NCBI GenBank assembly: GCA_000004985.1
Contig: GG738849.1
Length of the DNA: 64,000 nucleotides
Reading direction: 5' to 3' (one strand)
Source of the DNA: Naegleria gruberi
Taxonomy: Eukaryota
In this document: positions 1 through 64,000 of the stretch, piece after piece
Numbering within the stretch: the first letter of the stretch is position 1
Layout of the letters: each line of letters starts with the position of its first letter
Program-made: the position numbers and the translations under genes
The notes under the pieces: model-generated
Seen by the model: only the letters and a program-made list of their open reading frames with translations
Told to the model about the DNA's origin: nothing
The model's database searches: none

Positions 1-175
1 AAGAAATCCATTGTTTTAAAATGTTTAAATTCTTGACAATATTGAAAATTTCCCAAATAAATATTTGAATTCTTTGGACTGGTGGCATTTCTTCAAATTT
101 TGAATATTCCACATTGGAGGTATTAGTATCCCCTTTACTTTCCGATTCTTTTTGTTCTATATTATTGTGACTCAT
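1..175 (-). CDS. Partial CDS (N-terminal ~58 codons). ATG at 175..173, preceded in frame by TAA, open to the window edge. Hypothetical protein.
   Basis: Minus-strand frame MSHNNIEQKESESKGDTNTSNVEYSKFEEMPPVQRIQIFIWEIFNIVKNLNILKQWIS... is uninterrupted to position 1. No recognisable domain. Not in the ORF track because it is under 60 aa. Confidence 0.3.
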   Translation of the reverse strand, partial: MSHNNIEQKESESKGDTNTSNVEYSKFEEMPPVQRIQIFIWEIFNIVKNLNILKQWIS

Positions 176-288
176 TTAGACTCTTCACTTTTTAAATGTA
201 GCTGTACAAAGTAGAGATGGGAAGAAAAACAATCAATTTTTCAAAGTAATTTTTTTAATGAATTTAAAATTTTATTCTTGAATAAAAA

Positions 289-765
289 ATGCGTTTGGGT
301 TCCGTCTGTTCATTGGTTGCCAGAAAACCATCCCAACAACAACTTTCATCAGCAACATCTAGAGTTGTTTTGCAATGCAAGCAAAATCAATATAAATTCT
401 TGATGAATCAAACTTTCAATAATACAACAATTAAACGTTCATATAGCGAAGCCGCTGAAGAAGAGGAAGATGATGAAACTAAACTCAGAAGACAACTCGC
501 TAACCTTCCAAAACCTCTCCTAGACCCACTTATCGTTCCGAGAAGAAGAAGAGGAATAACTGTGGAATCATTTTTAAAGAATATCGGTAAAGGATGCGAA
601 GAACATGTAGATAAATTTACTTCATGGGAAGATTTGTTCACCTCCAAGTCTCTCAAATTGAAGGTTAAGGAAATACCAGTTGCCCAACGTCGTTGGATTT
701 TGAAATGGTTGGAAAGATATAGAAAGGGCGAAGTTCCAGGATATCCACAAACCTACTTGCATTAA
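289..765 (+). CDS. Mitochondrial ribosomal protein mS41 (MRPS41/Fyv4 family), 158 aa, single exon.
   Basis: ATG at 289, stop TAA at 763-765. Basic, acid-free N-terminal presequence-like segment. C-terminal IGKGCEEHVDKFTSWEDLF...IPVAQRRWILKWLERYRKG matches my memory of the mS41 SAM-like domain. Confidence 0.55.
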   Translation: MRLGSVCSLVARKPSQQQLSSATSRVVLQCKQNQYKFLMNQTFNNTTIKRSYSEAAEEEEDDETKLRRQLANLPKPLLDPLIVPRRRRGITVESFLKNIGKGCEEHVDKFTSWEDLFTSKSLKLKVKEIPVAQRRWILKWLERYRKGEVPGYPQTYLH

Positions 766-1068
766 TTTCTCAATCTACAAAAGTAGTGTGAAATGTGTTA
801 GTTGTTGCTGTTTACTTTGGATACATCTCTCTCTAATTATTATTATTACTTATCATCATCGGTATACTACTGCTACACCATTATCTCGATTTTTTGAAAA
901 AAAGCTTTAAGGCAATAAAAAAATACTATTTAAAAATTAATTATTCATCATAATTATTATTATTAAATAGATTTATAGTTGCCATTTTAATTTGATTTAA
1001 TTTGATTATTATTTCAAAAAGAAAAAACAATAATAGTAAAATTCTATTTTTAAAAACTTTAAAAAAAA

Positions 1069-2457
1069 ATGAATGGTAATAACAGACCAACAAATGGACA
1101 AGTGATGAGTGATGACTTGGAAGAATACTCGGAAAATCCATGTATTGTAGATTTATTTGATAAGAGAAATAAATTTCTAACGGAACAATCACTAGCCGTG
1201 GATACTACAAGCCTACAATCTGAAGTGTATGGACAAGATGTTCAACGTATTGGATGGGAAGTTAGTATTAAGAAGTCCCGATCAAATTATAGACTTGAAA
1301 GAATGAAGACGTATGATAAAGCACTGGAAAAGAATGCTGATGAGAGTAAACCAATTGGTGATTTGTGTGATATGGAGAGTAAATTACACTTTCCGACAGA
1401 TGAAAAATGTTGCTTTTATTCGTTTAAATCAAATTCTAGACAAACACCATGCTCGTTTACTCACTTTCAATTGAGACATATGATAGCAGCAACTTCGCCT
1501 ACTGATGTATATTATATGAATGATAATTCAATTCATCATTGGAATTCTATAACAAGAACAACTCAACAAGCTGATGGAAAATTATCAAATTCGAAAGTAT
1601 CAATGGATCTCAGGAAGGGAAAGGGAATTGTAAAGGATTTAACTTATATGGATTCGGAAGCTTCAGGAATTTTAATATCAACACTTAATGCTAATTACCC
1701 ATATCTGGTAGCTGGTGGATTTAAAGGAGAAATTGTAATTATGAATTTAGAGAATGATGGAGAGGTTATTTACAATAACCGAATATCACACTCTGCCAAC
1801 TCTATAACAAATTATTTAGATTTGAAGGGAAATTCATTGTTAGTGTCAAGTAATGATGGGTTTGTTAGAAAGTTTGATCTTCCTACAATGGACATGATTT
1901 CAGCAGTATCTTTTGATTATTGTATCAATAATTCAGTGACTCAGTCAAAGAATGGTAAATTAATGGCATGCATTGGAGATACTTATGAAGTTGTTGTTTG
2001 TGATCAGGAGGGAACACCTTCATCCATGATGAAACTTTCTGGGCATATGGACTTTAGTTTTGCCATTGATTGGAATCCTGTAAATGAATATCAATTCACC
2101 ACAGGAAGTCAAGATAAATTGGTTTGTGTTTGGGATATCAGAAAGCCAACAGGTCCTGTTCATACAATTCCTGGCATTATAGGAGCCATTAGATCTGTAA
2201 GGTATTCTGAGGATGGTCAATTTTTGGCCTCATCAGAACCAGCAGACTTTGTACATGTTTATGATGTAAATAGTGAATTTAGCAGAGAACATGTTATAGA
2301 TATTTATGGAGAAATTGTTGGTATTGCATTCAGTAGGAATGATGGTGGACAGAGTCTTTATATTGGCATTTATGATAGACATTTTAGATCACTCATGGAA
2401 TTATCGAGATATTCATCCAGATCCCTTAGTTCAAGCTTTGATTCATTGTTAATATAA
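1069..2457 (+). CDS. WD40-repeat protein, 462 aa, single exon. C-terminus resembles the DUF2415 type.
   Basis: AAAAAAAAATG start context. WD-repeat signatures (…LVCVWDIRKP…, …LASSEPADFVHVYDV…). C-terminal IDIYGEIVGIAFSRNDGGQSLYIGIYD resembles the DUF2415 motif found at the end of a fungal and animal WD-protein family. Confidence 0.7.
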   Translation: MNGNNRPTNGQVMSDDLEEYSENPCIVDLFDKRNKFLTEQSLAVDTTSLQSEVYGQDVQRIGWEVSIKKSRSNYRLERMKTYDKALEKNADESKPIGDLCDMESKLHFPTDEKCCFYSFKSNSRQTPCSFTHFQLRHMIAATSPTDVYYMNDNSIHHWNSITRTTQQADGKLSNSKVSMDLRKGKGIVKDLTYMDSEASGILISTLNANYPYLVAGGFKGEIVIMNLENDGEVIYNNRISHSANSITNYLDLKGNSLLVSSNDGFVRKFDLPTMDMISAVSFDYCINNSVTQSKNGKLMACIGDTYEVVVCDQEGTPSSMMKLSGHMDFSFAIDWNPVNEYQFTTGSQDKLVCVWDIRKPTGPVHTIPGIIGAIRSVRYSEDGQFLASSEPADFVHVYDVNSEFSREHVIDIYGEIVGIAFSRNDGGQSLYIGIYDRHFRSLMELSRYSSRSLSSSFDSLLI

Positions 2458-2561
2458 TCATGTCACAATTACATTTTAACTTGTTTTCTTTTTTCTGCCT
2501 ACCATATACAGATAATGAAGATAATCTCGTAGAGATAGTAAATATTCTAATGTACACAAGT

Positions 2562-4426
2562 TTATTTTCTTCTTGGGATTGGAGGAGGTGAACGAGCTGC
2601 ACCAGATGTCGTACTCGATTCAGAATCAGTACTTGTTCTTGGTGGAGGTAAAGGTTTGGCAGAAGAATCTGATTTGGATGCAAAACGTGATGGAAGAGGA
2701 GGCTTATTAAATGTTAAATTTCCAGAAGGGACTGGTGGAAGAGTTGGTCGATCCTCTTGTGGCTTTCTTGGTGGAATTGTAAAAGTGGTTGTTGGAGAGC
2801 TCTCAGAACGAGGTGATTCAAGAACAGTAGCTCTTCTAGGAGGAAGTGGTTTTGGAGGCTTCTTTTCGAGACCTACATCAAAACAAACATCTCCTGCTTT
2901 CATTACTCGTGAGAGTCTTTTAATCTCTGCTGTTGCCTCTCTACTATTACTTATTGAACTCATACTGTCCATGACTGAAAGAACACTCTTCGATGAATCA
3001 GATCGATTGGCAAACACTGATCTTGATGTTTCTCTGCTTGGAGGTTTAGGTAAAGTAATAGGTTTAGATTCTGTATCACTCGGAGTTGTTTCAACACTAT
3101 TGCCTGATGAAGGATTAATTACTGAAGGAGAATGTCTTTTTGGAAGAGGAGGTTTTTTAACAGAACTTGTTGGTAGCTGTGGAAGTGTTGTACTCGTTGG
3201 TGTTGAAGATGTTGATGATGGACTTGGGAGAGTTTTTGAGGTAGTAGGAGTTGTTGGACTCATGTCAGTATTCACACTAATTTTTGGTTTGGTTGAAGGT
3301 GGTTTTGGAGTTTCTTTCTTTGTTCCAACTAATTCATCCTTTCCTCCAAAGAAGAATTCATATTCTGCAATAAGACTTTCAGTGAGACTTGTTGCAAATC
3401 TGGCTTCACTCAATTGCATTTGAAGAACGTTGCAATACATTGGTGGTGGACGAAGGATATTTGGTGCAAATACAATGGCTAAATTTGAGGCATCCATTTT
3501 GTTAATTGAAGAATTGTTGTGAATGGTATTCAAAAATTTACACAACTTTTTCAAAACGAAATAATTTGATCTTGGAAGGAAACGAAGAACATTTCTAATA
3601 ACTTTCAATCTTACTTCATCATCTGGAATACCATCACTGTAATAATATTAGCTCAATAATACTTGTTTTTGTGAACTTACCTAGCAATAAACATATCGTA
3701 ATGGTCAAATGTCATGAGTGGTTCAGGTAATTCTCTAATATACATTTTCAATAAACTGGAAACATTATTAATAGTATTTTGAGGAAATATTTCAACAAAA
3801 TTCATTCCTACAATTTCCAACAAGTTAGTATAAAGATTTTGTCTATTCAATGCAACAAATGGAACACTGTCAGGAGGAACATTACTTGGATAAAAGTAAA
3901 CTAAAAACTTTTGAATGAGATGATTTTCTCTCATATTATAGTTGGAAATTTCATCATCATCCGCAGTTGGTGTTCCCAAACTATCATCATCAGAATCAGA
4001 ATCATAATCATTTGTCTTTGGAACATTGTCATATTTTCCCTTGATGAGTTGTTCCTTGAGAGCACTAATACTAGCAGCTTGACCACTCAACCTGAAAATA
4101 CCCTCTAAGTAAAATAGATATTAGAAATTCAATGTACATGTATATAAAAACAAACCTGTCGTTGGACAATCATTGTTATTTTCAAGCCAATTCAAACATA
4201 ACCACAATAGTTTTGGATAGATAACAAAACGTTTTCCACCAGTGGCTGTTTCATCTTCCTCCTGAATGAGAAGAGAGGTACGAATTGATGTAATTTGCGT
4301 CTTGAGTGGTTGTCCAAATATATGATTAGGATCAAATTCCTTGTTCTTATTCTTCTTCTTTTTACTCTTCTTCTTTTCAGAAAAGTTTCCAGCATCAGCT
4401 GCGGAAGACAATTTCAAAAATCCCAT
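2562..4426 (-). CDS. RhoGAP-domain protein with a Ser/Thr/Pro-rich C-terminal tail. Three exons: 4426..4156, 4104..3681, 3636..2562.
   Basis: ATG at 4426..4424. Intron 1 (51 nt, GTTTGT…TTAG) joins …CPTTG to (E)GIFRLSGQ, the RhoGAP arginine-finger motif. Intron 2 (44 nt, GTAAGT…ACAG) joins …DMFIA(S)DGIPDDEV… Exon phases are consistent (271/424/1075 nt). Rest of the GAP domain: …FAPNILRPP…. Stop TAA at 2564..2562. Confidence 0.75.
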
Positions 4427-4931
4427 TTTCTATTATATTATATTATATACTCTACTTGTCAATTTATAATTAATTAAATATATTTAATAATGTAGAATAA
4501 TAATAATTAAATTATATATATACAAAAATTCCTCTCCAACTATATATCCTTCTCTCTCAAATAATAATAATAATTTTTACTACTACTACGACTATTACTA
4601 ATAATAATAACAACACAAACTATCAAAACCTCCGGAGAAAAAGATTAGAAAATATGTGATGTTTTCTTTTTTCAGAGAGAGTTTCAGAAAATATTTTTTT
4701 ATCTGATAATTTTTGTGCTGGATTTTGTGATTTGTGTGGTAAAAACGTTCGCAATATTGAATGTGTTTGACACTTTTTGATTCGTTGCATTGATCTGTCA
4801 ACTGCTAGTTCTGTTTTGGGAGTGGGCAACTGATTTTATTGTTAATGAAGGTCATGGAATGTTATTTTCAAGTTTAGGGTATTTAAAATAGAGAGTGTTA
4901 GCGAGGGTTTACAATTGTTTTGATTGTATAT

Positions 4932-7454
4932 TTAGAAAGTTTGTTGGTGATCTTCTGCAAATATGCCAATTTTTCTCTTTACTCTGTTTAATAGAGCCTC
5001 TTCAATAGAGCTTGTTCCATTGACATAAAGTTCTTCTACCCATAATATTTCATTTACCCAAGGAGAAATAATTTGATTGTCTATAAGATATTCCACAATT
5101 TCCAATATTTCCATCTCTAGTTTTTGATTAATGCTTACTCGGTAAAGAATTTGCAAATGTTGCACCAGTTTTGGAGCTAGTTCAGCCATATTTCTTCTGT
5201 CTATTAAACAAGTGGAAAAGGCGTTAACATATAATTCGTCTAACTTGTCAATATGAGTTGAACCTTGTTTAAAGTTAGTAAAGCATTCTATTGTTTCAAA
5301 CATAGCATTGATTGATTCATTCAAAATTACAAGAGATCTCTCACCACCATTAAGAGCAACATCGTTTCTAATAATCCTATTACATGCCCAAAAAGCTTGC
5401 GACATTTTATCCACGATTATATTAGGAATCCAAAGCATGTCATCTTCAAAATCTTCCATATCAGCAATCTCCTTAATAATTATTGGCAAAATGTAATCAT
5501 AGATAAAATCCTTCTTTCCTCCTTCATTGATAGAATTATTAGTCAACATGTCCATGGAGAGATGAGTGTGTAATATTCCAATTTCACTCAAAGTTCCAAG
5601 CAATGTGAATAGTGAATGATATTGTGTGTATGCAAATGGATCTCCAATCTTAATGAGAATTCGTATTAGATTGGCAAGAAATGAATAGGAGTGTTTGTTG
5701 AAAGCTTCAAGTAGAGCTTTTCTTTCTATCCATCTGCAAATTTCTATCAACACCACCGTAAGTGGCACAATCATTGAATTAAACAGTTCCTGTATGCTGT
5801 AGCTTGACATTTCTTCTGTCTTTTCCTTAATATAGGAAAGAAGTTTCTCACATAGTACATTATCATTAATTAATTGAAATGCGTTTCCGATTAAGAGGAG
5901 GCATTGATTAATATTCTTCTTATGTAGGTTTGTTTTTTCTTCCTCGTTTTCAACTGTTAAATATTCCATCGTTTCATTCACACACACAGTTTCGAATAAA
6001 TTGTTAATCTTGAATTTCAAACCTTCCAAAATTGATTCACTAATTTCTGATTTGCTAATATTCAGACTGTTAGTAATGCCTTTCAACAAGGCACAATAAT
6101 CTGTGATATCATTACTACTCAATTCATGAGATTTAATGATACAATCAAGTAAATCATCAGAATAATAATTAGTTTTTGAAAAGAAAAGACCAAGGGCCTT
6201 CTTGGTGACTAATCTTATATCCCTATTCTCAGAGGAGAGTAATTTCTTACAAATTTGAATAATTGCAGAGACTTGATTCTTAACATTTTGAGTTTCAATC
6301 GAAGATAAATCAATTAGAGAAATACTGTCGAGAGCTGTTATGATAGATCTTTTTGCCAATAAATCTCCACTCTCCAACTCACTCTGTTGTTGCAAAGTGT
6401 CAAATATGAAATCCTTAAAGAGAGCTGCTACGTAAGATTTGTTTTTAAAGGCAGAAGGATCTTGTTTACAATCATAGTTCAATATATTACTAATCATTCG
6501 TAATATTTTGTGTTTGATTACCCAAACAGTCTTTCCATAATTATTTCTAATTCTTGGAAATAAATTTTCAGATATAATGGTAGAATCATCTTTGGTGTTC
6601 TTGATTTGTGCCAAATCATTCTCCATCATATCTAGAATGCATTTTGCAAAATTAATTGACAAGTGAAACAATTTTCCAAGTAATGTGAATAATTTTTTTG
6701 TAACATTTGTCTTCTTCTTTGTAGAACTAGCCTCAGCAAAGTTATAGAGACAAAAAATGAAATATCGTGCCAGTAAAAGACCGAAAGCCTGATTTTTGTA
6801 ATAGTTTTTAGCCTTAAGTTCATAATCATCCTCTGTAGGTGTTGTTATATATTCAATAAATTGATTCCAATAATAAAAGAGATCGGTCAATAACCAACTA
6901 TTTGCTCCTGATAAATAACTTTCAGGATTTTCTTTCAACAATTGATTCTTTCTTTCCAAAAAGTAATTAGAAACCGTTAACAATAGAAAACATGGTGGAA
7001 ATTCAGTAAATCCGACATGTGAAATTGGTTTTCTACACTTTAAAACTTCAGCATGCACCTTTACAATAAAATGTAAAACAACTTTTTGCCAATTCTCCAA
7101 ATTATCAATTCCACATTCGAATGGTTCCACTTCGGCACCTTTCCTCACCTCTTGATAAATATGGTTTGCACAACGAAAGAATTGGGGTATAATTCTCTCC
7201 TCTGCATAATCCATAAATTGACAAAACTCTCTCACTTCACAATTCATCCAATTACACGAAATGGCTGTGGAAAGGTAGTAATAAATTAGAATAATCATTT
7301 TCATGCAAGCTTGTTGCTCAGTATCCGAATCATATACTTCCGAATATACTTTCAACTCATTTTCATCACACAACTTTCCTANNNNNNNNNNNNNNNNNNN
7401 NNNNNNNNNNNNNNNNNNNNNNNNNNNNNNNAAACACGATTTGTTACAAGACAA
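4932..7454 (-). CDS. Large alpha-helical protein of unknown function. At least 840 codons, single ORF. Extreme N-terminus interrupted by an assembly gap.
   Basis: Continuous 2.5-kb minus-strand ORF with coding-like composition. The N run at 7382..7431 lies 7 codons after the nominal start, so the real 5' end is undetermined. No confidently recognisable domain. Confidence 0.55.
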   Translation of the reverse strand: MSCNKSCXXXXXXXXXXXXXXXXXXGKLCDENELKVYSEVYDSDTEQQACMKMIILIYYYLSTAISCNWMNCEVREFCQFMDYAEERIIPQFFRCANHIYQEVRKGAEVEPFECGIDNLENWQKVVLHFIVKVHAEVLKCRKPISHVGFTEFPPCFLLLTVSNYFLERKNQLLKENPESYLSGANSWLLTDLFYYWNQFIEYITTPTEDDYELKAKNYYKNQAFGLLLARYFIFCLYNFAEASSTKKKTNVTKKLFTLLGKLFHLSINFAKCILDMMENDLAQIKNTKDDSTIISENLFPRIRNNYGKTVWVIKHKILRMISNILNYDCKQDPSAFKNKSYVAALFKDFIFDTLQQQSELESGDLLAKRSIITALDSISLIDLSSIETQNVKNQVSAIIQICKKLLSSENRDIRLVTKKALGLFFSKTNYYSDDLLDCIIKSHELSSNDITDYCALLKGITNSLNISKSEISESILEGLKFKINNLFETVCVNETMEYLTVENEEEKTNLHKKNINQCLLLIGNAFQLINDNVLCEKLLSYIKEKTEEMSSYSIQELFNSMIVPLTVVLIEICRWIERKALLEAFNKHSYSFLANLIRILIKIGDPFAYTQYHSLFTLLGTLSEIGILHTHLSMDMLTNNSINEGGKKDFIYDYILPIIIKEIADMEDFEDDMLWIPNIIVDKMSQAFWACNRIIRNDVALNGGERSLVILNESINAMFETIECFTNFKQGSTHIDKLDELYVNAFSTCLIDRRNMAELAPKLVQHLQILYRVSINQKLEMEILEIVEYLIDNQIISPWVNEILWVEELYVNGTSSIEEALLNRVKRKIGIFAEDHQQTF
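7382..7431. other. Assembly gap: 50 consecutive N.
   Basis: Literal n characters in the sequence. Interrupts the 5' end of the 4932..7454 CDS. Indicates a draft assembly, which is relevant to the apparent frameshift at ~56745. Confidence 0.99.
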
Positions 7455-7599
7455 CTACTGCACAATTTTATTTATTACAGTTATTTGAAATACAGTATCT
7501 CTGCAAATGGTTCTTTTAATAGTGTGTTTTAGGCCTTCCTTTTCTGCTTTGTAACGAAACGTCCATAAAACTGTTATTCATCATAGATATTATTTATTA

Positions 7600-10500
7600 T
7601 TATTTGGATAGGAGAGTTTCACAAATGTCTTGGTCAATTTGGTTATATTTCAACAAGACTTCTAAAATGAGAATAATCTTTTTTAGGGAAGGTCTTTGGT
7701 TAGGATTCAGTCTTGTCATTTGTTGGAGGAGACCAATTAAGAGTTGTTCATTTTGATGTGAACAGTAGTAAAAGGATTTTTTTAACTTTTCCATATTTGG
7801 TGTAGTATTTAAGGAAGTTTCATTGGATGCATTGAATGGAGTTGAGGAGGAAGGGTTGATTCTTTCAGAGCTTGGAGGAGAAGCCAAGAGAGAGGAAGCA
7901 GACATTGGAGAACTTGTTTCAGAGCTTGAAATTTTGACGAAACCATCCGAATGGTGATTAATGGAAGAATTGTTGGAAGGATTATGAAGTCTTGGAGAGA
8001 TTAAGTGAGGAATAGCTTCACTCTTCAATAAACTCATGTGAATTTTGGAAGCCATGATTTGATGAGTGAGTTTTTCATCTCTTGAGATTGCTTCCTCAAT
8101 CGAAACATATTCGAAATTTGTTGCATTGGTTTGAATAGTTGCACTTTCTAAATTATTTCCAACAGTAGTATTAGAAGAAGATGCAATACCATCTGTTTGT
8201 CCAGTACCATTCAGCAATTCTTGATGGTCAACTTCCTTCTTAATTATTACAGTTGTAGTTGAGGTTGGAGACGAAACTGTTGAATTATCTGAACTTTCAC
8301 CATGTTGATGCAAATTAGACAACCTAATAAATGATTCCTTTGTAATGAGTTGATAAAAAACACATCCCAATCTGAAAATATCATCCTTCTCATCCAAATA
8401 TCTTTCAATATCACCATCAAAATTTAACTTTTCTTGATTATTGACATTGGATGACATTATTTCACGCAATACCATTTGTTTTCTTAAAGTAGAATGATTA
8501 GTACTTGAAGTGGTTGATGTTGGTGTTGTAGATCTAATAGTAGACCATTCATTTGAGTGTTGCTTGTTGTGATATTGTTCCATCACTTGTCTGTTTTTAA
8601 ATTGGACAGTTCCATCAAGGATTGAAAAATCCCAAGGTTTAAACCAATCAGTGAGTTTCACATTGAGATTTGACTTGTGTTGATCACCCAATAATGTATC
8701 ATTCTCATCAAATGCCTTAATAATTACTGATTTCAATTCTTGTTGCTTTGCTTCTGACAAACTATTCGAAACACTATTATCAAACAATAACAAATCAGCC
8801 TTAAAATCACTACCAGCAGGTGTTACACACGACTGAGTCGATCTAAAACTTGAATCTTTCTCTTCATTATAATTCATCAAAATCTTTTCCAATTTCAATG
8901 AAGGAAAAACAATCGAATTCTGATGCAAATGTGAAAGACCTTTCGTTGACTGCAAACAAACATCAATCAACTCTAAATAATTCATGAATCGATGATTTCT
9001 AATCATAAATTCAACTCTCTTCTCCAAATTGGAACCATTCATATAGGGAAGTTCAATGAAAATTTCAAATCGTTCAGATCTACATCTTCTAATGGTATAA
9101 TCAGAGAATGTCATGACATTTGGATGTTTTGGAAATAGTATCATGGACTCGACACCTTTACCAACTTCTGTTAAATCTGATTTTGTGAAATTTGTCAAAT
9201 GTTTCAAAGCACAGAGTGAGCTTGTCTTGACTTTGACAGATTTGTAAATTTTAGAGTGGTGATTGGAGAAAATTCTCTTCAGAATTAGATATCTATTACC
9301 AAGTACATGAGGTCTAATTCTTCTCTCAAAACCATAACAGTCAATTGGGGAAGTGACATGTTGGAGAAGGAATTTCATTAACATTTCAACTTCATTTCCT
9401 CTCTTGAGATGAATCTTCTTCTCCATCCAATCTACCATTCTAATTACTTGATCTTCAACCAATTCTTCCAAACTTGCATATTCTTTCACTTTCTTTTTCA
9501 CACTTTCGAATAAATTCTTCAAATTTAAAATGAAATTCCATTCATCCTCCAAAGAAACCATAAAAGTTCCATCATATAACTGTTGATTCTGTTCAGAATA
9601 TAATTGTTTAGCAAATGTAGCAATGAAAATTGCAAAAATCAATCTCTCATTAATTTCCCTCTGATAATTTTCATCACTTTTTGTAAACATCATTTGGAGA
9701 ATATTCTTCTTTTTGAGTGGAATGTCAAATAGGAAGGAGAGAATTTGTTGTTCATTGTGTGGAGTTACTTTTTGTTTGAGTTTGAGTTTGACATTTCTAA
9801 AATCAAATCTTTTCAAACAAATTTCAATAACTGGACAAGTGACTTGATAAGATTCAAAATGATCGACTAGGAATTCAACTTGTGCAAGTTCCCTTTCATC
9901 ATTAATTGGTGTATTCAAACAATAACCATGAACATTCAAATTAGTAAAAAGTGCCTTGACAGAATTCATCACAATATTATACGAATCTTGATTTGGTGGA
10001 ATGTAATTTTCAATTATGACTGCTTGCTCACCACTCTTCTCAGATCCACTCCAACTACTCCCCAATTGACCTGTCAAATATTGTGCATTAGTCAATTGTT
10101 GTGGTTTCACTGCACTATACCTCAAATTACCTCCTTGAACAATTTCTCTCAACAAGTCATGAAAAATTTCCTTAACTTTTTGTTGAATTAAACTTTTTGG
10201 TTCATCACTATTCATTTCAATGAATGGAACGTAATAGTAGAGTGATTTTTTTAATCCTTCACGTTTGGAAACTTGTCTTTCTTTACCATTTTGAGAAGTT
10301 ACAAAGATGGAGGAGGATGAGGAATTGGATCGAAGTGAGGTTGAGTGATGTTTGTTGTTGGTTGTGTTTGATAGGATGGTTGTTGAATTATTGTTATTAT
10401 TCCAGTATTTGGTGGCACTGGAAAGTGAAACAATTGAGGCTTTTCTTGAGGAATCGGATAGATCGGCATTGTCTTGCATCAATTGACCACTTGTACTTGT

Positions 10501-11886
10501 TGAACTCTTGAGATTCATTAAACTTGTAGCTGTCAATGGAGATGGTTGATTAGTGATTGGTGTTGTGGTTGAATTCTGTTGTTGTTGTAATAGGAGACTT
10601 GTTGTGGAAGGTGGTGAACCAGCATTACTCTTATTACTATACTCAATTCCAACAAGAACCATTGAAATGGTACCTCCCTCTTTAGCTCTATAAAGCTTTT
10701 CGTATAGAATGTCAACTTGTTGGAAACTTCTACGACTTGCAACATTGTAAACTATGAGAAAACCATCACATTCTTTGAGACATTGATCCATCATGTTGAC
10801 AAATTGCTCATAGATGTCATAAAAGAAGAGTTCTAATTGGTAGGGTTTTCCACCAAAATCGAATTGTTTCTTCATAACGGTTTCGTCAGAGTTGGTTGAC
10901 CTTTTGACTTCTTCTTGCAAGAATTCAGCTGCAATGAGAGAATCTGATAAATCTTCACCTAGAATGGCGATTTTGTAAACTGGATATTGTTCAGCTGTTT
11001 TGGTGACTTCTACAATAGCAGAAGATGGTCGAGGAGATTCTTCTGGTTCAGTTTTGGTTTCTCCCTCATCATTCTTATAGAAACCAAACCATTTCTGGTA
11101 GAAACTCAATTCCTTCTTAATTTCCAACTTGATTGGCTCTTCATGAGTTGTGGCTGTTTCTTCAATTTTCACTTCACTTTCGTTCGTAGGATTACTATTA
11201 GAAACCAGCATTGGAGGTGGTGGAGGCTGTTGAACATTCGAATCTTGATAAACATCTTCCAGTTTAATCAAATCATCATCTCTAGAACTAATTGCATGTC
11301 TTCTAAGATCTTCTCCATCTTGTTCTTGCTCATCTTCACTTTCATCTTCGACATTATTCTTTGATTGAATGTTAATATTGGCAGATGTAGTATTACTTGT
11401 CAATGGTTTACCAAAATCAATAATATCCTCATCATCAATCTTGAATTTAGTCAATTGAACACTGTCTCTACTCGTTTTAGTTTCTAGTGTTGCAGTTGAC
11501 TTGTTACCTTGTTTCTTATTCTTTTTCTTTTGAAAAGTTGTTGCACCACCAGCACCACTAACCACATCAGTTGAACTATTAGCTTTATGAATATATCGAG
11601 AGAGAAAGTTATTCTTCTTTGATTTCAATTCCTTCTCAAATTGAGATGTATCATGAACAGTTGGAGAACTTTCCATTGGAAGAGTTTTACGAGTCAATTG
11701 TTTGCCTGAATTGTTCTGCAGCTGTTGATCATCCTCTTCTTCTTCTTCAGAGGAGTAGGCTGAATTTGAAGATGAAGTCTCTTCCTGTTCATCACCAGAT
11801 TCAATGAGAATGATTTCTTCCTCAGCAAGTATTGAAGACATTTTTTCTTTTGAATATATCTGAATTGGAAAATCTTTCAACAACAT
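7600..11886 (-). CDS. Roco-like giant protein (1428 aa, single exon). Acidic/Ser-rich N-terminus, degenerate Ras/Roc-like GTPase domain, COR-like middle, degenerate protein-kinase domain.
   Basis: GTPase-like block KIAILGEDLSDSLIAAEF…LELFFYDIYEQF…GFLIVYNVASRRSFQQVDILYEKL…MVLVGIEYS aligns to Ras G1-G4 but lacks the P-loop GxxxxGK[ST], the DxxG and the NKxD. Kinase-like block LGNRYLILKRI…LCALKHL…FPSLKLEKILM (HRD-loop Asp replaced)…KLTDWFKPWDF…DDIFRLGCVFYQLITKE. Stop TAA at 7602..7600. Confidence 0.7.
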   Translation of the reverse strand: MLLKDFPIQIYSKEKMSSILAEEEIILIESGDEQEETSSSNSAYSSEEEEEDDQQLQNNSGKQLTRKTLPMESSPTVHDTSQFEKELKSKKNNFLSRYIHKANSSTDVVSGAGGATTFQKKKNKKQGNKSTATLETKTSRDSVQLTKFKIDDEDIIDFGKPLTSNTTSANINIQSKNNVEDESEDEQEQDGEDLRRHAISSRDDDLIKLEDVYQDSNVQQPPPPPMLVSNSNPTNESEVKIEETATTHEEPIKLEIKKELSFYQKWFGFYKNDEGETKTEPEESPRPSSAIVEVTKTAEQYPVYKIAILGEDLSDSLIAAEFLQEEVKRSTNSDETVMKKQFDFGGKPYQLELFFYDIYEQFVNMMDQCLKECDGFLIVYNVASRRSFQQVDILYEKLYRAKEGGTISMVLVGIEYSNKSNAGSPPSTTSLLLQQQQNSTTTPITNQPSPLTATSLMNLKSSTSTSGQLMQDNADLSDSSRKASIVSLSSATKYWNNNNNSTTILSNTTNNKHHSTSLRSNSSSSSIFVTSQNGKERQVSKREGLKKSLYYYVPFIEMNSDEPKSLIQQKVKEIFHDLLREIVQGGNLRYSAVKPQQLTNAQYLTGQLGSSWSGSEKSGEQAVIIENYIPPNQDSYNIVMNSVKALFTNLNVHGYCLNTPINDERELAQVEFLVDHFESYQVTCPVIEICLKRFDFRNVKLKLKQKVTPHNEQQILSFLFDIPLKKKNILQMMFTKSDENYQREINERLIFAIFIATFAKQLYSEQNQQLYDGTFMVSLEDEWNFILNLKNLFESVKKKVKEYASLEELVEDQVIRMVDWMEKKIHLKRGNEVEMLMKFLLQHVTSPIDCYGFERRIRPHVLGNRYLILKRIFSNHHSKIYKSVKVKTSSLCALKHLTNFTKSDLTEVGKGVESMILFPKHPNVMTFSDYTIRRCRSERFEIFIELPYMNGSNLEKRVEFMIRNHRFMNYLELIDVCLQSTKGLSHLHQNSIVFPSLKLEKILMNYNEEKDSSFRSTQSCVTPAGSDFKADLLLFDNSVSNSLSEAKQQELKSVIIKAFDENDTLLGDQHKSNLNVKLTDWFKPWDFSILDGTVQFKNRQVMEQYHNKQHSNEWSTIRSTTPTSTTSSTNHSTLRKQMVLREIMSSNVNNQEKLNFDGDIERYLDEKDDIFRLGCVFYQLITKESFIRLSNLHQHGESSDNSTVSSPTSTTTVIIKKEVDHQELLNGTGQTDGIASSSNTTVGNNLESATIQTNATNFEYVSIEEAISRDEKLTHQIMASKIHMSLLKSEAIPHLISPRLHNPSNNSSINHHSDGFVKISSSETSSPMSASSLLASPPSSERINPSSSTPFNASNETSLNTTPNMEKLKKSFYYCSHQNEQLLIGLLQQMTRLNPNQRPSLKKIILILEVLLKYNQIDQDICETLLSK

Positions 11887-12051
11887 GTAATAATAACTTG
11901 CAGCAGTAACTCGTGGTCTGTAGCATCATCAATGGGACTATTATTGACTTGTTCATCCATTAAAAGAAATGACACTGAAACATACCATCCAATCAACAAT
12001 ATTTCCAAAAAAGTAAAATAGATCAAAATTAGAAAAATTGATCGAAATAAT

Positions 12052-14082
12052 TTATTGCTTTTGTTGAGAAACTTCCCTGAATAATTTGAAAATATCACCA
12101 TTAATATAGTCGTTATCAACAACATTGATCAAGTACCATTCGTCAGAAATTGTCTTTAAGAGAGTATGAGCTTGAGATCCTTCTTCATATAAAGACAACC
12201 AGTGAGTATCCAAAATTTGGAAAGCTTCATCCTTCCAAACTAAGAAAGCATTACTATCAACAACAGTTGGTTGAAGAATTTGTTGAGCTGGGAAAACACC
12301 CCAAGTGACAGCATTCACATAATTATCACCTTGAATATTGGTCTTGACTCTTCCATCCTTTGTGAGAGCTTGATAAGTAACCATTGGATACTTTTCCTTG
12401 ATAATATTTTCAAGAGTTTCAAGATGTTGTGGTGAAATGAAACATTCAACGTAGGCCTTTTGATAGATAAATCCATTCAATGGTCCCCAACCAACAGAAT
12501 CATCAGATGATGAAACACCATTAACCTTTGGTTGAGAATTGGTAGTCAAGAAACCATTCTTATTGAGTTCAATCAATTCATTCTTAATAATATTGGTTTC
12601 TGGAGAGGTAGATTGTTCATTCCATGGAAGGAATGGAATCTTTCCTTCAATAAAGTTAACAAAAACTTGTGAAATTGATTCCAAATTAGCATGTTCAGCA
12701 CCCCAAGCAGCAACAATATTTTCCTTTTCACCAAACTTTCTTCTATAGAAATAGGCAATTTCTTCACCCAATTCACCAAATGCAGGTGATCTAGAATCAC
12801 TCCAACGTCCATTAGGGAATTCATCCCAATGTTGAGTACGATCAATGTATGATTTAACACGATTAGACCAAAAGATTGGACGAACTTCTTCAGCCAAACG
12901 TTTAGCATTAGCAGGTTTAACCCAAGGTAATGATCTTGGAATACTTTCCTTTGGTGAGAGTTCCAATCCTTCAAGAATAGCTTCAGTACTCTTTTCCAAA
13001 TTGAGAGTATAGAAATGGAGTCCACGAATACCATTATCCATCAATGCTCTACAAATAGTGATACATAATTTGATACCATAGGCCTTAACTTCATTATCAT
13101 CTTCCAAATTAAGTTTAGCCATTTCATCATGAACATTTTGTGGAATACTTGTTTTACAGAAAGTGGTCATTCTTTGCCAAGATGCATGATTGTTAATTGG
13201 CATAATACCTGGAATAATTGGACATTTAATTCCGATTTCTCTAGCTTCCTTAACAAACTTTAAGAATTGTTGCCAATCGTAGAACAATTGAGTAACAACA
13301 AAATCTGCTCCAGCATCATACTTTTCCTTCAAGTACATTAAATCCTTTTGATAATCTCCCTCTGGGTGACCTTCACTGTATCCAGCACAAGAAATACCAA
13401 AGTAATCACCATGAGTCTTTCTAATGTGTGAAATTAAATCTCTAGCATACTTGAAACCACCATCAGTTTGTTCCCAATCTTCACTTCCAAGAGGTGGATC
13501 TATATTGTTATATAATAATATATATCATGGTATTGTTAATATTGTTATTATTAAATTAGTGTGTTATTAAATTATTAAAAAAGATCATCATAGTATTATT
13601 ATTATTATTAGTGTAGCATTGGTTTGTAATGATAACAATGATGACAATGATGATGAAGAATGGAATTGGTGACACACATTTAGTTATTAACAAGCAACAA
13701 TAATAAATTATCATTAACACACATATAAATAATAATAAAACAAACCTCCTCTCAAAGCCAAAATATTAGAAATACCCATATCCTTTGCAGTTTGAATAGC
13801 CTTGTCCAATTCTTCAACCTTCATATTAGTACAAGTCATGTGAATTTGAGTTTCAACACCAATCATATTTTGAGCAGTTGCTCCGATTTCAATTGTTTTA
13901 CCAGCAGTACTACCACCAGCTCCCCAAGTAATATCAATAAACATTGGAGCAAGTTTGGCCATACGTTGCAAACGTTGATATAAATTTTCAACGCCTGCAT
14001 CAGTTTTAGGTGGGAAATATTCGAATGAATAAAAGGTCTTGTTTTCTTCAATGCACTGATTGATCTTGTCAATAATCTTCAT
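12052..14082 (-). CDS. MTHFR: Methylenetetrahydrofolate reductase, eukaryotic type with C-terminal regulatory domain. Two exons: 14082..13746, 13499..12052.
   Basis: First in-frame ATG at 14082..14080 (the ORF-track start at 14121 is TTG). FSFEYFPPKT…IDITWGAGGS…HMTCTNM…ALRG|DPP joined across a 246-nt AT-rich intron (GTTTGT…ATAG, 13745..13500). The long second exon carries the rest of the catalytic domain and the eukaryote-specific C-terminal domain. Confidence 0.85.
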
Positions 14083-14483
14083 GTTGTTGTTGTTGTTAGA
14101 TGTGAAGAAGGCTTGGTTCAAGTATTTTTTTTAACACGCATAGTTGAACAGAATTAATAGAGAGAAGGAAAATTGTGAAATTCTTTGGGAAAGAACGATC
14201 AGGTAGAATATTCTTCAACAAAGTAGGTGTGATTACACTCAGAGGGCTGTTCACTTACCATGTTTCCTTGAGGATCGGAGAGAGAAGGAGGTATGACGTC
14301 ACAAAACGTGGCTTATGGATCCTTTTCGGATAGTTTTGTTTTTCATGGCAGTCTTCCTAAAAATATTAAGATGTTGAAATAGCAAAGTTGTACAAGAATT
14401 CAACAAGACACAATGTGCCAATAAACAAGATAAAGGTAGGACTATATTGTAAAATACCTTTATATATTTATGAACATATAGAA

Positions 14484-16748
14484 TTAGGGAATTCTTTTAT
14501 CAAACATCATGTAACGATCGGGGAAGTTTGGAATTACATTATTTGGATCTTGCTTGTAAGCACACAAATTTTTAGCTGCATGACCAATGATTGTGATTGA
14601 TATCAATAATTTGAGAAGGAATAAGCATAAAAATCCAAGCAATGTTATGATAATTGGATAAATTACTTTGGAAAGAGAAGGAATGGCAATTAATGTCTCC
14701 AATGAATCCCAATTATTACTATATCCAAGAACAGCCACAAAGTGAAATAGCCATGGTAGCATTACTTCCATAATCATTCGAAGGGTGTGAGTGATGAGTG
14801 GGCCTTCCAAAAATCCCAATCTTCTTGCAACCTTACTTCTATTTGTATTGTGAAAGAAGGATGAGACAACCACTGAAGTTGTCTCACTCTTTTTTGCTGA
14901 ATCAGAATGAGATATCAAGTCGTCACATAACTTGAGAGTGTACATTCTAAATGTTGATGGATGAATGCTGTTAAACTTGGAGACAAAGGTATGCTTGAGA
15001 GTATCTACTAAAATCTCAGCACAAATCATGAATATGAAAATATGACCAAACTCTTCCAACTTGTCGTCGAGGAAGGAAAATAGTGAGCTAGAGCCTTCCA
15101 GGTTTGTCATAGTTTCAAAGTCATTCAAGTCAACTCCTTCAACAGGCCCAGAGGTTGAATCCACAATTGTTCTCAATGTGTTTTGTACAAAGATCAAAAT
15201 AGTAAACCAAAAAATCTCAAATCTTTCCACTACATCACTACTAGCTAGTTGGAAAAGATTCTCCTTTGTAAATCTCTTGAATACACTACCCTTCAATTCT
15301 ACAAAGTTTGTCGAGATAATCATTGTAAGAAGAGTGTAATTAGAACTATTCAGGGCTGCATTTAAGGTAACAATTCTAATCAATTGTACAATACTATGCA
15401 CATAGAGATAAATCATGTGGAATATGAACATTACTGTCATGTGCCCAAATTCTTTCCACGACCCACTCCTATCATTCAATATACCATTGACAAATTGTTT
15501 GGAAGAATAAAGGAGAGCTATTTGTGAATCTAGACCGAAGGAGGAACACAACTTGTCAAATACATCCAACATATTACCAATCACGTACAACTTTAAAATT
15601 GATTCTCCTCTAATGTAGTGATACAGTAGTGAATAGTCAGTTGTTTGCATGATGAGAATTATATTAATGACGAGGCAGAAAAACTTCACCAAATCAAATA
15701 GGACTGACTCATTCACACTCGGTTTTAATCTGCTATTTCCATTACTCATCTCTCTTAAACATCCTCTAAATGGTAATAGTATAATATATTTTACAATGGA
15801 CCAAATAATTCTCCACAATGATAAAAACACTCTCACAGGAAAGAAGGTCAAATAAAATAGAAATGTGTCCAAACAAATGAAAAATCCAAAGAATAAAAAT
15901 CTCTCCACTCTAATGGGTATCTCAATAAATTTGTACAATTGACCTCTCAATTCTTCATCTGTGAAACAATTATCTTTTGGATCGTGTGATAATTTGATAA
16001 ATCCATTTGGAAAATTATATGGTTTTCCATTTAGAGAACTTTGAGAATTATCACATATTGGTGTTGATTGAGTACTTGTAGGTGTTTCTGCGGACATTAT
16101 AACATCATTAGTAGATTTTCCTTCAGAATTTGAAATTACATTGGGCGAATTTCTTGTTGTCACATTCAATTCTCTGTGCAGATATCTCAAAAAACTATCA
16201 AACCTCTGTAATGGCATTTTCTTTTTCGATTTTAGTTGATTTTCTTCAATGTGTGGTGTTGCTAAATTCAATCGTTCAGAGATTGATCTCGAAGTTGTAT
16301 CAATATTTGGAGATTGCAATGTGTTGCAACCACTATCACTCCCATTGTCACTCGAAGCGGAAGGAGGAGTAAATGGTGAAGTGAGTGATTTTTTCCTCAA
16401 TCTTGTTGTGTTATCAATATTCAAACGAGGTGATGGAGCATCTGAAAAATCAAACACAATTCTTTCTGAAGCTGTTGATTCTCCACCAATTTGTACAATC
16501 TGAATAGGTGATGTTCCACTAGTACTATTATCAATCACGTTATTACCACTAATCAATAATGAATTATTCCGAATATTATTATTACTAATCAAAAAATCAA
16601 TCTGTTGTCCTTCTTCTCCTCCGATCAACCTTTTATCATTGTTATTTGTATCAATCCCATCCCGATCATCCAATTCTACTTCTTCTTCAACAATCCTACC
16701 AAAATTCATCCTAGTACCACTTGATAGATTGGGTGAGTTTGGTGTCAT
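14484..16748 (-). CDS. TAPT1/Emp65-like multipass membrane protein (DUF747), 754 aa, single exon.
   Basis: ATG at 16748. Ser/Asn-rich N-terminus, multiple hydrophobic segments. Core …LYHYIRGESILKLYVIGNMLDVFDKLCSSFGLD… matches my memory of the conserved TAPT1/Emp65 block. Confidence 0.6.
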   Translation of the reverse strand: MTPNSPNLSSGTRMNFGRIVEEEVELDDRDGIDTNNNDKRLIGGEEGQQIDFLISNNNIRNNSLLISGNNVIDNSTSGTSPIQIVQIGGESTASERIVFDFSDAPSPRLNIDNTTRLRKKSLTSPFTPPSASSDNGSDSGCNTLQSPNIDTTSRSISERLNLATPHIEENQLKSKKKMPLQRFDSFLRYLHRELNVTTRNSPNVISNSEGKSTNDVIMSAETPTSTQSTPICDNSQSSLNGKPYNFPNGFIKLSHDPKDNCFTDEELRGQLYKFIEIPIRVERFLFFGFFICLDTFLFYLTFFPVRVFLSLWRIIWSIVKYIILLPFRGCLREMSNGNSRLKPSVNESVLFDLVKFFCLVINIILIMQTTDYSLLYHYIRGESILKLYVIGNMLDVFDKLCSSFGLDSQIALLYSSKQFVNGILNDRSGSWKEFGHMTVMFIFHMIYLYVHSIVQLIRIVTLNAALNSSNYTLLTMIISTNFVELKGSVFKRFTKENLFQLASSDVVERFEIFWFTILIFVQNTLRTIVDSTSGPVEGVDLNDFETMTNLEGSSSLFSFLDDKLEEFGHIFIFMICAEILVDTLKHTFVSKFNSIHPSTFRMYTLKLCDDLISHSDSAKKSETTSVVVSSFFHNTNRSKVARRLGFLEGPLITHTLRMIMEVMLPWLFHFVAVLGYSNNWDSLETLIAIPSLSKVIYPIIITLLGFLCLFLLKLLISITIIGHAAKNLCAYKQDPNNVIPNFPDRYMMFDKRIP

Positions 16749-16952
16749 TTTTTATTACATATTGTTAGTTATTATTCTGATTCTCAACAAAAAATGATTG
16801 AGGCAAATAACAGATTCTTCTGCAAAGATATTTCTTGCAAGCACTTGCTCAATATCAAGTGTTCATCATCATGACTACAACTCCAAAGATACCAACCAGT
16901 TTAATTGGTGCCTACTAGAAAATATTGAAAAAAAATTTGATTTTTTTAAAAA

Positions 16953-18601
16953 ATGAGTGAATCCGATAGAATCAATAACGCAACAACTTCATCGGGAGGG
17001 TATCATCAAGATGTGTATCACTCCTCACCAATATATGAAAGGGGTAGTGGTGGTGGTGACTCTATAAATGATGGTGGTGATGATGGAAGTGGTTTTCGTG
17101 GAATTTTAAAATGGAGAGAATATAATTATTGTGCCTATATTGTTCCTGCCATTTGTTTTGTTCTTACTTGTCTTGTTGTTATTCCATCAGTGATTACTCC
17201 TGCTTTATATTATAGTTATTCTAGAATTGGAAATAGAGCTAGTGATTTGAGTTGTGAATCTACTTGGTAGGTTGTTGTGGAAATGCATTTTCAACAATTT
17301 ATTTAGTTCTTATCAGATTGTTGAAAGTATTCCAATGGGAGTTGATCTCAAACTTGTTCCAAATACCGATTACACATATAATGCTTGGTCTTCAATTATT
17401 TCAAATGCCAAGTCTTCATTGACAATTGCTTGTTTTTATTCAAGTCTTCGTAATGATGCATCTGATGTTTCTGGTGGACAATTTGGTAACCAAGCATTTG
17501 ATAGTATTGCTAATGCTATCAAGAGAGGTATTAAAGTTCGTATTGTTCAAAATATTGCATCAAAGGAATTCCCAGATGATGATACTAGAGCTTTGGAGAA
17601 AATGGGTGCTGAACTCGTTTCAATTGATTGGAGTAAAGCCTTCTCAGGTGGTATTCTTCACACAAAGGCCATTGCTGTTGATGGACAACATTTCTACGTT
17701 GGAAGTGCAAATTTGGATTGGAGATCTTTGGCTCAAGTTAAGGAATTGGGTGTCAAGGTCACAAATTGTGCTTGTTTAACAAAGGATATTGAAAAAATTT
17801 TGGATATCTATTATACTCTTGGAAAGAATATGAATAGTACTTTTGAAGGTTTTAGAGGATGGCCTGAAAATACCTTCACCTCTGTCAATCAATTCTCTAG
17901 ATTGCTCGTTCCATTCGAGAATGAACCTCAAAAGAATGAATCAACTGTCTTTATGAGTGCTAGTCCAAAAATTATTAACGAACCACAAAGAACTAACGAT
18001 ATTGATGCCTTGTTGGCTGTTATTAACAATTCCACTCAATTTGTTCACATTTCTGTAATGGACTTTGTACCACTCTTAATGTATGCTGGTCCACAATTCC
18101 AATATTGGGGAGATATTGAAAGTAAGTATTTTATTAGATTTGTATTTATTCTAAAATTCATTAATAGATGCTCTTAAGGCTGCTATTATGAGAAATGTTA
18201 AAGTCAAGTTGCTTATCAGTAAATGGGATCACACCAAGTCATATCAAATTACTGTATTGCAATCATTGGTTGAATTTGGAGGTAAATTCTGTACTGAATC
18301 TCACAAGTGTACTGGCTCAATTTCTGCTAAAATCTTCCAACTTCCTGATCAACAAGATGCTCCAAAATATCCATTCACAAGAGTCAATCACGCCAAGTAT
18401 ATGGTCACAGAAAAGCAAGCCTACATTTCCACATCTAATTGGAGTAAGGACTACTTCTACACTACTGCAGGTATTTCATTTGTTAGTACCACCCCATCTT
18501 TGAGACAAACAGTTAATAGTATTTTTGAAAGAGATTATTCTTCCATTTATGCTTTTGATTTACCACCTGTCAATACAACTAAACTCTACGAATCCTACTA
18601 A
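16953..18601 (+). CDS. PLD3/PLD4-like (vaccinia K4L-type) two-HKD phospholipase D family protein, type-II membrane anchored. Three exons: 16953..17266, 17307..18121, 18168..18601.
   Basis: N-terminal TM (YIVPAICFVLTCLVVIPSVI). Two HxK(x4)D(x6)GSxN motifs: ILHTKAIAVDGQHFYVGSANLDW and VNHAKYMVTEKQAYISTSNWS. Introns of 40 nt (GTAGGT…TTAG) and 46 nt (GTAAGT…ATAG) with phase-consistent exons. Confidence 0.8.
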
Positions 18602-18716
18602 TTTATTAATAAATAAATAATCCTTTTTCAATTTTATTATTGTTTAAAAAATTGGAATAATTGGTATTATTTTGTTAAAAACATATTTGGTAACATAATT
18701 AAAATGTTGAAATAAT

Positions 18717-20627
18717 TTAATGGAATTTTACATATCTTTCGTGGAGCATTGAGGTAATCTTTTGGAATTTTGCAAACTCTCCATATTCTTCAGAGTCAAT
18801 ATCATTGATTTGTTGCTTGTGAACAACACCAAACTTTTTCTTTACATTTTGAAAGACATCTCTCACCATTGGAATGAGATATTTTTGTTGTGTAATGTCG
18901 ACAAACTTTCTATCAATCAAGGCACAAAACACAACAAGTGGAGTCATCTCATCACTAGTTCTGCATGATTCAAAGTAAAGTTTGATAAGTCCCTCAGTAA
19001 TTGCCAATCTCTTCTCGAGAGCATCCTTCATTACTGTGGATGCTCCTTTGACATCTTGTTGGTGTCTGTAGGCCATCAATAATTTCCAATGAATTTTGAT
19101 ATTGTTAATTTTGAAAAGATTAAGTGATCTCATTCTAGAAAGAATCACCCAAGCCTCTTTCATATTACCAACTCTACAGTAGGCATCAATGAGATCTTCC
19201 ATCATCATGGAGGTTGGTTTCAGTTTCTCCTTAGTTACAGCATAATCATAGATAGTCAACATTGTGTCAATATCAACCTCGTAAGTGTAGTTTGGTGGAA
19301 TGAAGGAACGAATCAAATGTTGGTAAATACTGGTCAGTTCCAAATTCAATCCATGCTTGAACTCGAGAGCATTCTCTGTTGGGGCGACATTGTCAAGACT
19401 TCCCACCACTTTTGCACTGGAATTATCCAAAAAGAATGCAGAGCTACTTCTGTAATCTTTGAACTTTCCTCTATTCAACAATAACCTGTGGAAAAGAGCT
19501 TTTGCTGCCTGTGGATTATAATAAGATCCAGATAGAAATAGTGATATAGAATCATAACATTTCAAATAGAAGAGGCCATATTCGTTTTCCATCAAATCCA
19601 AAGTTTCCATCATGACATTGATATTTCTAGATCCATGAATAACAAATCTAAATGTATCTTCATCAGGCTCATACCCAGAATCAATCATTATAGAAAAGTA
19701 TTTTGAAAGGAGTTCATTTTCCTGGAGAGGGGTTGTCATTGAGTTTGTTGCATCTCTCGACATGTTATCAGTACCAATTAATGCCAAAGCAGAAAGAAAA
19801 TGATTCCAATATGATGTATCCAGCTCAATACAATCATTCCACTGTGTAATTGCTTTTCTATAGTATTGAATGGCCTTGTCAACCTGATTGTCAACTCTGG
19901 ATGCATCGGTAAGGAAAATCAATGTTGTTAAATTAGGATTGATTCCATTCTTTTCCATAAATCTTTCCATTTCCCAAATCTGCTCCGTTGCTCGCAATCT
20001 CAAATAAATATCCATAAACATGTTAAATAAATGTACATCAAAAGCTAATACGTCTGGTCCAATATTATTAGAAATGTCATTTACAAATATAGCTTCCTTT
20101 TTGGCATCTCTGAACATGATGTCAACCTTTCGGAGAAGGGTTTCTCTATCTTGGAGAATTATTTTTCTTTCATTTGGATTATTTAAATAGTGCTGACTTC
20201 CCTGTAGTGCTTGTTTAATATTTGAAGATGATAATATTGTTCTATCATTTTTCAAGTAGCTTTGTTGACAATTTACTAATTTTCTTCTTATCAATGAAAC
20301 TTCATTTCTAATATTAACATTATTCCATCTTTGTGAAAAATTATTTAATAAAAGTCCAATATTTTGTTCATGTTTTGCCTTTAAATTATTACTCTCTTGA
20401 AAATGTTTTAAATTCTTCCTCATAAAATCAATATTGGTCAAGTATTTTCTCTGAATGGTGCTACTCTCAATGACATGATCTTGATGAAAAGCTGATGAAT
20501 AATTTCTTCTTTTATTCCCTTCCGAAGATTTTGAGAATTTTAAAACACCACAATGACCCAATAATAATTGTTTCCTAGTTGTTGATGATGTTCCGAGTAG
20601 GAATGAAACTTTGTTTGTGTTGTTCAT
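18717..20627 (-). CDS. Hypothetical helical-repeat protein (636 aa, single exon). Possibly a PPR/TPR-like organellar protein.
   Basis: ATG at 20627..20625. Continuous ORF, basic N-terminus. Repeated ~35-aa helical-hairpin-like units. No confident family assignment. Confidence 0.5.
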   Translation of the reverse strand: MNNTNKVSFLLGTSSTTRKQLLLGHCGVLKFSKSSEGNKRRNYSSAFHQDHVIESSTIQRKYLTNIDFMRKNLKHFQESNNLKAKHEQNIGLLLNNFSQRWNNVNIRNEVSLIRRKLVNCQQSYLKNDRTILSSSNIKQALQGSQHYLNNPNERKIILQDRETLLRKVDIMFRDAKKEAIFVNDISNNIGPDVLAFDVHLFNMFMDIYLRLRATEQIWEMERFMEKNGINPNLTTLIFLTDASRVDNQVDKAIQYYRKAITQWNDCIELDTSYWNHFLSALALIGTDNMSRDATNSMTTPLQENELLSKYFSIMIDSGYEPDEDTFRFVIHGSRNINVMMETLDLMENEYGLFYLKCYDSISLFLSGSYYNPQAAKALFHRLLLNRGKFKDYRSSSAFFLDNSSAKVVGSLDNVAPTENALEFKHGLNLELTSIYQHLIRSFIPPNYTYEVDIDTMLTIYDYAVTKEKLKPTSMMMEDLIDAYCRVGNMKEAWVILSRMRSLNLFKINNIKIHWKLLMAYRHQQDVKGASTVMKDALEKRLAITEGLIKLYFESCRTSDEMTPLVVFCALIDRKFVDITQQKYLIPMVRDVFQNVKKKFGVVHKQQINDIDSEEYGEFAKFQKITSMLHERYVKFH

Positions 20628-20884
20628 TTTTAAAACTCAAAACTAAATTGCTTCCACACATTATTCAAGTTATCACAACATACAAGTCATTGCATGTTTT
20701 GTATCGTCACTTATTGACAATGAAACAGAATTTTAAATGACCTGCTCAAATATAGTTCATCACTAAGAGGTGTTTGTTTTAGGCGGCACTTGTGATAGGT
20801 CGAGATGTTATCAGAACTCTAGACAATCTGCCTCAATGCATTGCTCGAAGGCATGCTCTCTTATACAGCAAAATACAATAAAAA

Positions 20885-22194
20885 ATGAGTCATTATGCTA
20901 TGCCTTTTCTGATCTTCAATCTCGGTGGAGAGATGATGTACATTCTCCATCAAAGATTGGAAGCTCAAAAGATTACCGAGGAGAAGAGTAAGAAGGTTCT
21001 TCAAGATGTAGTCAAGCATATGTTTGATGAGGAATTTATTAATGAATTGGTTAAACCTCAAAAGATGTATTCTGATGCTTCTATTAGACATGTTTTTGAA
21101 AAGTTGGCACACTCCTCCATCATGAGACTCTCCACTAGCAGTATGAACAAGGTAAGGTTGAAATGGAAAATATTACGGAATTAATATTTCCTTATTGTTA
21201 TTATTACTTATAGTTGTACGATTTGATGGTAATGGGTTTAAAGTACTCTTTCATTGCCTGTAATCACCCTCATGAAATACTCCAATTTACTTTGAATCAC
21301 TTGGATGAAATTGAAAATATTATCGGCAAGCTTGATAGTGATGAAACTGCCCTAGAAGCAAAGAAGTGTGTTCAACGAGCTGTAAACGAAATTGTTGAGG
21401 TAAGTGCTCATTGAAAGGACTTATTATTTATATTAAATTGATCAATAGATCTCAAAGAAAATGTCCCTCAATGATTTTATTAAATGCAGATATACTATTT
21501 GTAATTTCTTGAAGGATAGAAATATAAAGGTTTCAATCTTTTTGAATTGCAAGATTCAACACCGATCAAATGGTCACTTTAGAATTCCAAACAATAAGCA
21601 ATATCCACTCGGATTTGATAAGCCTGGAACTTGCAGATATTTTGAAGCTGAAGGAAATTTGAAAGAAACTGAATTAATAGCAAATCACCCAATGAAAGAT
21701 TTTACTCACAGTACAGTTACACATTCTGATTCAAATCAAAGAACAAGTGATTTGGGGGCCAACTTGTAAGTTTATTCTCCTTCCTTTATTATATTTTATG
21801 AATTTCCTAAATTTGGAATTTGTTTATTAACCATAGCTACTCTTCCACAAAACCTAAAATTGCCCAACAAGAACACACTGATGATGATAATGAAAACTAT
21901 TCATTCTCTGCTGTGAAGAAGAGTCACGACACAACTAGTGAATTAAATTTCTTGGCAAACCTTATTCATGGACCAAAAGAAACAAAGGAAACCTTCAAGG
22001 TTAACCTCTTCTCCAAGTTTGATATTTTCGAAGAACCTGAGGAAGATGAAACCGTTGAAACTGTAGAGAAAAAGTTTGAGGAATTGATTTTCGATTGTAG
22101 AGTAAGCAATAGAGTGAATGTTGACTTTGATATTAGTTCCACTCCTTCAAACATTGTTGAACAAGATGACTTGTTGGAATTGATGGATTCATAA
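20885..22194 (+). CDS. OSCP1: OSCP1 (organic solute carrier partner 1 / NOR1) homologue. Four exons: 20885..21151, 21214..21399, 21449..21765, 21837..22194.
   Basis: N-terminus MPFLIFNLGGEMMYILHQRLEAQKI…VKPQKMYSD…FEKLAHSSIMRL…MNK|LYDLMVMGLKY…LNHLD… is collinear with animal OSCP1 (LLFLNLGGEMLYILDQRL…LYDLMTMAFKYQ…). Three GT-AG introns (62, 49, 71 nt), phase-checked. Confidence 0.75.
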
Positions 22195-22308
22195 ATTTTG
22201 TATTTTATAAACTTCATATTGTTATTGAAATAGTAATCCATTTAAAGAATTAAATAAAATTCATTTAATAGGTAATTAATATTTAAATTCATTAATTGAC
22301 TAAAAAAA

Positions 22309-24216
22309 ATGGATGAAATTAACCTTGATGATTTTGCAATAAAAAATGACTCAAGCCCGTCCGATATTGTAGATAGATTGGAAATTCCTCTTCACACCAA
22401 AAATCACCATCAACAGAATAGTTATAGTGAGGAAAATTTATTAAATAATTTAAAGCTGGCCTATGAATTTTCCAAACGATTAATCCGAACTTCACTTGGA
22501 CCATTCAGTAAAGATAAACTAATTGTCAAGGGTGATTTACAAAAAAGCATCCTTGTTACGAATGATGGACGAACGTTAATGGAGGAAATGTTCAAATTGA
22601 GATCTCTCAATGAGAATAGAGAACAACATCCAATTCATACACTACTCTATCAATTATCAAAAAATCAAGACAATACAGTAGGTGATGGAACAACTAGTGT
22701 TGTCGTCTTGTGTGGAGAAATGTGTAAATTATCTGTGGAATTGATTGAAAAATGGAATTTGAGTGTAGATAAGATTATGAAAGGTTTTCAAAAAACTTTG
22801 GATTATATTTTAAGAGAATGGTTATCTGTTTTTACGAAACCATTGAGAGAGGTTGACCCAACAGAGAGCTCTTTAAAAGCTAGTAGATTTTTAAACCTTT
22901 CAAAAATCAAAGATTTAACACAGAGTGATATTGAAAAAATTGCAGCTAAATCATGCCTCCTTTCCAAACAAGTGAAAAATATTTGTGAGGAACTCAGTTC
23001 AATAGCAGTGGAAGCCATTCACGCTACAGCAGGCAAGCTTCATTTCATCAATGTGGACACTCTGATTATTGATAATCAAAATTTAATGAATCAACAACAT
23101 ATTGACAGTAGTACTAATGTAATTCTAATTGAATCTGGAATATGTTTGGTTGGTAAAAATTTGGCATCCAATTTGAATATGAAATTTTCAATGAGAGATT
23201 GCAGAATTGCTCTATTTTCATGTCCCATAGAAACACCTCGACTCAAGACACGACACCACATTAATATTACCAATTCAAAACAATATCAAGAATTGGAAGC
23301 TGTTGAAAATTCCTACCTTGAAGAAGTTATTTCAATTCTGAAGAATTGTAATGTAAATATAATAGTCTCACAATGGGGATTCGATAATAGATTTCATGAT
23401 TACCTAGTTGAGAACAACCTTATTGGTATAAGGTGGGTTGGTGCCGATGAATTGGATAGAATTGCTCTCGCTACAGGTGCCTCAATTTGCCCACAAGTGG
23501 CTCACTTTACTGAAAATATGCTTGGTTATGCTGGAAAATTTGAATATCAGGAGGGTGACAAGTTAATGACCTTTACTGAGTGCATAGAACCAAAAGTTTG
23601 CTCAATCCTAATACGATCCTCAAATGAGTTTCTTGCCCAAGAAACAGCTCGTTCCATGAATGATGCGCTAATGAGTGTTCGATCCGTATATTCTCACCTC
23701 TCCAACAAACACAATGTGTTAGAAAAGAACTCTGAAGACAATTTGGAAACTCTCTCCCTTATTCCTCCATTAAGCTATGGAGGTGGATGTTTTGAAATGC
23801 AAATTTATTCTCTCGTAATGGAAAATTTGGAAAAGATTGAACCAAATGATTTTCTCACTCAAACCATTGCCAAGCATTGGGCAAAAAGCCTTCTGGTTGT
23901 TCCATCTACATTTGCTGAAAATTCAGGACTCTCTGTAATTGAAACAATTCAAACTCTGATTGACAAGCATCAATTAGGAGAATATTATTGTGGACTATTT
24001 GCCAACTCATTCACCCAAGATGATCTATTGAGAGATGAGAAACTGATTGAGGAATATTCCAAACCTTGTTCAAATACTTGCAATTTTCTAATGCAAATTA
24101 AGAATATGAGCGAGACACAAGTTATGGAAAATATTCTTGTCAAGATGAATGTTCTCATTTTAGCAACTGAAATGGTTAATATGATTTTAAAAATTGATGA
24201 GAATATCATGTATTGA
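22309..24216 (+). CDS. Divergent group-II chaperonin (TCP-1/CCT-like) paralogue, 635 aa, single exon. Not one of the canonical CCT subunits. Candidate BBS-type chaperonin-like protein.
   Basis: LGPFSKDKLIV…ILVTNDGRTLMEEM (cf. CCT LGPxGxDKMLV…ITNDGATIL), the invariant ATP-site [10 protein letters not shown] motif, and C-terminal …SYGGGCFEMQ (cf. CCT VPGGGAxE). The rest is highly diverged. A canonical CCT-alpha is separately present at 41734..43552. Confidence 0.65.
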   Translation: MDEINLDDFAIKNDSSPSDIVDRLEIPLHTKNHHQQNSYSEENLLNNLKLAYEFSKRLIRTSLGPFSKDKLIVKGDLQKSILVTNDGRTLMEEMFKLRSLNENREQHPIHTLLYQLSKNQDNTVGDGTTSVVVLCGEMCKLSVELIEKWNLSVDKIMKGFQKTLDYILREWLSVFTKPLREVDPTESSLKASRFLNLSKIKDLTQSDIEKIAAKSCLLSKQVKNICEELSSIAVEAIHATAGKLHFINVDTLIIDNQNLMNQQHIDSSTNVILIESGICLVGKNLASNLNMKFSMRDCRIALFSCPIETPRLKTRHHINITNSKQYQELEAVENSYLEEVISILKNCNVNIIVSQWGFDNRFHDYLVENNLIGIRWVGADELDRIALATGASICPQVAHFTENMLGYAGKFEYQEGDKLMTFTECIEPKVCSILIRSSNEFLAQETARSMNDALMSVRSVYSHLSNKHNVLEKNSEDNLETLSLIPPLSYGGGCFEMQIYSLVMENLEKIEPNDFLTQTIAKHWAKSLLVVPSTFAENSGLSVIETIQTLIDKHQLGEYYCGLFANSFTQDDLLRDEKLIEEYSKPCSNTCNFLMQIKNMSETQVMENILVKMNVLILATEMVNMILKIDENIMY

Positions 24217-24499
24217 TTGAAAATCAACACCCATTGAATGTTATCCATCCTATGTAAATTGTACCACAGGCAGACATGATAGTATTATTATTCTGTTGTA
24301 AAGAAGAAAAAGAAAAATATTATTAGATTGTTGTCATCTTTGAGATTCTTTGAGAGAATGTGAAATTTCTTCAATTTCATTCAGCCACCACTTGCGACAG
24401 ACTCTGTTAAAACAGAATCAGCCAAAATATTGAATTTCCATCGCAGTTATTAAAAATCGTTTTTAAAAAAATTACCCAATTTTTGAATAGTAATATATA

Positions 24500-25399
24500 A
24501 TGGCTGCTGTCGATCTCTCTGCTTATCCACGTGTTGATTTGGCTTTCATTGGTGGCACCGGTCTCTCAAAGGCTGAAGGTCTTGAAAATGTTATCACTGT
24601 TGAACCATTTGAAACTCCATTCGGTAAACCATCATCACCAATTGTTATTGGTACTATTAACGGTTTGACTGTTGCTTTCTTGTGTAGACACGGTCTTTCT
24701 CACTCTGTTCAACCAACCGATGTTCCATATCGTGCCAACATTTTTGCTCTCAAATCACTTGGTGCTAATAATTTAGTTTCTTTCGGAGCTGTTGGTTCAT
24801 TGCAAGAAGAATTGGCTCCAAAACACTTTGTTGTTGTTGACCAATTCATTGATCGTACCAAATTCCGTCAATCTGAAAATACTTTCTATGATAGAGAAGG
24901 TTTGGTTGCTCACGTTTCATTCGGTGAACCAACTTGTAAGACTTTGTCTCAATTGGTTGTTGATTCATGCTCACGTATTGAAACTATTCCAAAGACTCAT
25001 GCCACTGGTACTTATGTCTGTATGGAAGGTCCATGTTTCTCATCACGTGCCGAAAGTAAAATGTATAGAATGTGGGGTGGTAGTATCATCGGAATGACTT
25101 GTTTGCAAGAAGCTAAATTGGCTCGTGAAGCTGAAATGGCCTTTGCTTGTGTTGGTATGGTCACTGATTATGATGCTTGGAAAGATGAAGCTGAACCAGT
25201 TACTGTTGAAGAAGTTGTCAAGATTTTGCACGATAATGGTGACAATGCTAGAAGAGTTATTCAAGAAGTTGCCAAATCTTTCACCAAGTTTGAATCAAGT
25301 GCTCACTCTGCCATGAAATTCTCCTTGTTGAAGCCAGCCAGTAGTTTAAGCGATGATCTCAAGAAGACTTATGCTCCAATTTTGGCCAAATATTATTAA
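24500..25399 (+). CDS. MTAP: S-methyl-5'-thioadenosine phosphorylase, 299 aa, single exon.
   Basis: IGGTGL…TPFGKPS…RHG…H…ANIFALKSLG…MEGPCFSSRAESKMYR…GMT…EAKLAREAEMAFA…TDYDAW is collinear with MTAP. Codon usage is distinctly C/T-rich at third positions (GGT/GCT/TTC/ATC), unlike its neighbours. Confidence 0.9.
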   Translation: MAAVDLSAYPRVDLAFIGGTGLSKAEGLENVITVEPFETPFGKPSSPIVIGTINGLTVAFLCRHGLSHSVQPTDVPYRANIFALKSLGANNLVSFGAVGSLQEELAPKHFVVVDQFIDRTKFRQSENTFYDREGLVAHVSFGEPTCKTLSQLVVDSCSRIETIPKTHATGTYVCMEGPCFSSRAESKMYRMWGGSIIGMTCLQEAKLAREAEMAFACVGMVTDYDAWKDEAEPVTVEEVVKILHDNGDNARRVIQEVAKSFTKFESSAHSAMKFSLLKPASSLSDDLKKTYAPILAKYY

Positions 25400-25908
25400 A
25401 CTTTTAAAGTTTTTTATTATTGCTTGTATCAGTAGAGAATGATCTGAAAAACAGAATGATGATGTGATGCTTATTATGCAACTAATAGTGAAAAAGGCAT
25501 CAATTTATTGGATTGAACTCATCGTAAACTCAAAGCGTGTTTGAGCACTGTACAACTTCCTCATTAGATTCAAAAAAGAAAAAATTCATCACGTTTGAAT
25601 ACAGCAACTAAAGCAGTAGAGAGCAGTAGGAGGTTGTTGATCACCCGAATAAAACGCCACAATCTATTGCCATAGATTTCTTCATTACTAACCAAACTAC
25701 CACCACACTTGTTGAAGGTTTATTTTACTGGGAAAAGTAAACCTCCATCATCATAACATTACCTCTTCATCATTTGATTGGGATTATAATTTTGTTGTAG
25801 TAACAATCTAGTATTACATTGTTTATTTCATTACTTCATCAAATAGTAATAAGAAACAATTTAAATTAAATACACACAATTAAACACTTTTAGGAGTGAA
25901 AGCACTTG

Positions 25909-28900
25909 ATGATTGATCCATCTCAAAATTCAGAGTTAGAAACCTCTTTTAATTTACTTGATCAAGAAGAAAAGGAATTAATTGAACCTCATTATCACTT
26001 TATCCAAAGATCATCAGATTGGATTGAATTAATTCATAACAAAAAACCTCTCAACAATATGCCTCATCGGAACATGTATAATGACACTCCAAGTGATACC
26101 AGCTCAAATAATATAACTCCAAGTAATGCCAATAATGATGATTCACCAGACGTTACACCACTTCATATTTATCTAACCACCCACAAACATGGTCACCACA
26201 TGATTCATGCAAAGAAGGATCAACCATTTGCTCCATCCTTTTTAAATGATGCTGGCTATGAGAGTGGCAGTTCCTCAAATGACGATGATACTGCTCCATC
26301 GAGTGCCTGCGATGAAGTCACTCCAGCCATAACTACTCCTGTTCACTTTCTAACAGAACAACATCATCCCTATTCACCTACCACAATTAACAAATCTTCC
26401 TCAACTAAAGAGTTTCCAACAAGTCACAATCCAGATAATGTACAAAAGTAAGTTTTCCCTTTTTGTTCAATGGAACTAAATTTTCTTGTGATTTGATCAT
26501 TATTTGAAATTTAGAAAAAGGTCTCGAGTTGCTTCTTTACCAGTTACAAATCAACAAGAGAAACTTGTCACAAATAATAATAGCAAAGCAAATCATCCTA
26601 CTATTACTACCAACGATAATAATACTCCTTCTACCACCTCTACCACTTCTCAAACACCTCCAACAAATATTAATAATCCAACTGCTGGTATTCATCATAT
26701 TCAAAGCCAGCCAAACATGCTTTCCAATCAACCAATATCTCTTCTTTCTCAATCATTATTAAAACAAAGTGATGAACATGACTTTTATATGGTCAACGAG
26801 GAAGAAGTTACAAGTGCTTCTGCACTTATTGGAAAACAAAAATATTATAGCGAGGTTAATTTACCAAGTATGGACGTTTCTCCTCTCAAATCGAATGGTC
26901 AATCAATGAAAAAACCAATCATCAAACATAATATTGGAAAACATCACCCAGAAGGAACAGAATCTTGGCTTTTACCAGGGGAATGTGTTCTTAATCATAT
27001 TAAAAAGGTTGGAGTCGTTAAAAATCTCCCAATTACATACTTTCCTCCAACTCATTCCAACCCACAAGCAATTTCATCTCAAGGACCTTTTATTGAGCAA
27101 CCAAAACAAGCTTCTGGAGAATTTTTAACAACAGCAGAGGAATTATTGAATGATTTTAATGTTTATGACTTATTGAATACAGTAGGCGGATCTAGCTCAA
27201 ATTATGGAAGTGCTGGAAGTACTATTAGCACTAATGGTAATGCTACTTCCACTAATGTTGGTGATCAATCTGATACTGAGCCTACTCTTGTTATTGGCGA
27301 GTTATATATTACAAATTATCAAATTAGATTCCAAGTAAGTTTCTCAATTTTTTTTAGTTATTTTAACAATTAAATAGTGCGTTGCTAAACCATCTCTAGT
27401 TCTATCAACTCCAACATCTTGTATTCTTAGAATGGCTCCAAAATATCCACAATCAGAGACAAATACCTACAGCAACTATTACAGTCAATATATTTCATCA
27501 AATGCAAATAATGGACCTACCACTGATAACAAGTTTAATAGTCTTGGATATATTAGTATTAAGAGCAAAGATTTGCAGGTTTTGAAATTTTTATTCTTTA
27601 GAGATTCTTCCTATACAATTGACAAAGTTATGGAGGCCCTTAAAGCTGCTACCTCAAAGAGAGTGTTTGCATTTGCATTCCGTAAACATATTTCCTCCTA
27701 TCCAATTCAAATATATTCTCAGGAGGATATTGAAAAGGGATGGAAGGTTTACAAGATGAAAAGAGAATTTAAAAGACAAGGCCTTTTCACAAGACACCAA
27801 AATAATCCAGCTTTTTCTTGGCGTATTAGTTCTATTAACTCAAAATTCAAAGTTTGTGACACTTATCCAGAACATTTTATTGTTCCTAAAGATGTTTCAG
27901 ATGAAATGCTTGCAGCTTCAGCAGCTTTTAGAAGTAAAGGAAGAATTCCAGTTCTTTCCTGGATTCATCCTCATAAGAATATTTGCATTGTAAGATCGAG
28001 TCAACCTATGGTAGGTATCACAAGAGCAAGATGTAAAGAAGATGAAGAGTTAGTTGATGCCATCAGAAGAGCATCTGGATCAGAGAGACTTCAGATTATT
28101 GACTGTAGACCAAAGGCAAACGCTTGGGCCAATACAGTTATGGGAAAGGGTTATGAAAATATTGCATACTATACTAACTGTTCAATAGAGTTCATGAATA
28201 TTGAAAATATTCATGCCATGACTAACAGTCTTAATTTGCTAAAGAAATTAATTCAAAATAAGCAAAATAACGATCAATATTGGCTATCTTCTTTTGAGGC
28301 AACAGGATGGTTAAAACATACCAAGTTAATCATGCAAGCAGCTTCAAAGGTTGTAACTTATATTGAAAGATTTGATACATCAGTACTTGTTCACTGTAGT
28401 GATGGATGGGATCGTACCGCACAAATCTGCGCACTTGCAGAGCTTTTATTAGACCCTTATTACAGAACTATTAAGGGATTTGAAATTCTAATTGAGAGAG
28501 AGTGGGTTTCTTTTGGTCACAAGTTTCTAGATCGTGTAGGACATGGATGTGTTGGAAAAACTAATTCAGCCTCTGATGAAATTTCTCCTGTTTTTTTACA
28601 ATTTATTGATTGTGTTTGGCAAATTTGGCAACAATATCCTTCACATTTCGAGTTTAATGAGGCGTTCCTCTTCTTAATATTGGACAGTTTATATTCTTGT
28701 CGTTTTGGAAACTTTTTATTGAATTGTGCTAAACAACAGCTCGATGAAAATATTACAAAGGATACTATTTCGGTTTGGACAGAAGTAATGACAAACCCTT
28801 CTCTGTATTATAACGATGTTTATAACCCAAAGAATAGCGAATATTCAACATTAATTGTAAATACCGACATTGACACACTCTCCACACACTTTTGGATAAG

Positions 28901-29240
28901 CTACTTTTATCGATACAAGAAGGGTTCAAAGAACAGATATCACAGAATGCTCAAAAAGGCTATCACCAAGATGAAGAAGGAAAATGCAATTCTCTTGAAT
29001 TCTTTACAAGAGGAACTGTTGACAAGGAAGAGAATTGAGCTAGAGTTGGCCCAATCCAAACAAAAAATCAAATTTCTCGAAGGTCATAATTCATTAACTG
29101 ATGAATCCCACATAAGTGATTCGTATGGAAGTCATCCTGCTTCTGACACTTTAAGTTACAATGGTGAAGATGGAGACACGAAAGTTATTCGCTTCTCAAC
29201 CAGTGTGAAAGAAAATCTGGTGGAAAATTACTTTAAGTAA
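25909..29240 (+). CDS. Myotubularin-family phosphoinositide 3-phosphatase (active CX5R site) with a long low-complexity N-terminal region. Three exons: 25909..26447, 26515..27334, 27378..29240.
   Basis: Catalytic loop VLVHCSDGWDRTAQ (C-x5-R) with upstream RPKANAWANTVMGKGYEN and …SWIHP… Introns of 67 nt (GTAAGT…TTAG) and 43 nt (GTAAGT…ATAG). The ATG at 25909 follows an in-frame TGA. Exon lengths are phase-consistent. Confidence 0.8.
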
Positions 29241-29277
29241 AACCACACAAAACATTTTAAACTTAATAATTTATTGC

Positions 29278-31708
29278 TTAATCCTCTTCTTCATCGTCTT
29301 CCTCTTCCTCCTCCTCTTCTTCTTCCTCTTCTTCTTCCTCTTCTTCATCGTCTTCCTCTTCTTCTTCCTCTTCTTCCTCTTCTTCCTCTTCTTCATCTTC
29401 GTCTTCAGAACCTTCTTCTAGTTCATTTACATATTCTTTACAAAGAGCCAAAATTGGTTTCATACTTTCTTCATCCAAATGTTCGTCATACCATTCAATA
29501 ACAGTATCATTATCCACAAGTTCTTGTACATTTAAAATCTTCACTATTGTGATAAGTGCTGGACGATACTTAACACCTTCATCGCTAGCTACAAAGTATA
29601 ACAAGTGGGTTAAGAGTAAAACTCTAGATTTCTTTACGCCCAACTTTAAGAAGTGTTCGAGCACTTCCATCCAACATCTCTTTCCATCTTTTCCAGTCAA
29701 TACATCAATAAACTTAGAAAGGAAATCAGTAATGTCATCCTTCTTTGAAATTGTGTCACAATAAACTAAAATACCAGTGAGACAACCAATGGCGATATCT
29801 TCAAAGCTGCTGTCATAGGTAAACTTGAGACCATTAAGTTCAAGTTTTGCATTTTCAATGCTGTGATTTTCGTCTATTGATCTTCTAATACTGGCTCTAA
29901 CCTCATCAAAGAAATCTATTCAGAAGGTAATTATGGATTGAAATATTACTAAATACTTACTAGCATCATCGATATCTTCATGATGTTGTTTGGTTGGCTT
30001 AACAACTTTATCACGCAAAGCCATATCTGATTCAAGTTTATCAGCATCAGCTTGAGAAACTCCCAATCTGTTAATTAATTGATCGCTCAAGAAGGATGGC
30101 AAAACGTGCAAAGAACCCACACCATTAACACCAACATAATTCTTGTTATTGACAACTTTTTTGGCAACCAGGTTGATACTTTTTCTTTCATTTTCAAAGG
30201 CATCATCAAATGAAACTTCTTCTTCTTGATTGGAATATTCATCCTTATCATATTCAATAGTTGTTAATCTGTGATGAGATTTGACAGTAAAATCTGGTCC
30301 AATAACAACATCATATGAAAGTACAGCACCGGTTTCCAATACAGAGTTTGTACACACTTTGACATTATCACAAATGAGAGATGATGTGATCTTTACATTA
30401 TCTTCAATAATAACATTATCCCAAATAAAACTAGCCTCAATTTGAACATTATTACCAATTTGAACATTTTTACCAATTACTGTTGCTTTGATCTTGGTAT
30501 TTTCTCCAATTATTGTTCCACTTCCAATTAAGCAATTTTCTCCAATCACACAACTCTTTGAGAGAGAAATGTTTGATTCATAATAGTTATTTGGTCTTGA
30601 ATATCTGAATGAAGTAGTTCCAGAAAAATTAGAATCTGGAGTGATAGGATACATCCATCTATTGATAAGATCCATGCTAATACTTTCATATGAATTGAGA
30701 TTACAAACTCTACCAGTATATCCATTATCATCAATATAAGCAATGACCTTATGTTCAACAACTTCCGATTTGTGGAGAACATATTTTTGGAATAAATCAT
30801 TTCTTAAATGCTTGTAATCGAATTGATCTTGGAAAACAGGAAGAATTTCAGGAGAACAAATATCAATTCTACAATCCATAACGTCAGAATAAATTCTAAT
30901 ATTATCTTTTGTTTGTTTAAAGTGACGAGTTTCAATCTTAAAATCAAGATTTTCCTTCTTTTCATTTTCATAATGTAATAATTGTTTACTCTTTTCAGAG
31001 ACAGCAATCCAAACAGAATCATTATCTTCATAGAATCTAACAGTATCTGGAGTACATTTACGGAAAATTGTTGTTGCCAAAATGTTGGAATCTAATTTTC
31101 TTTCAGCTCTAAAAAATGTACATTAAAATCAATCGAAATACAATAATAACATACTTGTGTCTTTCCACAATTGGTGCAAGATTAATATTACTAATCACAT
31201 CTCCTTGAATTAAAATAAAATCATTTCTAATTAAATCCATATCAGCAATTCTTCTGAGAGCATCACCAGCAGATTTGGCATCAGTTCCAACAATGGTAGA
31301 TACTTTAATATCAGCACTTGTTGCTTTTGGTGATTGTTTCCACTTGTTTGATGTTCTATTGACCAATTATTTGTATAAATATTTACTATTAATCTCTGGT
31401 ATCACTTACTCCAAATAACGTTTAATTTCATCGGCTCCGTGGCAACAATAAACATAAATTTCTTTTACTCCTGATGAAGCTAACAACTCCAAAATATATT
31501 CGATAATAGGAATGTTATTAACTGGAAGTAAACACTATTAAATAACAACAAGTGTGATTTTAATCAGCACGGATACTATTAAACAACATACTCTTGGTTT
31601 AGATAATGTAATTGGTCTCATTTCCTTTGTGAAAGAGTCGGCCAAAACGACCGCCTTTAAAACATCTTCAGTCTTGACTGGACCACCAGTCTTTTTAGTC
31701 TTTTTCAT
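29278..31708 (-). CDS. Translation initiation factor eIF2B epsilon. Five exons: 31708..31592, 31534..31410, 31355..31155, 31108..29961, 29915..29278. C-terminal W2 domain ends in a long pure-acidic tail.
   Basis: Nucleotidyl-transferase-like N-terminus (VVLADSFTKEMRPITLSKPR|CLLPVNNIPIIEYILE), hexapeptide-repeat LbH region (…IGENCLIGSGTIIGENTKIKATVIGKNVQIGNNVQIE…), W2 domain with AA-boxes (…VIEWYDEHLDEE…). Introns of 57, 54, 46 and 45 nt, all GT-AG, phase-checked. Confidence 0.8.
29281..29400. repeat. (GAR)n trinucleotide microsatellite (CTC/TTC on the + strand) encoding the ~40-residue poly-Glu/Asp tail of eIF2B-epsilon.
   Basis: Near-perfect CTTCTTCCTCTTC… run visible on the + strand. Translates on the minus strand to EEEEEEEEEEEEEEDDEEEEE…. 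Confidence 0.85.
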
Positions 31709-31895
31709 TTTTTTTAAATCAATTTTGAAAATTATCTTTTACTGGTAAGCAACTATTATTTAAATTAATAATAATAATTAGAAATTTTATTAATATCGCA
31801 CCAATACGCATGTCAGGATTGAATGATTATATAAATAATTTCTTAAAACTCATTATTTAATGTATTCAAAATATTCTAAAGTTAATTGGTTTTAC

Positions 31896-33578
31896 TTAGT
31901 CACGTTTTACTCTCTTACTGTCTTGTGAGGAAGGTGTTGGGTGCTCTGTTCTTCTACCAGTACTTGTATTGGTTAAAAGTTGACTAGTTGTTAAGGATGG
32001 TTGAGTTCTGAGGAGAAGACTTGGAGATACAAATGTTTGAGATGAATTTACAGTGGTGGAGGATTGAGAAGTGCCAGAATTTTCATTTTGTCTTCTCATT
32101 CTAGAAATTTTGATATTTTCCTTATAAATTTCTTCCTTAGATATTACACTTTCGAGGGCATCTTTTCTAGAGCTTTGCAAGTTACAATAGAGACCTTCAA
32201 TTGCACGTTGCATAGAGTTTAAAACTTGAATTGGATCAGAAGCTACTTCCTTCATCCATCCATCTCTCATTACTTCTGTGGCATTTACATCACTGGAGAC
32301 CTTTTCAAACTTTTTCAAAGTGTCAAAAATCTCACACTCTGGGAAAATGCCAATCCACTCACTAAATCTTACAACATTGGAATTAACGAGATTGGTTGTG
32401 CTTTGGGAGCTGGCTCCACCAGGTATCGCTGTATTTAGTTGAGTAGGAAGAGAGGTGTGATGATCTAGCACAGAGCCACTAATATTTGATTCCCAAGAAG
32501 ATTTCCACTTGTTGGAAATTGTTGTCTTGAGCTTGAGTATTACTTCAGAATCATCTGTTGAAAATTTATCTGTATTGGCTTGATAAATATCAATAATATC
32601 CTCAATGCAGTCAAAATCATCTTGAAGTCTCTTTAAAATTGTTTCCAATATTGTAGGTGTAATAACATAACGAGTAGCCTTATTCGCAATTATCAATCTC
32701 TTTACACAAGCAATTGATTGATTCTTCTTCAAAGTAAAGTATTGATCCAACACATTCTCTCCATCATCCAATTTAACATAATCCGAGTCCCAAATACCTG
32801 GTTCAACTTCTTTAGCTGCATCAAGAACAGAATTAAAGTTAAGCATAATTAGGGTATCAACAATGGCCATTAAAATATCTCTGAAATTTGGATCCATACA
32901 CAAGGAACTATTTCTAAAATACCATATTGTATAGTCAAATGCTTTCTTTAAGTTTTTCAATTCAGAGACGTAATAAAATAATGTCCCATATTCAAATACT
33001 CTGAATCCATGAACAATTTCAGATCTGAGCTTCAAAAATCTGTTTGCTGAATTACTATCTTCCATTCTTAATTCGTTTAATTTTTGATTCTGGAGATAGA
33101 TCAAGAGCTTTTTTGATTTTTCGCTATTGTAATCTCTTAAATTTTCAATAAAGGCAAAAACATCCCCCTCACAAAATTTGGCAATAAATTCATCCTCATC
33201 ATATGGCCTCTGTTGACAATTACTTTCATTTGCACTCTCCACGGAATATAAAAATTCAAAAAAGCCTATGCAAAGTACTTTCATCAGTGATGTTGTTAAA
33301 TCATTCAACTCTATCGGATCACTTGGATTAATGTCCGTTTTCATCCACATTAATAATAATTGTACTAGTGATTGAATATATTGTTTTGGGTTTTGACTAT
33401 CACTCAAGAGCATATAGAGTGAGTGATCACATTTGCCATCTGTACTTCTACTAAATAATCCCTTCTCTCTGTTTTTAAATTGGCTATTGTCACCAGATCC
33501 ACCCAAGTGGTCCAAAGTATTATTATTTGTTTCGCCATCGTCTGTTTTTTCAGAGGCACCACCAGGTGATGATGGCAT
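31896..33578 (-). CDS. Hypothetical protein, 560 aa, single exon. No recognised domain.
   Basis: ATG at 33578..33576. Continuous ORF. Gly/Ser-rich N-terminus and a Ser/Thr-rich basic C-terminus ending …KRVKRD (NLS-like). Confidence 0.5.
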   Translation of the reverse strand: MPSSPGGASEKTDDGETNNNTLDHLGGSGDNSQFKNREKGLFSRSTDGKCDHSLYMLLSDSQNPKQYIQSLVQLLLMWMKTDINPSDPIELNDLTTSLMKVLCIGFFEFLYSVESANESNCQQRPYDEDEFIAKFCEGDVFAFIENLRDYNSEKSKKLLIYLQNQKLNELRMEDSNSANRFLKLRSEIVHGFRVFEYGTLFYYVSELKNLKKAFDYTIWYFRNSSLCMDPNFRDILMAIVDTLIMLNFNSVLDAAKEVEPGIWDSDYVKLDDGENVLDQYFTLKKNQSIACVKRLIIANKATRYVITPTILETILKRLQDDFDCIEDIIDIYQANTDKFSTDDSEVILKLKTTISNKWKSSWESNISGSVLDHHTSLPTQLNTAIPGGASSQSTTNLVNSNVVRFSEWIGIFPECEIFDTLKKFEKVSSDVNATEVMRDGWMKEVASDPIQVLNSMQRAIEGLYCNLQSSRKDALESVISKEEIYKENIKISRMRRQNENSGTSQSSTTVNSSQTFVSPSLLLRTQPSLTTSQLLTNTSTGRRTEHPTPSSQDSKRVKRD

Positions 33579-33789
33579 TATTTTTAATTATTAATATTTT
33601 TTTAACTTTGATGCAACCGTTAATAATTGTGTTTGAGCAAAGATTTGTGCTTCAACAAATTTATTTTTGTTCAAATTTACAAATATTAATGTGTTTTTTC
33701 AAATATTAAAAAGTCTGGTTTGGTTTCACGAAGCTCCAATAAACAATTTTCCTACAATATAAGATATATATGTTCATTATGAACATGAT

Positions 33790-33861
33790 TCCCGTGTAGT
33801 CCAATGGCTAGGATACCTGGCTTTCACCCAGGAGGTCCGGGTTCAATTCCCGGCATGGGAG
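33790..33861 (+). tRNA. tRNA-Glu (anticodon UUC).
   Basis: Cloverleaf readable by eye. Acceptor TCCCGTG/CATGGGA (one G-U pair). Anticodon stem CCTGG/CCAGG with loop CTTTCAC (anticodon TTC). T-arm GGTCCGGGTTCAATTCCCGGC. Near-identical to the eukaryotic cytosolic tRNA-Glu(UUC) consensus. Confidence 0.9.
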
Positions 33862-34049
33862 AATCATTTTGTCAAATTTGTTTTTCAATATGAAAACCAC
33901 TCGATTTTTCAGCAGTTAAATAAATTCTTAATTTGAGAATATTGTATTTACAGTCTGATGATCTTAAAACCTTTTATGGCTCCATCCAAAAGAGTTCTCA
34001 ATCAGTAAGCTATTCTTTAAAAAAAATATAAAAACCTTTTTCTGTACAG

Positions 34050-35801
34050 ATGGCACCTCTCACTATTCGCAAACAAGCCACACAACCAATCCCAGGACAA
34101 AAGATGGGTACAAGTGGTCTTCGTGTCAAAGTTAAGCTTGTTGAAAATACACCATCTTTCCTTGAAAATTTCTCCCAAAGTGTATTCAATATTATTCTCT
34201 CATCGGAACAAGGATTGATCGGAAAGGTAAATGATCAAGGATGTTTACAAATGGTTATTGGTGGAGATGGTCGTTATTATAACAAGAAGGCCATTCAAAC
34301 CATCTTGAAGATTCTCTATGCTAATGCTGTTGCTCGTAATTTGAAAATTCATGTTAGAGTTGGGCAGGATGGTGTTGTTTCTACACCTGCAGTTTCGTGT
34401 ATGATTAGAAAATATAAGGCCGAATTGGGTGGTTTGATTTTGACAGCATCTCACAATCCTGGTGGTCCAAATAATGATTGGGGAATTAAATACAATGCAC
34501 CAAATGGAGGACCTGCTCCTGAAAAGATTACTGACATTATTTATCAACAGTCAACTCAAATTACTGAATATCATACTTGTGATGAATTCCCAGAGATTGA
34601 TTTTTCTCACATTTCTGATGTCTTTTCTGATGAACATTTGAAAGTTTCAGTTATTGATCCTGTAGATGACTATTATGAATTGCTCAGTACAATTTTCGAT
34701 ATGGAAAAGATTAAGAAATTAATTCAAAGGGATGATTTCAATTTATTGTTCGATGCCATGCATGGTGTCACAGGTCCCTATGCCAAGAGAATTTTACATG
34801 AGAAATTAGGAGCTGATCCTCAAAAGAATTTGATTAATTATGTTCCAAGTGAAGATTTTGGAAAGGGTCATCCAGATCCAAATCTTACCTATGCTGAAGA
34901 ATTGGTCAAGAAGGTATTGAATGATGAAAATAGTATTATTGATTTGGGAGCTGCATCTGATGGTGATGGTGATAGAAACATGATTCTTGGTAAACACTTT
35001 TTTGTCACTCCTTCTGATTCTGTTGCAATTATTGCTGATTATGCACAAAGGTGCATTCCATATTTCCAAAAGAGTGGAATTTCTGGATTGGCTAGATCCA
35101 TGCCAACTAGTACAGCCCTCGACAGAGTTGCTAAAGCTCTGGGTGTAAATATTTATGAAGTACCTACTGGATGGAAGTATTTTGGTAATTTATTTGATGC
35201 TGGTAAACTCTCTATTTGTGGTGAAGAGTCATTTGGTACTGGAAGTGATCATATCAGAGAAAAGGATGGTATGTGGGCTGTTTTGAGTTGGCTCTCAATA
35301 ATGGCATTTGAAAATGAAAATACCAAAACCTCAGTTGCAGACATTGTAAAGAATCACTGGAAGAAATATGGTAGAAGCTATTATACCAGATATGACTATG
35401 AAGAAGTTAGCTCTGAAGGTGCCAACAATATGATGTCTCACATTAGAGATACCTATGTTACTCCATTCCAAACTAATTCTCTCTCTGAAGAATCTAAAAA
35501 GTTATTCGAATCTTTGAGTGTTGCTTCATGTGAAGAATTCTCCTACACTGATCCTATTGATAACAGCTTTACTGGAAAGCAGGGAATGATCTTCAAATTG
35601 GTTGACCAAAGTAGAATTGTATTCAGATTATCTGGTACAGGAAGTTCTGGAGCAACTGTTAGAGTTTATATGGAAAAGTATAATCCAGATCGTTTGGATG
35701 GAAACCCACTCGAAGAAGTCAAACCACTTGCCCATGTCGCTCTCACTGTTAGCAAACTAGCTGAATTCACTGGTAGAAATGAACCAACAGTTATTACTTA
35801 A
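34050..35801 (+). CDS. Phosphoglucomutase (PGM1 type), 583 aa, single exon.
   Basis: GTSGLRVKV… and the catalytic phosphoserine loop TASHNPGGPNNDWGIKYN. Metal-binding DGDGDRNM. Full-length collinear with the alpha-D-phosphohexomutase family. Confidence 0.9.
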   Translation: MAPLTIRKQATQPIPGQKMGTSGLRVKVKLVENTPSFLENFSQSVFNIILSSEQGLIGKVNDQGCLQMVIGGDGRYYNKKAIQTILKILYANAVARNLKIHVRVGQDGVVSTPAVSCMIRKYKAELGGLILTASHNPGGPNNDWGIKYNAPNGGPAPEKITDIIYQQSTQITEYHTCDEFPEIDFSHISDVFSDEHLKVSVIDPVDDYYELLSTIFDMEKIKKLIQRDDFNLLFDAMHGVTGPYAKRILHEKLGADPQKNLINYVPSEDFGKGHPDPNLTYAEELVKKVLNDENSIIDLGAASDGDGDRNMILGKHFFVTPSDSVAIIADYAQRCIPYFQKSGISGLARSMPTSTALDRVAKALGVNIYEVPTGWKYFGNLFDAGKLSICGEESFGTGSDHIREKDGMWAVLSWLSIMAFENENTKTSVADIVKNHWKKYGRSYYTRYDYEEVSSEGANNMMSHIRDTYVTPFQTNSLSEESKKLFESLSVASCEEFSYTDPIDNSFTGKQGMIFKLVDQSRIVFRLSGTGSSGATVRVYMEKYNPDRLDGNPLEEVKPLAHVALTVSKLAEFTGRNEPTVIT

Positions 35802-35838
35802 AACTCGATTTATTGTATTATTATTAACATTAAAGAAA

Positions 35839-37457
35839 TTATTGATTTTCATCAATTTTTTGTAGTAATTCCTTATCATAGCCAGGTGTGTAATATTTGA
35901 CAAGTTCTTCAGGATAAAGGTTGTTGATAAATTTGATACTTTCTTGCAGAGATTCTTCTTCTGTTTTGATTAATTGCAACTTTTGAAGACCCTTAGATTG
36001 AACAAATCTCTTCTTTGCTTCAACATCATCTGGTAAAAGAGCTTCAAATTGCTTGACAACATATTTCAAAATACTTTCTGGGGCCTTTTCAGAAAGTAAT
36101 GGATTAAGGGCATCAAGATATGTACATTTTTGTATAATTGCTTTGAGGGCTCTCTTTGACTTACTCTTCAAGTCTTCAGAAGCCTTGTCATCAAGGAAAG
36201 ATTCATTCAAAAGTGTCAAAATATTAGCTTCAGCAACGGCCTTTGCGTGTTCTGAACTGTGTCTACCAATTTGTCCCAAACTCCATGCAGCAGCTGCACG
36301 AAGGTGATCGGAATATGATGGTGACAAACAATTTCCTAGTGGTTGAACTGCCTTGGCCTTAATGACAGCAGTGGCCATTGTTTCTTGGAAGGCAGCAATA
36401 AATCCTAGAATCATAATACCTGGTAATTTGTTATCACCCTCTGCATTACTGATATAATCAACAATAGCTGGTAAACCACCAGCATTGACAATTAGTGAAG
36501 CCAATTCAGGATTGTGCTTTGATACTTGCATAATACAAGAGGCAGCATTCTTTCTGACAATTTCATCATCTGGGTCTTGTAATAAAGCAAAAATCTTTGG
36601 GAAAATTTCTCCTTCAACAACCAATTCTGCCAATTCAACAGAATGTTTAGCAATGAAGGCAAGACATTGACATGCTTGTCTCTTTACCATTGGATTGAGA
36701 ATGAGTGGTGTTATAACTGGAATACCTTCAGCATCAACTACAGATTGAGCTAGCTCAGGAGTGTGACTGCAAATATTGGCAAGAGATGAAATTGCGACCT
36801 TTTTCAGAGTTTGTTCTGGTTGTTGGGCACAAGTCAAAAGTAACCCCACACAACCATGATCTACACAAATCTGAGCCAACTCTGGTGTATGTATTGAGAT
36901 ATTTCCGATTGCATATGCTGCAGATTCCTTTACCAAAGGATCAAATTCATCCAAACATTTTACCAAAGCTTCTACAGATCCAGAATCAACAACAGCTTGT
37001 GCTAATCTTGGTCCGTGCTTGGCGATAGCTCGCAGAACGAAAGCTGCATGTCTTTGATAGTATTTCTAAACAATATTAAGACGACAATTATTTTAAATAA
37101 TTCGTGAAGAAACATACATTATTCTTGAGGATGGAAGCAACCAATTGAGGGACAATATCACTTGCAACGATCTTCTCGGCAAGTTGAGGGTTATAATTGG
37201 CCAATCTTCCCAATGCAAGAGCAGCATTTTGTTGAACACTTGGATCGCTATCGAGCAAAAGTGGACGGAGCAAATCCAGAACACCAGTTTCTTGTTGAAT
37301 CATAGCTAAAATCGTTCATCATTAATTTTGTCCTCCAATCATTTTACATACCTTCGATATGTCTTGGTTGTTTTACGAGTTCGGCAACACTATTGGCAAA
37401 CGTAATTCTTGCCTTCTTGTATGAAGCGAATACTTGTTGAATTTCCTTTGAGGCCAT
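35839..37457 (-). CDS. SPAG6: SPAG6/PF16 orthologue (armadillo-repeat central-pair protein of motile cilia). Three exons: 37457..37352, 37305..37118, 37065..35839.
   Basis: Collinear with Chlamydomonas PF16 / mammalian SPAG6 throughout: MASKEIQQVFASYKKARITFANSVAELVKQPRHIE|…LLRPLLLDSDPSVQQNAALALGRLANYN…|KYYQRHAAFVLRAIAKHGPRLAQAVVD…LVKCLDEFDPLVKE…SPGYDKELLQKIDENQ. Introns of 46 and 52 nt (GTATGT…TTAG), phase-consistent. Confidence 0.8.
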
Positions 37458-37865
37458 TTTTTTTATGTGTTTGATTGTACATTAGGCATGGCGGGAAACA
37501 GTTGTAAATAATTTGCTTGTTTTTCAAACCACCATTTTTGGCGGCATTTTGTTTGACATTTTGAAACAACCTCTCAAACTGTTATTGTTAAGAATTTAGG
37601 ATTCTTGAATCATCAACCCAACTCTCTACAATTTTGAACAATCTAAGGAGCCACTTTCATTGAAGGGAATTAACGATCATACTATTTCGAATCCATTTCC
37701 AACTCCCTTTTAGAAGCAGAAAGATTAATTGTCATCACTAATAAAATTTTATTTTATTTTTAATTAAAAAAACGTGTTATTGTTGTGTAGATTTTTTCCA
37801 GGCATCACACTACAAATTTTCGGCATCATCTTGTATCATTAATTATAATATTCACAAAAGGAAGA

Positions 37866-40119
37866 ATGGAGCAATTGTTACCAATTATTAACAAAATCCA
37901 GGATGTTTTTGCAACTGTTGGATTGAATGACTCGATCGATCTACCACAAATTGCCGTCGTTGGTAGTCAAAGTTCAGGAAAATCCTCTGTATTGGAAAAT
38001 GTTGTCGGAAGAGATTTTTTACCAAGAGGTTCAGGAATTGTTACTAGAAGGTAATGTTTGTTTTACTATTATTTCTAATTTAGTTTAGACCTCTGATTTT
38101 GCAATTAATAACAATAGCATCAAAATATAAGGGTATGTGTATATTTTGGAAAATTCAACAACAACAATTTTAATAGCCGTTGAGGAAGTAACCGAACAAC
38201 AAAAACAACAAGAAGAATACGGTGAATTTTTGCACTTGCCAAACAAGAAGTTTTATAACTTTTCTGAAATCAGAGAGGAAATTGTGAGAGAAACCGATAG
38301 AATTACTGGATCAAATAAGAATATTAGTTCTGCTCCTATCAATTTGAAAATCTATTCACCATAGTATGTTTTGTTTAATTTCATCATTTCAATAACACAA
38401 ACGTGATCGGAAATAGTGTTCTCAATTTGACATTGATTGACTTGCCAGGTATCACAAAGGTTCCTGTTGGTGACCAACCAAAGGACATTGAACAACAAAT
38501 CAGAAAGATGATTCTTCAATTTATTTCTAAACCAACATGTATTATTTTGGCTGTTACTGCAGCAAATACCGATCTTGCTAACTCTGATGCTTTAAAGTTG
38601 GCAAAAGAAGTAGATAGAACTGGAGATCGTACTTTGGGTGTATTGACAAAAGTGGATATTATGGATAAAGGTGTCGATTGTATGGATATTATTAGAGGAG
38701 AAGTTTTACCACTCAAAATGGGATACATTGGTGTTATCAACAGATCTCAAAATGATATTAATACTAACAAATCAATCAGAGATGCATTGAAAGATGAAGA
38801 TGCATTCTTTAGAAACCATCCATCATATAGAAGTTATGCCAACAATATGGGAACAAAGTATTTGGCAAAAACACTCAATAAGATTTTGCTCAATCACATC
38901 AATAATGTTCTCCCAGAGCTTAGAAACAAAATTGGAAATCTCTTGACTCAATGCCAACAAAGAATGAAAGAATATGGAAGTGGTCCAATCAGCGATGATT
39001 CTCCAGGTGCTCTCTTATTGCAACTTTTAACTGACTATACAACTGAATATATTGATTCTATTGATGGAAGAAATACTGAAATTATCAAGATGAATGAACT
39101 TTTCGGAGGTGCTCTTATCAATAATATTTTTGTTTCCAAATATTATCCACAATTATCAGAACTTGAAGCTTGTGAAAATTTGACAGATTTTGATATCAAG
39201 ACAGCTATTAAGAATGCTAAGGGTTCAAAGACTTCTCTTTTCGTTCCTGAAGCAGCTTTTGAAATTCTTGTAAGAAGACAAGTTAAGCTTCTTGAAGATC
39301 CTAGCATTCAATGTGTAGATAGAGTTTTTGAGGAATTGATGAATATTGAAGATTTTTGTGAAAAGAAACTTATTCGTTTTCCAAATCTTAAGGAACGTGT
39401 CAAGGAATTTATCATTCAATTATGGAAAGGTTATACCATTGAACTTAAGGAATTTATTAGAAATATGATTCGTATTGAATTGGCTTATATTAATACTAAT
39501 CACCCAGACTTTATGGGAAGTAGTAAGAATGTATTCAGCCTCATGATGCCAAATAAGAATCGTGTAAACCGTGTTCAAAGTGGTGACCATTTACAACAAC
39601 AGCAACAACAACAACATCAAATGAGACCAAACATGCACCAAATTCGTAGTCAAAATCCAATGCCATCTGAAGATGATATGTACGATTACAATCCAAACCA
39701 AGGTAACACAAGGTCTGGATTACAACCTCCTGTCAATTCTATGGGACTTATGGGTGGCTCATTAGGAGAAAGAGAAAATCAAGAAGTTGAAGTCATTCGT
39801 GCTCTTCTCACAGCCTATTTTGATAATGTTGTCAGAAAGTAAGTTTTTCAATTTATTTCAAAATCTCACCAATGGTTTTTTCAAATTTAGGAAACTTGCT
39901 GATCAAGTTCCAAAGTCTATTATGGCTTTCCTTGTTATCAAGACCAAGAGCAATTTACAAAGTGAACTCATCAAAGAGCTTTACAAACCAGAACTTTTTG
40001 AAACACTCTTAAAGGAAAATGATGCTATTGCTCAAAAGAGAAAGCAAACTCAAAAAATGCTCAAAGCCCTCACGAAAGCTCAAAATGCCATCAATGAAAT
40101 TAAGGGTATTAGACTTTAA
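37866..40119 (+). CDS. Dynamin-family large GTPase (Drp1/Dnm1/DymA-like) with a Q-rich insert before the GED. Five exons: 37866..38050, 38089..38132, 38177..38363, 38417..39838, 39891..40119.
   Basis: [30 protein letters not shown]|PLILQL…|…[23 protein letters not shown]…|…[18 protein letters not shown]…LGVLTKVD…|[15 protein letters not shown]… (GED). Exon 2 is only 44 nt and intron 1 only 38 nt. Other introns are 44, 53 and 52 nt. Q-rich stretch [18 protein letters not shown]. Confidence 0.8.
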
Positions 40120-40316
40120 AAAAATTGTAAAAATAAAATATAATTATTATATTTTAATAATAATTATTTGATGATAAGTTGATAAACTTTATGATTGTTT
40201 TATTAGAAATGGTGAAGATCTTATTTTCTGTTTATTAATAAAGGAAGAACAAGGTTTTCAATTTTATTGAAGAAAATTAAAAAATAATTGAATTTTAAAA
40301 AAAAGGAATTTGAACC

Positions 40317-41414
40317 ATGAAACGCTTTGTGAAGGAGAACGTTAAAGAGTATGAAAGGAATTTCACTATTGATGATAGTAATAATAGAACATCATCATCA
40401 TCCGACAATGAAGACCAACTTGTTGCTGAAAAATTATTTACCGACCAAGAAGTTATTATTATGAATGAAAGATTGAAGGATTTAAACTTGTCATTCCAAA
40501 AATCTTTGAGCAAGTGTTTTAATTTAAATTTACCATACAAGATCACAACAGAGGACTCTAAATGTTTGATCAAATGTAAATCTTTATTACCTTCCGAAGA
40601 GGAAGCAAAAACAATTTCATCATGTTCCATATTTACTAAAGGATTTTTCAAATTTGATGAAGATTCGGGAGCATTTACTCTTGACAAGGCTCTCATTGGT
40701 GAAAAATCATTGGATGAAGTCAAATCAACAGCCTATGGATTTATTTCTAGAGGAGAAATTTCTACTTCAGTCAACACCCAAAATAATAAGAATCAAGCTC
40801 TATCTCACAAACAATTATTACACAAGGATGTTAACGCATATTTAGAAAAGGAATCTGTTTTGAATGGTATTGAAGATAAATTAATGGCACCAGTTCTGAG
40901 GAGCTCGTCATTCTCTAAATCAGAAAAGAAGGAACATGAAAAGTTGACTACTTTATTAGATCCAAATTATACACCTGCATCTATTGTGGATAAGAATGTT
41001 AATGCAGGAAAGGGATGGGCAAATATGGCTGCTCCAAGAATGACTCCTGAATTGAAACAAGAACTCGTTGCAATGCAATTAAAGAGAGCTAGTGAAGGTG
41101 AAGGAAAGAGAATTAAATCATCAAGTGTTGCACAATTTGATGAAGATAACATGCCAAAATACTTCCAAATTGGTACCATTGTAGATAATGCTAAAGAATT
41201 TTATTCGAACAGAGTTGTCAAAAAGAAGAGACAACAAAGTTTTTTAGATGAGCTCATACAAGATGATAAAGAACATGGATATGTTTCACAACGTTATGCA
41301 CAACTCCAAGACCAAATGGATCAAGTTCAAAAACGTAAGAAACGAAAGCTTATGAAAAAGATTGCTCAAAATAGTAAGGGAGGATCAAGCAGTGGTGGAA
41401 GCAGTAAGAAATAA
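40317..41414 (+). CDS. Fcf2 pre-rRNA processing protein family (DNTTIP2-like), 365 aa, single exon.
   Basis: C-terminal Fcf2 domain …KGWANMAAPRMTPELKQELVAMQLKRA…MPKYFQIGTIVDN…SNRVVKKKRQQSFLDEL… followed by a basic tail. Confidence 0.7.
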   Translation: MKRFVKENVKEYERNFTIDDSNNRTSSSSDNEDQLVAEKLFTDQEVIIMNERLKDLNLSFQKSLSKCFNLNLPYKITTEDSKCLIKCKSLLPSEEEAKTISSCSIFTKGFFKFDEDSGAFTLDKALIGEKSLDEVKSTAYGFISRGEISTSVNTQNNKNQALSHKQLLHKDVNAYLEKESVLNGIEDKLMAPVLRSSSFSKSEKKEHEKLTTLLDPNYTPASIVDKNVNAGKGWANMAAPRMTPELKQELVAMQLKRASEGEGKRIKSSSVAQFDEDNMPKYFQIGTIVDNAKEFYSNRVVKKKRQQSFLDELIQDDKEHGYVSQRYAQLQDQMDQVQKRKKRKLMKKIAQNSKGGSSSGGSSKK

Positions 41415-41733
41415 ACTTTCCCTCTGAAATATTCAAACCAGTTGACAATACAAATATTTATTATCCAGCATAGTTTCTCTAATCATGTTCTTTTTGTACA
41501 CTTGGAGTGATTTTGTATTTGTAAGATTAAGGTTGTAGTACATGGTACTGATGAATTGGTTTGACAAGTCAAGCTTCTCGTTGTATGCAACTCACGGAAG
41601 GCATTTCCGTCTTAAAAATGAAAAATATTTAAAAAAAAAATAGACTTTCGATAGTAGTGAATACCATCACACTTCGTTTCTTCCATCATCCAATCTTCCT
41701 TTGATACAAAACTTTAAATCATCCCTATACAAA

Positions 41734-43552
41734 ATGATGGCTCCAAGTATAAATCCTCTCTACATTGATGGAGAGAGAACCACTGGTAATGAAGTTAGAC
41801 TTGAAAATGGTATGTGTTTAGAAATTCGGATGTAAATTTATAATAGTAACATTTTGGAATACATCAACTTGTATTGTACATTTGATATCTTCTTGGGACC
41901 CTTTGAAATCTTTTTGGAATATACAACTTGTCTTTAATACAACAACAACAATATTGTGGATTTGTATTTTAACAACAATAGTTCAAGCTTGTCAAACAGT
42001 GCAAAACATTATGAAGACTTCATTCGGTCCACAAGGTCTTGACAAGATGCTTGTCGATGAAGTTGGTGATGTTACCGTAACTAACGATGGTGCTACCATT
42101 CTTAACCTCATTGAAGTCAATCATCCAGCCGCTAAGACTCTTGTAGATCTTGCTCGTACACAAGATGAAGCTGTTGGTGATGGTACAACATCTGTTGTTT
42201 TGTTGGCTGCCGAATTATTAAAACAAGGACAAGAATTAATCACAGAAAAGATTCACCCAACTAATATCATTTCCGGATATAAATTGGCTGCAAAGAAGGC
42301 CACTGAATTTATTAAGAATGAATTGCAAATCTCCACACATACTCTTGATAATGCTGCATTAATTAACGTTGCCAAGACTTCAATGGCTTCAAAGGTTTTA
42401 GGACCAGAATCAGATTTATTTGCCAAATTGTGTGTTGATGCTTTGTTGGCTGTTAAAGTTGTTACTGGATCTGGTAAGGAAAGATATCCAATCAAGGCTA
42501 TCAATATTTTGAAACAACACGGAAAATCAATGAAGGAAAGTACATTAGTTAATGGATTTGCTTTGAACAATACTCGTTCATCCCAACAAATGCCAAAGAT
42601 TATCAAGGGTGCCAAGATTGCTCTCCTCGATATTGCTTTGAATAGACAAAGAATGAAGTTGGGTATTAAATTCCAAATTACTGATCCAAAGGAATTGGAA
42701 GGAGTTCAAGAACGTGAACAAACTTTGATTCGTGACCGTATCCAAATGTTGTTAAATGCTGGTGCTAACGTTATTTTGACAACAAAGGGTATTGATGATA
42801 TGTGTTTGAAATACTTTGTTGAAGCTAATGCTATTGCTGTCAGAAGATGTGATAAGGAAGATTTGAAGCGTATTGCTAAATTGACTGGTGGTTCTTTGGT
42901 TACATCATTCGCTGATTTGGATGGTGAAGAGTCATTCTCTGCTGAATCTTTGGGTACTGCTGAAGAAGTTGTTGAAGAAGAACTTGCTGGTGATTCATTG
43001 ATTTATATTCGTGGTACTAAGCTCACCACTTCACAATCAATTGTTTTGCGTGGTGCTAACAGTTTCTTGTTGGATGAAATGAGTCGTACTATTCACGATG
43101 CTATGTGTGCTTTGAAACGAGTTTTGGAATCAAAGAATGTTGTTCCTGGTGGTGGTAGTGTTGAAACTGCTCTCTCTGTCTATTTGGATCGTTTTGCTAT
43201 GACTATTGAAACACGAGAACAATTAGCTATTGCTGCTTTTGCTAATGCTCTCTTGGTTATTCCAAAGACTTTATCTGTCAATGCTGCTTTGGATGCTACT
43301 GAATTGGTTGCCAAATTGCGAGCATACCACAATGATGTTCATGAATTGAACAAGAAGGAATATTTGAGATATGGTTTGGACCTTATGGCTGATGATGTTA
43401 GAGATAACGTTGAAGCTGGTGTTTTGGAGCCTGCCATGTTGAAGATTAAGTATATCCAATTTGCTACTGAAGCTGCTGTTACTATCCTCCGTATTGATGA
43501 CATGATCCGAATTAATGATAATGAAAAGGAAGATCCAAGAAGAAGAAGGTAA
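41734..43552 (+). CDS. T-complex protein 1 subunit alpha (CCT-alpha). Two exons: 41734..41809, 41982..43552.
   Basis: [26 protein letters not shown]|[40 protein letters not shown]…GDGTTSVV…PGGGSVE…, collinear with CCT1. 172-nt GTATGT…ATAG intron after codon 25. Confidence 0.9.
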
Positions 43553-43651
43553 TTAACTAGGAACACACCTAAAAACAATAAAATTTAAATTATATCAAAA
43601 TGAAATGTTACCGTTCGACCTATTCGTCCCATCAATCAACCTTCAAAAAAA

Positions 43652-45280
43652 ATGATACCCAACATTAATCATCATCAGCAGCAACACCAATTTAACAATA
43701 TCAAACAAAACATTTTAAAATGGGTAAATATAATGAAACCCTATATTATCAAATTTTGCGCGGCCATTGTAGTATTATTCTTTCTTTTAAAAGAATACTT
43801 TTTCAAACTCTTGTCAACATTTAACAAATCCAAATCATTGATATTTCTTCTCCTTTCACAAATTTTATTCTTACTATCATTTGTAATAATATTGAAAATA
43901 TTTCTATTTAAACCTCAATTTTCACCAATAACACACATTCCAACAGATGAATATTTTATTCATTTACGTAATGTTCCGATAGAAAAATGTCATGTGACAT
44001 TTCTATTGAGTGCAAAACCAAGATTAGGATTAATTGGAACTGAATTTGTTCATTTAGATTTTCTAATTGAAAATATTATGAAATTTAAACAACAAGTATT
44101 TAATCCTTGTATTCTAATTTATAATTCTAAAGGTAAAATTTATAAGGATCAAATTGAAAAGATTGTAAACAGATATCCAAGGCAATACATTTCAATAATT
44201 CATAATTCTTATAGTTTTAACATGTTTATGAATGCTAAAATTACACCAAAACAAAAATCTCAATCCAACTCTTTCTATGACATGGTTAAGAATGTGAATA
44301 ATCAAATATCTCTCATTTCTAAGGGTGGTAGCAGTAGCAGTGGTAGTGTTGGTTTGAATAGTGGTATTAATACAAAGAGTGGTATTCTAGATGCTAACAT
44401 ACCTGTAGTTCTCATGCAGGATGATTATGTTTTATGTGATTCATCCATTTCACATTTATCCTTGATATTTGAGAAGGCAACTCATTTGGAAGAACAGGGA
44501 AAGGATTGGGCTGGTTTTCGTTTTTCTTATGGAATGAGTGGAATAATGATGCAACAGAAGGATTTACCAAATTTAATTGAATATTTGGGAAGGAGAAGTG
44601 ATACCCGACATACCATTCAACACTTGTTGGATAATTTCTTTGATAATACTAAAAAGGCACACCAAGACTATTTCAAAGGACGTTATTTTTACACATACAG
44701 ATTCCAATTATTGAGACCAAATTATCATTTCAACTTGGAAAAGTCTCACTTCCCTCAATGTTTTGAACCTCAAACTCATTTGGTAATTGAATCATGTTCA
44801 CATTCTCTGTTTTTTCCTTGTGAGGGAAAGGAACAGCAAGCTATTGATTATTCAGCATCAACTTTATCTGGTAATTCCAATAGTGGTGGTTCAAGTGGTG
44901 GCAATTCATTCTCTCATGATGTTTTGCAATTGGCGGCATTTCCAGCTTCACATAAGCATTCTATTAGTGATTTTAAAAATGTTGAGAGTATTCCATGCGA
45001 AAAGGGAGAAAGTTGTAATGCATGCTGTAGAAAAGTGAATGCATTGTGTGATGCCAACTTTTTCAGTTATATCAATAGATGTGATGAAATGCAAAGATTT
45101 GCACCTAAATGTAATTGCAAATATCAGAGAGGATTAATTGTGGAAAGTGTAGCTCCATATTTTAATGACAATACCTGTGTATTAGGTTCAAGAGTTTCCA
45201 AATTTAATTGTCATAATTCTGATTCTACTGTAAAACGTTTATGCCCATGTACTGAGAAAATTATTGATAGAACTGATTAA
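43652..45280 (+). CDS. Type-II membrane protein with a Cys-rich C-terminus. Possibly a GT54 (MGAT4-like) glycosyltransferase. 542 aa, single exon.
   Basis: N-terminal signal-anchor (IIKFCAAIVVLFFLL…). Block …VVLMQDDYVLCDSS…GKDWAGFRFSYGMSGIMMQ resembles the DDD…W..L.FS.LGFIGK core of GnT-IV family enzymes. Assignment tentative. Confidence 0.45.
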   Translation: MIPNINHHQQQHQFNNIKQNILKWVNIMKPYIIKFCAAIVVLFFLLKEYFFKLLSTFNKSKSLIFLLLSQILFLLSFVIILKIFLFKPQFSPITHIPTDEYFIHLRNVPIEKCHVTFLLSAKPRLGLIGTEFVHLDFLIENIMKFKQQVFNPCILIYNSKGKIYKDQIEKIVNRYPRQYISIIHNSYSFNMFMNAKITPKQKSQSNSFYDMVKNVNNQISLISKGGSSSSGSVGLNSGINTKSGILDANIPVVLMQDDYVLCDSSISHLSLIFEKATHLEEQGKDWAGFRFSYGMSGIMMQQKDLPNLIEYLGRRSDTRHTIQHLLDNFFDNTKKAHQDYFKGRYFYTYRFQLLRPNYHFNLEKSHFPQCFEPQTHLVIESCSHSLFFPCEGKEQQAIDYSASTLSGNSNSGGSSGGNSFSHDVLQLAAFPASHKHSISDFKNVESIPCEKGESCNACCRKVNALCDANFFSYINRCDEMQRFAPKCNCKYQRGLIVESVAPYFNDNTCVLGSRVSKFNCHNSDSTVKRLCPCTEKIIDRTD

Positions 45281-45437
45281 ATTCTGTTAAATCTTACCAT
45301 GTTATTTTTACATTTTCAATTCATATAGAATTGCAAAGGGAATATCAAAATTTGAACAAGATATCCACCAGATTCAGATGATGTGAACTTGATCGTATAT
45401 TAGGCATCAGTAGACAATAATCCTCAAATATAAAAAA

Positions 45438-47349
45438 ATGAAAAAGTCACCAGCTATTGCCGAAGCGAAAGCACCAAGTCCCTATCTAACAACACCGTAT
45501 AAGGCACCTGCAACAACTAAAAAGACTGCAACCTCTTCATCATCACCTATTCCAACAACAACTAATGGTAGCAAACAATCTAAATCACCAGTTAAAACTA
45601 AGCAGAATCAACAACCAGAAAATAATGGCGTTAGTGCTCAGTTAAGCGAAAAGAAAGCTTCACCCTTAATTTCCAAAACGGCAAGCAATTCTACCCCAAA
45701 GAAGACAGCCACCACCACCACAACAGATAATCCCAATACTCCTACAAAGCAAAATAGCTCTCCAAATCACACTTCTCCTTCATCTATTGAAAAATCCAAA
45801 GGAAAGGAATCATCAACTCCAACTAAGACTACATCAACAAAAACTGCCACCTCTAAAACGACACCAACCTCTACAGGGAAATCTACTACTACCGTAACTA
45901 AATCTTCAGCAATTATCAAGTCTTCCTCCACCAAGTCCTCATCGAATAAGAATGCAGTTTTTAAGAAAATACCCTCAGATGTTGTTCTCATTATCTTGGA
46001 TTATTATGGAGGAATTTTCAAAAAGTCTACTATTACCGAAAAGGATGGCAAGATTGAGTATTCTTCTTTCATCAAAAAGTTTTATGGGCGATTTAGTGTT
46101 GATAAATCGGTGAAGTTCATGTTTAGATTCATTGAGGGGGATCATCAAGCTATCAACAATATGAAGGAAAGTATTGAACTAGTTAGATTGGCATTTGTAG
46201 GCTCCTCAAAAGTAAGAATTGCTGGCTCTGTGGCTGATTATCTTCTTAATTGTCCCAACAAGGCAGATCCCAGTTTAGCAATGCGAAAACTTGAACTATT
46301 TGCTTCATCACTTGGTGATGATTGTAAAAAAGTTAGTGAAGTGGATTTTGTTGGAAGAGAAACATTTTCAGAGTTGTGTTCTCTATTTTTCAAAACATTT
46401 ACAAATTTGGAAATCATAAAAGGTGGAAGACATATGAGAAAGAGAAGGGATAACGACTATGATACCAGATTTCATGCATTTGATACCTCCATGGCTAGTG
46501 CTCTGGAGGTTACAGGTCCAAATGTAAAGGAAATTAAATGGTTAGGCTCTACACTGCCAAAAAACCTGGCCTCCTTCACACCTAACTTGGAAACGATTCA
46601 CATTGGTAAGTTATTTTAACTTGGAATTATTCTCATTCTAAATATCAATATCAGCATGCCCTCAATCAATAATCGCTCACGCAGACCTATTGTGTGAATG
46701 GAAGAATCTCAAATCAATTTCCCACATCAAGCATGAAGTTTATGTTGACTATAATCCACCTCCAGTAAATGTAACTGAATATAATAGAGTTTTTACAACG
46801 TTTAGCAATATGGGGAGTTTACAAGAGTTGGTAATTGGGGAAGACAATAGAATTCCTCTCGATTGTTTCAGACTTTTAGAGAATAATCAGACGTTAACCA
46901 AGTTGAACCTAGATTTTTGTTTTCTGGGTAATGACTTTATGAAGATTATAGGAACCATGACAAATCTCAAACATTTCAGTGCAAGTGGTGGATCAATGAC
47001 ATCGTCATCTCTACAAAATCTACTGTCCATTAAACAATTGCAAGAATTAAAATTGGATCAGTGTGATAAAATAACAGAAGTTGGGTGTGAGACATTATGC
47101 AAGTTAACAACTCTGAGGTTATTGGAATTCCCTAATACTAATCTAAGAGATAAGGGTGCATGCATGTTGGTGTCCCTGAAAAATCTGAGGCACTTGGATC
47201 TTTCATGTTCTCTAATAACTAATACTGCAGTGGAAACCATTGTAAAGGGTTGCAGGAGGCTCACTTATCTAAATGTAACCAGTTGTAAATATGTATTCAT
47301 GGATAAATTCAAAGAGGATGTAAAGAAAAAGATTAAAAAATTCCACTGA
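45438..47349 (+). CDS. F-box / leucine-rich-repeat protein with a Thr/Ser-rich N-terminal region. Two exons: 45438..46605, 46685..47349.
   Basis: F-box-like IPSDVVLIILDYY. After a 79-nt intron (GTAAGT…GCAG), C-terminal FBXL-type LRRs (…LKLDQCDKITEVGCETLCKLTTLRLLEF…LRHLDLSCSLITNTAVETIVKGCRRLTYLNVTSCKY…). Confidence 0.7.
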
Positions 47350-47365
47350 ACTATTCTACAATCTT

Positions 47366-48919
47366 TCATTCCTCATCATCAGAGCTACTGTCCGACATTT
47401 CAATTTCTACAAATTTTCTCTTCTTTACATCTTTGTTAGTGGCATTTTCGATAGTGTTCATAACAGCCTTTTGAGCTAGAGCATTAATGTGACGATCTGT
47501 GAAGTCTTTAACCTTATTATTTGCCAATAAATCTTCCTTGATTTGCTTTGAACGAGCTGCCACAAACATTTGAGCACTTCTAGAGTTTCCAGAAAGGTAG
47601 TTTGCCATCTTTGGGGTGATACCACTGAAATTTTGGGCCTCTTGTTTCTTTTTCTTTTTTGTGGCCAATTCTTTTGGTTTTTCATCGGAGCTGGTCTTTC
47701 TAATCTTCTTAACATTAGCACCAGGATCTATAAAAAGGGTAACACCTGTGTAATTGTATACAGTAGGCTTGTCAAATGAGATGGATGACCTTTCAACAAG
47801 ATTGGCCCCATTGCATTCCACTCTACTATCTTGCACTTCTCTACTCTTCTTGTTAAAGTGGTAGTTACAATATCTGCTTACTGCCTTGTTGATAGGACAA
47901 GTACAAAATGTTAGTGGCTTATCCTTGTTTTGTGAGCTAGTTGTTGTGGTAGTTTGATTTTCGTCTTGCAGTTTTTGTTTCTTCTTCTCATTGAGCATAT
48001 TGAAAAGTTTAAGATTGTTTCCGGTATATTTGTTAAAGTCAACTGGTACATAGGTGCATGTCCCAAAATGTACAGCCTTACCAATAACTTTGAGAGAAAT
48101 ATTTCTATTTTCTCCAATCATGGATAACGAGCTGAATTGTTGTTTAGTACTATTCTCGGTGTCAGTTTCCTTCTTGTTAATTTGTAGAATGGTAGGATTG
48201 GCACTAATGACAATATCACCTGGAACAAGTTCTTGATTTGATTCCAACTTTTCCATTTCCTTCTTTCCAATACCTTTTATACTCAAGAGTGGCAATAGTA
48301 ATACCACAAACATTTCATTCAAAGTATCGGATACTCTCCAAACTTCAAACTCAATACCCTTTGCATTGCAAGTGAGATTGGGTAATTGTTCCATTAGTGT
48401 GAAAATTGTGCACCAGTTAGTGTACAAGTTATAGGTTTCATATTTTGACTGACGAACACAATCCTTGTATAATGTTTCAAGTTTTACAAATTGATAGGGG
48501 TTTGAACATTCTTTCACCTGTTGATTAGAAATCTTTCTTTGAGATATTTCCAATTTGGTAAAGTCCTCAATATTTTCCTTGCCAGTTGCTTCCAATCTTT
48601 TGGCTTCACATTTGAGTGAGAAAATCTTTGTGACCTTCTTTTGATGATCAGTTTTATCTTGTGAAAAGGTAGAAATAGTGGTTGGCTTGTTAGGAACGCT
48701 ATGTATCGGATTGTCACTATTACTTGTCGAACTAGTTATTTGCTCAGCCAATTGTCTGCTCTTTTTTAATTCTTTTGCTTGAACTTTTTTTTGCCTTTCT
48801 GCGATGGCTTCCTTCGGATCTTTGAAAGCTTGTCCAATCTCTACATTCGGAGTGAGAGCAAGACTTGGTTTGATAGAATTTGATCCTTTCTTTGTGAAGG
48901 GATGTTGATGATGGAACAT
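47366..48919 (-). CDS. Mcm10-like DNA replication factor (OB-fold plus CCCH zinc finger), 518 aa from the first ATG, single exon.
   Basis: First in-frame ATG at 48919 (the ORF-track start at 48961 is TTG). Candidate OB-fold (…VVLLLPLLSIKGIG…PGDIVISANPTIL…) followed by C-x(n)-C-x(n)-C-x2-H (…GTCTYV…FCTCPINKAVSRYCNYHFNK). Basic C-terminus. Assignment from memory of the Mcm10 internal domain. Confidence 0.4.
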   Translation of the reverse strand: MFHHQHPFTKKGSNSIKPSLALTPNVEIGQAFKDPKEAIAERQKKVQAKELKKSRQLAEQITSSTSNSDNPIHSVPNKPTTISTFSQDKTDHQKKVTKIFSLKCEAKRLEATGKENIEDFTKLEISQRKISNQQVKECSNPYQFVKLETLYKDCVRQSKYETYNLYTNWCTIFTLMEQLPNLTCNAKGIEFEVWRVSDTLNEMFVVLLLPLLSIKGIGKKEMEKLESNQELVPGDIVISANPTILQINKKETDTENSTKQQFSSLSMIGENRNISLKVIGKAVHFGTCTYVPVDFNKYTGNNLKLFNMLNEKKKQKLQDENQTTTTTSSQNKDKPLTFCTCPINKAVSRYCNYHFNKKSREVQDSRVECNGANLVERSSISFDKPTVYNYTGVTLFIDPGANVKKIRKTSSDEKPKELATKKKKKQEAQNFSGITPKMANYLSGNSRSAQMFVAARSKQIKEDLLANNKVKDFTDRHINALAQKAVMNTIENATNKDVKKRKFVEIEMSDSSSDDEE

Positions 48920-49089
48920 TTTTTTGAATAATTTTTTTGAAGATTCTATTGGCGCCAACAATGCATAACGGTTTTAGTAGACTTGAAATTGTTATTACAG
49001 ACTGCAGCAACAGAAATTTTGCAAATACTAAATAAATTGCACAGTGCAATTTTGAATTTCATTTCAATAATAATTATTATTATTAAAAA

Positions 49090-50457
49090 ATGCCAAGATA
49101 CCTTGTTCGTTTCTTTAATGACTATGCTGCTTTCCGATTGCCAGACTTGGAGTGTTCTGCACACTCCTTTTCGATACCATTGAGTCATTGTGGAAAATTG
49201 GAAGATGATGAAGTTTTTTATTTTGTTGATTATCCTTCGGAAGAGGATGCCAAGAAGGCAGTTTCAAGATCTGTGCTGATACAAGGTATTTATGAAGTGT
49301 GGGGAAGTGGTAGTTCTGCTGAGGAATGTATTGATCAAACAGGAAAATATTGTACTGAGAATGCCCAACATGTGTCTTCTATTTTACATGATTCATCGTC
49401 ATATTGTATCACTGTTGAAAATTATGGTTGTAGATGGACTAAAAAACAAAAAATTGATTTGATGAAAAGTTTTAATACGATACCTTGGAAAGGAAGGGTT
49501 AATTTGGAAACGCCTGACACAGACTTTTTCATTTTCCAAGATTTTAGAAACTCTAGTATTCCTGGATTTAAAAAGGAGGGCAATGAGCAAGAAACTCTAG
49601 TTTTAAAGCAAGTTTACTTTACTAGAAAGCTAGGTGAAGGTTCTAGACATTTAATTACAGATTATGACTTGAAGAAGAGAAAGTATATTGGTACAACAAG
49701 TATGTGTGCCACACTGTCATTCCTCAGTGCTAATTGTGCACTTGCCAATAGAAAATCTCTTATTTATGATCCTTTTGTTGGAACAGGTTCTCTGATTGTT
49801 TCAATTGCACACTATGGAGCTCATGTCATTGGTTCTGATTTGGACATTCGTGTGGTTAGAGGAAAGAATTTCCGTCAAAAGGGTAATATTGAAAGTGAAA
49901 CAAATATTCAATCCAATTTTGATGATTATGGATTAACTAACAAGGCTGGTCTTGAATTGTTGAGAGTTGACTTATCACAAAGCCATGTTTGGAAACCTCA
50001 AAACAAATCTCATGCCCCAAAGCCAATATTCGATGCTATTGTTTGTGATCCTCCTTATGGAAATAGAGAAGGGCCAAGAAAGATTGGTAGAAATAAGCCA
50101 TTGGCTGAGGATAGTTTGGCAAGAGTTAAAGAAAATTATATTGCTGGAACAGTTCCATATGATGTCAAGGAAATGTATGATGACTTGTTAGAATTTGCTG
50201 CTAGATCCATTGTTACTAAGGGAAGAATTGTCATGTGGTTCTTTGTCAATAATGATGAATATTGCGAGGAAATTCTGCCATCTCACAGATGCTTTAAACT
50301 TCTCTACAATAGTATTGATCCTCTCACAAAGAAGTATCACAGAAGATTATTAACATTTGAAAAGTTTTGTGACTATTTTGAACCTCCAACCGCGAGCAAT
50401 AAGCATGATTTAAGTGATGTTGCTGAATCAGAAAATAAGAGAATCAAACAAGAATAA
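49090..50457 (+). CDS. tRNA (guanine10-N2)-methyltransferase TRMT11/Trm11, 455 aa, single exon.
   Basis: Collinear with TRMT11: …FRLPDLE…, THUMP-like middle, …KRKYIGTTSMCATLSFLSANCALANRKSLIYDPFVGTGSLIVSIAHYGAHVIGSDLD…ICDPPYG (SAM-MTase motifs I and IV). Confidence 0.85.
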   Translation: MPRYLVRFFNDYAAFRLPDLECSAHSFSIPLSHCGKLEDDEVFYFVDYPSEEDAKKAVSRSVLIQGIYEVWGSGSSAEECIDQTGKYCTENAQHVSSILHDSSSYCITVENYGCRWTKKQKIDLMKSFNTIPWKGRVNLETPDTDFFIFQDFRNSSIPGFKKEGNEQETLVLKQVYFTRKLGEGSRHLITDYDLKKRKYIGTTSMCATLSFLSANCALANRKSLIYDPFVGTGSLIVSIAHYGAHVIGSDLDIRVVRGKNFRQKGNIESETNIQSNFDDYGLTNKAGLELLRVDLSQSHVWKPQNKSHAPKPIFDAIVCDPPYGNREGPRKIGRNKPLAEDSLARVKENYIAGTVPYDVKEMYDDLLEFAARSIVTKGRIVMWFFVNNDEYCEEILPSHRCFKLLYNSIDPLTKKYHRRLLTFEKFCDYFEPPTASNKHDLSDVAESENKRIKQE

Positions 50458-50560
50458 ATTACACTATTTCACTTCTACAAATTAGACCAATATTGTATTT
50501 CGTAATTATGAGGTGTGCTGATTAGAATTGAAAATTCAAAACATTTTAAAGAAGAAAAAA

Positions 50561-52735
50561 ATGTCTGCACTTGATAGGTTCACCTCTCCAAGTACTGCAA
50601 CGAGATTCGAATTTGATGCCTATTATCATGCTAAAAGTTTTCTCTCCTCACCATTTACTCTGTTCCTTAAAAATAGATCTTGCTCGTATTATCATCCCGA
50701 AATTAATTGCACAGAGCTGAATAAGATCTTATCCTTTGGCAGTAATCATGCCAAGTTTGGCCAATGGATAACATGGAAAGATTTAAAGCTTAAAACTAGT
50801 CATTGTGAGGAGGAGATTTTACTTGTTGATTATTTTGCAAATAATTTAACATTACCAACTGCTGTTGTGGATAGTAATGTAACAGAGATCATGGTTCAAC
50901 ACTTGAAGGAGTTGGATGGTGCAGTTCTTGTTTGTGAATTTAGCGTTGAGAAGACTGATGCAGAGTTTGATGTATGCTTGTCATTCTTTCAAGTAGATGC
51001 CACAATATTGAAACGTATCAGCTCTTCATTCCAAATAGTTCAAGATCTGTTCAAATATGAAGAGTACGGTAGATGTGGACTTATTTTTGAGCTATTGGAT
51101 GAGTATTTTGTAGATGTACTTTTTTCTATTGATGGAATTGAGTGGAATATCATTAACAGAGGAAGTGACTGGAAATTAATTCAAAAAGATCCAAGCCAAT
51201 ACATTTTTGTGACTCCAAAGTTAGAAAGTGAAAGGGAGTACTTTTTCAAACTTGTGGTCATTTCAAAGAGAAATACGTGGATATATCATGACTTGGGTCA
51301 ATTATATCCAGAATCAGTACTTTCTTCAGGTCTGTTGCCCTCATTGGTCAATGAAAATGTAAAACATATTGTTGATGGTTGTGTCCTTGCTTCAACTCAT
51401 CCAAACATGTTCCACCTTAAATTTGATAATTATCCACTCTTTCACCTAGGTTGCTCAATTGTAAAATCCCCAGCGTTCCATAATGAATTGAATTCAGCGT
51501 TGCAAGTTGTAGTAGAAGCAAGTGCTATTAAGAAATATGAAGAACCATTGTGGAAAGAAATAACTCCAGTTGGGCATGAACTAAACTCTGAACAATTGAA
51601 ATCATCAGCTATAGATACAAAAGCAAGTTACAAAGCACGATTGTTTATTGCTTGTAAGTTTGATCGTTTCAGAATTGGAAATATTACACCAAAAAGCAAC
51701 CCAGTGACCATTCCGAGTTCATTAATGATGTGGAATGAGATACCACATGTAGGCGAACTCTCTATGGTTCATGATACATTCCTTAAATTAACTTCAAAGA
51801 CACCAATATTTTTCGTCTTCCTTCCACAAGATGCCTATTCCAAGTTATACAATTTTACAATTCAAGCAAGGTTAAAAAGGTCAAATAATGAATCAGATTG
51901 GGTCACTTTAGATACTGAACCTGCAGTTACTGGATTCCATTTAAAAATGCAAGGCAATGTTGTAAAATGCTCAGCTAAATCCCATCAATTATTAGAGTAT
52001 GGAAAAATATACTCTGTTAGAATAATGGCAAGCTATAACAATTGCAGACCTATTATTGTAAAGGAATTTTCAAAGACCATTCCCAAGTTTAATTATATTC
52101 CTAATCTCACAACTGATATTTTGGAAAGAAACGGAGGAATGTTGATTTTCAATACTGAAAGTTATTATATTTATTTAATGTTGGATGGCACTATTATAAT
52201 AGTTGATCCAACTGTAAAATATCAGTGGAATGATACTAGAATGTTTGTTGGAACCTTTAGATTTTGTGATTTGTTGGATGAAAATGTAATGAGACCATTC
52301 TTCCTCCAATCATTTGCTACTATTAATGATGAAATGGTGGATGAAGTAATTGACACATCAAAATGGCAATTGATTACTCGTGTGGAAGCAACAATTGACC
52401 ATCATCCAACCCACAATCTTAGACTTCCAAAAGAAACTTTTAATTATTACTTTGATATTATTTTCGATCACGAATTGAAGAAATACCAACTCGTAGATAA
52501 ATCCGAGCTCTTTGGTGATGTACATCGAGTAGTTAGTGTCAAATGGAGAAATGAAGAGCTTTCCAATGCCATTATAATGGATTATTACTCTCATTCTAGT
52601 CAATTAGATCAACGGAGAATATGTGGGGTCAATCACGAGAATGAATATCCTCAAAGAGCAATTCAATGGTATTCTGATTTTTATATACAAAATAGAATAC
52701 AATTTAGTGATATGACTTTTGATTTTACAAATTAG
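50561..52735 (+). CDS. Hypothetical protein, ~724 aa from the first ATG, single exon. No recognised domain (orphan).
   Basis: First ATG at 50561 (MSALDR…). The ORF-track start at 50528 is TTG. Continuous ORF, not low-complexity. Its 3' end overlaps the convergent 52725..55393 gene by ~11 nt. Confidence 0.5.
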   Translation: MSALDRFTSPSTATRFEFDAYYHAKSFLSSPFTLFLKNRSCSYYHPEINCTELNKILSFGSNHAKFGQWITWKDLKLKTSHCEEEILLVDYFANNLTLPTAVVDSNVTEIMVQHLKELDGAVLVCEFSVEKTDAEFDVCLSFFQVDATILKRISSSFQIVQDLFKYEEYGRCGLIFELLDEYFVDVLFSIDGIEWNIINRGSDWKLIQKDPSQYIFVTPKLESEREYFFKLVVISKRNTWIYHDLGQLYPESVLSSGLLPSLVNENVKHIVDGCVLASTHPNMFHLKFDNYPLFHLGCSIVKSPAFHNELNSALQVVVEASAIKKYEEPLWKEITPVGHELNSEQLKSSAIDTKASYKARLFIACKFDRFRIGNITPKSNPVTIPSSLMMWNEIPHVGELSMVHDTFLKLTSKTPIFFVFLPQDAYSKLYNFTIQARLKRSNNESDWVTLDTEPAVTGFHLKMQGNVVKCSAKSHQLLEYGKIYSVRIMASYNNCRPIIVKEFSKTIPKFNYIPNLTTDILERNGGMLIFNTESYYIYLMLDGTIIIVDPTVKYQWNDTRMFVGTFRFCDLLDENVMRPFFLQSFATINDEMVDEVIDTSKWQLITRVEATIDHHPTHNLRLPKETFNYYFDIIFDHELKKYQLVDKSELFGDVHRVVSVKWRNEELSNAIIMDYYSHSSQLDQRRICGVNHENEYPQRAIQWYSDFYIQNRIQFSDMTFDFTN

Positions 52736-55393
52736 ATGGTTTGGTATCTTTAGAGATGCGATCTTGGCACTTTTCAATCATATGAGCACATGGCTTATCT
52801 TCAACACCTTCTGTTTTCTCAATATGAATGGATTGATATTGTTCAAAATATTCAAGGGCCTCATTAAAGTGACCTTGTTTAAAGCTTTCAATTCCCTTAT
52901 TGTAAATTCTCCACTTGTCCACTTGCTCTTTTTGCTGCAATTCATACATCCCTAAGTAATTATGATATTCACAAATGAAAAAACAATATCAACTTACATT
53001 CATCCATGTTAACTTGTTTTGAATCTCCAACCTCATAAATTGGTGTCTTTTCACCACTCTTTGATTTTCTATTGGACATAATTGGTTCAAATGTATTTTC
53101 ATTCACTAATTTCTTCCATGATACCAATCTAGTCGAGTGAACATCAGCAATTTCCTGGTAAACATGATCTGTGATTAAAAAGTTAACATTAAGCTTGGAA
53201 GTTAAACTGATTAAAAATTCAAGATTTTCTTGATAACTGCCTAAAATTGAGAAGGTTTTAACATCTCTAGTACCAACGTTACCAACTTTGTTTTGCTGTG
53301 AAACCATGGCACAAAGGAAAGATATGGATGAAGAACATTTCAATTTTTGTAATTGACCTTGAAGTTGTGTCATGCAGAATAAACCTTTTTCTTCTGCTTT
53401 GGCGCTTTCTGATGTAGCATTAAAACTAAGAATGATGGTACTCTTCTCAAAATTGCCAACCAATGCATTGTTTAAACTTGCATGTCTTTGAATTACTGTG
53501 AAAATTTCAGTAAGCACGACAGTAATATCATGTTCTTTCAATTCATTAAGTAGTTCGTTGAGCCCTTCGAAATATATCATTGCACTCACCACCCTTCTCT
53601 TTTCCAGACCTAATTTAAAAATGGAATTATGAAAACCAGAAGAATGAGCTCCAATCTTGCTATGATGAGATGACTTTGAGAAGGAAAGAGATGTAAACTT
53701 GTTACTCGAATGATGTTTAGATTCTTCGTGTGAACGTGTGTCATTACTATCCAATTTGCTCAACAAGTGAGGTGGAAGGAAACTTCTAAATAATTTCATC
53801 TTTTTCACCATGAACAATACATGTTCTTGGATTTCAGAAACTTCCTTCAATGGTGATGCAACCTTCAAGCCCTCAATTTCGTCCAATTGCATTTCTGAAA
53901 TGAATTCAAATTGGGTCATTAACTTTTTGAAAGGTGTAACAATTCTTGTACTGAACCAAATACCTATCAAAATTGCAGAGATTGTAATAATGACACTCAC
54001 AATAACGGCAACTATCACTGCAATTACAATGGAAGATATGTAGTTCCACTGTGGCACTGCAAAGATTATCATCCAATTCAACAATGTTGGAGTGCACAAT
54101 CTATAGAGTCCAACATAATAAGAACTAACTGTTGTGAATTTGAAAGTTGAACATTTCATAGATTTGAGATCATTCCCTAAAGATTCATAAACAGCAGATC
54201 CAATATCTCTCACTTGTGGAATATCAAAGTTCTTAACAGTCTTTCTTGTTTCCTTTCCACTTTTATCCCATTCAGAAACTGGAATATCAGGGTAGTTGGC
54301 TAATTATTATTGAAACAGTTTAAAACAGGAATATTAAAAAAACATACTTGCAATAATAGCGTCAGTTTTGATCTCAATAACAACTGCCAGTGAGTTCATA
54401 ATATCACTTGTAAATTCAAGCAAGTATTGGGATAGAGAGTGAACTGTCAGATCAATAGCAAAATACCAATCAAAAGTGGATGAGCCAGGAACTGAGTGAA
54501 CACTTACACATGAGAACCAAACCCACAGTGGATATCCTGAATCTGTGTAAGAGTCAGAAAATCCGGTTGAGTTGAGTAAGTTTTGGGCTTGTTCCACTTC
54601 AGTTGAAAGATCAAATGTTGGTTTAATCTTATCCCATGTTGGACCTTTTCTAACACAGCTAGTGTGAGAGGAGTCAAAATCACAAGTTTTGTAATAAGCT
54701 CCTGTTGAATTAATCACAAATAATGATAGATACATTTCAGGTGATTTAGCAGCTCTAGATTGACTGCTAGTTATACCCTTATTACCTCCCAATACATCTC
54801 CAAAATATGAATTGATGAAAAGACCATTTATGTAAGCTTCCTGTGATTTATAGGTCATGAAGGTCTTGTCAATTAACCACTCGTCACGATTATAATAATC
54901 CATATCATTCCACACAGAGTTCCTTACAGTTTCAGTGGCCATTGCTACCTGTTGTTAGGAATTTCCACATGTTTGTCAATTTTACACTAAATTCAAACCG
55001 TCAACAACAAACCTTATTCATGGTAGAGTCTATAAATTCAGTCATACTAGAGAATTGAGACTCCATTAAACTATTACTCACAGATGTAACACTCCCAGCA
55101 AAACTAGATACCCAAACTATGGTTAATAAGATTACAGAAACCACCAAAACAAACAATAATAAGAGTATTAAGCTTGATTTGATGGTTATTTTCTGAGAGG
55201 AACGCTTATTTTGTTGTTTGATTTGAGCACCATCATCTGACGAATTATCATCAATTATTGGTTCCAAAGGAGAAACAGCACTAATAGTAAATCCATCATT
55301 TGATTCGGTAAGGTGATTTTTGGATGTTGGTGTCCTATTTGTTGTATATACAGATACATGTGGGGGCAATGGTGTAACCTTAGAAGCGACCAT
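52725..55393 (-). CDS. Receptor-like protein. Cytoplasmic N-terminus, TM1, ~330-aa extracellular sensor-like domain, TM2, degenerate class-III nucleotidyl-cyclase homology domain, C-terminal TPR-like tail. Four exons: 55393..55013, 54948..54348, 54299..52998, 52951..52725.
   Basis: TM1 LILLLLFVLVVSVILLTIVWV and TM2 IVIAVIVAVIVSVIITISAILIGIWF. CHD-like region RRVVSAMIYFEGLNEL…ALVGNFEKSTIILSF…FLCAMVSQQNKVGNVGTRDVKTFSILGSYQENLEFLISLTSKLNVNFLITDHVYQEI follows the β1 / β2-β3 / αD-β7 pattern (FxDIxGFT → YFEGLNEL, GD → GN, GDTVNxASR → GSYQENLEF). Introns of 64, 48 and 46 nt, all GT-AG, phase-checked. Last exon …MYELQQKEQVDKWRIYNKGIESFKQGHFNEALEYFEQYQ… (TPR-like). Confidence 0.6.
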
Positions 55394-55880
55394 ACTAATG
55401 AACGCACACTGTTGTAGAGAGTTTTTTTATACTATTGCTCTGTGATAAGTTGCTGTAACAGTTAAAGAACAGTTCAGCAAGCCTTGTGCGTTTATCTCTG
55501 TCACCACCCGAATCCGAATACCTTAATTTATTATCTTCATTATCAGTCCAATGCTGAAAATAGACTATTGTGCTGTTGCATACAGGCGGGAAAGCCTTAC
55601 AAACTGTACAATCACCCTTATAGGAAGTTTCCTTTATCACTCAAAGCATGGTAGTCACCTGCTAAACAACATCTAAAGTTTTCCCGACCGGGTAGCTGGA
55701 TTTTCACTAGTTCCTCAATCAGCGGGGAAACACCAGTTACAAACCATAAATTCCATATCTCACCCTCTGTCCACATCCTTTAGAGTATTAATACTCTTTA
55801 GAAAAGATACTTATCGAACAAATTATAGAATTTCAACCAAACAAGTATAACTCTAGAAATGATCGTATTGAATCATGTTA

Positions 55881-58027
55881 TTATTGCATGGAACAAGTCT
55901 TCTTTTCACTATTCTTTACAACTTGCTTAAATGAAGGATCATTCCACACACAGATGGACTTGACCATCACTTCGTTCAGCTCCCTGATTCCAGTACCTTT
56001 CAGAGCGCTTGTTTCGGCAAGTAATTTTCCCTGTTCAAAACTTTGAATCTTTTTATGTTTTTTGATAAGTAATTCTCTGGTAAAGATTGGATCATCTCTA
56101 AAATCAATTTTGGTGCAAACAAGTGCAATTGGAGTTGTTGAACAATGATGCCTTAGTTCATTATCCATAGATGATTCTGAACAACAACTGAAACTCAAAA
56201 AGAATAAATCAGTTTGGGGATAAGAAAGTGGACGTAATCTGTGTATGATAGATAAATTCATTAAGTTCCAAAATTTAACAATATTATTGCTTTTTGATAA
56301 ATAAATAACTTCCCTAGGGAAGAAGGATAAATTACAGCACGCAGGGGGAGAAGTTCTTTTGCTTCCTTCCACATCATAGCCAACATTCAACCCAAAACAA
56401 CATCTGTCATTTACTTGAAGTTGTTGGTACATTGAAGAACAAGTGGTAATTGATACTTTGAACACCCTGTTTTTCTCTTGGTCTAATAAAGACTTGTATT
56501 GTTAATAAACTTCTATCTATAATAAATCATGAAAAAAAATCATACAACACCCTCAGTTGGTAGGAGGGGGTTTAAGACGGCCAAAAAGTGTAATTTATCC
56601 TTCTTCCCTTACCTATCAAAATCTTTTGAAAGGTCAATCAAAAATGTTTTGAATATTTTTTAAAATTACTAACCTTCTTGTCCTATGGTATCCCACAATC
56701 CAATACTTAAAGTTTTTCCATCATAGAAAAAATTGTATTGCTATCAAAAATTGTTGGTATATATTCGTGTGGAAAGGAATCGGTAGTTAGAGATATCCAA
56801 AGACATGTTTTACCCACAGCTCCATCACCTTATTTAAAATAATTAATTGGCATTCAATATTGAATAATAAATGATGACACTCACCAACTTGAACAATTTT
56901 AAAAGAATTTGCTGAACTGTTTTTCAAATTGTACTTGAGAATTTCTTCTTTAGGAACGTAGATATCACTTCCACATTGTGACAAACCCTCAATATAACTG
57001 GTTCTATTATGGTGATCTCTGTTGGCTCATTAACTTGCTTCTTTTTGTCAATCTTGTGATAAGTACCACCAAATACAAAGTAATTCATAGCAATACTATC
57101 ATCTTCATTGGTCGCTTGGAATGGAACAGTTGTATGAAAGACGGGTCCAACATCTTGGCTTGTAAAAGTTTGAGAAAGTGAGTGAGTGTGGCTTACATCC
57201 CAACCATTCTTGATATTAATTAAATCAATATAGATACAATCCAAATGGTCAATTCTATCATTACAACCTCCAATGGAGTAAAGTCTTTTACCATTTTCTG
57301 ATTTTTCCAACACCAATGAATGACCAAATCTTGGAGCAAAGCCATCAAGTTCAGAAATTAATACCTCCGATTGACAAGTACCCTCTTTCACATCCAGAGT
57401 AGACAATTTAATCTTTACAAAATCTTTAACAAGATCAGTAGCCGATTTACCACCCAAAATATACCAATCACCAGTTTCTTCATCCAAAACACTAGCATGA
57501 TAATATCTTCCCATAAGTTCAATGCTCAATTCCATCAATTTCCATTCTCTACTCTTCAAATTGAAAATAAACAATTCATTCGATGGGAAACTGTTGTTAT
57601 CATCATACCCACCAAACACAACCAAATAATCACCATAAATAGTTGCTGATTGACCATAACGTGGAGTGATAATCTCATCACCACTAGGCTCCAGTAATCC
57701 CCACTCAAAAGTATCAAATCGATACGACCAAACATCATTATGAAAACCATTTGATTTCCCGCCAAAAATTACCATCTCATCACTACAATCATTCGATTTT
57801 CTTTTCACTAGACACGAGGAGTGGAAGTTACGAGCACTTGGTCCCCTATTATGTATTGTCTTGTTTTCCCACTTTTGTGAGGAAACATCCACTTGAATGA
57901 GATCGTTTACAAGTAGTTCGGAATTGACAAAGCCTCCGAAAAGATAAACTTTATCGTTATGAAAGATACCACTGTGACCAACACGAGAGGTTAATTGACC
58001 GAGGGGCAACGAAGATGTTAATAACAT
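55881..58027 (-). CDS. Putative fusion gene: N-terminal Kelch beta-propeller (~347 aa) plus a C-terminal Rho/Rac-family small GTPase with a CAAX box (CSMQ). Five exons: 58027..56987, 56933..56885, 56828..56674, 56622..56613 (10-nt microexon), 56238..55881. Exon 3 carries an apparent 1-nt frameshift.
   Basis: Kelch ORF from ATG 58027 (…VYLFGGF…DVWSYRF…LVVFGGY…WYILGG…LYSIGG…). The Rho-frame segment upstream of the G1 exon has no ATG between an in-frame TAA and the GTGAGT donor, so it cannot initiate on its own. A 53-nt GTTTGT…AAG intron joins …EPVILR to [17 protein letters not shown]|DGAVGKTCL… Then GQE|DFD|[11 protein letters not shown] via the microexon ATTTTGATAG (introns of 51 and 374 nt). 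Downstream …[10 protein letters not shown]…ETSALKG…CSMQ*. Rho exon 3 is 155 nt where phase requires 156. See the finding on the frameshift. Confidence 0.5.
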
Positions 58028-58105
58028 TTTTTTGACAAAGTATTGGAAACTCGTGTAACAATCAAGATCAAATAATAAATTAAAAATATAATATTATTTA
58101 AAAAT

Positions 58106-58760
58106 ATGACAACAACTCTTGTACAAGACCCTATTGTTTGGGTTGACATGGAGGTAAGATAATAGCCACTGACCACAATTCACACAATTAATTCTAAATA
58201 GATGACAGGATTAGATATTGATTCCGATCACATTTTGGAAATTGCAGTCATTATTACTGATGGTAATTTAAATATTATTGCACAATTGGATTCATTGATT
58301 GTTCATCAGAGTGACTCTGTTTTAGATAATATGAATGATTGGTGTAAACAGCATCATGGTGATAGTGGTTTGACTGCTGCCGTTCGAAAGAGCTCATTCT
58401 CCATTCAGCAAGTTGAGGATACAGTCTTGGATTTTGTTAAACACTATGTTGCATCGGAGAGATTGGCTCCATTGGCTGGTAACAGTGTTTATTGTGATAG
58501 ATTATTTATGAAGTATGTTAATTTCTTTATTATTTTGTTAATAATATTTTAATTATTTTAGAAAGGAAATGAAAAGATTAGATGAATATTTGCATTATAG
58601 AATTATTGATGTTTCTTCAATTAAAGAGCTTGCAAGAAGATGGTCACCTGAAACTCTTACCAAGGTTGTAAAGACTGGAGCCCATAGAGCACTTGATGAT
58701 ATCAAAGAATCTATTGAAGAATTGAAAGTTTACAAAAAGCATCTATTTAAATTGGAATAA
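58106..58760 (+). CDS. Oligoribonuclease (REXO2/Orn, DEDDh 3'-5' exonuclease). Three exons: 58106..58153, 58202..58512, 58562..58760.
   Basis: …PIVWVDME|[21 protein letters not shown]…[12 protein letters not shown]|[27 protein letters not shown]… is collinear with Orn (DxE…, H-x4-D). Introns of 48 nt (GTAAGA…ATAG) and 49 nt (GTATGT…TTAG). Confidence 0.85.
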
Positions 58761-59124
58761 TTATTGATTCTAAATTATTAATTATATTACACAATATTTG
58801 ATCTTCTTTAACTAGTATATTCAGGTAAAGAATAGCAGGTTCATCTTGGCCATATTAAGGCCTGTTAATTTTGGTCGCTTTGTCTTAGTAAATCAGGGTT
58901 GTGTGAAAATCGCCAAAAAGCGGATTAATTCTTCCTAAAAGATACAAAGTATACTTTTTAGGCTGGCTATGAATCTCGAGCAAGACCACAACATTCCGAG
59001 ACTTATTTGTTATTAAAGCCTCAAAAAAAACAACTTCAATACCTCCTCAAATTTAGTACAAGCTTAATACTGGCCATAGAGAGGTTTTGTTATTTTGGTA
59101 CTTATTCGTTTGGTCGTATCCAAC

Positions 59125-60248
59125 ATGTTACCTTCCTTAAACGAATTGATTAAAAAGTTTGACGAATTTAAAGACAAACAAAGGTTGAATACTGATATTC
59201 ATCAGAATTTGAAACCAATAGATGTTAAACCAATAGTAGATGTTGCTTCTCCTGCATGTTACCCTTCATCATCCCATACTCAAAGAGAACCACCCATCAT
59301 TCATTCTAAATATTACTCTTCAACAACATGTAATTCTCTAAGATCTTCATCTAATATTTACCAACCATCACCACACAATCACCCTCATCAGCTCCATCAT
59401 TACCCTAGTCATCTTCAGCAAACCTCATTCACCAAAGTAATGCATGTGGATCATGATCCAAGCTATTTTGAATCTCTTCATTATCATACTGGAGGTCATG
59501 AAACGATAATTAGCAATAATAGTCTTGCACAAATTGTTGAGCCACCGCCACATGCTCTTAGTGACATGCCACATGCCCTTCCTCCAACTTTGGAAATGTG
59601 TCCAACAACTTCTAGTAATAATGCATCTTCGTCGATATGTAATAAGCAAACTTGTTTCCTTCCTTCTTCATCTCAAAGTACATTCACGACGGATGCAGCA
59701 AATAATAGATCAAATAGCAATAGTCCAAAAAATAGTTCTTCACAGAATAGTTCCACAAACTCTTTCCAGTCCTCGTTTAATGTAAATAAGAAAATTCCAA
59801 AAAGCAAAATTTCCAAAAAATCAAAAGAACCCATTCAATTCAAAGCATTTTCCATCTCATTAGATACATCTAAAATCAAATTTATCAATGAGCAACATCA
59901 GAAAATTGGGATTAATGATGGATCATGGACTGAGCAGGAACATGCCAATTTCATTCGAGGTTTAAATGAATGTGGAAAAGGAAAATGGAGAGAAATTGCA
60001 GAGGGTTATGTTAAGACAAGGTAAGTTGTCCAAGTTACCTGCTCGTGTTAATCGAATCGTAAATCCCTAATTATAACTATATTTCATGTTAATTGAATCT
60101 TATTTCTTTCCCCTTAGAACAAGGTAAGTGATTTCATTTTAATCGAATCCTAATTCTATCCTAATTCTTCCTTAGAACTCAAGTTGCTTCGCATGCTCGT
60201 AAATATTTGAAAATGCTTGCAAGGAAAACTAAATCTTCAATTAGATAA
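59125..60248 (+). CDS. Single-repeat Myb (SHAQKYF class) DNA-binding protein with a long low-complexity N-terminal region. Three exons: 59125..60020, 60118..60123 (6-nt microexon), 60176..60248.
   Basis: …GSWTEQEHANFIRGLNECGKGKWREIAEGYVKTR|TR|TQVASHARKYLKMLARK… With the 6-nt exon AACAAG included, the spacing matches the TRT-x-TQVASHAQKYF consensus exactly. Skipping it is also in frame but 2 aa short. First ATG at 59125 (the ORF-track start at 59095 is TTG). Confidence 0.6.
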
Positions 60249-60409
60249 CCATATTGATTATACTTCTTATAATATTCAATAATCCCCGTTCATTCAAGAA
60301 GAATAGAGGAGCCAACCTTCTTTTATAAATCTTAATTCGCACAATATTTGGCAACTTCGCCATCAAAGAATCGGATTATACGTATATTTTGTTGGAAGTG
60401 GATAAAACC

Positions 60410-61258
60410 TTATTTGTTTTTCTCCACTTCAAATATAGATCTCTCTCTCTTTTTACAGCCCACCTTAATCCACTCTAAATCACTCAAAAACCATTCTCTG
60501 TGCTGCTTGACTTCATCTAATGAAATGTTTTTTGTATTCCTATAAAGTGAGTGTATCATCATAGGATTTCCAATATTATTGTCCTTGGTATGGCTTTGTT
60601 GTGTGTTGGAATCTGCAGCACTCTGAGGAGAAGGAACAAATGAAGATGTTTTTAGAATCTTGTTAAGCCAATCCAAATTTGGAGTGGGCAACGCGTCGTT
60701 CATTGGTTCGTTAGTGGTATTAACACCCTCTACAATTGAAGATTTACAAAACTTGTTTGGGTTTACATAAATCAATTGTTTGCAATATTTTTCCTTAATT
60801 TGTTCATAGTCAAAATTTTGCTTTGGTCCATAATGTGAAATTTTCATTACTCTTTCTTCAATATCATGAATGGATTGTTCTCCAAAAATTGTAGACCAAG
60901 TTTTTAATAATTTCAAGTATTTAATTTGAATATTCAAATCTATTTGTACTTTGAATGAGTAAAAGAACAAGTCCGAAATTCCAGCACTAAATTCATCAAT
61001 ATATTCTCCTCCAATATTTTTAATAATTGAATCTAATAAATAGAGACTCGGAAGTTTCTCCTCTGCACTTGCTGTTTTAATTCTTGTAGAAATAACTTTT
61101 GCAATAGATTTACAATATTTAATTTCCTCCCTAGCAATACTAGTCAATTTTTTAATATCCATTAACGAATTGGTTTTTAAATCCTTCTGTAAGGAGAGAG
61201 AATATTTTTGTACAATACTACCTTCCGATGATGATTGGGGCTTGTTGAATTGTTTCAT
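60410..61258 (-). CDS. CID (RPR) domain protein, RPRD1/Rtt103-like. 282 aa, single exon.
   Basis: ATG at 61258. N-terminal CID …KLPSLYLLDSIIKNIGGEYIDEFSAGISDLFFYSF… (cf. Pcf11/Rtt103 …KLP.LYL.DSI.KN.G..Y...F…) followed by a predicted coiled-coil C-terminus. Confidence 0.65.
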   Translation of the reverse strand: MKQFNKPQSSSEGSIVQKYSLSLQKDLKTNSLMDIKKLTSIAREEIKYCKSIAKVISTRIKTASAEEKLPSLYLLDSIIKNIGGEYIDEFSAGISDLFFYSFKVQIDLNIQIKYLKLLKTWSTIFGEQSIHDIEERVMKISHYGPKQNFDYEQIKEKYCKQLIYVNPNKFCKSSIVEGVNTTNEPMNDALPTPNLDWLNKILKTSSFVPSPQSAADSNTQQSHTKDNNIGNPMMIHSLYRNTKNISLDEVKQHREWFLSDLEWIKVGCKKRERSIFEVEKNK

Positions 61259-61419
61259 TTTTTTGATAAGTGTTTACAAAAACTTGAATTGAAAATGTCA
61301 ATCTTTATCGAGACCTAATGAAAAACTTCAAAAAGGATCTACTGTTACTGAATCTTAGGTAAGAATACAGTAATCTATCTTACACCAATGCTTCATTATC
61401 ATATCATTCACCACAAAAA

Positions 61420-61800
61420 ATGAGTAACAAACAAGCCCTCCTCTCAGATCAACTTTATGATTCAAGCAGCTCGGACGATGATCTTGATTTCAAGCAGGGT
61501 TCCTACACTCCCCATAACATACTCTCATCGAATCCATATAGTAATAATAGTACATCAACAGCTGCCGCAGTAACATCCTCATCATCGAGTGGATATGTGA
61601 GCAAAGATCAGAGGCCACTTTTAGGACTTTCGAGCGAATCTGTACAGCAGCCTTCCGAATCAATCTATCAACGAGTTTCAAACCTAATTCCTCTTTTATG
61701 TGTTTTGAATGCATTTGCTTCGTTATTCAAGACAATTTTAGGTCGATTCTCCTCTCCTCAACAATCACAAGAAGAAAGTGATGGTTATTTAAATGTTTAA
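61420..61800 (+). CDS. Small hypothetical protein (126 aa). Ser-rich, with a hydrophobic C-terminal segment.
   Basis: ATG in AAAAAATG context. ORF ends …LIPLLCVLNAFASLFKTILGRF… No homology recognised. Could be a spurious ORF. Confidence 0.3.
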   Translation: MSNKQALLSDQLYDSSSSDDDLDFKQGSYTPHNILSSNPYSNNSTSTAAAVTSSSSSGYVSKDQRPLLGLSSESVQQPSESIYQRVSNLIPLLCVLNAFASLFKTILGRFSSPQQSQEESDGYLNV

Positions 61801-61832
61801 TGTATTTTTGTATTTGTTTTTTTGTAAAGTCT

Positions 61833-62474
61833 TTAAAGTTGAATTGTTGGTATGTGCTTCTTGATAGTAAGCTTTAAACTAGCATAGGATTCATCCAAAT
61901 CGTTATTTTCAACTGAGTCATCAAAGAGATTGGTATTGTCTTGTTCAAATTCTTCCAATTCTTTTCTGGCATTCTTAAGTCGAAGTTGAATGCTTTCCTC
62001 AGTTTCAGTAGCTCTTCCTCTCAATCTTTGTTCCAAAATATCCATGCTTGGTGGCTTGACAAACAAAACAAGAGGATTTAATTCCTTATTGTTTCTTACT
62101 TGTCTGGCTCCTTGAATATCAATGTCGAGGACACAACATTTTCCTTTGGTTTGAACTTCCTTTACAGCTTGAAAGCTTGTTCCGTACAAGTTTCCGTGCA
62201 CGTTTGCATGTTCAATAAATTTACCTTCATCAATTTCCTTTTGCATTATTTCCTTTGTACTAAAGTAATAGTGCACTCCATTTTCTTCTCCTGGTCTTGG
62301 TCCACGAGTTGTATGAGAGACTGAAAAACCGAAAATGTTTGGATATTCCTTGAACAATTTTTGAATAAGTGTTCCTTTACCGACACCACTTGGGCCACAA
62401 ATAACAATAGGTCTAAAAAGTTGCAAAGTTGAAGCAGTACTGGTGGACATGGTTGATGAGCAAATACCTCCCAT
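61833..62474 (-). CDS. Guanylate kinase (GMP kinase), ~213 aa from the first ATG, single exon.
   Basis: P-loop CGPSGVGKGTL, …SHTTRGPRPGEENGVHYYF…, …LDIDIQGARQ…. First in-frame ATG at 62474 gives an N-terminus MGGICSS (the ORF-track start at 62498 is TTG). A second ATG lies 8 codons downstream. Confidence 0.85.
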   Translation of the reverse strand: MGGICSSTMSTSTASTLQLFRPIVICGPSGVGKGTLIQKLFKEYPNIFGFSVSHTTRGPRPGEENGVHYYFSTKEIMQKEIDEGKFIEHANVHGNLYGTSFQAVKEVQTKGKCCVLDIDIQGARQVRNNKELNPLVLFVKPPSMDILEQRLRGRATETEESIQLRLKNARKELEEFEQDNTNLFDDSVENNDLDESYASLKLTIKKHIPTIQL

Positions 62475-62933
62475 ATAGAAATCTATACATTTAACCAAAT
62501 AGCAATTTTAAATGAGATGACGGCACATATTATCCGTTGTTATAATCACGGGTTGGGCTAAAAACAAAACGAACCTTTGAGATGATGAAGGAAAGAAAGG
62601 TGGGTTAAAAAACTCGAGTTGTTGAATTTTTTTTTTGCCAAACTTTCTAACGGTGGCAAATAGGTTACTTTTGAAAGTGAGTAGCATTGTTGCCATTTCA
62701 TTGAATGCTTGTTAGGAATTGAGGTTCATTAACTGTTTTACGTTGACAGACAAAGAAATTTAATGTGTTGAGAATTGTATATTATTAGAGATAATTGGTG
62801 TTGATTCAAACAGTTGAACAAACCAATAACGTAGGTGGGCCATGCATTCATTAATAATATGATGATGAAAAACCTGTAAGAACCCAATTATTATTAGAAG
62901 AAAATTAAACAATTAAAAACAAATTTAAAAAAA

Positions 62934-63569
62934 ATGAGTAACGTGACTGAAACAATGTTCAACCCTGTTTTTGCAAGAAATATTGTCAGCTTTTTAAAAA
63001 TTGTTAGTAAATTAAAACATACACTCCGAACAGGATGGGTAGATTGTAAAGTGAAACAACCAGAAACTATTGCTGGTCACATGTATAGAATGGCTATTAT
63101 CAGTATGCTCACAAAGAATCAACCAAATATTTGTACAGAGAGATGTATCAAAATGAGTATAATTCACGATCTTTCTGAAGCTATTGCAGGAGATATCACA
63201 CCTCATGCTGGTGTTTCAAAGGAAGAAAAATTCAAACTTGAAAATGATGCCATTGAAAATATGAGGAAAACCTTGTTGAATGGAGTTAGTGACACTACTG
63301 AGGAAGGTAAACAATTTACTCAAACTGTAAATGAAATGTTGGATTTGTGGCATGAATATGAGGAAGGAACATCACCAGAAGCAGTCATGATCAAGGATAT
63401 TGATAAATTTGATATGGTTCTTCAAGCTTTGGAATATGAAACAGACCAAAATTTGGAGCTACCAACTTTTTATGAATCAACAAAAGGCGGATTCAAGACT
63501 GATATGGTTAAGGCCTTGATGAATGAAGTTTATGAACAAAAAGATAAATTAACAGAAGAAAGAAAGTAA
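62934..63569 (+). CDS. HD-domain protein HDDC2 / YfbR-like 5'-deoxynucleotidase, 211 aa, single exon.
   Basis: …LKHTLRTGW…ETIAGHMYRMAIIS…IHDLSEAIAGDITP… (H…HD…D metal ligands of the HD superfamily). Confidence 0.85.
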   Translation: MSNVTETMFNPVFARNIVSFLKIVSKLKHTLRTGWVDCKVKQPETIAGHMYRMAIISMLTKNQPNICTERCIKMSIIHDLSEAIAGDITPHAGVSKEEKFKLENDAIENMRKTLLNGVSDTTEEGKQFTQTVNEMLDLWHEYEEGTSPEAVMIKDIDKFDMVLQALEYETDQNLELPTFYESTKGGFKTDMVKALMNEVYEQKDKLTEERK

Positions 63570-63578
63570 CATTAAAAA

Positions 63579-64000
63579 TTACAATTTTCTATTGGTATAC
63601 AACAATTTGTTACCACTTGTCAATCCTCCAAATATTGACAAGTTGCATCTTTTAGTGAGCATTTGACAAAAGTCTACCGCTCTTACTGAGTGACCTTTCT
63701 TATCAACAAGAGGAGAAAATATTGCCATGCCACAAACACCTGGTACCACAATCATTAGACATCCTGAAACACCACTCTTTGCTGGTAAACCAACAGTAAA
63801 TGCCCATGTACCACTGTAATCATACATTCCACAACTGTAGAGTAAACTCAAACAATCTCTCACAACATGAATATCCTTAATACATCTATCACCTGTCAAG
63901 GGACAAACACCACTATTTGCCAAAGTACTAGCAATTACACTCAATTCTCTTGTTGTACAACTGATGCTGTTACATTGAACATAAAAATCGAGTACATCAT
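63579..64000 (-). CDS. Glutaminase (GLS-type), C-terminal ~140 codons. Gene continues beyond the window's 3' edge (its N-terminus is off-window).
   Basis: …DFYVQCNSISCTTRELSVIASTLANSGVCPLTGDR…CGMYDYSGTWAFTVGLPAKSGVSGCLMIVVPGVCGMAIFSPLVDKKGHSVRAV… is collinear with the serine-dependent beta-lactamase-fold core of glutaminase. Stop at 63581..63579. The reading frame is open to position 64000. Confidence 0.8.
   Translation of the reverse strand, partial: DVLDFYVQCNSISCTTRELSVIASTLANSGVCPLTGDRCIKDIHVVRDCLSLLYSCGMYDYSGTWAFTVGLPAKSGVSGCLMIVVPGVCGMAIFSPLVDKKGHSVRAVDFCQMLTKRCNLSIFGGLTSGNKLLYTNRKL

Follow-up and report, generated by a model that had tools for sequence, protein, structure and literature searches.

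Roco proteins are defined by a tandem of Roc and COR domains, which are never found apart. In the kinase-bearing group, LRRs precede the Roc-COR tandem and a MAPKKK-type kinase follows it (PMC6320773). Roco proteins are listed as missing from Naegleria (Herman et al. 2021), some of whose more than 350 Ras-superfamily genes are novel fusions to a Ser/Thr kinase domain (PMC8296547). Table S8 of Herman et al. (2021, BMC Biol 19:142) contains a Ras paralogue with a kinase domain, 'RasGTPase6' (N. gruberi XP_002681848.1 / NfowleriV212_g2018.t2); G-alpha entries aside, no other Ras-superfamily entry of the table has one. The paper gives the domain combination only and is silent on lost motifs, on a middle domain and on a Willaertia orthologue. 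Class i pseudoGTPases neither bind nor hydrolyze nucleotide and act in protein interactions (PMC12490416). Pseudokinases serve as scaffolds, allosteric modulators, switches or competitive inhibitors (PMC8141879).

The window analyzed here is a stretch of 64,000 nucleotides of Naegleria gruberi (contig GG738849.1 of assembly GCA_000004985.1), and it contains a gene for a 1428-residue protein, whose features are collected in the table below. From the N-terminus on, a disordered acidic region is followed by a G domain of the Ras family, a predicted all-helical orphan domain and, last, a protein-kinase domain with low-complexity loops. The protein and RasGTPase6 probably belong to the same orthologous group, judging from their matching Ras and Pkinase content only. 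We found no published description of the loss of catalytic residues in both domains.

Features of the 1428-residue protein and their positions in the window
Feature	Residues	Coordinates	Strand	Remark
Whole single-exon ORF	1428 aa + stop codon	7600..11886	-	stop codon at 7600-7602
N-terminal region	1-295	11002..11886	-	acidic, Ser/Thr-rich, fast-evolving
Conserved short motif SVQLTKFKIDDEDIIDFGKPLTS		11395-11463	-	in N-terminal region; common to N. fowleri and W. magna
Conserved short motif ELSFYQKWFG		11083-11112	-	in N-terminal region; common to N. fowleri and W. magna
Ras-like (putative pseudo-GTPase) domain, N-terminal two thirds	296-416	10639..11001	-	beta1 to beta5
Degenerate G1, GED-LSDS		10936-10959	-	ILGEDLSDSLIA at aligned G1 position
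Degenerate G3, DTAGQ to FYDIY		10810-10824	-	within FFYDIYEQF
Degenerate G4, NKxD to IEYS		10636-10647	-	within LVGIEYS
Low-complexity insertion in G4 loop	117 aa	10288..10638	-	separates beta5 from alpha4
Ras-like domain, C-terminal third	534-595	10102..10287	-	alpha4, beta6, alpha5
Degenerate G5, SAK to NSD		10204-10212	-	
Orphan middle domain	641-862	9301..9966	-	
Kinase-like (predicted pseudokinase) domain	863-1428	7603..9300	-	four long low-complexity inserts
Gly-loop remnant FSNHHS		9253-9270	-	
CALK at VAIK position (beta3 Lys)	K895	9202-9213	-	within LCALK
Glu near alphaC-Glu position	E913	9148-9150	-	
Catalytic loop FPSLKLEK		8884-8907	-	HRD to FPS
DWF at DFG position	D1080	8641-8649	-	within LTDWF
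DIE at APE position	E1161	8404-8412	-	
DIFRLG		8365-8382	-	DxxxxG landmark
Subdomain XI Arg	R1398	7693-7695	-	

The single-exon reading frame had been proposed from the letters of the DNA, and it is real. At 33.6% GC, the probability that 1428 codons pass without a stop is about 4e-48, and Met16 may be the true start. The N. fowleri gene is likewise a single exon with one uninterrupted ORF colinear with that of N. gruberi. In the window as in N. fowleri, the gene immediately upstream, on the same strand, is MTHFR, which supports orthology between the N. gruberi and N. fowleri genes. The protein is also colinear with the orthologues of N. lovaniensis and Willaertia magna, all three species share the fused Ras-like and kinase architecture, and Pfam matched both Ras and Pkinase in 4/4 orthologues. 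The gene is found only in Naegleria and its relative Willaertia. As the comparison set comprises only four sequences from two genera, the conservation statistics given below are coarse. Against N. fowleri, where synonymous sites are saturated, the Ras-like, middle and kinase blocks have pN values of 0.22-0.27, as opposed to 0.55-0.69 for the inserts. This pattern indicates purifying selection on each of the three folded blocks and almost free evolution of the inserts. Since both domains have lost their catalytic motifs and low-complexity sequence makes up roughly one third of the length, one could think of a relic fusion nearing pseudogenization, or of a gene model that joins two genes. The long open frame in AT-rich DNA, the same fusion at a syntenic position in N. 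fowleri and its presence in the other two species, together with a non-synonymous divergence in the folded blocks of about one third of that in the inserts, make a decaying or artefactual gene extremely improbable, and we disfavor it.

The N-terminal region is acidic, as had been claimed, with D+E at 20% over residues 1-295. It has 5% invariant columns among the four orthologues and a pN of 0.51 against N. fowleri. The region is Ser-rich and of low complexity, and none of the four orthologues matches an LRR family there (Pfam, E<=10).

The G domain that follows is of Ras type at the level of the fold. It scores 37.4 bits with the Pfam Ras family PF00071 and passes the gathering threshold of 21.6. 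In PDB it is closest to M-Ras, Rap, Rit and K-Ras; the phmmer search matched M-Ras at E=1e-9, and a second stretch of M-Ras covers the C-terminal third. Hhalign aligned the block with H-Ras at 95% probability, end to end over H-Ras residues 1-166 and colinear from beta1 to alpha5, crossing the 117-residue insert as one gap. In the C-terminal third, VKEIFHDLLREI was aligned with VEDAFYTLVREI of H-Ras and YYVPFIEMNSD with YGIPYIETSAK. An AlphaFold2 (AF2) model gave the expected beta-alpha order at a pLDDT of only about 50-59. The N-terminal part has a pN of 0.24 with pS saturated against N. fowleri, and 42% of the columns in the C-terminal third are invariant among the four orthologues. The insert within the G4 loop has 61% S+T+N+Q, 2.6% invariant columns and a pN of 0.69.

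All five G motifs of this domain are destroyed, and the losses, G1, G3, G4 and G5 among them, are common to the orthologues. The P-loop is one residue shorter than the canonical one. Lys16 of H-Ras aligns with Asp315, a charge reversal, and Ser17 with Ser316. The Lys of NKxD (K117) is also replaced by an acidic residue, and the position of the guanine-specificity loop is occupied by the disordered 117-residue loop. The acidic substitutions at K16 and K117, together with the loss of G4 and G5, predict that no nucleotide is bound. The domain would be a class-i-type pseudoGTPase, nucleotide-free and without switching. Such a state resembles p190RhoGAP pG1/pG2, AAGAB psGD and CENP-M, which likewise keep the G-domain fold without the G1-G5 residues (PMC5593906; PMC12490416). 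Unlike these, the Naegleria domain clearly descends from the Ras subfamily, has a 117-residue G4-loop insert and is fused to a putative pseudokinase, and its nucleotide-free state is a prediction.

A dead Ras-like domain could also act as a nucleotide-independent mimic or decoy that occupies Ras effectors or regulators (RBD/RA, GEFs, GAPs), titrating them or tethering them to the kinase-like domain. The matches to the Ras subfamily, the very large Ras signaling repertoire of Naegleria (PMC8296547) and the alpha2-beta4-alpha3 region (QFVNxMDQCLKECDGFLIVYNV), which is very well conserved and Ras-similar, are consistent with such a role. However, the effector surface at switch I and beta2 is not conserved. 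It carries a low-complexity insertion of 30-60 residues in three of the four orthologues, and the equivalent of T35 is not alignable among them. FYDIY or FSPGE stands in place of switch II, and the 1428-residue sequence has no CAAX box or other membrane anchor. We regard the mimic as distinctly improbable.

The sequence-only reading had called the protein Roco-like with a COR-like block, and these two labels did not hold here. Roc PF08477, COR-A PF16095 and COR-B PF25497 were matched in none of the four orthologues at E<=10, whereas the LRRK2 segment used as positive control gave 98, 61 and 75 bits, respectively. The same Pfam scan did recover Ras PF00071 and Pkinase PF00069. Hhalign gave the Ras-like block only 0.3% probability with LRRK2 Roc, favoring H-Ras. 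The block taken for COR consists partly of the 117-residue G4-loop insert and of residues 534-595, the last third of that G domain, and the remaining folded part of the block, residues 641-862, has no COR similarity in any test run. This middle block is the best-conserved part of the protein, with 46% invariant columns, 58-66% identity and a pN of 0.22. It has no Pfam or PDB match, and hhalign gave it 0.1% probability with LRRK2 COR. An exhaustive search of 1.84 billion proteins with a middle-block HMM returned the orthologues only and no COR-containing protein. The block is predicted to be all-alpha with about 12-13 helices, as reproduced in two AF2 runs of low confidence (pLDDT 46.6 and 33.2), and Foldseek found no match for these low-confidence models.

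Roco membership was also considered for the protein as a whole and rejected: a Roc-type G domain, COR and LRRs are all missing, and the G domain is of Ras type. The order of a G domain, a conserved non-enzymatic domain and a kinase on one polypeptide is indeed that of Roco/LRRK proteins such as LRRK2, Dictyostelium GbpC, Roco4 and C. tepidum Roco. If the protein were an extremely divergent true Roco, one would have to read the Ras-like domain as a degenerate Roc and the conserved domain, of about 220 residues, as a degenerate COR, and the low confidence of the AF2 models leaves room for a remote COR-like fold. Nevertheless, the middle block is all-alpha in both models, unlike COR-B, which contains a beta-sheet, and no LRRK or Roco chain appeared in the PDB profile search. 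At E<=0.01 the kinase has 26 matches in PDB, LRRK2 not among them, and it shows no specific likeness to LRRK/MLK kinases. Whereas Roco proteins work as GTPases and in most cases are active kinases, both domains here are without catalytic residues; with G1-G5 all substituted, functional GTP binding and hydrolysis would be missing. Together with the published absence of Roco from Naegleria, the missing Roc, COR and LRR signals and the Ras-type G domain leave the Roco-like label unsupported, and a divergent Roco is very improbable.

The kinase-like domain scores 40.3 bits with Pfam Pkinase PF00069 against a cut-off of 31.7, with E-values down to 2.8e-17 in the orthologues. Its best PDB matches are Pto, TNIK and STK16, at E only about 1e-5. 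The landmarks of the fold follow each other in canonical order: the beta3 Lys, a Glu near the alphaC-Glu position, the catalytic loop, the DFG Asp, the APE Glu, DxxxxG and the subdomain XI Arg. Very long inserts lie between the catalytic loop and DFG (60-110 residues), in the activation segment and in the C-lobe. The domain retains the beta3 Lys, the Glu near alphaC-Glu, the Lys of the catalytic loop, the DFG Asp and the APE-Glu/Arg pair, and K895, E913, K998, D1080, E1161, D1169 and R1398 are invariant across the four species. The HRD Asp is replaced by Ser996, with Thr, Thr and Asn in the three orthologues. Lys1001 stands in place of the metal-binding Asn and is invariant. The Gly-rich loop has no glycine in N. 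gruberi, and the other three species retain only the third one.

In sequence terms, a kinase fold is usually called a pseudokinase when it lacks one or more of the VAIK Lys, the HRD Asp and the DFG Asp. Here the HRD Asp is lost, along with the Gly-rich loop and the catalytic-loop Asn, and we infer a pseudokinase without canonical phosphotransfer. The replacement of the catalytic Asp by Ser is as in STRADalpha, and that of the metal-binding Asn by a basic residue is as in Tribbles. KSR, STRADalpha, Tribbles and PEAK/SgK269 likewise combine a kinase fold that has lost catalytic residues with other domains or with disorder. No orthology to any of these is detectable, and the fusion to a pseudo-Ras and an orphan helical domain is unique here.

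The loss of both sets of catalytic residues, which had been read from the N. gruberi letters, is strengthened by the comparison. The quoted strings ILGEDLSDSLIA, FFYDIYEQF, LVGIEYS, LCALK, FPSLKLEKIL and LTDWF all stand at the aligned motif positions, as read from alignments to M-Ras, Pto, TNIK and H-Ras and from a four-species motif table. The catalytic substitutions of both domains are common to N. fowleri, N. lovaniensis and W. magna, in blocks under purifying selection. The motifs are not simply offset, since a regular-expression scan found GxxxxGK[ST], GxGxxG, HRD and DxKxxN nowhere in any of the four orthologues.

Loss of canonical motifs is no proof of inactivity, as WNK, CASK, SelO and other 'pseudokinases' proved active. 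The kinase domain might be an atypical active enzyme that binds ATP and carries out phosphotransfer or another nucleotide-dependent reaction at a non-canonical site, for example with Lys1001 in place of the Mg-coordinating Asn and another residue as base. K895, E913, K998 and D1080 are invariant while adjacent positions vary, the catalytic loop retains its 'LKxEK' half, and the predicted pseudokinase ULK4 binds ATP without metal (PMC8141879). On the other hand, the variation among Ser, Thr and Asn means that no constant residue occupies the catalytic-base position. The Asn-to-Lys change eliminates a metal ligand, the Gly-rich loop is nearly or entirely glycine-free, and the insertion parts the catalytic loop from DFG. 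An active enzyme thus seems unlikely. The pseudokinase could still hold a nucleotide as a structural ligand or a conformational switch, since its fold-stabilizing residues and those that contact ATP are kept (K895, E913, K998, D1080 and the E1161-R1398 pair).

We lean towards the view that the gene encodes a Naegleriidae-specific, non-catalytic signaling protein. Two folds that lack catalytic residues and yet are under selection probably form a signaling scaffold, and the role is probably that of a non-catalytic scaffold or allosteric module. The earlier idea of a scaffold or decoy is the most reasonable functional guess from sequence. The Ras-like domain would neither bind nucleotide nor switch, and the three folded blocks would jointly act as a protein-protein interaction or allosteric scaffold comparable to KSR, STRAD, Tribbles and PEAK. 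The Ser/Thr-rich loops and the N-terminal motifs may serve as docking or phosphorylation sites. The family may have originated when a duplicated Ras gene was fused with a Ser/Thr kinase, inside the strongly expanded Ras repertoire of Naegleria.

The window protein is encoded by one open reading frame from ATG to stop, at the position first read from the sequence. With a G+C content of 33.6%, stops should turn up about once per 14 codons, and the chance of a stop-free frame of 1428 codons is about 4e-48. Three homologues align colinearly with the protein over its whole length. A single exon, as proposed from the sequence, is consistent with the N. fowleri counterpart, because that gene is also one ORF (4797 nt) without interruption. 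Since the sequence from Met16, MSSILAEEEIILIES (MSSIL..EEEIILIES), resembles the extreme N-terminus of the Willaertia orthologue, MSSLESSDSEGEVILVD, Met16 and not Met1 may be the real start codon. All homologues found are hypothetical proteins, and they come only from N. fowleri (P0001, FDP41_003237), N. lovaniensis (P0002), and Willaertia magna (P0003, KAL9645879.1). The last was recovered with a profile of the middle block in an exhaustive search of 1.84 billion representative proteins. Overall identity to the window protein is 46-47% for each of the two Naegleria proteins (alignments A1 and A3 with the homologues) and 42% for the Willaertia protein. Naegleria and Willaertia belong to one family, the Naegleriidae (Heterolobosea). 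An MTHFR gene adjoins directly upstream on the same strand in both N. fowleri and the window, which supports the orthology of the two genes.

Positions of the features in the window protein and in the window
Feature	Residues	Window (strand)	Remarks
ORF	1-1428	7600-11886 (-)	1428 aa
Met16	16	11839-11841 (-)	alternative start
N-terminal region	1-295		acidic, Ser/Thr-rich, poorly conserved
N-terminal motif 1		11395-11463 (-)	SVQLTKFKIDDEDIIDFGKPLTS; consensus S[VI]xLTxFxIxDxDIIxFGKPLTS
N-terminal motif 2		11083-11112 (-)	ELSFYQKWFG; consensus SFY[QK][KR]WF
Ras-like domain, first part	296-416		beta1 to beta5 (H-Ras alignment)
G1/P-loop	310-316		GAGGVGKS reads G310-E-D-(gap)-L-S-D315-S316; K16 to Asp (orthologues Glu, Glu, Asp)
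Pfam Ras PF00071	317-414		37.4 bits, cut-off 21.6
Switch I			not conserved; insertion of 30-60 aa in 3/4 species
G3	355-359		DTAGQ reads F355-Y-D-I-Y359
G4	414-417		NKCD reads I414-E415-Y-S417; K117 to Glu, invariant in orthologues
Low-complexity insertion	417-533		117 aa, 61% S/T/N/Q, exactly at G4 loop (H-Ras alignment)
Ras-like domain, last part	534-595		alpha4, beta6, alpha5; YYVPFIEMNSD aligns with YGIPYIETSAK
G5	559-561		SAK reads N559-S-D561
Linker			45 residues, variable, between G domain and middle block
Middle block	641-862		222 residues, no match to anything
Kinase-like domain	863-1428		conserved core elements, four low-complexity inserts
Gly-rich loop	873-878		GxGxxG reads F873-S-N-H-H-S878; third Gly only in other three species
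Pfam Pkinase PF00069	877-1007		40.3 bits, cut-off 31.7
VAIK	895		CALK; Lys K895 retained, invariant
HRDLKxxN	994-1001		F994-P-S996-L-K998-L-E-K1001; Ser, Thr, Thr or Asn at catalytic Asp; Lys at Asn position invariant
Catalytic loop-DFG insertion	994-1079	8650-8907 (-)	60-110 aa
DFG	1080		D1080-W-F; Asp invariant
MTHFR ORF		12052-13338 (-)	428 aa
840-aa ORF		4932-7454 (-)	directly downstream
tRNA-Glu(TTC)		33789-33862 (+)	sole tRNA of the 64-kb window

The neighbouring genes showed some irregularities. The MTHFR ORF of the window starts mid-protein, whereas the syntenic N. fowleri product has 595 aa, so its N-terminal portion must be encoded by another exon or ORF upstream (intron or frameshift). 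The 840-aa ORF is helical-repeat-like in appearance and, close to its N-terminus, has a run of X where the assembly contains a gap of Ns. Synteny may break at this ORF, because N. fowleri has a GGACT-domain gene and a V-ATPase subunit a gene there instead.

Pfam found no family besides Ras and Pkinase in the window protein at E<=10, and the outcome (Ras and Pkinase) was the same for all four orthologues. A YL1 match, seen in two orthologues, is put down to acidic low-complexity sequence and rejected. The sole NCBIfam match, AcrIIA3, is spurious (E=0.03, 14 bits vs cut-off 70). The Ras-like block aligned with H-Ras residues 1-166 (query checked against PDB 121p_A) at 95% hhalign probability, in a single alignment bridging the 117-aa gap. 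We took the motif positions from alignments to M-Ras and H-Ras for the G domain and to Pto and TNIK for the kinase. The Ras-fold domain has no nucleotide-binding motif, and both of its key lysines are replaced by residues of opposite charge. The kinase-fold domain lacks a Gly-rich loop, a catalytic base, and the Asn that binds metal. The motif losses of the sequence-only reading thus stand at the aligned positions; its P-loop register needs a small correction, as the loop is one residue shorter. Intact motifs are not present at an offset either, because a regular-expression scan for GxxxxGK[ST], GxGxxG, HRD, and DxKxxN found 0 occurrences in any of the four proteins. The losses are common to four species and two genera. 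Other sites of the kinase-like domain are invariant too, namely E913 (near the alphaC-Glu position), E1161 (APE position), DIFRLG (subdomain IX), and R1398 (subdomain XI). That K895, E913, K998, and D1080 do not vary suggests continued use of the pseudoactive site, most likely for binding ATP as a structural ligand. The Asn-to-Lys change would possibly allow ATP binding without metal. These sites could instead be those of an atypical enzyme that is still active, which we consider unlikely.

Columns invariant in the four species make up 46% of the middle block, 31% and 42% of the Ras-like halves, 33% of the kinase from the N-lobe to the catalytic loop, 61% from APE to alphaF, and 0-9% of the linker and inserts. 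We also compared the window and N. fowleri coding DNA block by block with Nei-Gojobori counts. Most blocks have saturated synonymous sites (pS>0.75; range 0.60-0.87), which is why block-wise pN was used instead of dN/dS. Non-synonymous differences were 0.22-0.27 in the Ras-like, middle, and kinase blocks vs 0.55-0.69 in the inserts. By this comparison, purifying selection maintains the folded blocks, the substituted 'active sites' included. A relic in decay or an artefact is scarcely credible for blocks kept in this way.

The window protein is probably a non-catalytic scaffold, a reading that we hold with moderate confidence. A class i pseudoGTPase by definition binds no nucleotide and is a protein-interaction module (PMC12490416), and pseudokinases act as scaffolds, allosteric partners, or switches (PMC8141879). 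The G domain would be a pseudoGTPase of the class i type, free of nucleotide and serving protein interactions. A disordered loop stands where the guanine-specificity loop should be. The kinase domain would be a pseudokinase with the role of scaffold, allosteric partner, or switch. The orphan domain, predicted to be helical, lies between the Ras-fold and kinase-fold domains and is under the strongest constraint of all parts. The Ser/Thr-rich loops may be docking or regulatory sites, as may the N-terminal motifs. We regard a decoy that mimics Ras as quite improbable, because the effector face of switch I is not conserved.

The sequence-only reading had called the protein Roco-like, with a COR-like middle block. 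In Roco proteins a COR domain invariably adjoins the Roc G domain, and the kinase-bearing group has LRRs, then Roc-COR, then a MAPKKK-type kinase (PMC6320773). Human LRRK2 1336-2138 (checked against PDB 8txz_A) served as the positive control and gave Pfam matches to Roc (98 bits), COR-A (61 bits), and COR-B (75 bits). None of these three families matched any of the four orthologues at E<=10; a scan for Roc, COR, and kinase recovered the kinase, and Ras in place of Roc. In hhalign, the Ras-like block scored 0.3% against LRRK2 Roc, the middle block 0.1% against LRRK2 COR, and the kinase block 56% against the LRRK2 kinase, which is generic kinase similarity. The best PDB matches of the G domain are M-Ras, Rap, Rit, and K-Ras/N-Ras, and those of the kinase domain are Pto, TNIK/MAP4K4, STK16, CDK11, and Wee1. 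LRRK2 is missing from the 26 PDB matches of the kinase domain at E<=0.01, though the PDB has many LRRK2 chains. A Ras-superfamily re-annotation of N. gruberi and N. fowleri also reports the Roco family as missing from Naegleria (Herman et al., 2021; PMC8296547). Because all these lines fail to back it, the Roco label is not supported; the G domain is of Ras type, and the COR-like assignment of the middle block is dropped.

The PDB profile search with the middle block gave chance-level matches only (designed HA stem, E=0.11; gelsolin-like domain, E=1.4). AF2 modelled the block from a 3-sequence alignment with low confidence (pLDDT 46.6), and Foldseek of this model against the PDB found none at E<=0.001 (best E=2.1). 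A second run on residues 296-1428 with a 4-sequence alignment (pLDDT 33.2) is usable for secondary-structure order only. Both low-confidence runs agreed on the 12-13 helices of residues 636-856 and predicted no strands there. COR-B has a beta-sheet, so the middle block does not look COR-like in these predictions. The low confidence of both runs leaves a structural loophole for a very divergent Roco protein, which we nevertheless judge highly unlikely. In a joint reading, a Heterolobosean Roco-like 'G domain - coupling domain - kinase' module would have been invented independently from a Ras paralogue, a new-fold orphan domain, and a Ser/Thr kinase, and the whole would then have become a double pseudoenzyme. 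The orphan domain would be a COR-analogous coupling or dimerisation domain, and the pseudoactive site would still bind ATP, independently of metal and with Lys1001 for the Mg-binding Asn, and act as a conformational switch. We put this joint reading forward tentatively and find it rather doubtful as a whole.

The acidic N-terminal stretch named in the first reading was found again. Within this fast-evolving region, two short linear motifs, candidates for docking, are kept in the window species, N. fowleri, and Willaertia magna. The D-F-G-x-P-L core of the first is, we presume, loosely like adaptor-ear-binding motifs. Opposite window-protein residues 140-165, at the first motif, the N. lovaniensis protein diverges totally from the other three (RHWVFQEHKAFETVFI...), probably by an annotation frameshift or gene-model error. 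The four inserts of the kinase-like domain lie in the interval from catalytic loop to DFG, in the activation segment, and at two C-lobe sites. The last ~30 residues of the first insert (ELKSVIIKAFDENDTLLG...SNLNVKLTDWF) are common to all four species, and it is unusual to find a conserved element at this position.

PseudoGTPases, pseudokinases, and G-domain/kinase fusions are already known, and so is this gene as a published table entry. Table S8 of Herman et al. (2021; PMC8296547) lists 'RasGTPase6' as a divergent lineage-specific paralogue of the Ras superfamily with a kinase domain (Pkinase), with XP_002681848.1 (N. gruberi) and NfowleriV212_g2018.t2 as one-to-one orthologues. 'RasGTPase6' is most probably the same orthologous group as the window protein, because no other non-G-alpha entry of the table has a kinase domain and the N. 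fowleri orthologue is exactly Ras plus Pkinase. Its domain combination gets a passing mention only (PMC8296547). The literature searched held no account of the double catalytic-motif loss, the orphan domain, or the Willaertia orthologue, and described no Ras-derived pseudoGTPase-pseudokinase fusion co-conserved around an orphan domain. What is new, as far as sequence comparison can tell, is the recognition of both enzymatic domains as apparently dead and co-conserved, the origin of the G domain from Ras rather than Roc, and the predicted orphan helical domain.

The case is of use to the pseudoenzyme field and is a possible convergent analogue of the Roco architecture. Its reach is limited by the confinement of the family to the Naegleriidae, the poor genetic tools for Naegleria, and sequence inference as its basis. 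If true, it would show a pair of switch enzymes that nature has converted jointly into a signalling module of purely structural function, and it would matter for the question of how LRRK2 and other tandems of G domain and kinase couple their domains without catalysis. For the biology of Naegleria, that of the pathogen N. fowleri included, it would mean a further signalling component that is specific to the lineage and that humans lack.

What the first reader, a model, noticed from the sequence alone, without database searches (positions are those of the whole stretch)
20885..37457. Co-occurrence of three cilium/flagellum-associated genes (OSCP1, BBS-type CCT-like chaperonin, SPAG6/PF16) in 17 kb
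OSCP1 (20885-22194) and a highly divergent CCT-like chaperonin (22309-24216) are adjacent, head-to-tail, only 114 bp apart. A clear SPAG6/PF16 orthologue lies 12 kb downstream (35839-37457).

By established knowledge:
- SPAG6/PF16 is a central-pair protein confined to organisms with motile 9+2 axonemes.
- Divergent CCT-like proteins outside the eight canonical subunits are, where characterised, the BBS6/10/12 chaperonin-like proteins needed for BBSome assembly.
- OSCP1 has a phylogenetic distribution biased toward ciliated eukaryotes.

Together these indicate a flagellated source organism. Codon usage, start context and low-complexity tracts had otherwise looked dictyostelid-like. They also raise the possibility of local clustering or co-regulation of flagellar genes, which is the normal situation in, for example, Naegleria during differentiation.
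Basis: partly seen in the sequence, partly recalled or inferred. Interest (0 to 1): 0.6.

Follow-up and report, generated by a model that had tools for sequence, protein, structure and literature searches.

The report
Chance neighbours plus one odd chaperonin
The three genes are real and the DNA is from the amoeboflagellate Naegleria gruberi, but their closeness looks like coincidence, and the odd chaperonin is a fast-evolving offshoot of the CCT epsilon subunit, not a Bardet-Biedl-type chaperonin.

Summary
OSCP1 (4 exons, 20885-22194), a 635-aa CCT-like ORF (22309-24216, 114 bp downstream) and SPAG6/PF16 (3 exons, 35839-37457, minus strand) are all present. The window is Naegleria gruberi NEG-M, a known flagellate, and all three genes are already in the public annotation.

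SPAG6 is a clear orthologue. It scores 561 and 537 bits, full length, against solved SPAG6 and PF16. OSCP1 is a published, validated ciliary protein.

The BBS reading is not supported.
- The CCT-like protein scores best on CCT epsilon.
- It carries two epsilon-only sequence signatures.
- Its GDGTT ATP site is intact.
- It is almost unrelated to genuine MKKS/BBS6 (23 bits).
- Its closest relatives are other divergent epsilon-like proteins, and less securely dictyostelid ones, from organisms without cilia.

It evolves fast (57% identity between Naegleria species, against about 87% for SPAG6) but under purifying selection (dN/dS 0.18).

The arrangement is absent from N. fowleri and N. lovaniensis. 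Two ciliary genes among about eight is within chance. No motif is shared by all three promoters, although OSCP1 and SPAG6 share a few rare words.

Unresolved: whether Naegleria also has a canonical CCT5, and how OSCP1 and the CCT-like gene are expressed during differentiation.

The parts
20885..22194 (+). OSCP1 gene with four exons (20885-21151, 21214-21399, 21449-21765, 21837-22194), encoding 375 aa
   Evidence: The spliced model is in frame with GT-AG introns. It is identical to NAEGRDRAFT_63091, 'Protein OSCP1'. It matches Pfam PF10188.
22195..22308 (+). 114-bp, very AT-rich spacer between the OSCP1 stop and the CCT-like ATG; presumed promoter of the CCT-like gene
   Evidence: Sequence read. 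It holds no GC-rich word shared with the OSCP1 or SPAG6 upstream regions.
22309..24216 (+). Divergent, epsilon-derived CCT-like chaperonin: a single 635-aa ORF, annotated publicly as NAEGRDRAFT_30508 with 580 aa
   Evidence: Pfam Cpn60_TCP1 293 bits. TIGR02343 epsilon 251.6 bits is the best model but lies below the 710.5 cutoff. The epsilon signatures and GDGTT are intact. The AF2 model has pLDDT 81 and its top fold matches are human CCT5 chains.
35839..37457 (-). SPAG6/PF16 central-pair armadillo-repeat protein with three exons (37457-37352, 37305-37118, 37065-35839), encoding 506 aa
   Evidence: Gene model. Identical to NAEGRDRAFT_30562. Full-length matches to solved SPAG6 and PF16.
20758..20855 (+). 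OSCP1 upstream region holding three rare words: CATCACTAA (20758), GGCGGCA (20782) and AGGCATG (20849)
   Evidence: Each word occurs only 2-3 times in the 64 kb.
37484..37741 (+). SPAG6/dynamin divergent intergenic region. It holds the same three rare words (37484, 37540, 37733) and two E2F-like TTTSSCGS sites (37491-37498, 37537-37544)
   Evidence: The N. fowleri SPAG6 upstream region also contains TGCCGCC about 40 bp before the ATG (sequence printed, read by eye).
41882..43552 (+). Context only: canonical CCT alpha subunit, 18 kb downstream of the CCT-like gene
   Evidence: TIGR02340 alpha 798.5 bits. This shows that ordinary CCT subunits in this organism are well conserved.

Best explanation
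The window is a piece of the Naegleria gruberi NEG-M genome, and the three genes are unrelated neighbours in a gene-dense chromosome.

- SPAG6 is the ordinary armadillo-repeat protein of the central pair of the 9+2 axoneme.
- OSCP1 is the conserved protein that in animals sits at the ciliary base and axoneme.
- The third gene is neither a canonical CCT subunit nor a BBS6/10/12-type protein. It is a fast-evolving descendant of the CCT epsilon (CCT5) lineage. It keeps the whole group II chaperonin fold and every nucleotide-binding and hydrolysis motif.

Shown: its descent from the epsilon lineage, its conservation under purifying selection in three Naegleria species, and the lack of conserved linkage to the ciliary genes.

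Inferred: it is an extra, ninth chaperonin that works as an ATP-driven folding subunit. It would either replace CCT5 in a subset of rings or form rings of its own, as CCT5 can. Nothing ties it to the flagellum.
For: Organism and gene identities:
- Exact matches to N. gruberi proteins.
- SPAG6 scores 561 and 537 bits, full length, against solved SPAG6 and PF16.
- OSCP1 matches Pfam Oscp1 and is a validated ciliary protein (PMC6522010).

Epsilon descent of the CCT-like protein:
- TIGR subunit scores are epsilon 252, thermosome 226, gamma 168, theta 144 and beta 101 bits.
- Against the PDB by sequence, CCT5 scores 193 bits, thermosome 144 and gamma 113.
- The top Foldseek matches are human CCT5 chains.
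- The exhaustive phmmer search returns canonical or divergent epsilon proteins as nearest relatives.
- QWG(F/I)D plus (R/S)WV.G occur only in CCT5 and these orphans, among 130 aligned group II chaperonins.
- hhalign scores the orphan family at 891 against CCT5, 728 against thermosome and 124 against MKKS.

Functional gene:
- GDGTT, the GGG motif and the catalytic Asp are conserved.
- dN/dS is 0.18 between N. fowleri and N. lovaniensis.
- The AF2 model has pLDDT 81.

Fast evolution: 57% identity between Naegleria species, against about 87% for SPAG6.

No cluster:
- N. fowleri and N. lovaniensis share a different neighbourhood around the CCT-like gene, with no OSCP1, MTAP or SPAG6 within 10 kb.
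- Their SPAG6 genes lie on other contigs.
- No non-trivial word is shared by all three promoters.
Against: - I could not show that Naegleria has a separate canonical CCT5, so 'ninth paralogue' is an inference. It rests on three things: CCT alpha in the same window is canonical (798 bits), the epsilon-like gene evolves very fast, and dictyostelids have a similar orphan beside all eight CCTs (PMC10074162).
- The total-epsilon clade has only 26-64% NJ bootstrap support. Long-branch effects are likely, and no maximum-likelihood tree could be run.
- OSCP1 and SPAG6 promoters share three rare words in the same distal-to-proximal order. This hints at co-regulation of those two genes, though not because they are near each other.
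Confidence: 0.75

Rival explanations
1. The CCT-like gene is Naegleria's only CCT epsilon subunit. On this reading it is a canonical ring member that has simply evolved very fast, not an extra paralogue.
For: - No canonical Naegleria CCT5 appeared in any search, and none is mentioned in the literature searched.
- UniRef names the N. fowleri orthologue 'CCT-epsilon'.
- Its closest relatives, P0005-P0009, have normal CCT length and lie on very gene-dense contigs, where they could be the sole epsilon.
Against: - The searches could not have found a canonical copy. They use a word prefilter and list only the top 120 hits.
- CCT alpha from the same window scores 798 bits on its own model, while this protein reaches only 252 of the 710.5 bits required.
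- It is 57% identical between congeners whose SPAG6 is about 87% identical.
- It carries about 100 aa of insertions.
- Such divergence in one obligate member of a fixed eight-subunit ring, while another member stays canonical, would be unusual. This last point is my inference.
Confidence: 0.12
2. The three genes form a functional flagellar neighbourhood, co-regulated during the amoeba-to-flagellate differentiation because they lie together.
For: - Two validated ciliary genes lie within 17 kb.
- The OSCP1 and SPAG6 upstream regions share GGCGGCA, AGGCATG and CATCACTAA. Only 2 of 136 control promoter pairs share two or more comparably rare 7-mers.
- SPAG6 is induced in differentiation (bioRxiv 10.1101/2024.01.08.573270).
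Against: - The linkage is absent from N. fowleri and N. lovaniensis.
- Five unrelated housekeeping genes (MTAP, myotubularin, eIF2B epsilon, an unknown, PGM) lie between the CCT-like gene and SPAG6.
- The CCT-like promoter lacks the shared words in all three species.
- My estimate: if 2-5% of genes are ciliary, dozens of 8-gene windows with two or more such genes are expected by chance in a genome of about 15,700 genes. The gene number is from memory of Fritz-Laylin et al. 2010.
- Shared promoter words would explain co-regulation without any need for proximity.
Confidence: 0.05
3. The CCT-like protein is a BBS6/10/12-type chaperonin that assembles the Naegleria BBSome.
For: - It is a divergent CCT-like protein in a ciliated organism.
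- A Dictyostelium orphan chaperonin was placed as sister to animal BBS12 (PMC10074162). That protein may be the same as P0175, which groups weakly (56-63% bootstrap) with the Naegleria clade.
Against: - MKKS is essentially unrelated to it: BLAST 23 bits with E = 0.03, hhalign 124 against 891 for CCT5, and 0 of 100 bootstraps.
- MKKS scores highest on thermosome, theta and gamma, and lowest on epsilon.
- MKKS lacks GDGTT and the QWG/RWV signatures, which the Naegleria protein keeps.
- BBS chaperonins are reported to derive from CCT8 (PMC2846930) and to have arisen in Opimoda (PMC10074162).
- The possible dictyostelid relatives come from organisms without cilia.
Confidence: 0.04

Closest known systems
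CCT epsilon (CCT5, TCP-1 epsilon; TIGR02343)
   Same: It is the best-matching subunit by HMM, by PDB sequence and by fold. It shares the epsilon-only QWGFD and RWV.G signatures and all ATP-site motifs.
   Different: It scores only 252 bits against a 710.5-bit cutoff and is 28-29% identical to canonical CCT5. It carries about 100 aa of insertions, including an N-terminal extension, and evolves several times faster.
Divergent epsilon-like orphans: P0005-P0009 and P0138 (unidentified AT-rich eukaryotes), dictyostelid P0175/P0230/P0183/P0191, Gefionella P0144
   Same: They share the QWG signature and a derived DKLIV motif. NJ support is 90-99% for the clade with P0005-9 and P0138, 56-63% once dictyostelids are added, and 61-84% once Gefionella is added as well. 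The dictyostelid proteins have insertions at the same two sites.
   Different: Identity is only 23-36%, so monophyly may be a long-branch artefact. Dictyostelids have no cilia. Whether P0175 is the published DDB_G0268902 'BBS12-like' protein is inferred from its description, not checked.
BBS6/MKKS, BBS10, BBS12 chaperonin-like proteins
   Same: All are divergent members of the group II chaperonin superfamily outside the eight canonical CCT subunits.
   Different: They have a different origin, from CCT8 according to PMC2846930. MKKS has lost GDGTT and lacks the epsilon signatures. Similarity to the Naegleria protein is at noise level. BBS10 and BBS12 were not compared.
Lineage-specific CCT paralogues such as CCT6B and CCT8L1/2 (PMC2846930)
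   Same: Each is an extra copy of a single subunit lineage with a faster rate of change.
   Different: Those are vertebrate or mammalian duplicates of zeta and theta. This one derives from epsilon and is in a discobid protist.
SPAG6 / PF16
   Same: It aligns over the full length at 537-561 bits to the solved proteins and is built of armadillo repeats.
   Different: Nothing notable. It is an ordinary orthologue.

Membership tests
CCT epsilon (TIGR02343 equivalog) | Whole-protein score above the curated cutoff (710.5 bits) | tested here: not met
   It scores 251.6 bits. The N. fowleri and N. lovaniensis orthologues score 236-246 bits. Canonical CCT5 scores 900-914 bits.
CCT epsilon (TIGR02343 equivalog) | Epsilon is the best-matching subunit, and epsilon-specific sequence signatures are present | tested here: met
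   Epsilon ranks first by HMM, by PDB sequence and by fold. QWGFD and RWV.G are present, and occur only in CCT5-type sequences among the 130 aligned.
CCT epsilon (TIGR02343 equivalog) | Intact nucleotide-binding and hydrolysis motifs (LGP..DK, TNDG, GDGTT, catalytic Asp, GGG) | tested here: met
   G64, P65, K70, D86, G87, G125-T128, D452 and G491-G493 are invariant or nearly invariant columns.
CCT epsilon (TIGR02343 equivalog) | Is the single subunit occupying the CCT5 position of the hetero-oligomeric ring | not testable with these tools
   This needs the full Naegleria proteome, to see whether a canonical CCT5 exists, and biochemistry.
BBS6/10/12 chaperonin-like proteins | Groups with BBS6/10/12 (CCT8-derived lineage) rather than with a canonical subunit | tested here: not met
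   Tested for BBS6 only. Results were BLAST 23 bits, hhalign 124 against 891 for CCT5, and 0 of 100 bootstraps. The theta model is among its lowest scores.
BBS6/10/12 chaperonin-like proteins | Occurs in the lineage where these proteins are reported (Opimoda, mostly Metazoa) | tested here: not met
   The organism is Naegleria gruberi, a heterolobosean (PMC4819266). That this lineage lies outside Opimoda is established taxonomy, not tested here. The reported range comes from PMC10074162.
BBS6/10/12 chaperonin-like proteins | Required for BBSome assembly; located at the basal body or centrosome | not testable with these tools
   Experimental.
SPAG6/PF16 | Full-length similarity to the solved central-apparatus proteins; armadillo repeats | tested here: met
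   9ijj SPAG6 scores 561 bits over residues 1-505, and 7n6g PF16 scores 537 bits over residues 1-503. Arm and HEAT repeat hits were found.
OSCP1 (PF10188) | Pfam Oscp1 domain above the gathering score | tested here: met
   Exon 1 scores 111.8 bits and exon 3 scores 33.2 bits, against a cutoff of 25. UniRef names the protein OSCP1.
OSCP1 (PF10188) | Distribution restricted to, or biased toward, ciliated eukaryotes | not tested
   No homology search was left for it. Its ciliary role in animals is taken from PMC6522010.
Co-regulated gene cluster | Gene order conserved in related species | tested here: not met
   The N. fowleri and N. lovaniensis loci hold only the CCT-like gene. SPAG6 lies on other contigs with other neighbours.
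Co-regulated gene cluster | Shared cis-elements among all members | tested here: not met
   Only A/T-rich 6-7-mers are shared by all three upstream regions. The rare words are shared by OSCP1 and SPAG6 only.
Co-regulated gene cluster | Co-expression during differentiation | not testable with these tools
   The papers with the data (PMC2987438, PMC11753955) are not held, and the supplements that are held lack the gene IDs. Only SPAG6 is reported, as induced in both mitosis and differentiation.

The most novel reading that the evidence does not exclude
The Naegleria protein may belong to an unrecognised, patchily retained ninth CCT lineage, which could be called 'CCT5-like'.

- It would have split from epsilon before the divergence of Discoba and Amorphea.
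- It would survive in Naegleria, dictyostelids (including the protein published as 'BBS12-like'), a malawimonad and some unidentified protists.
- In Naegleria it could be a specialised chaperonin subunit for one of the organism's two separate tubulin sets (mitotic or flagellar).
Probability: 0.25. Interest if true: 0.55.

Novelty: new member of a known kind. Interest (0 to 1): 0.25.

Why it matters
As a 'flagellar gene cluster' it does not matter. The genes are annotated, the organism is a textbook flagellate, and the linkage is not conserved.

The modest value lies in the chaperonin.
- It shows that extra CCT-like proteins outside animals need not be BBS-type.
- A simple signature (QWG.D with RWV.G) ties the Naegleria orphan, and apparently the dictyostelid ones, to the epsilon lineage. 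That bears on a published 'BBS12-like' assignment.

If the protein proved to be a dedicated subunit for Naegleria's flagellar or mitotic tubulins, it would be a useful handle on how chaperonin specificity evolves.

The rare words shared by the OSCP1 and SPAG6 promoters are a cheap lead. The transcription factors that control cilia genes in Naegleria are still unknown (PMC12183034).

Tried and rejected
- **Exact look-up of the 635-aa ORF** failed. The public model has 580 aa.
- **Expression data.** Fritz-Laylin & Cande 2010 (PMC2987438) and Kennard et al. 2025 (PMC11753955) are not held. The bioRxiv version has no supplements held. The EMBO Rep supplements and full-text searches for the gene, UniProt and RefSeq IDs gave nothing relevant.
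- **A canonical Naegleria CCT5.** Literature searches found nothing. The homology tool lists only the 120 best of 8000 word-filtered candidates, so a targeted search was not feasible.
- **Profile search with the orphan-family alignment** returned no new members, and not even the dictyostelid sequences in the query.
- **Foldseek against AFDB** was unavailable.
- **Local duplication of the CCT gene 18 kb away.** Rejected, because that gene is alpha, not epsilon.
- **Transfer from a microsporidian-like parasite.** I considered this because the relatives P0006-P0008 lie on compact, AT-rich contigs. There is no supporting evidence. The EukProt relative comes from a gene set with more than 11,000 numbered genes, and tblastx found no other shared genes. 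The question is left open.
- **E2F-like sites as a shared element.** Rejected. They occur only upstream of SPAG6.

Full report
**Source and observation**

The 299-aa MTAP ORF at 24500-25396 is identical to N. gruberi NEG-M XP_002681687.1, on an 850-kb scaffold. The window has about 33% G+C throughout.

- **OSCP1.** My spliced model has exons 20885-21151, 21214-21399, 21449-21765 and 21837-22194, with canonical GT-AG introns, and encodes 375 aa. It is identical to NAEGRDRAFT_63091, 'Protein OSCP1', and carries Pfam Oscp1.
- **CCT-like gene.** This is an uninterrupted 635-aa ORF at 22309-24216, starting 114 bp after the OSCP1 stop. It scores 293 bits on Pfam Cpn60_TCP1.
- **SPAG6.** My model has exons 37457-37352, 37305-37118 and 37065-35839 on the minus strand and encodes 506 aa. 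It is identical to NAEGRDRAFT_30562. It aligns end to end with solved SPAG6 (9ijj, 561 bits) and Chlamydomonas PF16 (7n6g, 537 bits).

**OSCP1 and SPAG6**

The CiliaCarta study validated OSCP1 as a ciliary protein. [quoted passage not shown] A Naegleria study reports PF16/SPAG6 as upregulated in both mitosis and differentiation (bioRxiv 10.1101/2024.01.08.573270). Both are ordinary, already annotated ciliary genes.

**The CCT-like protein: sequence and fold comparisons**

- Subunit-specific NCBIfam models rank epsilon first at 251.6 bits, far below the 710.5-bit cutoff. Next come thermosome (226), gamma (168), eta, delta, alpha, theta (144), zeta and beta (101).
- Against the PDB by sequence, CCT5 scores 193 bits, thermosomes 144 and gamma 113.
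- An AlphaFold2 model (pLDDT 81, pTM 0.79) has the complete group II fold. Its best Foldseek matches are CCT5 chains of human TRiC.
- Orthologues exist in N. lovaniensis and N. fowleri at only 57% identity. SPAG6 of the same species falls in the same 90% cluster and aligns at 87%.
- dN/dS between N. fowleri and N. lovaniensis is 0.124/0.69 = 0.18. The gene is therefore functional but fast-evolving.
- The canonical CCT alpha gene in this same window (41882-43552) scores 798.5 bits on its own model. Naegleria chaperonins are not divergent in general.

**Relatives of the CCT-like protein**

An exhaustive phmmer search of 1.84 billion representatives found only 29 proteins at E ≤ 1e-30. Apart from one tandem-duplicated thermosome, P0142, and one fragment with no family match, P0137, every top hit I classified is canonical CCT5 or a divergent epsilon-like protein. 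They include:

- P0005-P0009 and P0138, from unidentified AT-rich, gene-dense eukaryotic contigs, three of which lie next to Vps16;
- a dictyostelid group: D. discoideum KAM9965084.1, Tieghemostelium DLAC_10550 and Acytostelium;
- the malawimonad Gefionella;
- Ceratiomyxa.

**Signatures and trees**

In a 130-sequence alignment, the motif QWG(F/I/M)D followed by (R/S)WV.G occurs only in canonical CCT5 and in these orphans. Other CCT subunits and thermosomes have QKGID...RRV. GDGTT and the other ATP-site motifs are intact.

Neighbour-joining bootstraps under three distance corrections give these support values:

| Grouping | Bootstrap support |
|---|---|
| Naegleria + P0005-9 + P0138 | 90-99% |
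| plus dictyostelids | 56-63% |
| plus Gefionella | 61-84% |
| whole epsilon group | 26-64% |

No maximum-likelihood program was available, and long-branch attraction is a real risk.

**Test against BBS proteins**

I fetched genuine MKKS/BBS6 sequences with a probe recalled from memory. Their identity was confirmed by the source names of the hits.

- MKKS scores best on thermosome (97-99 bits) and then on theta and gamma (57-73 bits). It scores lowest on epsilon, at 23 bits or below the reporting threshold.
- MKKS has CQKVIHP, IDRIG and FSDCGLF at the positions of QWGFD, RWV.G and GDGTT.
- MKKS matches the Naegleria protein at 23 bits, E = 0.03.
- MKKS never groups with the Naegleria protein (0 of 100 bootstraps).
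- Profile-profile scores of the orphan family are 891 against CCT5, 728 against thermosomes and 124 against MKKS.

Published work derives BBS6/10/12 from the CCT8 lineage (PMC2846930) and places their origin in Opimoda (PMC10074162). BBS10 and BBS12 themselves could not be compared.

PMC10074162 describes a Dictyostelium orphan chaperonin (DDB_G0268902). Its best hits outside dictyostelids are thermosomes, and the authors cautiously call it BBS12-like. P0175 fits that description, yet it carries the epsilon signatures. Its identity with DDB_G0268902 is inferred, not verified.

**Is there a cluster?**

- N. fowleri and N. lovaniensis share with each other a different neighbourhood around the CCT-like gene: Hep_59, PSF2, an alpha/beta hydrolase, a dehydrogenase, a PPR protein and a kinase.
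- tblastn finds no OSCP1, MTAP, PGM or SPAG6 within 10 kb of the CCT-like gene in either species.
- Their SPAG6 genes lie on other contigs, with unrelated neighbours in N. fowleri.
- The rest of the window is housekeeping: mS41, MTHFR, PLD, PPR, MTAP, myotubularin, eIF2B epsilon, PGM, dynamin, Fcf2, CCT alpha, guanylate kinase and others.
- My estimate is that, with 2-5% of genes ciliary, two or more in an eight-gene stretch is expected dozens of times in a genome of this size.

**Promoters**

The three upstream regions share only A/T-rich 6-7-mers. OSCP1 and SPAG6 do share GGCGGCA, AGGCATG and CATCACTAA.

- Each word occurs only 2-3 times in the 64 kb.
- In both promoters the words lie in the same distal-to-proximal order relative to the gene, although each is reverse-complemented.
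- Only 2 of 136 control promoter pairs share two or more comparably rare 7-mers.
- N. fowleri SPAG6 also has TGCCGCC about 40 bp upstream of its ATG (sequence printed, read by eye).

This is a post hoc lead for co-regulation of those two genes. It does not depend on their proximity, and it excludes the CCT-like gene.

**Verdict**

The inference about the organism is right, the BBS assignment is wrong, and the cluster is not supported.

The one object worth a note is the epsilon-derived orphan chaperonin. Two things remain open: whether it is a ninth CCT paralogue, and whether it is related by descent to the dictyostelid orphans.

Noticed in passing
window 22879-22941, 23719-23775, 23989-24033: The public model NAEGRDRAFT_30508 (580 aa) omits three in-frame segments (aa 191-211, 471-489, 561-575) of an uninterrupted ORF. 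The N. fowleri and N. lovaniensis genes are single-exon and show partial similarity across these segments in the alignment. The annotated introns are therefore probably false and the 635-aa product is probably correct.
   Followed up: partly
window 20758-20855 and 37484-37741: The OSCP1 and SPAG6 upstream regions share three words that are rare in the window (CATCACTAA, GGCGGCA, AGGCATG). The words lie in the same distal-to-proximal order relative to each gene. TGCCGCC is also upstream of N. fowleri SPAG6. This may be a cis-element of cilia genes in Naegleria.
   Followed up: partly
window 37491-37498 and 37537-37544: Two E2F-like sites (TTTCCCGC, TTTGGCGG) lie within 90 bp upstream of the SPAG6 ATG. 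The whole window has 6 such sites, against 2.1 expected. This fits the published report that SPAG6 is also upregulated in mitosis, but it is only a consensus match.
   Followed up: partly
window 41882-43552: A canonical CCT alpha gene (798.5 bits on TIGR02340) lies 18 kb from the divergent CCT-like gene. There are thus two chaperonin-family genes in one window, but they belong to different subunit lineages and are not a local duplication.
   Followed up: yes
proteins P0175, P0230, P0183, P0191 (dictyostelids; no locus fetched): Dictyostelid orphan chaperonins carry the CCT5-only QWG.D and .WV.G signatures and an intact GDGTT. If P0175 is the DDB_G0268902 protein published as 'BBS12-like' (PMC10074162), an epsilon origin seems more likely than a BBS12 relationship.
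   Followed up: partly
L003 5981-7516, L004 3463-5130, L006 1852-3402: The closest non-Naegleria relatives (P0006-P0008) all sit head-to-head with a Vps16 gene on AT-rich (25-32% G+C), very gene-dense contigs from unidentified eukaryotes in metagenomes and Logan assemblies. The organism was not identified.
   Followed up: no
window 14484-16748 (-): This gene encodes a DUF747 (TAPT1/Emp65 family) membrane protein. From memory, human TAPT1 has been reported at the centrosome and ciliary base, but the family also occurs in organisms without cilia. I did not count it as a ciliary gene.
   Followed up: no
window 29278-29700 (-): The 3' part of the eIF2B-epsilon-like gene ends in a run of about 45 Glu/Asp residues. 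This is an unusually long acidic tail.
   Followed up: no

Follow-up and report, generated by a model that had tools for sequence, protein, structure and literature searches.

A highly divergent CCT5-like group II chaperonin retains its ATP site and lid in Naegleria gruberi

TRiC/CCT is usually described as a set of eight fixed, slowly evolving subunits found in all eukaryotes, and the extra CCT-like genes described so far (BBS6/10/12 and CCT8L) are, to our knowledge, derived from CCT8 and mostly animal. The locus considered here, located in a 64,000-nucleotide stretch of Naegleria gruberi contig GG738849.1 that was analysed as a whole (the window), raises the question of which family an aberrant chaperonin of a free-living protist belongs to, and whether it is an ordinary ring subunit or an additional one. 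A reading made from the letters alone (the sequence-only reading) had described a 635-aa open reading frame at positions 22309-24216 as an orphan-like chaperonin resembling BBS10 and BBS12. The frame was confirmed to be uninterrupted and on the + strand, as are all other features of the window given below. By database identity it corresponds to NAEGRDRAFT_30508 (XP_002681686.1; D2V2R6), annotated only as "predicted protein", and constitutes a single-exon gene encoding a CCT-epsilon-like group II chaperonin. The public NCBI gene model for N. gruberi is wrong, containing three false introns, and an exact look-up of the 635-aa product returned no match on record.

NAEGRDRAFT_30508 is a complete three-domain group II chaperonin subunit. 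A search with the Pfam model PF00118 (Cpn60_TCP1), which the sequence-only reading had proposed as a check, gave 293.3 bits (E=4.2e-87), exceeding the gathering score of 34.3. The AF2 model (pLDDT 81.4, pTM 0.79) comprises equatorial, intermediate and apical domains and a helical lid, and its comparison with the CCT fold, also proposed beforehand, showed a match: Foldseek aligned it to CCT and thermosome chains over ~600 columns with target TM values of 0.73-0.87, the top matches being human CCT5 chains (E=4e-32, target TM 0.75).

The motifs reported from the sequence alone were all present, the LGPxxKDKLIV-type and GGG motifs as SLGPFSKDKLIV...TNDG (residues 62-87) and YGGG (residues 490-493), and the GDGTTS nucleotide contacts as GDGTTSVVV (residues 125-133). 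In an alignment of 50 CCT5 and thermosome sequences, NAEGRDRAFT_30508 among them, residues D86, G125-T129, K220, D452, G491 and G493 were invariant. Asp86, the nucleotide/Mg-site aspartate, lies in the N85-D86-G87 portion of TNDG (22561-22569), where G87 is also invariant and N85 is present in at least 90% of the 50 sequences, and the GDGTT phosphate-binding loop (residues 125-129; 22681-22695) aligns with the P-loop of human CCT5. Lys220 in LLSKQV (22966-22968) is the predicted nucleotide-sensing-loop lysine, presumably equivalent to K161 of Mm-cpn. Asp452 in RSMNDAL (23662-23664), where R448 is likewise invariant, aligns with RSLHDAL of human CCT5 and is the predicted catalytic aspartate of the intermediate domain, which we take to be the equivalent of D386 of Mm-cpn. 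The nucleotide-binding glycines of the C-terminal equatorial segment (residues 491-493; 23779-23787) include G492, conserved in at least 90% of the sequences. The built-in lid (helical protrusion) corresponds to the apical segment CPIETPRLKTRHHINIT...EEVISILK (residues 305-346; 23221-23346), which aligns with CPFEPPKPKTKHKLDVT... of human CCT5 and contains a helix at residues 323-346 modelled with a pLDDT of ~90. Judging from these residues, NAEGRDRAFT_30508 is probably ATP-hydrolysing; ATP would be bound and hydrolysed in the equatorial pocket, and the lid would close as in any group II subunit. An intact ATPase site and lid would be just as compatible with a normal ring subunit, an observation that speaks against an extra paralogue.

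The label "orphan-like" had to be dropped, as orthologues with 57% identity were found in N. fowleri and N. lovaniensis, both single-exon (L002 10001-12022 and L004 3001-5013, respectively), and further lineages also carry the gene. The Naegleria proteins form a well-supported clade with the P0004-P0008 lineage(s) and P0122, representing two or more further eukaryote lineages. The N. fowleri and N. lovaniensis loci are syntenic with one another, and the N. gruberi window has only NAEGRDRAFT_30508 in common with them. The N. fowleri orthologue is auto-named "CCT-epsilon" by UniProt, a name that sits poorly with an extra paralogue. All three Naegleria species have an uninterrupted reading frame of 635-673 codons, dN/dS between N. 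fowleri and N. lovaniensis is 0.18, and the gene is under purifying selection across the genus. Between the same two species, dN is 0.124 for the CCT5-like gene versus 0.047 for two ordinary neighbour genes, a ~2.6 times higher value.

The nearest family of NAEGRDRAFT_30508 is CCT-epsilon (CCT5), by PDB sequences, TIGRFAM models, profile search and Foldseek. A phmmer search of PDB sequences gave 193 bits for CCT5, at most 145 for thermosomes, 113 for gamma and 105 for delta, and the human CCT5 alignment (E=5e-56) spans residues 54-548 plus 598-631. Among eleven TIGRFAM models the epsilon model TIGR02343 scored highest (251.6 bits, below its curated equivalog cut-off of 710.5), followed by the thermosome model (225.6 bits), with the other CCT models reaching at most 168 bits. 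In a search with a profile of the clade, every subunit name among the matches listed beyond the clade was CCT5, the remainder being generic Cpn60/TCP-1, hypothetical or, in many cases, nameless proteins, and the matches with a name came from fungi, Anaeramoeba and one Diplonema entry; recall was imperfect, the query members P0002 and P0003 themselves being missing among the matches listed. Figures from the protein searches refer to the best 120 matches listed, in which fungal CCT5s or thermosomes dominate. CCT5-specific conserved residues are kept at 27% in NAEGRDRAFT_30508 versus 0-8% in thermosomes. In neighbour-joining (NJ) trees the clade was sister to all canonical CCT5s, discoban ones included, with support of 98% for canonical CCT5 monophyly and 97% for CCT5 plus the clade, values that may be subject to long-branch effects. 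NAEGRDRAFT_30508 most probably descends from the CCT5 lineage and not from BBS proteins. Of one finding that the sequence-only reading had named as overturning its view, clear orthology to a canonical subunit with another copy absent, half was seen, the affinity to a canonical subunit being clear (epsilon, not zeta or theta).

Within this lineage, NAEGRDRAFT_30508 is more diverged than any ordinary CCT5. The statement that it shares little with canonical CCT proteins stands as far as identity goes, which is only 28-29% to canonical CCT5s, compared with 60-67% among canonical CCT5s themselves, but not as regards homology, which extends over the full length (PF00118, E=4e-87; human CCT5, E=5e-56). 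Only 43% of columns conserved at 95% or more in canonical CCT5 are kept, versus 55-63% in archaeal thermosomes, and the NJ branch is about twice as long as that of a microsporidian CCT5. The divergence is not confined to particular domains, contrary to the proposal that the equatorial domain had been kept and the apical and intermediate sequence lost: all regions match the consensus of canonical CCT5s to a similar degree (identity of 0.32-0.42 in equatorial, 0.24-0.28 in intermediate and 0.28-0.38 in apical sequence), and the lid segment CPIETPRLKTRH... is among the best-aligned stretches. At the predicted substrate-contact positions, defined as a triad in PMC2846930 (Table 6), the CCT5-type residues are lost: an apical helix has D-Y-x-x-E at residues 364, 365 and 368 (23398-23412), whereas canonical CCT5s have H-L-x-x-Q, with H in 94, L in 105 and Q in 66 of 106 sequences. 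Within the clade the triad is variable (DYE, DFQ, QWC and QWD).

Insertions relative to canonical CCT5 total ~100 aa. The Naegleria-specific insertion FKLRSLNEN in the equatorial domain (residues 95-103; 22591-22617), which 90% or more of canonical CCT5s lack, is kept in all three Naegleria species, as is a 22-aa insertion directly before YGGG (residues 464-485; 23698-23763; pLDDT low at 479-481) that none of P0004-P0008 contains. Further insertions are located in the first intermediate segment (residues 180-194 and 197-202; 22846-22914), part of which the NCBI model treats as intron, and in the C-terminal equatorial segment (residues 564-580 and 588-597; 23998-24099), with pLDDT below 50 at residues 585-593.

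The same genome provides an internal yardstick in its canonical CCT-alpha. This gene, correctly placed by the sequence-only reading at 18 kb distance, is located 17.7 kb downstream (41882-43552) and scores 798.5 bits with TIGR02340, close to the curated cut-off of 800.2. Effective codon number and a CAI-like index were 34.2 and 0.72 for CCT-alpha, while the epsilon-like gene had 44.1 and 0.51 and ranked 24th of the 27 window genes in codon adaptation, CCT-alpha being the best non-reference gene; the comparison uses a small reference set taken from the window and presumes that codon bias tracks expression in Naegleria.

Divergent CCT-like proteins of other protists bear on the origin of the gene. 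All canonical CCT families are present in Dictyostelium besides an extra CCT-like gene, and the D. discoideum protein DDB_G0268902 has been called "BBS12-like" (PMC10074162); the Tieghemostelium protein P0275 and the Acytostelium protein P0327 are presumably its orthologues. NJ analysis grouped the Naegleria clade with P0275, P0327 and the Gefionella protein P0238 with 97.5-98.5% support using amino-acid distances and slow sites, and with 62% support after Dayhoff-6 recoding; long-branch attraction is a possible source of the grouping. In hhalign comparisons the Naegleria profile scored 463-516 against canonical CCT5 and 299-411 against the dictyostelid/Gefionella profile. The epsilon and thermosome TIGRFAM models gave 262 versus 226 bits for one dictyostelid protein and 249 versus 256 bits for the other, and the dictyostelid proteins have 7-8 of 22 clade-exclusive residues in common with the clade, compared with 6-7 in other divergent sequences. 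A relationship of NAEGRDRAFT_30508 to the extra, ninth dictyostelid CCT-like gene and to the Gefionella protein is possible. The weakness of this link, given the 62% support with Dayhoff-6 and the preference of hhalign for canonical CCT5, is an observation that speaks against an extra paralogue.

Taken together, we somewhat favour the reading that NAEGRDRAFT_30508 is an extra CCT5-derived paralogue, a ninth CCT-like gene, rather than the stoichiometric epsilon subunit of TRiC. This is suggested, indirectly, by the low retention of conserved columns compared with thermosomes, the NJ branch twice as long as the microsporidian one, the elevated dN, the replaced and variable H-L-Q triad, the weak codon adaptation, the sister position to canonical CCT5 and the grouping by NJ with the proteins of dictyostelids and Gefionella. 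Such a paralogue would have a changed client specificity and might either take the place of epsilon in some of the rings or act in a separate oligomer; human CCT5 can reportedly form homo-oligomeric rings. A role outside the canonical ring is possible for NAEGRDRAFT_30508.

The strongest competing explanation, to which we give a smaller but appreciable share of belief, is that the protein is the sole CCT5 of Naegleria, an epsilon subunit that is functional in spite of its extreme divergence and flanked by CCT7 and CCT2 in a TRiC ring that is canonical in other respects, its acceleration having begun in an ancestor that Naegleria had in common with the P0004-P0008 and P0122 organisms. Epsilon being the top match by every classifier, the full catalytic set and lid, and the presence in each Naegleria species of a single conserved copy subject to purifying selection all agree with a sole subunit, as does the position of a discoban (diplonemid) CCT5 as second among the canonical matches listed for the clade profile. 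Two relatives, P0005 and P0007, come from very compact genomes, in which extra paralogues are less expected; the Vps16 of the AT-rich organism carrying P0005 had its best named matches in Amoebozoa and early fungi, all at 32-34% identity, with none from Naegleria among the matches listed. No other Naegleria CCT5 appeared among the best 120 matches listed, a result that is neutral on absence, as fungal CCT5s and thermosomes dominate these matches. A literature search for Naegleria CCT, T-complex and CCT5 found no publication, and supplements name the alpha, beta, gamma, delta and eta subunits of N. gruberi, with nothing on epsilon. However, a sole epsilon subunit would have diverged further than microsporidian CCT5 in a genome whose CCT-alpha is canonical (798 bits), would keep fewer universal group II positions than thermosomes do, and would have maintained a high rate in every lineage of the clade. 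Its substrate triad is lost and variable, and it shows far less codon bias than CCT-alpha, which would be its required equimolar partner.

A broader version of descent from CCT5, which we regard as doubtful, places the gene in an ancient, sparsely kept ninth CCT family whose separation from CCT5 dates to about the origin of the eukaryotes and which survives in Naegleria (Discoba), dictyostelids (Amoebozoa), malawimonads (Gefionella) and a few other protists, acting as an alternative or homo-oligomeric chaperonin with clients of its own. If this were true, the Dictyostelium "BBS12-like" protein would belong to this CCT5-like family rather than to the BBS proteins.

Far less probable is a protist BBS chaperonin-like protein acting outside the TRiC ring and helping BBSome assembly for the Naegleria flagellum. 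Naegleria builds flagella and, as we assume, has BBSome genes, both of which would suit such a role. BBS proteins and CCT8L have been described as fast-evolving CCT paralogues that keep the three-domain core, BBS10 and BBS12 with an ATP motif, and are relaxed at substrate and contact positions (PMC2846930). In this respect the likeness to BBS10 and BBS12 drawn from the sequence alone was apt, the protein being an aberrant, fast-evolving group II chaperonin whose ATP site is intact and whose triad is not conserved, and the extra CCT-like gene of Dictyostelium, which may be related, has been placed at the base of BBS12 (PMC10074162). The proposed kinship with BBS proteins was not supported: MKKS, BBS10 and BBS12 are reported to stem from the CCT8 lineage (PMC2846930), whereas the CCT-theta model scored 144.5 bits with NAEGRDRAFT_30508, ninth of the eleven TIGRFAM models, compared with 251.6 bits for epsilon. 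With the reported BBS parent among the weakest matches, BBS membership is therefore unsupported. Human MKKS, BBS10 and BBS12 probes (570, 723 and 710 aa; approximate sequences) gave at most 7.5 bits with the N. gruberi frame, near zero or no match and no more than they gave with canonical CCTs, and the possible relatives in dictyostelids occur in organisms without cilia and a BBSome. BBS membership was rejected on these grounds. A decaying or non-functional CCT5 duplicate, a pseudogene in progress, for which an extreme degree of divergence, the presence of several insertions and a weak codon bias could be cited, was also rejected and is hardly credible given intact frames in three species, a dN/dS of 0.18, catalytic residues that are all invariant and a confidently predicted fold.

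Whether it is a ninth gene, as we favour, or a remodelled epsilon subunit, a CCT5-derived lineage with a predicted intact ATPase in free-living protists would mean that a specialised chaperonin evolved a second time, independently, and the reading of the Dictyostelium "BBS12-like" sequence would change too. Naegleria has separate mitotic and flagellar tubulins, and it is a matter of speculation whether its CCT5-like protein is tied to an unusual client set such as these.

Among known systems, NAEGRDRAFT_30508 is most like CCT5, the TRiC/CCT subunit represented by TIGR02343, with which it has full-length homology, the nucleotide site and the lid in common and which is its best match in sequence and structure, but NJ trees place it outside the clade of canonical CCT5s. 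Archaeal thermosomes have the same fold (target TM 0.77-0.87) and are the second-best sequence match, but they are without the CCT5-specific residues found in NAEGRDRAFT_30508, whose gene lies on a eukaryotic Naegleria nuclear scaffold. The extra CCT-like gene of dictyostelids is similarly strongly divergent, scores with the epsilon model at about or above the thermosome level and groups with the Naegleria clade by NJ, although that link falls on recoding and is not favoured by hhalign. The BBS proteins and CCT8L show the same kind of relaxation at substrate positions, but the parent of the BBS proteins is CCT8 and that of NAEGRDRAFT_30508 is CCT5, and the lid and catalytic aspartate are fully kept in NAEGRDRAFT_30508.

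The window belongs to a Naegleria gruberi scaffold. The open reading frame at 22309-24216 (plus strand, 635 aa, uninterrupted by stops) is a complete group II chaperonin subunit of CCT-epsilon (CCT5) descent. A search with PF00118 (Cpn60_TCP1) gave 293 bits, identifying a group II chaperonin, and comparison with PDB sequences returned CCT-epsilon chains as all top matches (193 bits, E=5e-56, spanning residues 54-548 and 598-631), ahead of thermosome (at most 145 bits), gamma (113) and delta (105) chains. Of the TIGRFAM equivalog models, epsilon scored highest (251.6 bits), followed by thermosome (225.6), gamma (168), and eta and delta (161 each), with theta at 144.5. The canonical CCT-alpha of the same window ranks the foreign models as thermosome, then eta, then epsilon, so the raised epsilon score of the 635-aa protein is specific. 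An AlphaFold2 model built from 50 homologues (pLDDT 81.4, pTM 0.79) contained the entire three-domain fold including the lid helix, and the best Foldseek matches were human CCT5 chains of closed TRiC (E=4e-32, target TM 0.75); TM values against thermosomes were 0.85-0.87. In an alignment that includes the protein, the nucleotide-site columns D86, G125-T129, K220, D452, G491 and G493 are all invariant, and the product would presumably be active, judging from sequence and model.

The gene corresponds to NAEGRDRAFT_30508 (XP_002681686.1; D2V2R6), labelled "predicted protein". The public model XP_002681686.1 is only 580 aa long, as three in-frame GT..AG stretches (22882-22947, 23719-23775 and 23989-24036) were treated as introns. 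The orthologues, of 673 aa in N. fowleri and 670 aa in N. lovaniensis, are encoded by one exon each and keep all three as coding, and 22882-22947 aligns with a conserved helix of human CCT5; the 635-aa reading is thus preferable, and the 580-aa model is probably wrong on this sequence comparison. The neighbouring genes are ordinary housekeeping genes encoding a PPR protein, a PNP_UDP_1-family phosphorylase (MTAP-like), a myotubularin-like phosphatase and MTHFR. The MTHFR frame (12052-13338, minus strand) covers only catalytic-domain profile positions 163-286 plus the full regulatory domain, and an exon further upstream probably encodes the N-terminus. In N. fowleri (L002) and N. lovaniensis (L004) the chaperonin is flanked by the same genes in the same order (PSF2, abhydrolase, a ~310-aa unknown gene, chaperonin, NAD-binding dehydrogenase), whereas the N. 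gruberi neighbours are wholly unlike these. The sequence-only reading had placed the real CCT-alpha nearby, and it was indeed found 17.7 kb downstream (41882-43552, plus strand; TIGR02340 798.5 bits, just below the 800.2 cut-off). A supplement lists an N. gruberi product as 'chaperonin subunit alpha, partial', and the public CCT-alpha annotation may likewise be incomplete. Three long frames lacked a family match: no Pfam match was found for the 560-aa (31896-33578, minus strand) and 289-aa (26504-27373, plus strand) frames, and no NCBIfam match for the 542-aa frame adjoining CCT-alpha (43652-45280, plus strand).

When 1.84 billion cluster representatives were searched exhaustively by HMM, only three single-chaperonin-copy clusters came out above the canonical CCT5 level of ~448 bits: Naegleria, P0005 (representing proteins P0004-P0008, found in Logan assemblies, JGI metagenomes and EukProt) and the homologue P0122. 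The fourth match above this level, P0234, reaches 545 bits because two stretches of this two-copy Freyarchaeota thermosome are added together; P0234 / P0381 is a 1057-aa 'thermosome subunit alpha' of double length from a Candidatus Freyarchaeota MAG (Asgard archaea), a tandem fusion of two chaperonin-like stretches. The P0004-P0008 proteins lie on AT-rich contigs (25-32% GC; the P0122 contig has 44% GC) of one or more very compact eukaryotic genomes, with a conserved order of Vps16 (minus strand), CCT5-like chaperonin and TLC-domain gene (L001 3594-8314; L006 597-4200; L007 78-5300). The best named matches of the P0005 contig's Vps16 were from Amoebozoa and early fungi, flat at 32-34% identity, with no Naegleria among the matches listed; taken over Amoebozoa, fungi and stramenopiles, the Vps16 matches were flat at 30-34%. 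Neighbour joining (NJ) grouped Naegleria, P0004-P0008 and P0122 with 100% bootstrap, sister to the canonical CCT5 clade (98%). Of 46 canonical-conserved columns derived in both Naegleria and P0004-P0008, 28 carry the same derived residue, including rare changes (V to C twice, F to W, S to Y, L to R), compared with 12-39% in controls with other fast CCT5s, which argues that the grouping is more than long-branch attraction. P0122 carries 14 of the 22 clade-exclusive residues. In a search with a profile of this clade, none of the non-clade matches listed bears another subunit's name: those with a name are CCT5, generic Cpn60/TCP-1 or hypothetical, many have none, and the discoban Diplonema ambulator is second among the canonical matches listed. 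CCT5 descent is well supported.

The protein is nevertheless a real, unusual variant of the CCT5-type chaperonin, far below the TIGR02343 (CCT-epsilon) cut-off. Canonical CCT5s of fungi, plants, Anaeramoeba and diplonemids share 60-67% identity with each other and 28-29% with this protein, which retains 43% of the 246 columns whose conservation among canonical CCT5s is 95% or more (archaeal thermosomes, 55-63%) and 27% of the CCT5-specific subset of 74 (thermosomes, 0-8%). Insertions total ~100 aa (residues 95-103, 180-202, 262-270, 464-485 and 564-597). The apical H-L-x-x-Q of CCT5, described as subunit-specific substrate-contact positions (PMC2846930), is present in the canonical set as H in 94/106 and L in 105/106, whereas here it reads D-Y-x-x-E, and relatives vary at these positions. 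Between N. fowleri and N. lovaniensis, dN was 0.124 for the chaperonin relative to 0.047-0.048 for two adjacent genes. Codon bias is among the weakest of the window (ENC 44.1, CAI-like index 0.51, rank 24/27 genes; CCT-alpha, 34.2 and 0.72), the index being indicative only, as its reference is a small gene set from the window.

The exhaustive search also brought up three further highly divergent proteins: P0275 from Tieghemostelium lacteum (L009 5001-6794; GCA_001606155.1 / LODT01), P0327 (L010 5001-6575; GCA_000787575.2, which we take to be Acytostelium subglobosum) and P0238 from the malawimonad Gefionella okellyi. Their TIGRFAM pattern resembles that of the Naegleria protein, with epsilon at or above the thermosome level, and a CCT5-like rather than BBS/CCT8-like origin is suggested. 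NJ joins them to the Naegleria clade at 97.5-98.5% (Kimura, gamma distances, slow half of sites), with other long-branch CCT5s outside. Support falls to 62% with Dayhoff-6 recoding, the three carry only 7-8 of the 22 clade-exclusive residues (some unrelated divergent sequences nearly equal this), and in hhalign canonical CCT5 outscores them as a match to the Naegleria profile; the support is fragile. Dictyostelium DDB_G0268902 belongs to no CCT family though all CCT families are present, and was tentatively placed at the base of BBS12 (PMC10074162). P0275 and P0327 are probably candidate orthologues of this gene, and all three proteins probably represent that 'BBS12-like' family. Were the Naegleria gene orthologous to P0275 and P0327, it would by definition be a paralogue, of a family present also in organisms without cilia, and an ancient ninth CCT family, if confirmed, would raise its importance.

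We lean towards an additional, ninth CCT5-derived paralogue, given divergence beyond the microsporidian level although the organism's CCT-alpha is canonical, conserved-column retention below that of thermosomes, a persistently high rate, weak codon bias, the replaced substrate triad and a possible tie to the dictyostelid ninth gene. That the protein is instead the hyper-divergent sole epsilon subunit of Naegleria is a tentative possibility, consistent with the intact machinery, the one conserved copy in each Naegleria species and nearest canonical matches of discoban flavour. On a canonical Naegleria CCT5, the literature and supplements searched gave nothing either way. A BBS-type role, as the sequence-only reading had proposed, is improbable: MKKS, BBS10 and BBS12 are reportedly monophyletic and CCT8-derived (PMC2846930; repeated in PMC10074162), whereas the affinity here is to epsilon, with theta among the weakest models, and BBS membership is not supported. 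Rough, provisional human MKKS, BBS10 and BBS12 probes (lengths correct at 570, 723 and 710 aa, behaviour chaperonin-like) gave at most 7.5 bits with the Naegleria protein, no more than with canonical CCTs, a lead only. A decaying copy is scarcely credible; dN/dS between N. fowleri and N. lovaniensis is 0.18, indicating purifying selection. The earlier observation is thus partly confirmed: the motifs it cited are present, and its claim that only equatorial contacts survive fails, as equatorial segments match the canonical CCT5 consensus at an identity of 0.32-0.42, intermediate segments at 0.24-0.28 and apical segments at 0.28-0.38. What stands of the BBS comparison is an analogy, in that this paralogue candidate derives from a CCT subunit, evolves fast and keeps its ATP site intact while its substrate positions are relaxed.

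Follow-up and report, generated by a model that had tools for sequence, protein, structure and literature searches.

A Naegleria gruberi receptor-like protein with a degenerate class III cyclase domain

In Naegleria gruberi NEG-M, a gene with four exons encodes a protein of 836 aa that we regard as probably a dimeric bacterial-type dCache receptor, in which a pseudo-cyclase domain would provide a scaffold or dimerisation output. The gene lies in a 64,000-nt stretch of DNA from contig GG738849.1 (the window), to which all coordinates refer; every feature described here is on the minus strand. The parts of the protein follow one another as N-terminal tail, first transmembrane segment (TM1), ectodomain, second transmembrane segment (TM2), HAMP-like linker, cyclase transducer element (CTE)-like segment, disordered insert, cyclase homology domain (CHD) and, at the C terminus, DEWMYEL with one TPR-like repeat. 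Our reading is built on this architecture, on homology and fold, and on the residue substitutions that we observe in the active site.

Results

Gene model

The coding sequence occupies 52725..55393 from start to stop codon, exactly the interval that the initial annotation had delimited, and comprises four exons (55393-55013, 54948-54348, 54299-52998 and 52951-52725). The three introns are all GT..AG: intron 1 at 54949..55012 (64 nt, phase 0), intron 2 at 54300..54347 (48 nt, phase 1) and intron 3 at 52952..52997 (46 nt, phase 1). The gene is N. gruberi NAEGRDRAFT_63107 (EFC49112.1, "predicted protein"), with its 3' end corrected here, and neighbouring genes match N. gruberi NEG-M proteins exactly. 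EFC49112.1 equals exons 1–3, with junctions of introns 1 and 2 identical to those of our model, and runs through intron 3, which leaves it without the conserved C-terminal tail. Removal of intron 3, which interrupts DEWMYEL, restores this motif, whose E, W and second E do not vary across the tail alignment of 41 relatives. An environmental orthologue has an intron at the equivalent position. An exhaustive phmmer search with exon 3 alone returned 393 homologues at E ≤ 1e-3, 41 of them at E ≤ 1e-30, so the gene is not a chance feature. All motifs quoted in the initial annotation could be located in the protein: YFEGLNEL at residues 570–577, VGNFE at 608–612 and GSYQENLEF at 681–689, with MYELQQ and GHFNEALEYFEQYQ both encoded in exon 4.

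Topology and sensor domain

The protein had been described as a sandwich with two transmembrane helices, and just two hydrophobic segments were found: TM1 at about residues 73–97 (55103..55177; hydropathy peak 3.48) and TM2 at about residues 412–443 (53953..54048; peak 3.15), separated by a loop of about 315 aa. Lys/Arg clusters that precede TM1 and follow TM2 fit a topology with both termini inside the cell. The N-terminal tail (residues 1–72; 55178..55393), which would thus be cytoplasmic, is of low complexity and has the K/R-rich end KQQNKRSSQKITIK.

The predicted extracytoplasmic sensor domain (residues 98–411; 54049..55102) spans introns 1 and 2. It is rich in Cys and aromatic residues, as annotated, with 5 and 44 of these, respectively, and four of the Cys (C216, C225, C377 and C396) are kept in paralogues. 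The proposal that it resembles a Cache domain also stands, in the form of a dCache-like domain: it lies between two transmembrane helices, begins with a long helix and has a PAS-like module on its membrane-distal side. In the AlphaFold model of exon 3, which covers part of the ectodomain, residues 1–85 form a β-β-α-β-β-β unit ahead of TM2 that may represent a second, membrane-proximal PDC module. Pfam dCache_1 did not match the 836-aa query and was matched by only four distant relatives; a profile of the ectodomain found no PDB match at E ≤ 10, solved dCache sequences included.

Linker, transducer element and insert

The exon-3 model shows a helix that is unbroken from TM2 into the linker, a HAMP-like helix–connector–helix at residues 444–499 (53785..53952), with helix, loop and helix at exon-3 residues 87–134 and 151–172. 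Across relatives, P450 is nearly invariant and E480 invariant in this segment. The Pfam HAMP model had no match in the query and was detected in only two relatives, and the in-register matches of our linker profile to HAMP domains fell short of significance (NarQ, E = 0.05; Af1503, E = 0.5). Residues 500–512 (SFLPPHLLSKLD; 53746..53784) resemble, and we take them to be, the transducer element of class IIIa/b cyclases. Here P503 is invariant and F-x-P nearly so in 79 sequences, and hhalign pairs the segment with 'F.RYVP..LV' of canonical relatives. Between this element and strand β1 of the CHD, the family has a specific Ser/His/Lys-rich, disordered insert (about residues 513–556; 53614..53745), for which the model gives a pLDDT below 50 at exon-3 residues 195–222, and which corresponds to a 49-column gap in canonical relatives (hhalign). 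With its length of about 45 aa, the insert could uncouple the sensor from the CHD.

Cyclase homology domain

Profiles, hhalign, a structural model and Foldseek support the assignment of residues 557–755 (53017..53613) as a degenerate, class IIIb-like CHD. The initial annotation had proposed such a domain, and whether it is detected depends on the method. Direct scans missed it: hmmscan of the 836-aa protein or of exon 3 returned no Guanylate_cyc (PF00211) at a reporting threshold of E ≤ 10, where HMMER filters discard most matches above about 0.1, and phmmer with the query alone found no cyclases in the PDB. The family profile, by contrast, matched CyaB (E = 4.8e-13) and Cya2 (E = 4.6e-11) in the PDB, and hhalign against canonical relatives gave a probability of 99.9 and an E value of 3.7e-31 over HAMP, CTE, CHD and tail. 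PF00211 itself was matched by 24 of 59 distant and 6 of 48 close relatives. The AlphaFold model of exon 3 has an overall pLDDT of 86.5, which exceeds 90 in most ten-residue blocks of the CHD. Foldseek with this model returned class III cyclases at E values around 1e-12 (9e-13), with TM-scores of 0.7–0.82 normalised to the target (CyaB, Cya2, CyaC, RhGC and Rv1625c). As the family profile, hhalign and Foldseek all match cyclases, the objection that profile methods see no CHD here does not apply.

Active-site residues

The initial annotation read the two metal-binding Asp positions as E and N. Three alignments (HMMER to CyaB and to Cya2, and hhalign) concordantly place Y570 at the first metal Asp, N610 at the substrate Lys and S614 at the second metal Asp; E572 thus lies two residues past metal site 1, and N610 four residues ahead of metal site 2. 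As an internal control, the canonical proteins P0131 and P0133 read D, (G)FT, K, GD and T in the same hmmalign columns. S678 occupies the Thr/Asp position, where the family majority is Thr (20 of 35 relatives), which is class IIIb-like. The equation of GSYQENLEF with the transition-state motif GDTVNxASR holds in an ungapped register, with which hhalign agrees and which puts E685 at the Asn position; HMMER prefers a one-residue insertion, and the Asn is then kept as N686. The transition-state Arg is absent in both registers (F689 or L690). On the corrected alignment, as in the initial annotation, the canonical Asp and Arg residues are therefore missing (Y570, S614, F689/L690).

These losses extend to close representatives from Naegleria and Willaertia. 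The first Asp column holds Asp in 0 of 39 and Y, H, F or L in 35; the substrate Lys is retained in 1 of 38. None of 35 keeps the Arg in the gapped register, and 3 of 35 do in the ungapped one. The second Asp is found in only 17 of 38, the column varying among D, N, E, G and S. The family N of the gapped register, present in 33 of 35, may be a retained catalytic Asn, and some residual nucleotide binding could go with it.

Of the two readings that had been offered, the alignments thus favour a catalytically impaired pseudo-cyclase, because both metal Asp (Y570, S614), the Lys (N610) and the transition-state Arg are lost, and lend no support to an E/N-variant cyclase, whose E572 and N610 lie off the metal positions. 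We infer that the CHD is catalytically inactive and, as a homodimer, would synthesise neither cAMP nor cGMP; this argument draws on mutational knowledge of canonical class III cyclases.

C-terminal tail

The tail (residues 760–836; 52728..53004) consists of DEWMYEL, a TPR-like helix pair (about residues 774–807; 52815-52916) and a capping helix with a conserved D and C. TPRs usually occur as arrays of three or more 34-aa helix pairs; this tail has a single TPR-like repeat and no array. The single helix pair had been recognised in the initial annotation, and the family tail profile supported it with matches to the SRP72 TPR (E = 6e-7) and YbgF (E = 2.7e-5). The query tail alone matched TPR_1 at E = 2.3e-4 and 21.3 bits, below the Pfam cut-off of 27.8. 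Canonical bacterial-type relatives bear a homologous tail with the pattern Y..F..A...F...L...D....C.

Comparison with known cyclases

The closest canonical relatives that we found are bacterial-type. With the bacterial-type dCache/CHASE2-HAMP-class IIIb adenylate cyclases and the copies of these in eukaryotes, the Naegleria protein shares the order TM, putative dCache, TM, HAMP-like linker, CTE-like segment, CHD and TPR-like tail; it further shares with them Thr/Ser at the class IIIb adenine position and a profile–profile match from HAMP through tail (E = 3.7e-31). Unlike bacterial-type dCache-HAMP cyclases, it has both metal Asp, the Lys and the Arg replaced, its family carries a disordered insert of 40–70 aa between CTE and β1 and has DEWMYEL ahead of the tail, and Pfam Guanylate_cyc, dCache_1 and HAMP all miss the query. 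The best profile and fold matches are the catalytic domains of Pseudomonas aeruginosa CyaB and Synechocystis Cya2 (PDB 3r5g and 2w01; TM-scores 0.71–0.78), which differ in that they form active homodimers, possess the complete Asp/Asp/Lys(Glu)/Thr/Asn/Arg set, carry other sensor domains and lack the DEWMYEL tail. Dictyostelium ACG and the trypanosomatid receptor adenylate cyclases are protist receptors that combine an extracellular sensor with an intracellular class III domain; they are active and have other ectodomains, and their likeness to the Naegleria protein, raised in the initial annotation, is one of general design. As eukaryotic copies of the bacterial-type cyclases, a TM-Cache1-HAMP-NCIII subfamily has been reported for Euglena and N. 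gruberi (PMC6366073), and a single Pfam-detectable Cache adenylate cyclase for Naegleria (PMC4822843).

Discussion

In the reading that we favour, the extracellular dCache domain would bind a small ligand, and the signal would pass through TM2, a HAMP-like four-helix module and the CTE to the cytoplasmic CHD. The dead CHD would have been retained to serve, under ligand control, in dimerisation and as a scaffold, which is the weakest step and a conjecture. The output would be protein–protein contact, the receptor itself synthesising no cyclic nucleotide. It could run through the DEWMYEL/TPR-like tail, the most conserved element of the family, or through pairing with catalytically competent cyclase paralogues, which would thereby be silenced. 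Constraint is seen outside the active site: the E, W and second E of DEWMYEL are invariant, the Pro and Glu of the HAMP-like linker and the Pro of the CTE vary little or not at all, and four Cys of the ectodomain are conserved.

Mammalian AC C2 and sGC β1, degenerate domains inside active enzymes, also have the cyclase fold but lack the two aspartates that bind metal, and the Naegleria CHD resembles them in this respect. It might likewise be the complementary half of a heterodimeric cyclase, active and regulated by ligand, to which a paralogue supplies both Asp; the Asn that is kept under the gapped alignment (conserved in 33 of 35) would suit such a role, as would the Thr/Ser retained where class IIIb enzymes contact adenine (S678 here, T in 20 of 35 relatives). 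C2 and β1, however, retain the Lys/Glu, Asp/Cys, Asn and Arg with which they complement the active site of their partner, and the Naegleria CHD is unfit for this canonical role because Lys and Arg are missing (N610, F689/L690), as they are across the close family. The many cyclases of Naegleria, at least 81 in the pangenome (PMC9928731), count in favour of a heterodimer, but there is no paralogue within the 64,000-nt window and none of the DEW-tail relatives among the best 150 carries an Asp at metal site 1; we consider the heterodimer unlikely. The pocket could instead bind ATP, GTP or a cyclic nucleotide without catalysis and so integrate intracellular with extracellular signals. The block GN.GT...K.F...GS...NL, which lines the canonical purine and ribose site, is strongly conserved (G, N and G invariant, K in 35 of 36, N in 34 of 36), and other cyclases have degenerate sites that do bind ligands, such as forskolin in the case of mammalian AC. 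Most residues of the block are structural in canonical domains too, however, CyaB sharing GN.G, and the phosphate- and metal-binding residues are gone, which makes a nucleotide sensor improbable.

That E572 and E612 replace the two canonical Asp in an active, unorthodox cyclase, a corrected form of the E/N-variant idea, draws on the prevalence of E/D in these columns (28 of 39 and 37 of 39 close relatives, respectively). Both residues lie off the metal positions in all three alignments, Lys and Arg are missing as well, and the second Asp is free to vary (D, N, E, G, S), as a loss of catalysis would lead one to expect. We know of no active class III cyclase without both aspartates, and judge this very unlikely. 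The gene could also be a decaying or non-functional copy in a large paralogous family. It departs from the family consensus at A629, a His in 35 of 38 relatives, and in the deletion of a conserved K-W loop; furthermore, the sole orthologue DNA found has a +1 frameshift and a second assembly of the same has an in-frame stop, so continued selection is weakly supported. Against decay, the reading frame stays open through all four exons, the splice sites are canonical, and the protein preserves the HAMP, CTE, DEWMYEL and TPR-like positions along with the four Cys of the ectodomain. The environmental orthologue has the same Y and S at the metal sites and the same loop deletion at only 45–65% identity, which indicates that these changes are old and retained, and we hold decay to be the least probable account.

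We read the family that contains this putative receptor pseudo-cyclase as a heterolobosean clade of such proteins, apparently derived from bacterial-type dCache-HAMP-class IIIb cyclases. More tentatively, and with considerable doubt, the vahlkampfiids (Naegleria and Willaertia), and possibly other Discoba, may possess a large clade of dCache-HAMP receptors in which the CHD is dead throughout and signalling without cyclic nucleotides proceeds via the tail or the silencing of paralogues. If true, bacterial-type chemoreceptor-like sensors would have a new mode of output in eukaryotes.

Results

The receptor gene is encoded on the minus strand at 52725-55393, exactly the span of a coding sequence of four exons (55393-55013, 54948-54348, 54299-52998 and 52951-52725) with an 836-aa product. 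Its three introns, of 64, 48 and 46 nt, all follow the GT..AG rule, and the G+C content of the window is ~33%. The deposited model of this gene (EFC49112.1 / XP_002681856.1 / UniProt D2V2T0, locus NAEGRDRAFT_63107) is a 770-aa "predicted protein" that equals exons 1-3 plus the unspliced intron 3 (52952-52997), with the C terminus ...NMDECKLILFFHL (last residues ...DECKLILFFHL); it thus confirms introns 1 and 2 and lacks the last exon. That exon, 52725-52951, encodes the family-invariant W-MYEL and a TPR-like tail. Removal of intron 3 yields ...NMDE-W-MYELQQKE..., in which the E, the W and the second E are invariant in 41 relatives, and the environmental orthologue described below has an intron at the same position. 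We therefore favour the four-exon structure proposed in the initial annotation over the public one.

When searched directly against Pfam and PDB sequences, the protein gave only a weak TPR match and none to cyclase, Cache or HAMP domains; Pfam Guanylate_cyc was absent from the search of the query itself. A word-indexed homologue search was nearly empty (no matches for the spliced query and only 8 for the family profile), because the 90%-identity cluster of EFC49112.1 has a 202-aa exon-2 fragment (P0169, from a Logan/ENA assembly) as its representative, which hid the full-length public protein from both exon-3 homologue searches. Exhaustive phmmer with exon 3 recovered 393 homologues with E<=1e-3, of which 41 reached E<=1e-30; identity to the best was 38%. 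These include three N. gruberi proteins (EFC46301, EFC46793 and EFC43585, each a "predicted protein"), N. lovaniensis proteins named "Guanylate cyclase domain-containing protein" in UniProt, and members of the family in Willaertia magna and the pathogen N. fowleri, as well as more distant homologues from eukaryotic metagenome contigs and the diplonemid Rhynchopus. Of 48 close members, 6 matched Pfam Guanylate_cyc, with E 2.9e-4 at best; of 59 distant ones, 24 did so, with a best E of 2.5e-10, and some of these distant members additionally carry dCache_1, NIT, PA or ankyrin domains. Within the 64-kb window, tblastn of the protein found no paralogue.

A profile of the close family matched solved class III cyclases (CyaB, E 4.8e-13; Cya2, E 4.6e-11; CyaC, E 4e-10) and the photoactivated cyclases bPAC/OaPAC (~E 5e-8). 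Aligned by hhalign with nine canonical relatives, the close family matched at a probability of 99.9 (E 3.7e-31), unbroken across the second membrane helix (TM2), the HAMP region, the F.P..LL segment, the cyclase homology domain (CHD, aa 557-755) and the C-terminal tail. The AlphaFold model of exon 3 reached a pLDDT of 86.5, with most of the CHD's 10-residue blocks above 90, and Foldseek matched it to cyclase structures with E ~1e-12 and TM scores of 0.7-0.82. Together, these profile and structural matches establish the class III CHD that had been read from the sequence.

We next mapped the catalytic residues. HMMER alignments against CyaB and Cya2 gave the same first half of the catalytic site as hhalign: Y570 (within AMIYFEGLN) takes the place of the β1 metal Asp (F-x-D-I-x-G-F-T), N610 that of the substrate Lys, and S614 (within GNFEKS) that of the second metal Asp (K-x-x-G-D). 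As an internal control, the canonical relatives P0131 and P0133 show D, (G)FT, K, GD and T in the same hmmalign columns. The initial annotation had placed E572 and N610 at the metal sites; given these columns both lie off the metal positions, and what stands of that reading is that neither position is Asp. For the GDxVNxASR motif, the ungapped register of hhalign, which is also that of the initial annotation, places E685 at the Asn and F689 at the Arg position; a one-residue insertion (HMMER against CyaB) places N686 and L690 there instead. The transition-state Arg is missing in both registers, and Asn would be kept only in the gapped one.

Loss of catalytic residues extends across the family. 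Among 39 close representatives none has the first metal Asp (Y in 14, H in 11, F in 5, L in 5 and other residues in 4). The substrate Lys is retained in 1 of 38 and the second Asp in 17 of 38, and at the class IIIb Thr position 20 of 35 have T and 8 have S. Only 4 of 141 alignable homologues have the first-site Asp, and none of these four carries the DEW tail. The query and its orthologue also depart from the family at ~53341-53397 of the window: they lack the His that 35 of 38 relatives have in the '..H(E)EKA' motif (aa 629), as well as a conserved K-W loop that follows helix α2 in the family (between aa 648 and 649). As both of these family features are lost, the two proteins form a divergent sub-branch of the proposed pseudo-cyclase family.

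Only two segments of the protein, ~aa 73-97 and 412-443, are hydrophobic enough to span a membrane. Lys/Arg clusters precede the first (KQQNKRSSQKITIK) and follow the second (STRIVTPFKK), consistent with an N-in/C-in arrangement in which the 315 aa between the two form an external loop. Neither Pfam nor PDB sequences gave a match to the loop, and a profile of 16 ectodomains searched against PDB gave none either. It aligns over its full length with those of paralogues, with four cysteines conserved or invariant (C216, C225, C377 and C396). We modelled the ectodomain in parts, with exon 2 (aa 128-327) and exon 3 as separate AlphaFold models. The exon-2 model (pLDDT 85.6, pTM 0.83) returned dCache ligand-binding domains as its top 20 Foldseek matches, at marginal E-values (>=1.4e-3), and the last 85 ectodomain residues in the exon-3 model form a β-β-α-β-β-β unit directly before TM2, as would be expected of a membrane-proximal PDC module. 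From these models we conclude that the ectodomain is dCache-like, a fold visible only by structural comparison and not by sequence. Amino-acid-binding dCache domains carry the motif R-x-W-Y ... Y ... D; inspection by eye found it absent from the distal module, so no ligand can be proposed.

After TM2 the exon-3 model shows a helix, a loop and a helix. P450 of this linker is nearly invariant and E480 invariant across relatives, and the linker profile aligns in register with the HAMP domains of NarQ and Af1503, at E 0.05-0.8 only; we call it HAMP-like. It is followed by the segment FRSFLPPHLLSKLD, with an invariant Pro, which aligns to F.RYVP..LV of canonical relatives and which we take to be the cyclase transducer element (CTE) of class IIIa/b cyclases. 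Next comes a Ser/His/Lys-rich insert of 40-70 aa, missing from canonical relatives and predicted to be disordered (pLDDT <50).

The tail profile matched TPR proteins (SRP72, E 6e-7; YbgF, E 2.7e-5; and consensus TPRs), and the query tail alone matched TPR_1 at E 2.3e-4, under the Pfam cut-off. Because it has a homologue in the canonical bacterial-type relatives, the TPR-like tail is ancestral to this cyclase lineage, with DEWMYEL the eukaryotic family's own addition. A C-terminal Y..F..A...F...L...D....RC tail was present on canonical, catalytically complete CHASE2-, Cache- or GAF-linked cyclases (P0133, P0131 and P0153-P0158), among them one each from a verrucomicrobial bacterium and Rozella. 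Since these tails are homologous to that of the query, the TPR-like tail seems to be a widespread, little-noted appendage of class IIIb-type cyclases.

A 2.4-kb contig from a soil or water metagenome (ERR1078381) encodes an orthologue with 45-65% identity over all exons, which shares the query's Y and S in place of the metal aspartates, its loop deletion and the position of its intron 3. The orthologue's reading frame shifts by +1 within the HAMP connector (contig ~1100-1135), and in the run's second assembly (Logan) the cyclase domain is additionally interrupted by an in-frame stop; sequencing or assembly errors, differences between strains, or a pseudogene in the source organism could account for this. 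The contig's support for purifying selection on the gene is therefore qualified.

Within the window, the 11 stop-proximal nucleotides of the receptor gene (52725-52735) overlap the 3′ end of a convergent plus-strand ORF (50528-52735; 735 aa, no Pfam match), a tail-to-tail coding overlap. On the minus strand, a Ras-family small GTPase fragment (55881-56465) lies directly upstream of the gene start and a Kelch-repeat β-propeller protein at 56924-58027; a myotubularin-like phosphatase lies on the plus strand (27432-29240). None of these three has an evident functional link to the receptor. Farther away, a 1428-aa minus-strand ORF (7600-11886) matches Pfam Ras (E 2.4e-9) and Pkinase (E 3.1e-10), a predicted GTPase-kinase combination that is ROCO-like in arrangement, and an assembly gap of 50 N (7382-7431) lies inside a long minus-strand ORF (4932-7454). 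The window belongs to an 850-kb contig of N. gruberi NEG-M, and two of its intron-less ORFs exactly match EFC48943.1 (MTAP) and EFC48950.1.

Discussion

Our data define the architecture, homology, fold and residue substitutions of this receptor. From established mutational work on class III cyclases we infer that, lacking the two metal aspartates as well as the substrate Lys and the transition-state Arg, a homodimer would be unable to cyclise ATP or GTP, and that the protein would be unable to act as a canonical C2-like half. We consider four other readings each less likely than the one proposed below: a nucleotide sensor, an unorthodox active cyclase, a C2-like partner, and a decaying gene copy.

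The catalytic positions vary freely across the family, while the Pro and Glu of the HAMP-like linker, the Pro of the CTE, DEWMYEL and the cysteines of the ectodomain are fixed. More speculatively, this pattern suggests that the signal chain from sensor to CHD is retained, and leads us to propose protein-protein contact as the output of a catalytically dead CHD. Such contact might run through the DEWMYEL/TPR-like tail, or through heterodimers with active cyclase paralogues, which the dead subunit would silence.

The TM-Cache-TM-HAMP-NCIII architecture has been described in Euglena and N. gruberi (PMC6366073). Our searches of the literature on pseudo- or degenerate cyclases, and on Naegleria with Cache and HAMP, turned up no account of catalytic degeneracy across the clade, of the insert or of DEWMYEL. 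Standard Pfam models reportedly found Cache in only one Naegleria protein, a Cache adenylate cyclase (PMC4822843); the present family indicates that dCache-like ectodomains exist in Naegleria that are too divergent for such models. The public N. gruberi model, its last intron left unspliced, lacks the family's most conserved element. Receptor-type surface proteins of the pathogen N. fowleri, in which the family is present, are of practical interest. Some 80-100 adenylate/guanylate cyclases have been attributed to Naegleria genomes and regarded as the chief environmental sensors of these amoebae (PMC9928731). Should a sizeable subfamily of them be catalytically dead, the published counts would exceed the true capacity to produce cAMP or cGMP, and would also conceal a class of receptor pseudoenzymes.

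Follow-up and report, generated by a model that had tools for sequence, protein, structure and literature searches.

The Kelch frame and its near-identical copy

We analysed a window (the whole stretch of DNA, 64,000 nt) from Naegleria gruberi, in which an earlier note, made from the letters alone, had described a Kelch propeller fused to a Rho GTPase. All features lie on the minus strand unless stated otherwise. A Kelch beta-propeller coding region (57020..58027) runs from the ATG at 58027 to the Thr of 'NEPT', the last codon homologous to intact relatives, and is followed by an out-of-frame tail (56924..57019) ending with a TGA at 56926-56924. The 347-codon Kelch frame of the earlier note was borne out; the open reading frame (58027-56924) contains 367 codons in all, 347 of which precede the donor proposed in that note, and its product is annotated as XP_002681858.1. 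Pfam detected Kelch families in this frame, with E-values down to 1.9e-43, and no BTB domain. In tblastn searches, family members covered 58027-~57005, and the Kelch part was 40-49% identical to family members P0002-P0007.

A much closer copy was found in N. gruberi itself. The Kelch part of the window (P0001) showed 98% identity (327/335) to XP_002668324.1 (P0121), and the alignment ended exactly at 'KKKQVNEPT'. Past NEPT, P0121 continues straight into an F-box ('FNIEVFDNVMNDDIFRLVLSF...'), and the tail of the window frame has no homology to it. In the Rho frame, these tail nucleotides correspond to the conserved linker of the relatives. XP_002668324.1 is encoded on a small unplaced contig of 7,486 nt, the end of which truncates its N-terminus. 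Six substitutions and a 2-aa indel separate the two Kelch parts; therefore, they are distinct sequences rather than one collapsed locus.

Rho remnant and its lesions

The Rho frame opens at 57026. From this position, a pre-Rho linker exon remnant (56885..57026) aligned with 'AEKHYLERTTRIEGLT' of P0015 (50% identity, 86 columns, E=2e-24), and it retains the linker motif [YF]T.[ED]E[IV]L.YP ahead of the Rho domain. As the earlier note had claimed, the Rho frame contains no ATG upstream of the donor; between 57026 and the GTGAGT at 56884 it has neither a stop nor a Met. The next exon (56674..56828) carries G1, switch I (YIPTIFD) and G3 (WDTIGQE), with a frameshift at ~56742-56727. The last Rho exon (55881..56238) carries the Rho insert, TKID, SALK and CSMQ up to the TAA at 55883-55881, and it contains two unique in-frame deletions.

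After repair of the frameshift, the reconstructed Rho protein matched Pfam Ras with E=1.2e-27, and its best relative of solved structure was human Rac1 (E=5.5e-44, phmmer). The P-loop GxxxxGK[ST] is present as GDGAVGKT at 56826-56806. Thr35 of switch I, the DxxG of G3 and the switch-II signature RLRPLSYP are also retained, with Ala59 replaced by Ile, as are the Rho insert, G4 (TKID) and G5 (SALK). The frame ends with the CAAX sequence CSMQ and a stop (55895-55881), a predicted prenylation box that compares with the family consensus KKCxxQ. That is, every Rho motif that had been listed from the sequence was found in place, including the terminal CSMQ.

However, the G-domain core is incomplete. 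A 7-aa deletion in α3 corresponds to 'VRAKWYP' of Rac1 (the KWxPE motif; Rac1 residues about 93-99), and a 9-aa deletion corresponds to 'KEIGAVKYL' of Rac1, i.e., β6 before G5. Both deletions were unique in comparison with eight aligned family members and Rac1, and also among the 10 sequences of a second alignment. In the phmmer search, the alignment to Rac1 extends no further than the second deletion, in β6. The frame itself is interrupted, with no Met before G1 and a premature stop in the G1 exon. The distance from FD to IGLW is 38 nt in the window copy and 42 nt in the relatives. Frame B regains the conserved Tyr of 'FD.Y' upstream of a T6 run, and the frameshift was therefore placed beside FD. 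A miscount in the T6 homopolymer was considered as its cause and found less likely, as the Tyr is already recovered upstream and the spacing is 38 instead of 42 nt. An extra intron that bypasses the frameshift was also considered and rejected; the two reading frames abut within ~15 nt, which leaves no room for one. Owing to the frameshift and the lost core segments, no fusion protein can be read from the assembled sequence.

The residues that remain showed no visible decay, because the similarity of the Rho remnant to its relatives (42-52% over aligned positions) matches that of intact paralogues and the last exon is still open over 119 codons. As a yardstick, genuinely paralogous intact pairs were 38-59% similar, and the orthologue pair of N. 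fowleri and N. lovaniensis was 73% similar. This lack of residue-level decay fits a very recent inactivation, and it would fit a sequence or assembly error too.

Introns, switch-II microexon and inserted element

Three introns separate the Rho exons. The first (56829..56884, GTGAGT..AAG, 56 nt, 79% AT) lies in phase 1 in the Gly codon before DGAVGKT, and its removal is required for the reading G|DGAVGKT; an intron of the family locus L006 is identical to it in position and phase (VVLIG|NAAIGKT). The second (56623..56673, GTTAGT..AAAAG, 51 nt, 80% AT) is also in phase 1, and L005 has an intron at its position, GAAG|gtaagt...ag|ATTATGATAG. It is followed by a 10-nt microexon, ATTTTGATAG (56613..56622), which encodes the (D)FD(R) of switch II. 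The microexon claimed in the earlier note is real, for L005 contains a homologous 10-nt exon, ATTATGATAG (2130-2139), at the same position and with the same flanking phases. The third intron (56239..56612, GTAAGG..ACACAG, 374 nt) interrupts the first Arg codon of RLRP in phase 2 and agrees in position and phase with introns of L005 and L003. The 51-nt and 374-nt introns on either side of the microexon thus exist where they had been placed.

The exon structure of the Rho part is common to the family: the G|DGAVGKT intron is shared with L006, both microexon-flanking introns with L005 and one of them with L003. In the N. lovaniensis paralogue L003, the switch-II stretch contains a 4-nt and a 6-nt exon, and across the Kelch–F-box–Rho family switch II is encoded by arrays of tiny exons of 4, 6, 10, 13 and 20 nt. 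A literature search found no description of such arrays encoding switch II in this family. In the window copy, the ancestral exon structure, including the microexon and its flanking introns, has survived.

The last intron is long because it contains a 294-bp insertion (56316..56609, no strand assigned) in addition to about 80 nt of ordinary intron. The insertion has perfect 21-bp terminal inverted repeats, AGGGAAGAAGGATAAATTACA and TGTAATTTATCCTTCTTCCCT, for which 2 matches were found and 0.02 were expected, and it resembles a miniature inverted-repeat transposable element (MITE). No other copies were found in the window or in JGI metagenome contigs.

The parent family and the junction

The intact relatives consist of Kelch repeats, an F-box (about aa 350-470), a helical linker, a Ras/Rho domain and a terminal CxxQ. 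This architecture was found in N. fowleri, N. lovaniensis (three paralogues), Acrasis, Willaertia and other protists. Pfam matched the F-box or F-box-like domain of the relatives with E=2.9e-5 to 1.7e-11, and its motif is LNDDI[FY]R..LSFL...L.LVSK.LRI. From its domain content, we predict that the family acts as an SCF-type ubiquitin-ligase substrate receptor. The N-terminal Kelch propeller, of the six-blade type, would bind the substrate, the central F-box would dock to Skp1, and the C-terminal Rho/Rac-like G domain with its CxxQ end would anchor the receptor to the membrane and perhaps gate it. The window copy could not enter an SCF complex, since its F-box is missing.

At the locus, the central F-box and the helical linker of ~110 aa are absent. 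The Kelch frame gives way to the Rho frame at 57005..57026, with loss of both the F-box and the helical linker and a change of frame; judged from six intact relatives, the missing segment amounts to 108-115 codons. A tblastn search of all frames of the window found no F-box remnant. The direct Kelch-to-Rho junction therefore reads as the scar of a frame-changing deletion, not as a designed fusion. Kelch and Rho-CAAX do lie in one protein in all intact relatives, with an F-box and a linker between them. The absence of a separate start codon for the Rho segments follows from their descent from one gene of which the Kelch propeller was the 5' part.

The course of decay may be outlined as follows. 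A deletion of roughly 325-345 nt directly past the 'KKKQVNEPT' codons would have removed the F-box and the helical linker and shifted the frame. The Kelch frame now reads 32 out-of-frame codons to the TGA at 56924, which accounts for the annotated 367-aa Kelch-only product XP_002681858.1, and the linker remnant and the Rho exons are left stranded without a start codon. Further lesions are the frameshift just past switch I, the 7-aa α3 deletion and the 9-aa β6 deletion in the Rho part, and the insertion of the 294-bp inverted-repeat element in the last intron.

A probable decayed copy of a Kelch–F-box–Rac gene

We conclude that a copy of a Naegleria Kelch–F-box–Rac(CAAX) gene, be it a paralogue or a null allele, has very probably decayed recently at this locus. 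This explanation builds on what was observed there: homology to the family, the position of the breakpoint, the way the two frames relate, the lesions and the conserved introns. As in an unprocessed pseudogene, a domain deletion with a change of frame, a frameshift and core deletions occur together with retained introns. The Rho part of the window copy is presumably non-functional, and its decay was probably recent. The Kelch and Rho parts do belong together, as the earlier note had argued, in that they derive from one ancestral gene; what the window contains is a decayed copy of that gene and not a working novel fusion.

This reading agrees with published annotation. XP_002681858.1 is listed as a Rac with 'putative pseudogene: yes' in Table S8 of Herman et al. 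2021 (Additional file 10, PMC8296547). The same authors recorded combinations of Rho with F-box and of GTPase with Kelch in Naegleria (Additional file 4, PMC8296547), and the N. gruberi genome contains >80 Rho genes under birth-and-death evolution (PMC8296547 Additional file 4). The architecture that the earlier note had thought unfamiliar, and this very gene, had thus been reported already, and the locus is not novel but represents ordinary gene decay. The caveat of a decaying pseudogene with one frameshift agrees with this reading, and the further lesions and the entry in Table S8 (PMC8296547) add to it. Table S8 also labels the extra domain of XP_002681858.1 'BTB', where Pfam detects Kelch only; the table (PMC8296547) is therefore not free of errors. 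On Kelch–F-box–Rho proteins or Naegleria microexons as subjects in their own right, our literature search returned only the supplement of PMC8296547.

One version of this explanation concerns the origin of the copy. The lesion-bearing copy may be one allele of a heterozygous locus, with the contig of XP_002668324.1 as the intact allele that was assembled apart through indels. The two copies are 98% identical at the protein level, and the intact one lies on a short orphan contig whose end cuts its N-terminus. However, a recent segmental duplication accounts for the same data, and we regard an allelic origin as possible but tentative. It is compatible with a decayed copy and differs from it on origin only.

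Alternatively, the real gene might be an intact Kelch–F-box–Rac gene, with the lesions produced by mis-assembly or collapse of two ~98%-identical copies. The small unplaced contig of 7,486 nt does carry a near-identical copy in which Kelch still runs on into the F-box, and the Rho remnant shows normal residue-level conservation. Against this, artefacts would have to explain five independent lesions (the frame-changing deletion and the frameshift, both in-frame deletions, and the insertion of the element), the substitutions and the indel in the Kelch part separate the copies, and the sequence around the junction is unique and belongs to an 850-kb scaffold. We therefore consider an assembly artefact improbable.

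The proposed 53-nt intron

The earlier note had joined Kelch to Rho through a 53-nt intron (56934..56986). Were it used, the locus could be a functional gene for an F-box-less Kelch–Rho–CAAX fusion, with the frameshift as a sequencing error. The GT..AG pair (56986-56934) is indeed in phase, and the translation flows as 'EPVILR|YNLKNSS..VQVG|DGAVGKT'; the other three introns and the microexon are genuine, and the residue conservation of the Rho remnant is undegraded. However, the final ~170 nt of the Kelch frame and its tail offer 38 in-phase GT..AG pairs, and this pair is no more in phase than the others. The occurrence of such a pair at the Kelch/Rho junction does not exceed chance expectation. 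The candidate is, as had been remarked, less AT-rich than the other introns; at 64% AT, it equals the Kelch coding sequence, whereas the three supported introns reach 78-80%. None of the 17 donors of family introns matched its donor, GTTTGT. The candidate contains the family motif [YF]T.[ED]E[IV]L.YP in the Rho frame, and the 'exon' upstream of it is out-of-frame linker. The proposed intron thus appears spurious, i.e., ancestral linker coding sequence read in another frame, and its splicing would delete family-conserved residues.

The spliced model fares no better downstream. Its exons sum to 1041+49+155+10+358 = 1,613 nt, a length that three does not divide, and its translation terminates at '...SMMEKL*' within the G1/switch-I exon; the fused frame that had been claimed, with the frameshift noted as a caveat, is not there. 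Moreover, the best position for the frameshift is not in the homopolymer, with the FD-to-IGLW spacing 4 nt short of the 42 nt of the family, a G domain deprived of α3/KWxPE and β6 would be severely impaired, and specialists list the gene as a putative pseudogene (PMC8296547 Table S8). Together, these points make a functional fusion very improbable.

We also give hardly any credence to the combination of a reference error near 56742-56727 with the use of a weak intron at the scar, by which an F-box-less Kelch–Rho–CAAX protein would be made. Two weak candidates exist at the scar, namely the 53-nt intron and a 47-nt GTTAAT..GAG intron, the latter sparing the conserved linker motif. If made, such a protein would be a membrane-anchored 'receptor without ligase' and possibly a dominant-negative decoy for substrates of the 98%-identical twin, which is predicted to be SCF-competent.

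As a decayed copy, the locus itself is of little importance, being a catalogued putative pseudogene amid birth-and-death Rho genes. It serves as a worked example of how a domain deletion with a frame change can pass for a new fusion gene joined across a short intron.

Comparison with known systems

The closest systems are the 'Rac' genes of Naegleria that also encode Kelch and F-box domains (Herman et al. 2021, BMC Biol 19:142, PMC8296547, Additional files 4 and 10). Family examples are XP_002668324.1, XP_002672610.1 and XP_002677266.1 of N. gruberi, FDP41_007326 (P0002) of N. fowleri, and C9374_001827, C9374_004444 and C9374_009358 of N. lovaniensis. The window copy shares with these genes the Kelch part, the pre-Rho linker, the Rho domain, the CxxQ end, the intron positions and the switch-II microexons. 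It differs in the absence of the F-box, the helical linker, the α3 KWxPE and β6, and in its broken frame. Furthermore, it has Gln61 (DTIGQE), whereas most members from Naegleria, Acrasis and Willaertia have Pro (DTAGPE). Human Rac1 (PDB 3su8, 1mh1) is alike in G1, Thr35, DxxG, Gln61, the Rho insert and TKxD; unlike Rac1, the window copy has no equivalents of 'VRAKWYP' and 'KEIGAVKYL', no start codon and an interrupted frame.

F-box/Kelch proteins (plant FBK, human FBXO42) resemble the parent family in combining F-box and Kelch in one polypeptide, and Pfam matches include Kelch_FKB95, with Beta-prop_FBX42 in precomputed annotations. Classical FBKs have an N-terminal F-box upstream of Kelch and no GTPase domain. 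In contrast, Kelch comes first in the parent family and a Rho domain, predicted to be prenylated, comes later; no F-box is present in the window copy. Amoebozoan Rho–Kelch–BTB proteins (Arcella intermedia A0A6B2KYL9, P0011; eukprot transcript P0008) likewise combine Rho, Kelch and a cullin adaptor, but their Rho is N-terminal and their adaptor is BTB. They are an independent arrangement, separate from the Kelch–F-box–Rho family.

Similarly to RhoBTB (Rho–BTB–BTB, CUL3 adaptors), the parent family fuses an atypical Rho to a cullin-RING-ligase adaptor module, and the GTPase-linked ubiquitination suggested for it follows a logic that has been proposed for Naegleria GTPase fusions (PMC8296547 Additional file 4). 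The two differ in that the parent family uses an F-box (SCF/CUL1) instead of BTB (CUL3), places Rho at the C-terminus, i.e., in the opposite order, and has a CAAX box as well as a Kelch propeller as presumed substrate binder. The Kelch–F-box–Rho-CAAX family is an uncharacterised counterpart of RhoBTB, so far mentioned solely in a supplement (PMC8296547), and by analogy it may act as the functional equivalent of RhoBTB–CUL3.

Results

The Kelch open reading frame (ORF; 58027-56924, minus strand; 367 aa) matched Pfam Kelch families (best E=1.9e-43), and a database search showed 100% identity to an N. gruberi 'predicted protein' (XP_002681858.1 / EFC49114.1 / NAEGRDRAFT_63109) on an 850-kb scaffold. 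G+C content was 31-37% throughout the window. The features listed in the earlier note, i.e., the Kelch ORF, the Rho motifs with a stop directly after the terminal CSMQ, introns of 56, 51 and 374 nt and a 10-nt microexon, were all physically present. However, the five exons of its splice model (1,613 nt in total) did not form an ORF; translation terminated at '...SMMEKL*' inside the G1/switch-I exon.

After repair of a frameshift, the Rho sequence matched Pfam Ras (E=1.2e-27) and human Rac1 structures (E=5.5e-44). Between 57026 and the GTGAGT donor, the Rho frame was open and contained no Met. Database searching with the reconstructed fusion as query retrieved many proteins with both Kelch and Ras-family domains, including N. 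fowleri FDP41_007326 (731 aa), three N. lovaniensis paralogues (749-767 aa) and sequences from Acrasis kona, Willaertia magna and environmental samples. Sequences and Pfam scans revealed a single architecture in these relatives: an N-terminal Kelch propeller leads into an F-box (about aa 350-470; Pfam E=2.9e-5 to 1.7e-11), and a helical linker, ~110 residues long, then separates the F-box from a Rho domain that is followed by a C-terminal KKCxxQ. The absence of a start codon from the Rho segments is therefore explained as the earlier note had proposed: they form the 3' portion of a gene that begins with Kelch. Kelch and Rho are indeed joined in one protein in the relatives, but the real architecture includes an F-box, which is gone from the window locus: tblastn of nine relatives found the Kelch and Rho parts and no F-box or linker remnant in the whole window.

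The annotated N. fowleri protein (P0002; DNA locus L001 4919-5303) ends in '...SSDSKRSV' without CxxQ, which all other full-length members carry; the 3' end may be mis-annotated, or the lipid anchor may truly have been lost. The catalytic Gln61 is Pro (DTAGPE) in most family members (P0002, P0003, P0004, P0020 and P0041 compared), suggesting that their G domain is atypical and has little hydrolytic activity, if any. Gln is kept in the window remnant (DTIGQE, 56692-56674) and at one relative's locus, L006 (DTAGQA).

In the earlier note, the Kelch and Rho segments were joined through a 53-nt linker intron. An in-phase GT..AG pair is present at 56986-56934 (minus strand), but 38 such pairs are available at the ORF end, so its existence carries no weight. 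Its A+T content was 64%, equal to that of the Kelch coding sequence and, as noted earlier, below that of the three well-supported introns (78-80%); its donor, GTTTGT, was absent from the 17 donors reconstructed in family members. In addition, the Rho-frame reading upstream of G1 (48 residues) aligned over its full length with the pre-Rho segment of relatives, e.g., 'SDKNSKNLTSFIETIS..KLYTREEIMAYPNEL..SSKIVIVG' in N. lovaniensis and 'AEKHYLERTTRIEGLT...FLPKSKILAY...FKVVQVGDGA' in the relative P0015 (50% identity, E=2e-24). The candidate intron would therefore excise conserved coding residues, and the last 11 codons of the proposed Kelch exon are ancestral linker read out of frame.

XP_002668324.1, a partial gene model from a 7,486-nt contig, clusters with the annotated protein. 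It was 98% identical to the window Kelch protein (327/335) up to exactly 'KKKQVNEPT' and then ran on into 'FNIEVFDNVMNDDIFRLVLSF...', which is the F-box. This places the deletion breakpoint between 57020 and 57005. The stretch between the two junction anchor points spans 108-115 codons in six intact relatives. These observations identify the Kelch/Rho junction as the scar of a deletion rather than an intron. The cluster mate could represent the second allele of the window gene or a copy that arose by duplication very recently.

Further lesions were found in the Rho remnant. In the G1 exon, the frame switches after 'IPTIFD'. The frameshift most likely lies beside FD (about 56742-56738) rather than in the T6 run, because the frame after the shift already regains the conserved Tyr of 'FD.Y' ('QYNFFYDGK'). 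The spacing from FD to IGLW was 38 nt compared with 42 nt in Rac1 and most aligned relatives; an intron at this position was ruled out, as there is no room for one. Compared with Rac1 and all family members aligned there, 7 residues are missing from the last Rho exon at the KWxPE end of α3 (Rac1 'VRAKWYP') and 9 across β6, ahead of the G5 SAx motif ('KEIGAVKYL'); the HMMER alignment to Rac1 ends at the second gap. We rejected 'LVCTK' as a sign of decay; it is a subfamily feature that also occurs in curated N. gruberi Rac sequences of Table S8 in Herman et al. 2021. Identity to relatives was 42-52% over aligned columns, inside the range among intact paralogues, which, together with the 98% identical twin, points to recent inactivation.

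The 10-nt exon (ATTTTGATAG, 56622-56613, minus strand) was assessed against gene structures reconstructed from the relatives' DNA loci. An environmental contig (L005) encodes a protein that barely differs from the curated N. gruberi sequence XP_002672362.1 in the same Table S8; there, the switch-II coding sequence runs ...CTATG/gtaagt..48../GGATACTGCTGGTCCTGAAG/gtaagt..43../ATTATGATAG/gtaatt..42../ATTACGTCCATTG/gtaagt..42../TCCTACCC (slashes, splice boundaries), with exons of 20, 10 and 13 nt (2067-2086, 2130-2139 and 2182-2194) and four introns in a coding stretch of ~54 nt. A single base (Tyr to Phe) distinguishes the 10-nt exon of L005 from that of the window, and the phase-1 and phase-2 boundaries are identical. 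In the same stretch, two exons of the N. lovaniensis paralogue C9374_004444 (L003) measure only 4 nt (ATCG, 5021-5024) and 6 nt (ATTAAG, 5077-5082), with GTAAGT after each. The introns between these tiny exons are 42-53 nt long, and their donors are close to the GTAAGT consensus. The L006 intron coincides in position with the 56-nt intron of the window (G/NAAIGKT). The microexon call is supported because the relatives' gene structures agree, and by this comparison the microexon and the other three introns are genuine. A literature search for Naegleria microexons or tiny switch-II exon arrays found no description in the papers covered.

The last intron, described as unusually long at 374 nt, exists, and its length is due to an inserted element of 294 bp (56316-56609) that carries perfect 21-bp terminal inverted repeats; the rest of the intron measures 80 nt, with 78% A+T. 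An AGGGAAG 7-mer recurs right after the 3' repeat, leaving the target-site duplication ambiguous. Neither the window nor JGI metagenome contigs yielded a second copy of the element.

On the plus strand, two ORF pieces (58202-58552 and 58569-58760), presumably joined across a short intron, both matched Pfam RNase_T, forming an RNase T / oligoribonuclease-like gene (58202-58760). It is divergent from the Kelch gene, with just about 175 nt between its start and the Kelch ATG; the two therefore have a short intergenic region in common. A 130-aa ORF located downstream of the Rho remnant (55001-55393, minus strand) contains a hydrophobic stretch; its only Pfam match, to Anoctamin (E=0.005), was sub-threshold.

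Discussion

In their curation of Ras superfamily genes from N. gruberi and N. fowleri, Herman et al. 2021 (BMC Biol 19:142, PMC8296547) reported GTPases combined with Kelch motifs as well as Rho domains combined with an F-box, and suggested GTPase-dependent ubiquitination. Their Table S8 contains N. gruberi Rac genes with 'Kelch, F-box', XP_002668324.1 among them, and the row 'Rac | XP_002681858.1 | putative pseudogene: yes | BTB', which by accession is the gene of the window. Several Kelch-bearing Rac entries, among them the corrected models for XP_002672362.1 and XP_002670347.1, carry the same 'BTB' label. This is probably a labelling slip, because Pfam detected only Kelch and no BTB domain in the window ORF. 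Among the papers searched, none was dedicated to the Kelch–F-box–Rho architecture.

The locus thus belongs, as a pseudogenised copy that has been catalogued before, to a known but barely studied family, and the Kelch–Rho combination is not novel. What the earlier note observed is confirmed in part, and its interpretation holds for one ancestral gene and a real microexon; a functional, novel fusion is not supported.

From its domains, and in line with the suggestion in PMC8296547, the parent family would act as an SCF substrate receptor, in which Kelch would take the substrate and the F-box Skp1, while the farnesylatable CxxQ Rho-like domain could provide membrane anchoring and possibly nucleotide-dependent control. 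At the window locus, the frame-changing deletion removed the ligase-docking module and cut the Rho exons off from translation, leaving, at most, a predicted Kelch-only protein with a nonsense tail. The Arcella proteins differ in arrangement, Rho–Kelch–BTB, from the Kelch–F-box–Rho order of the relatives.
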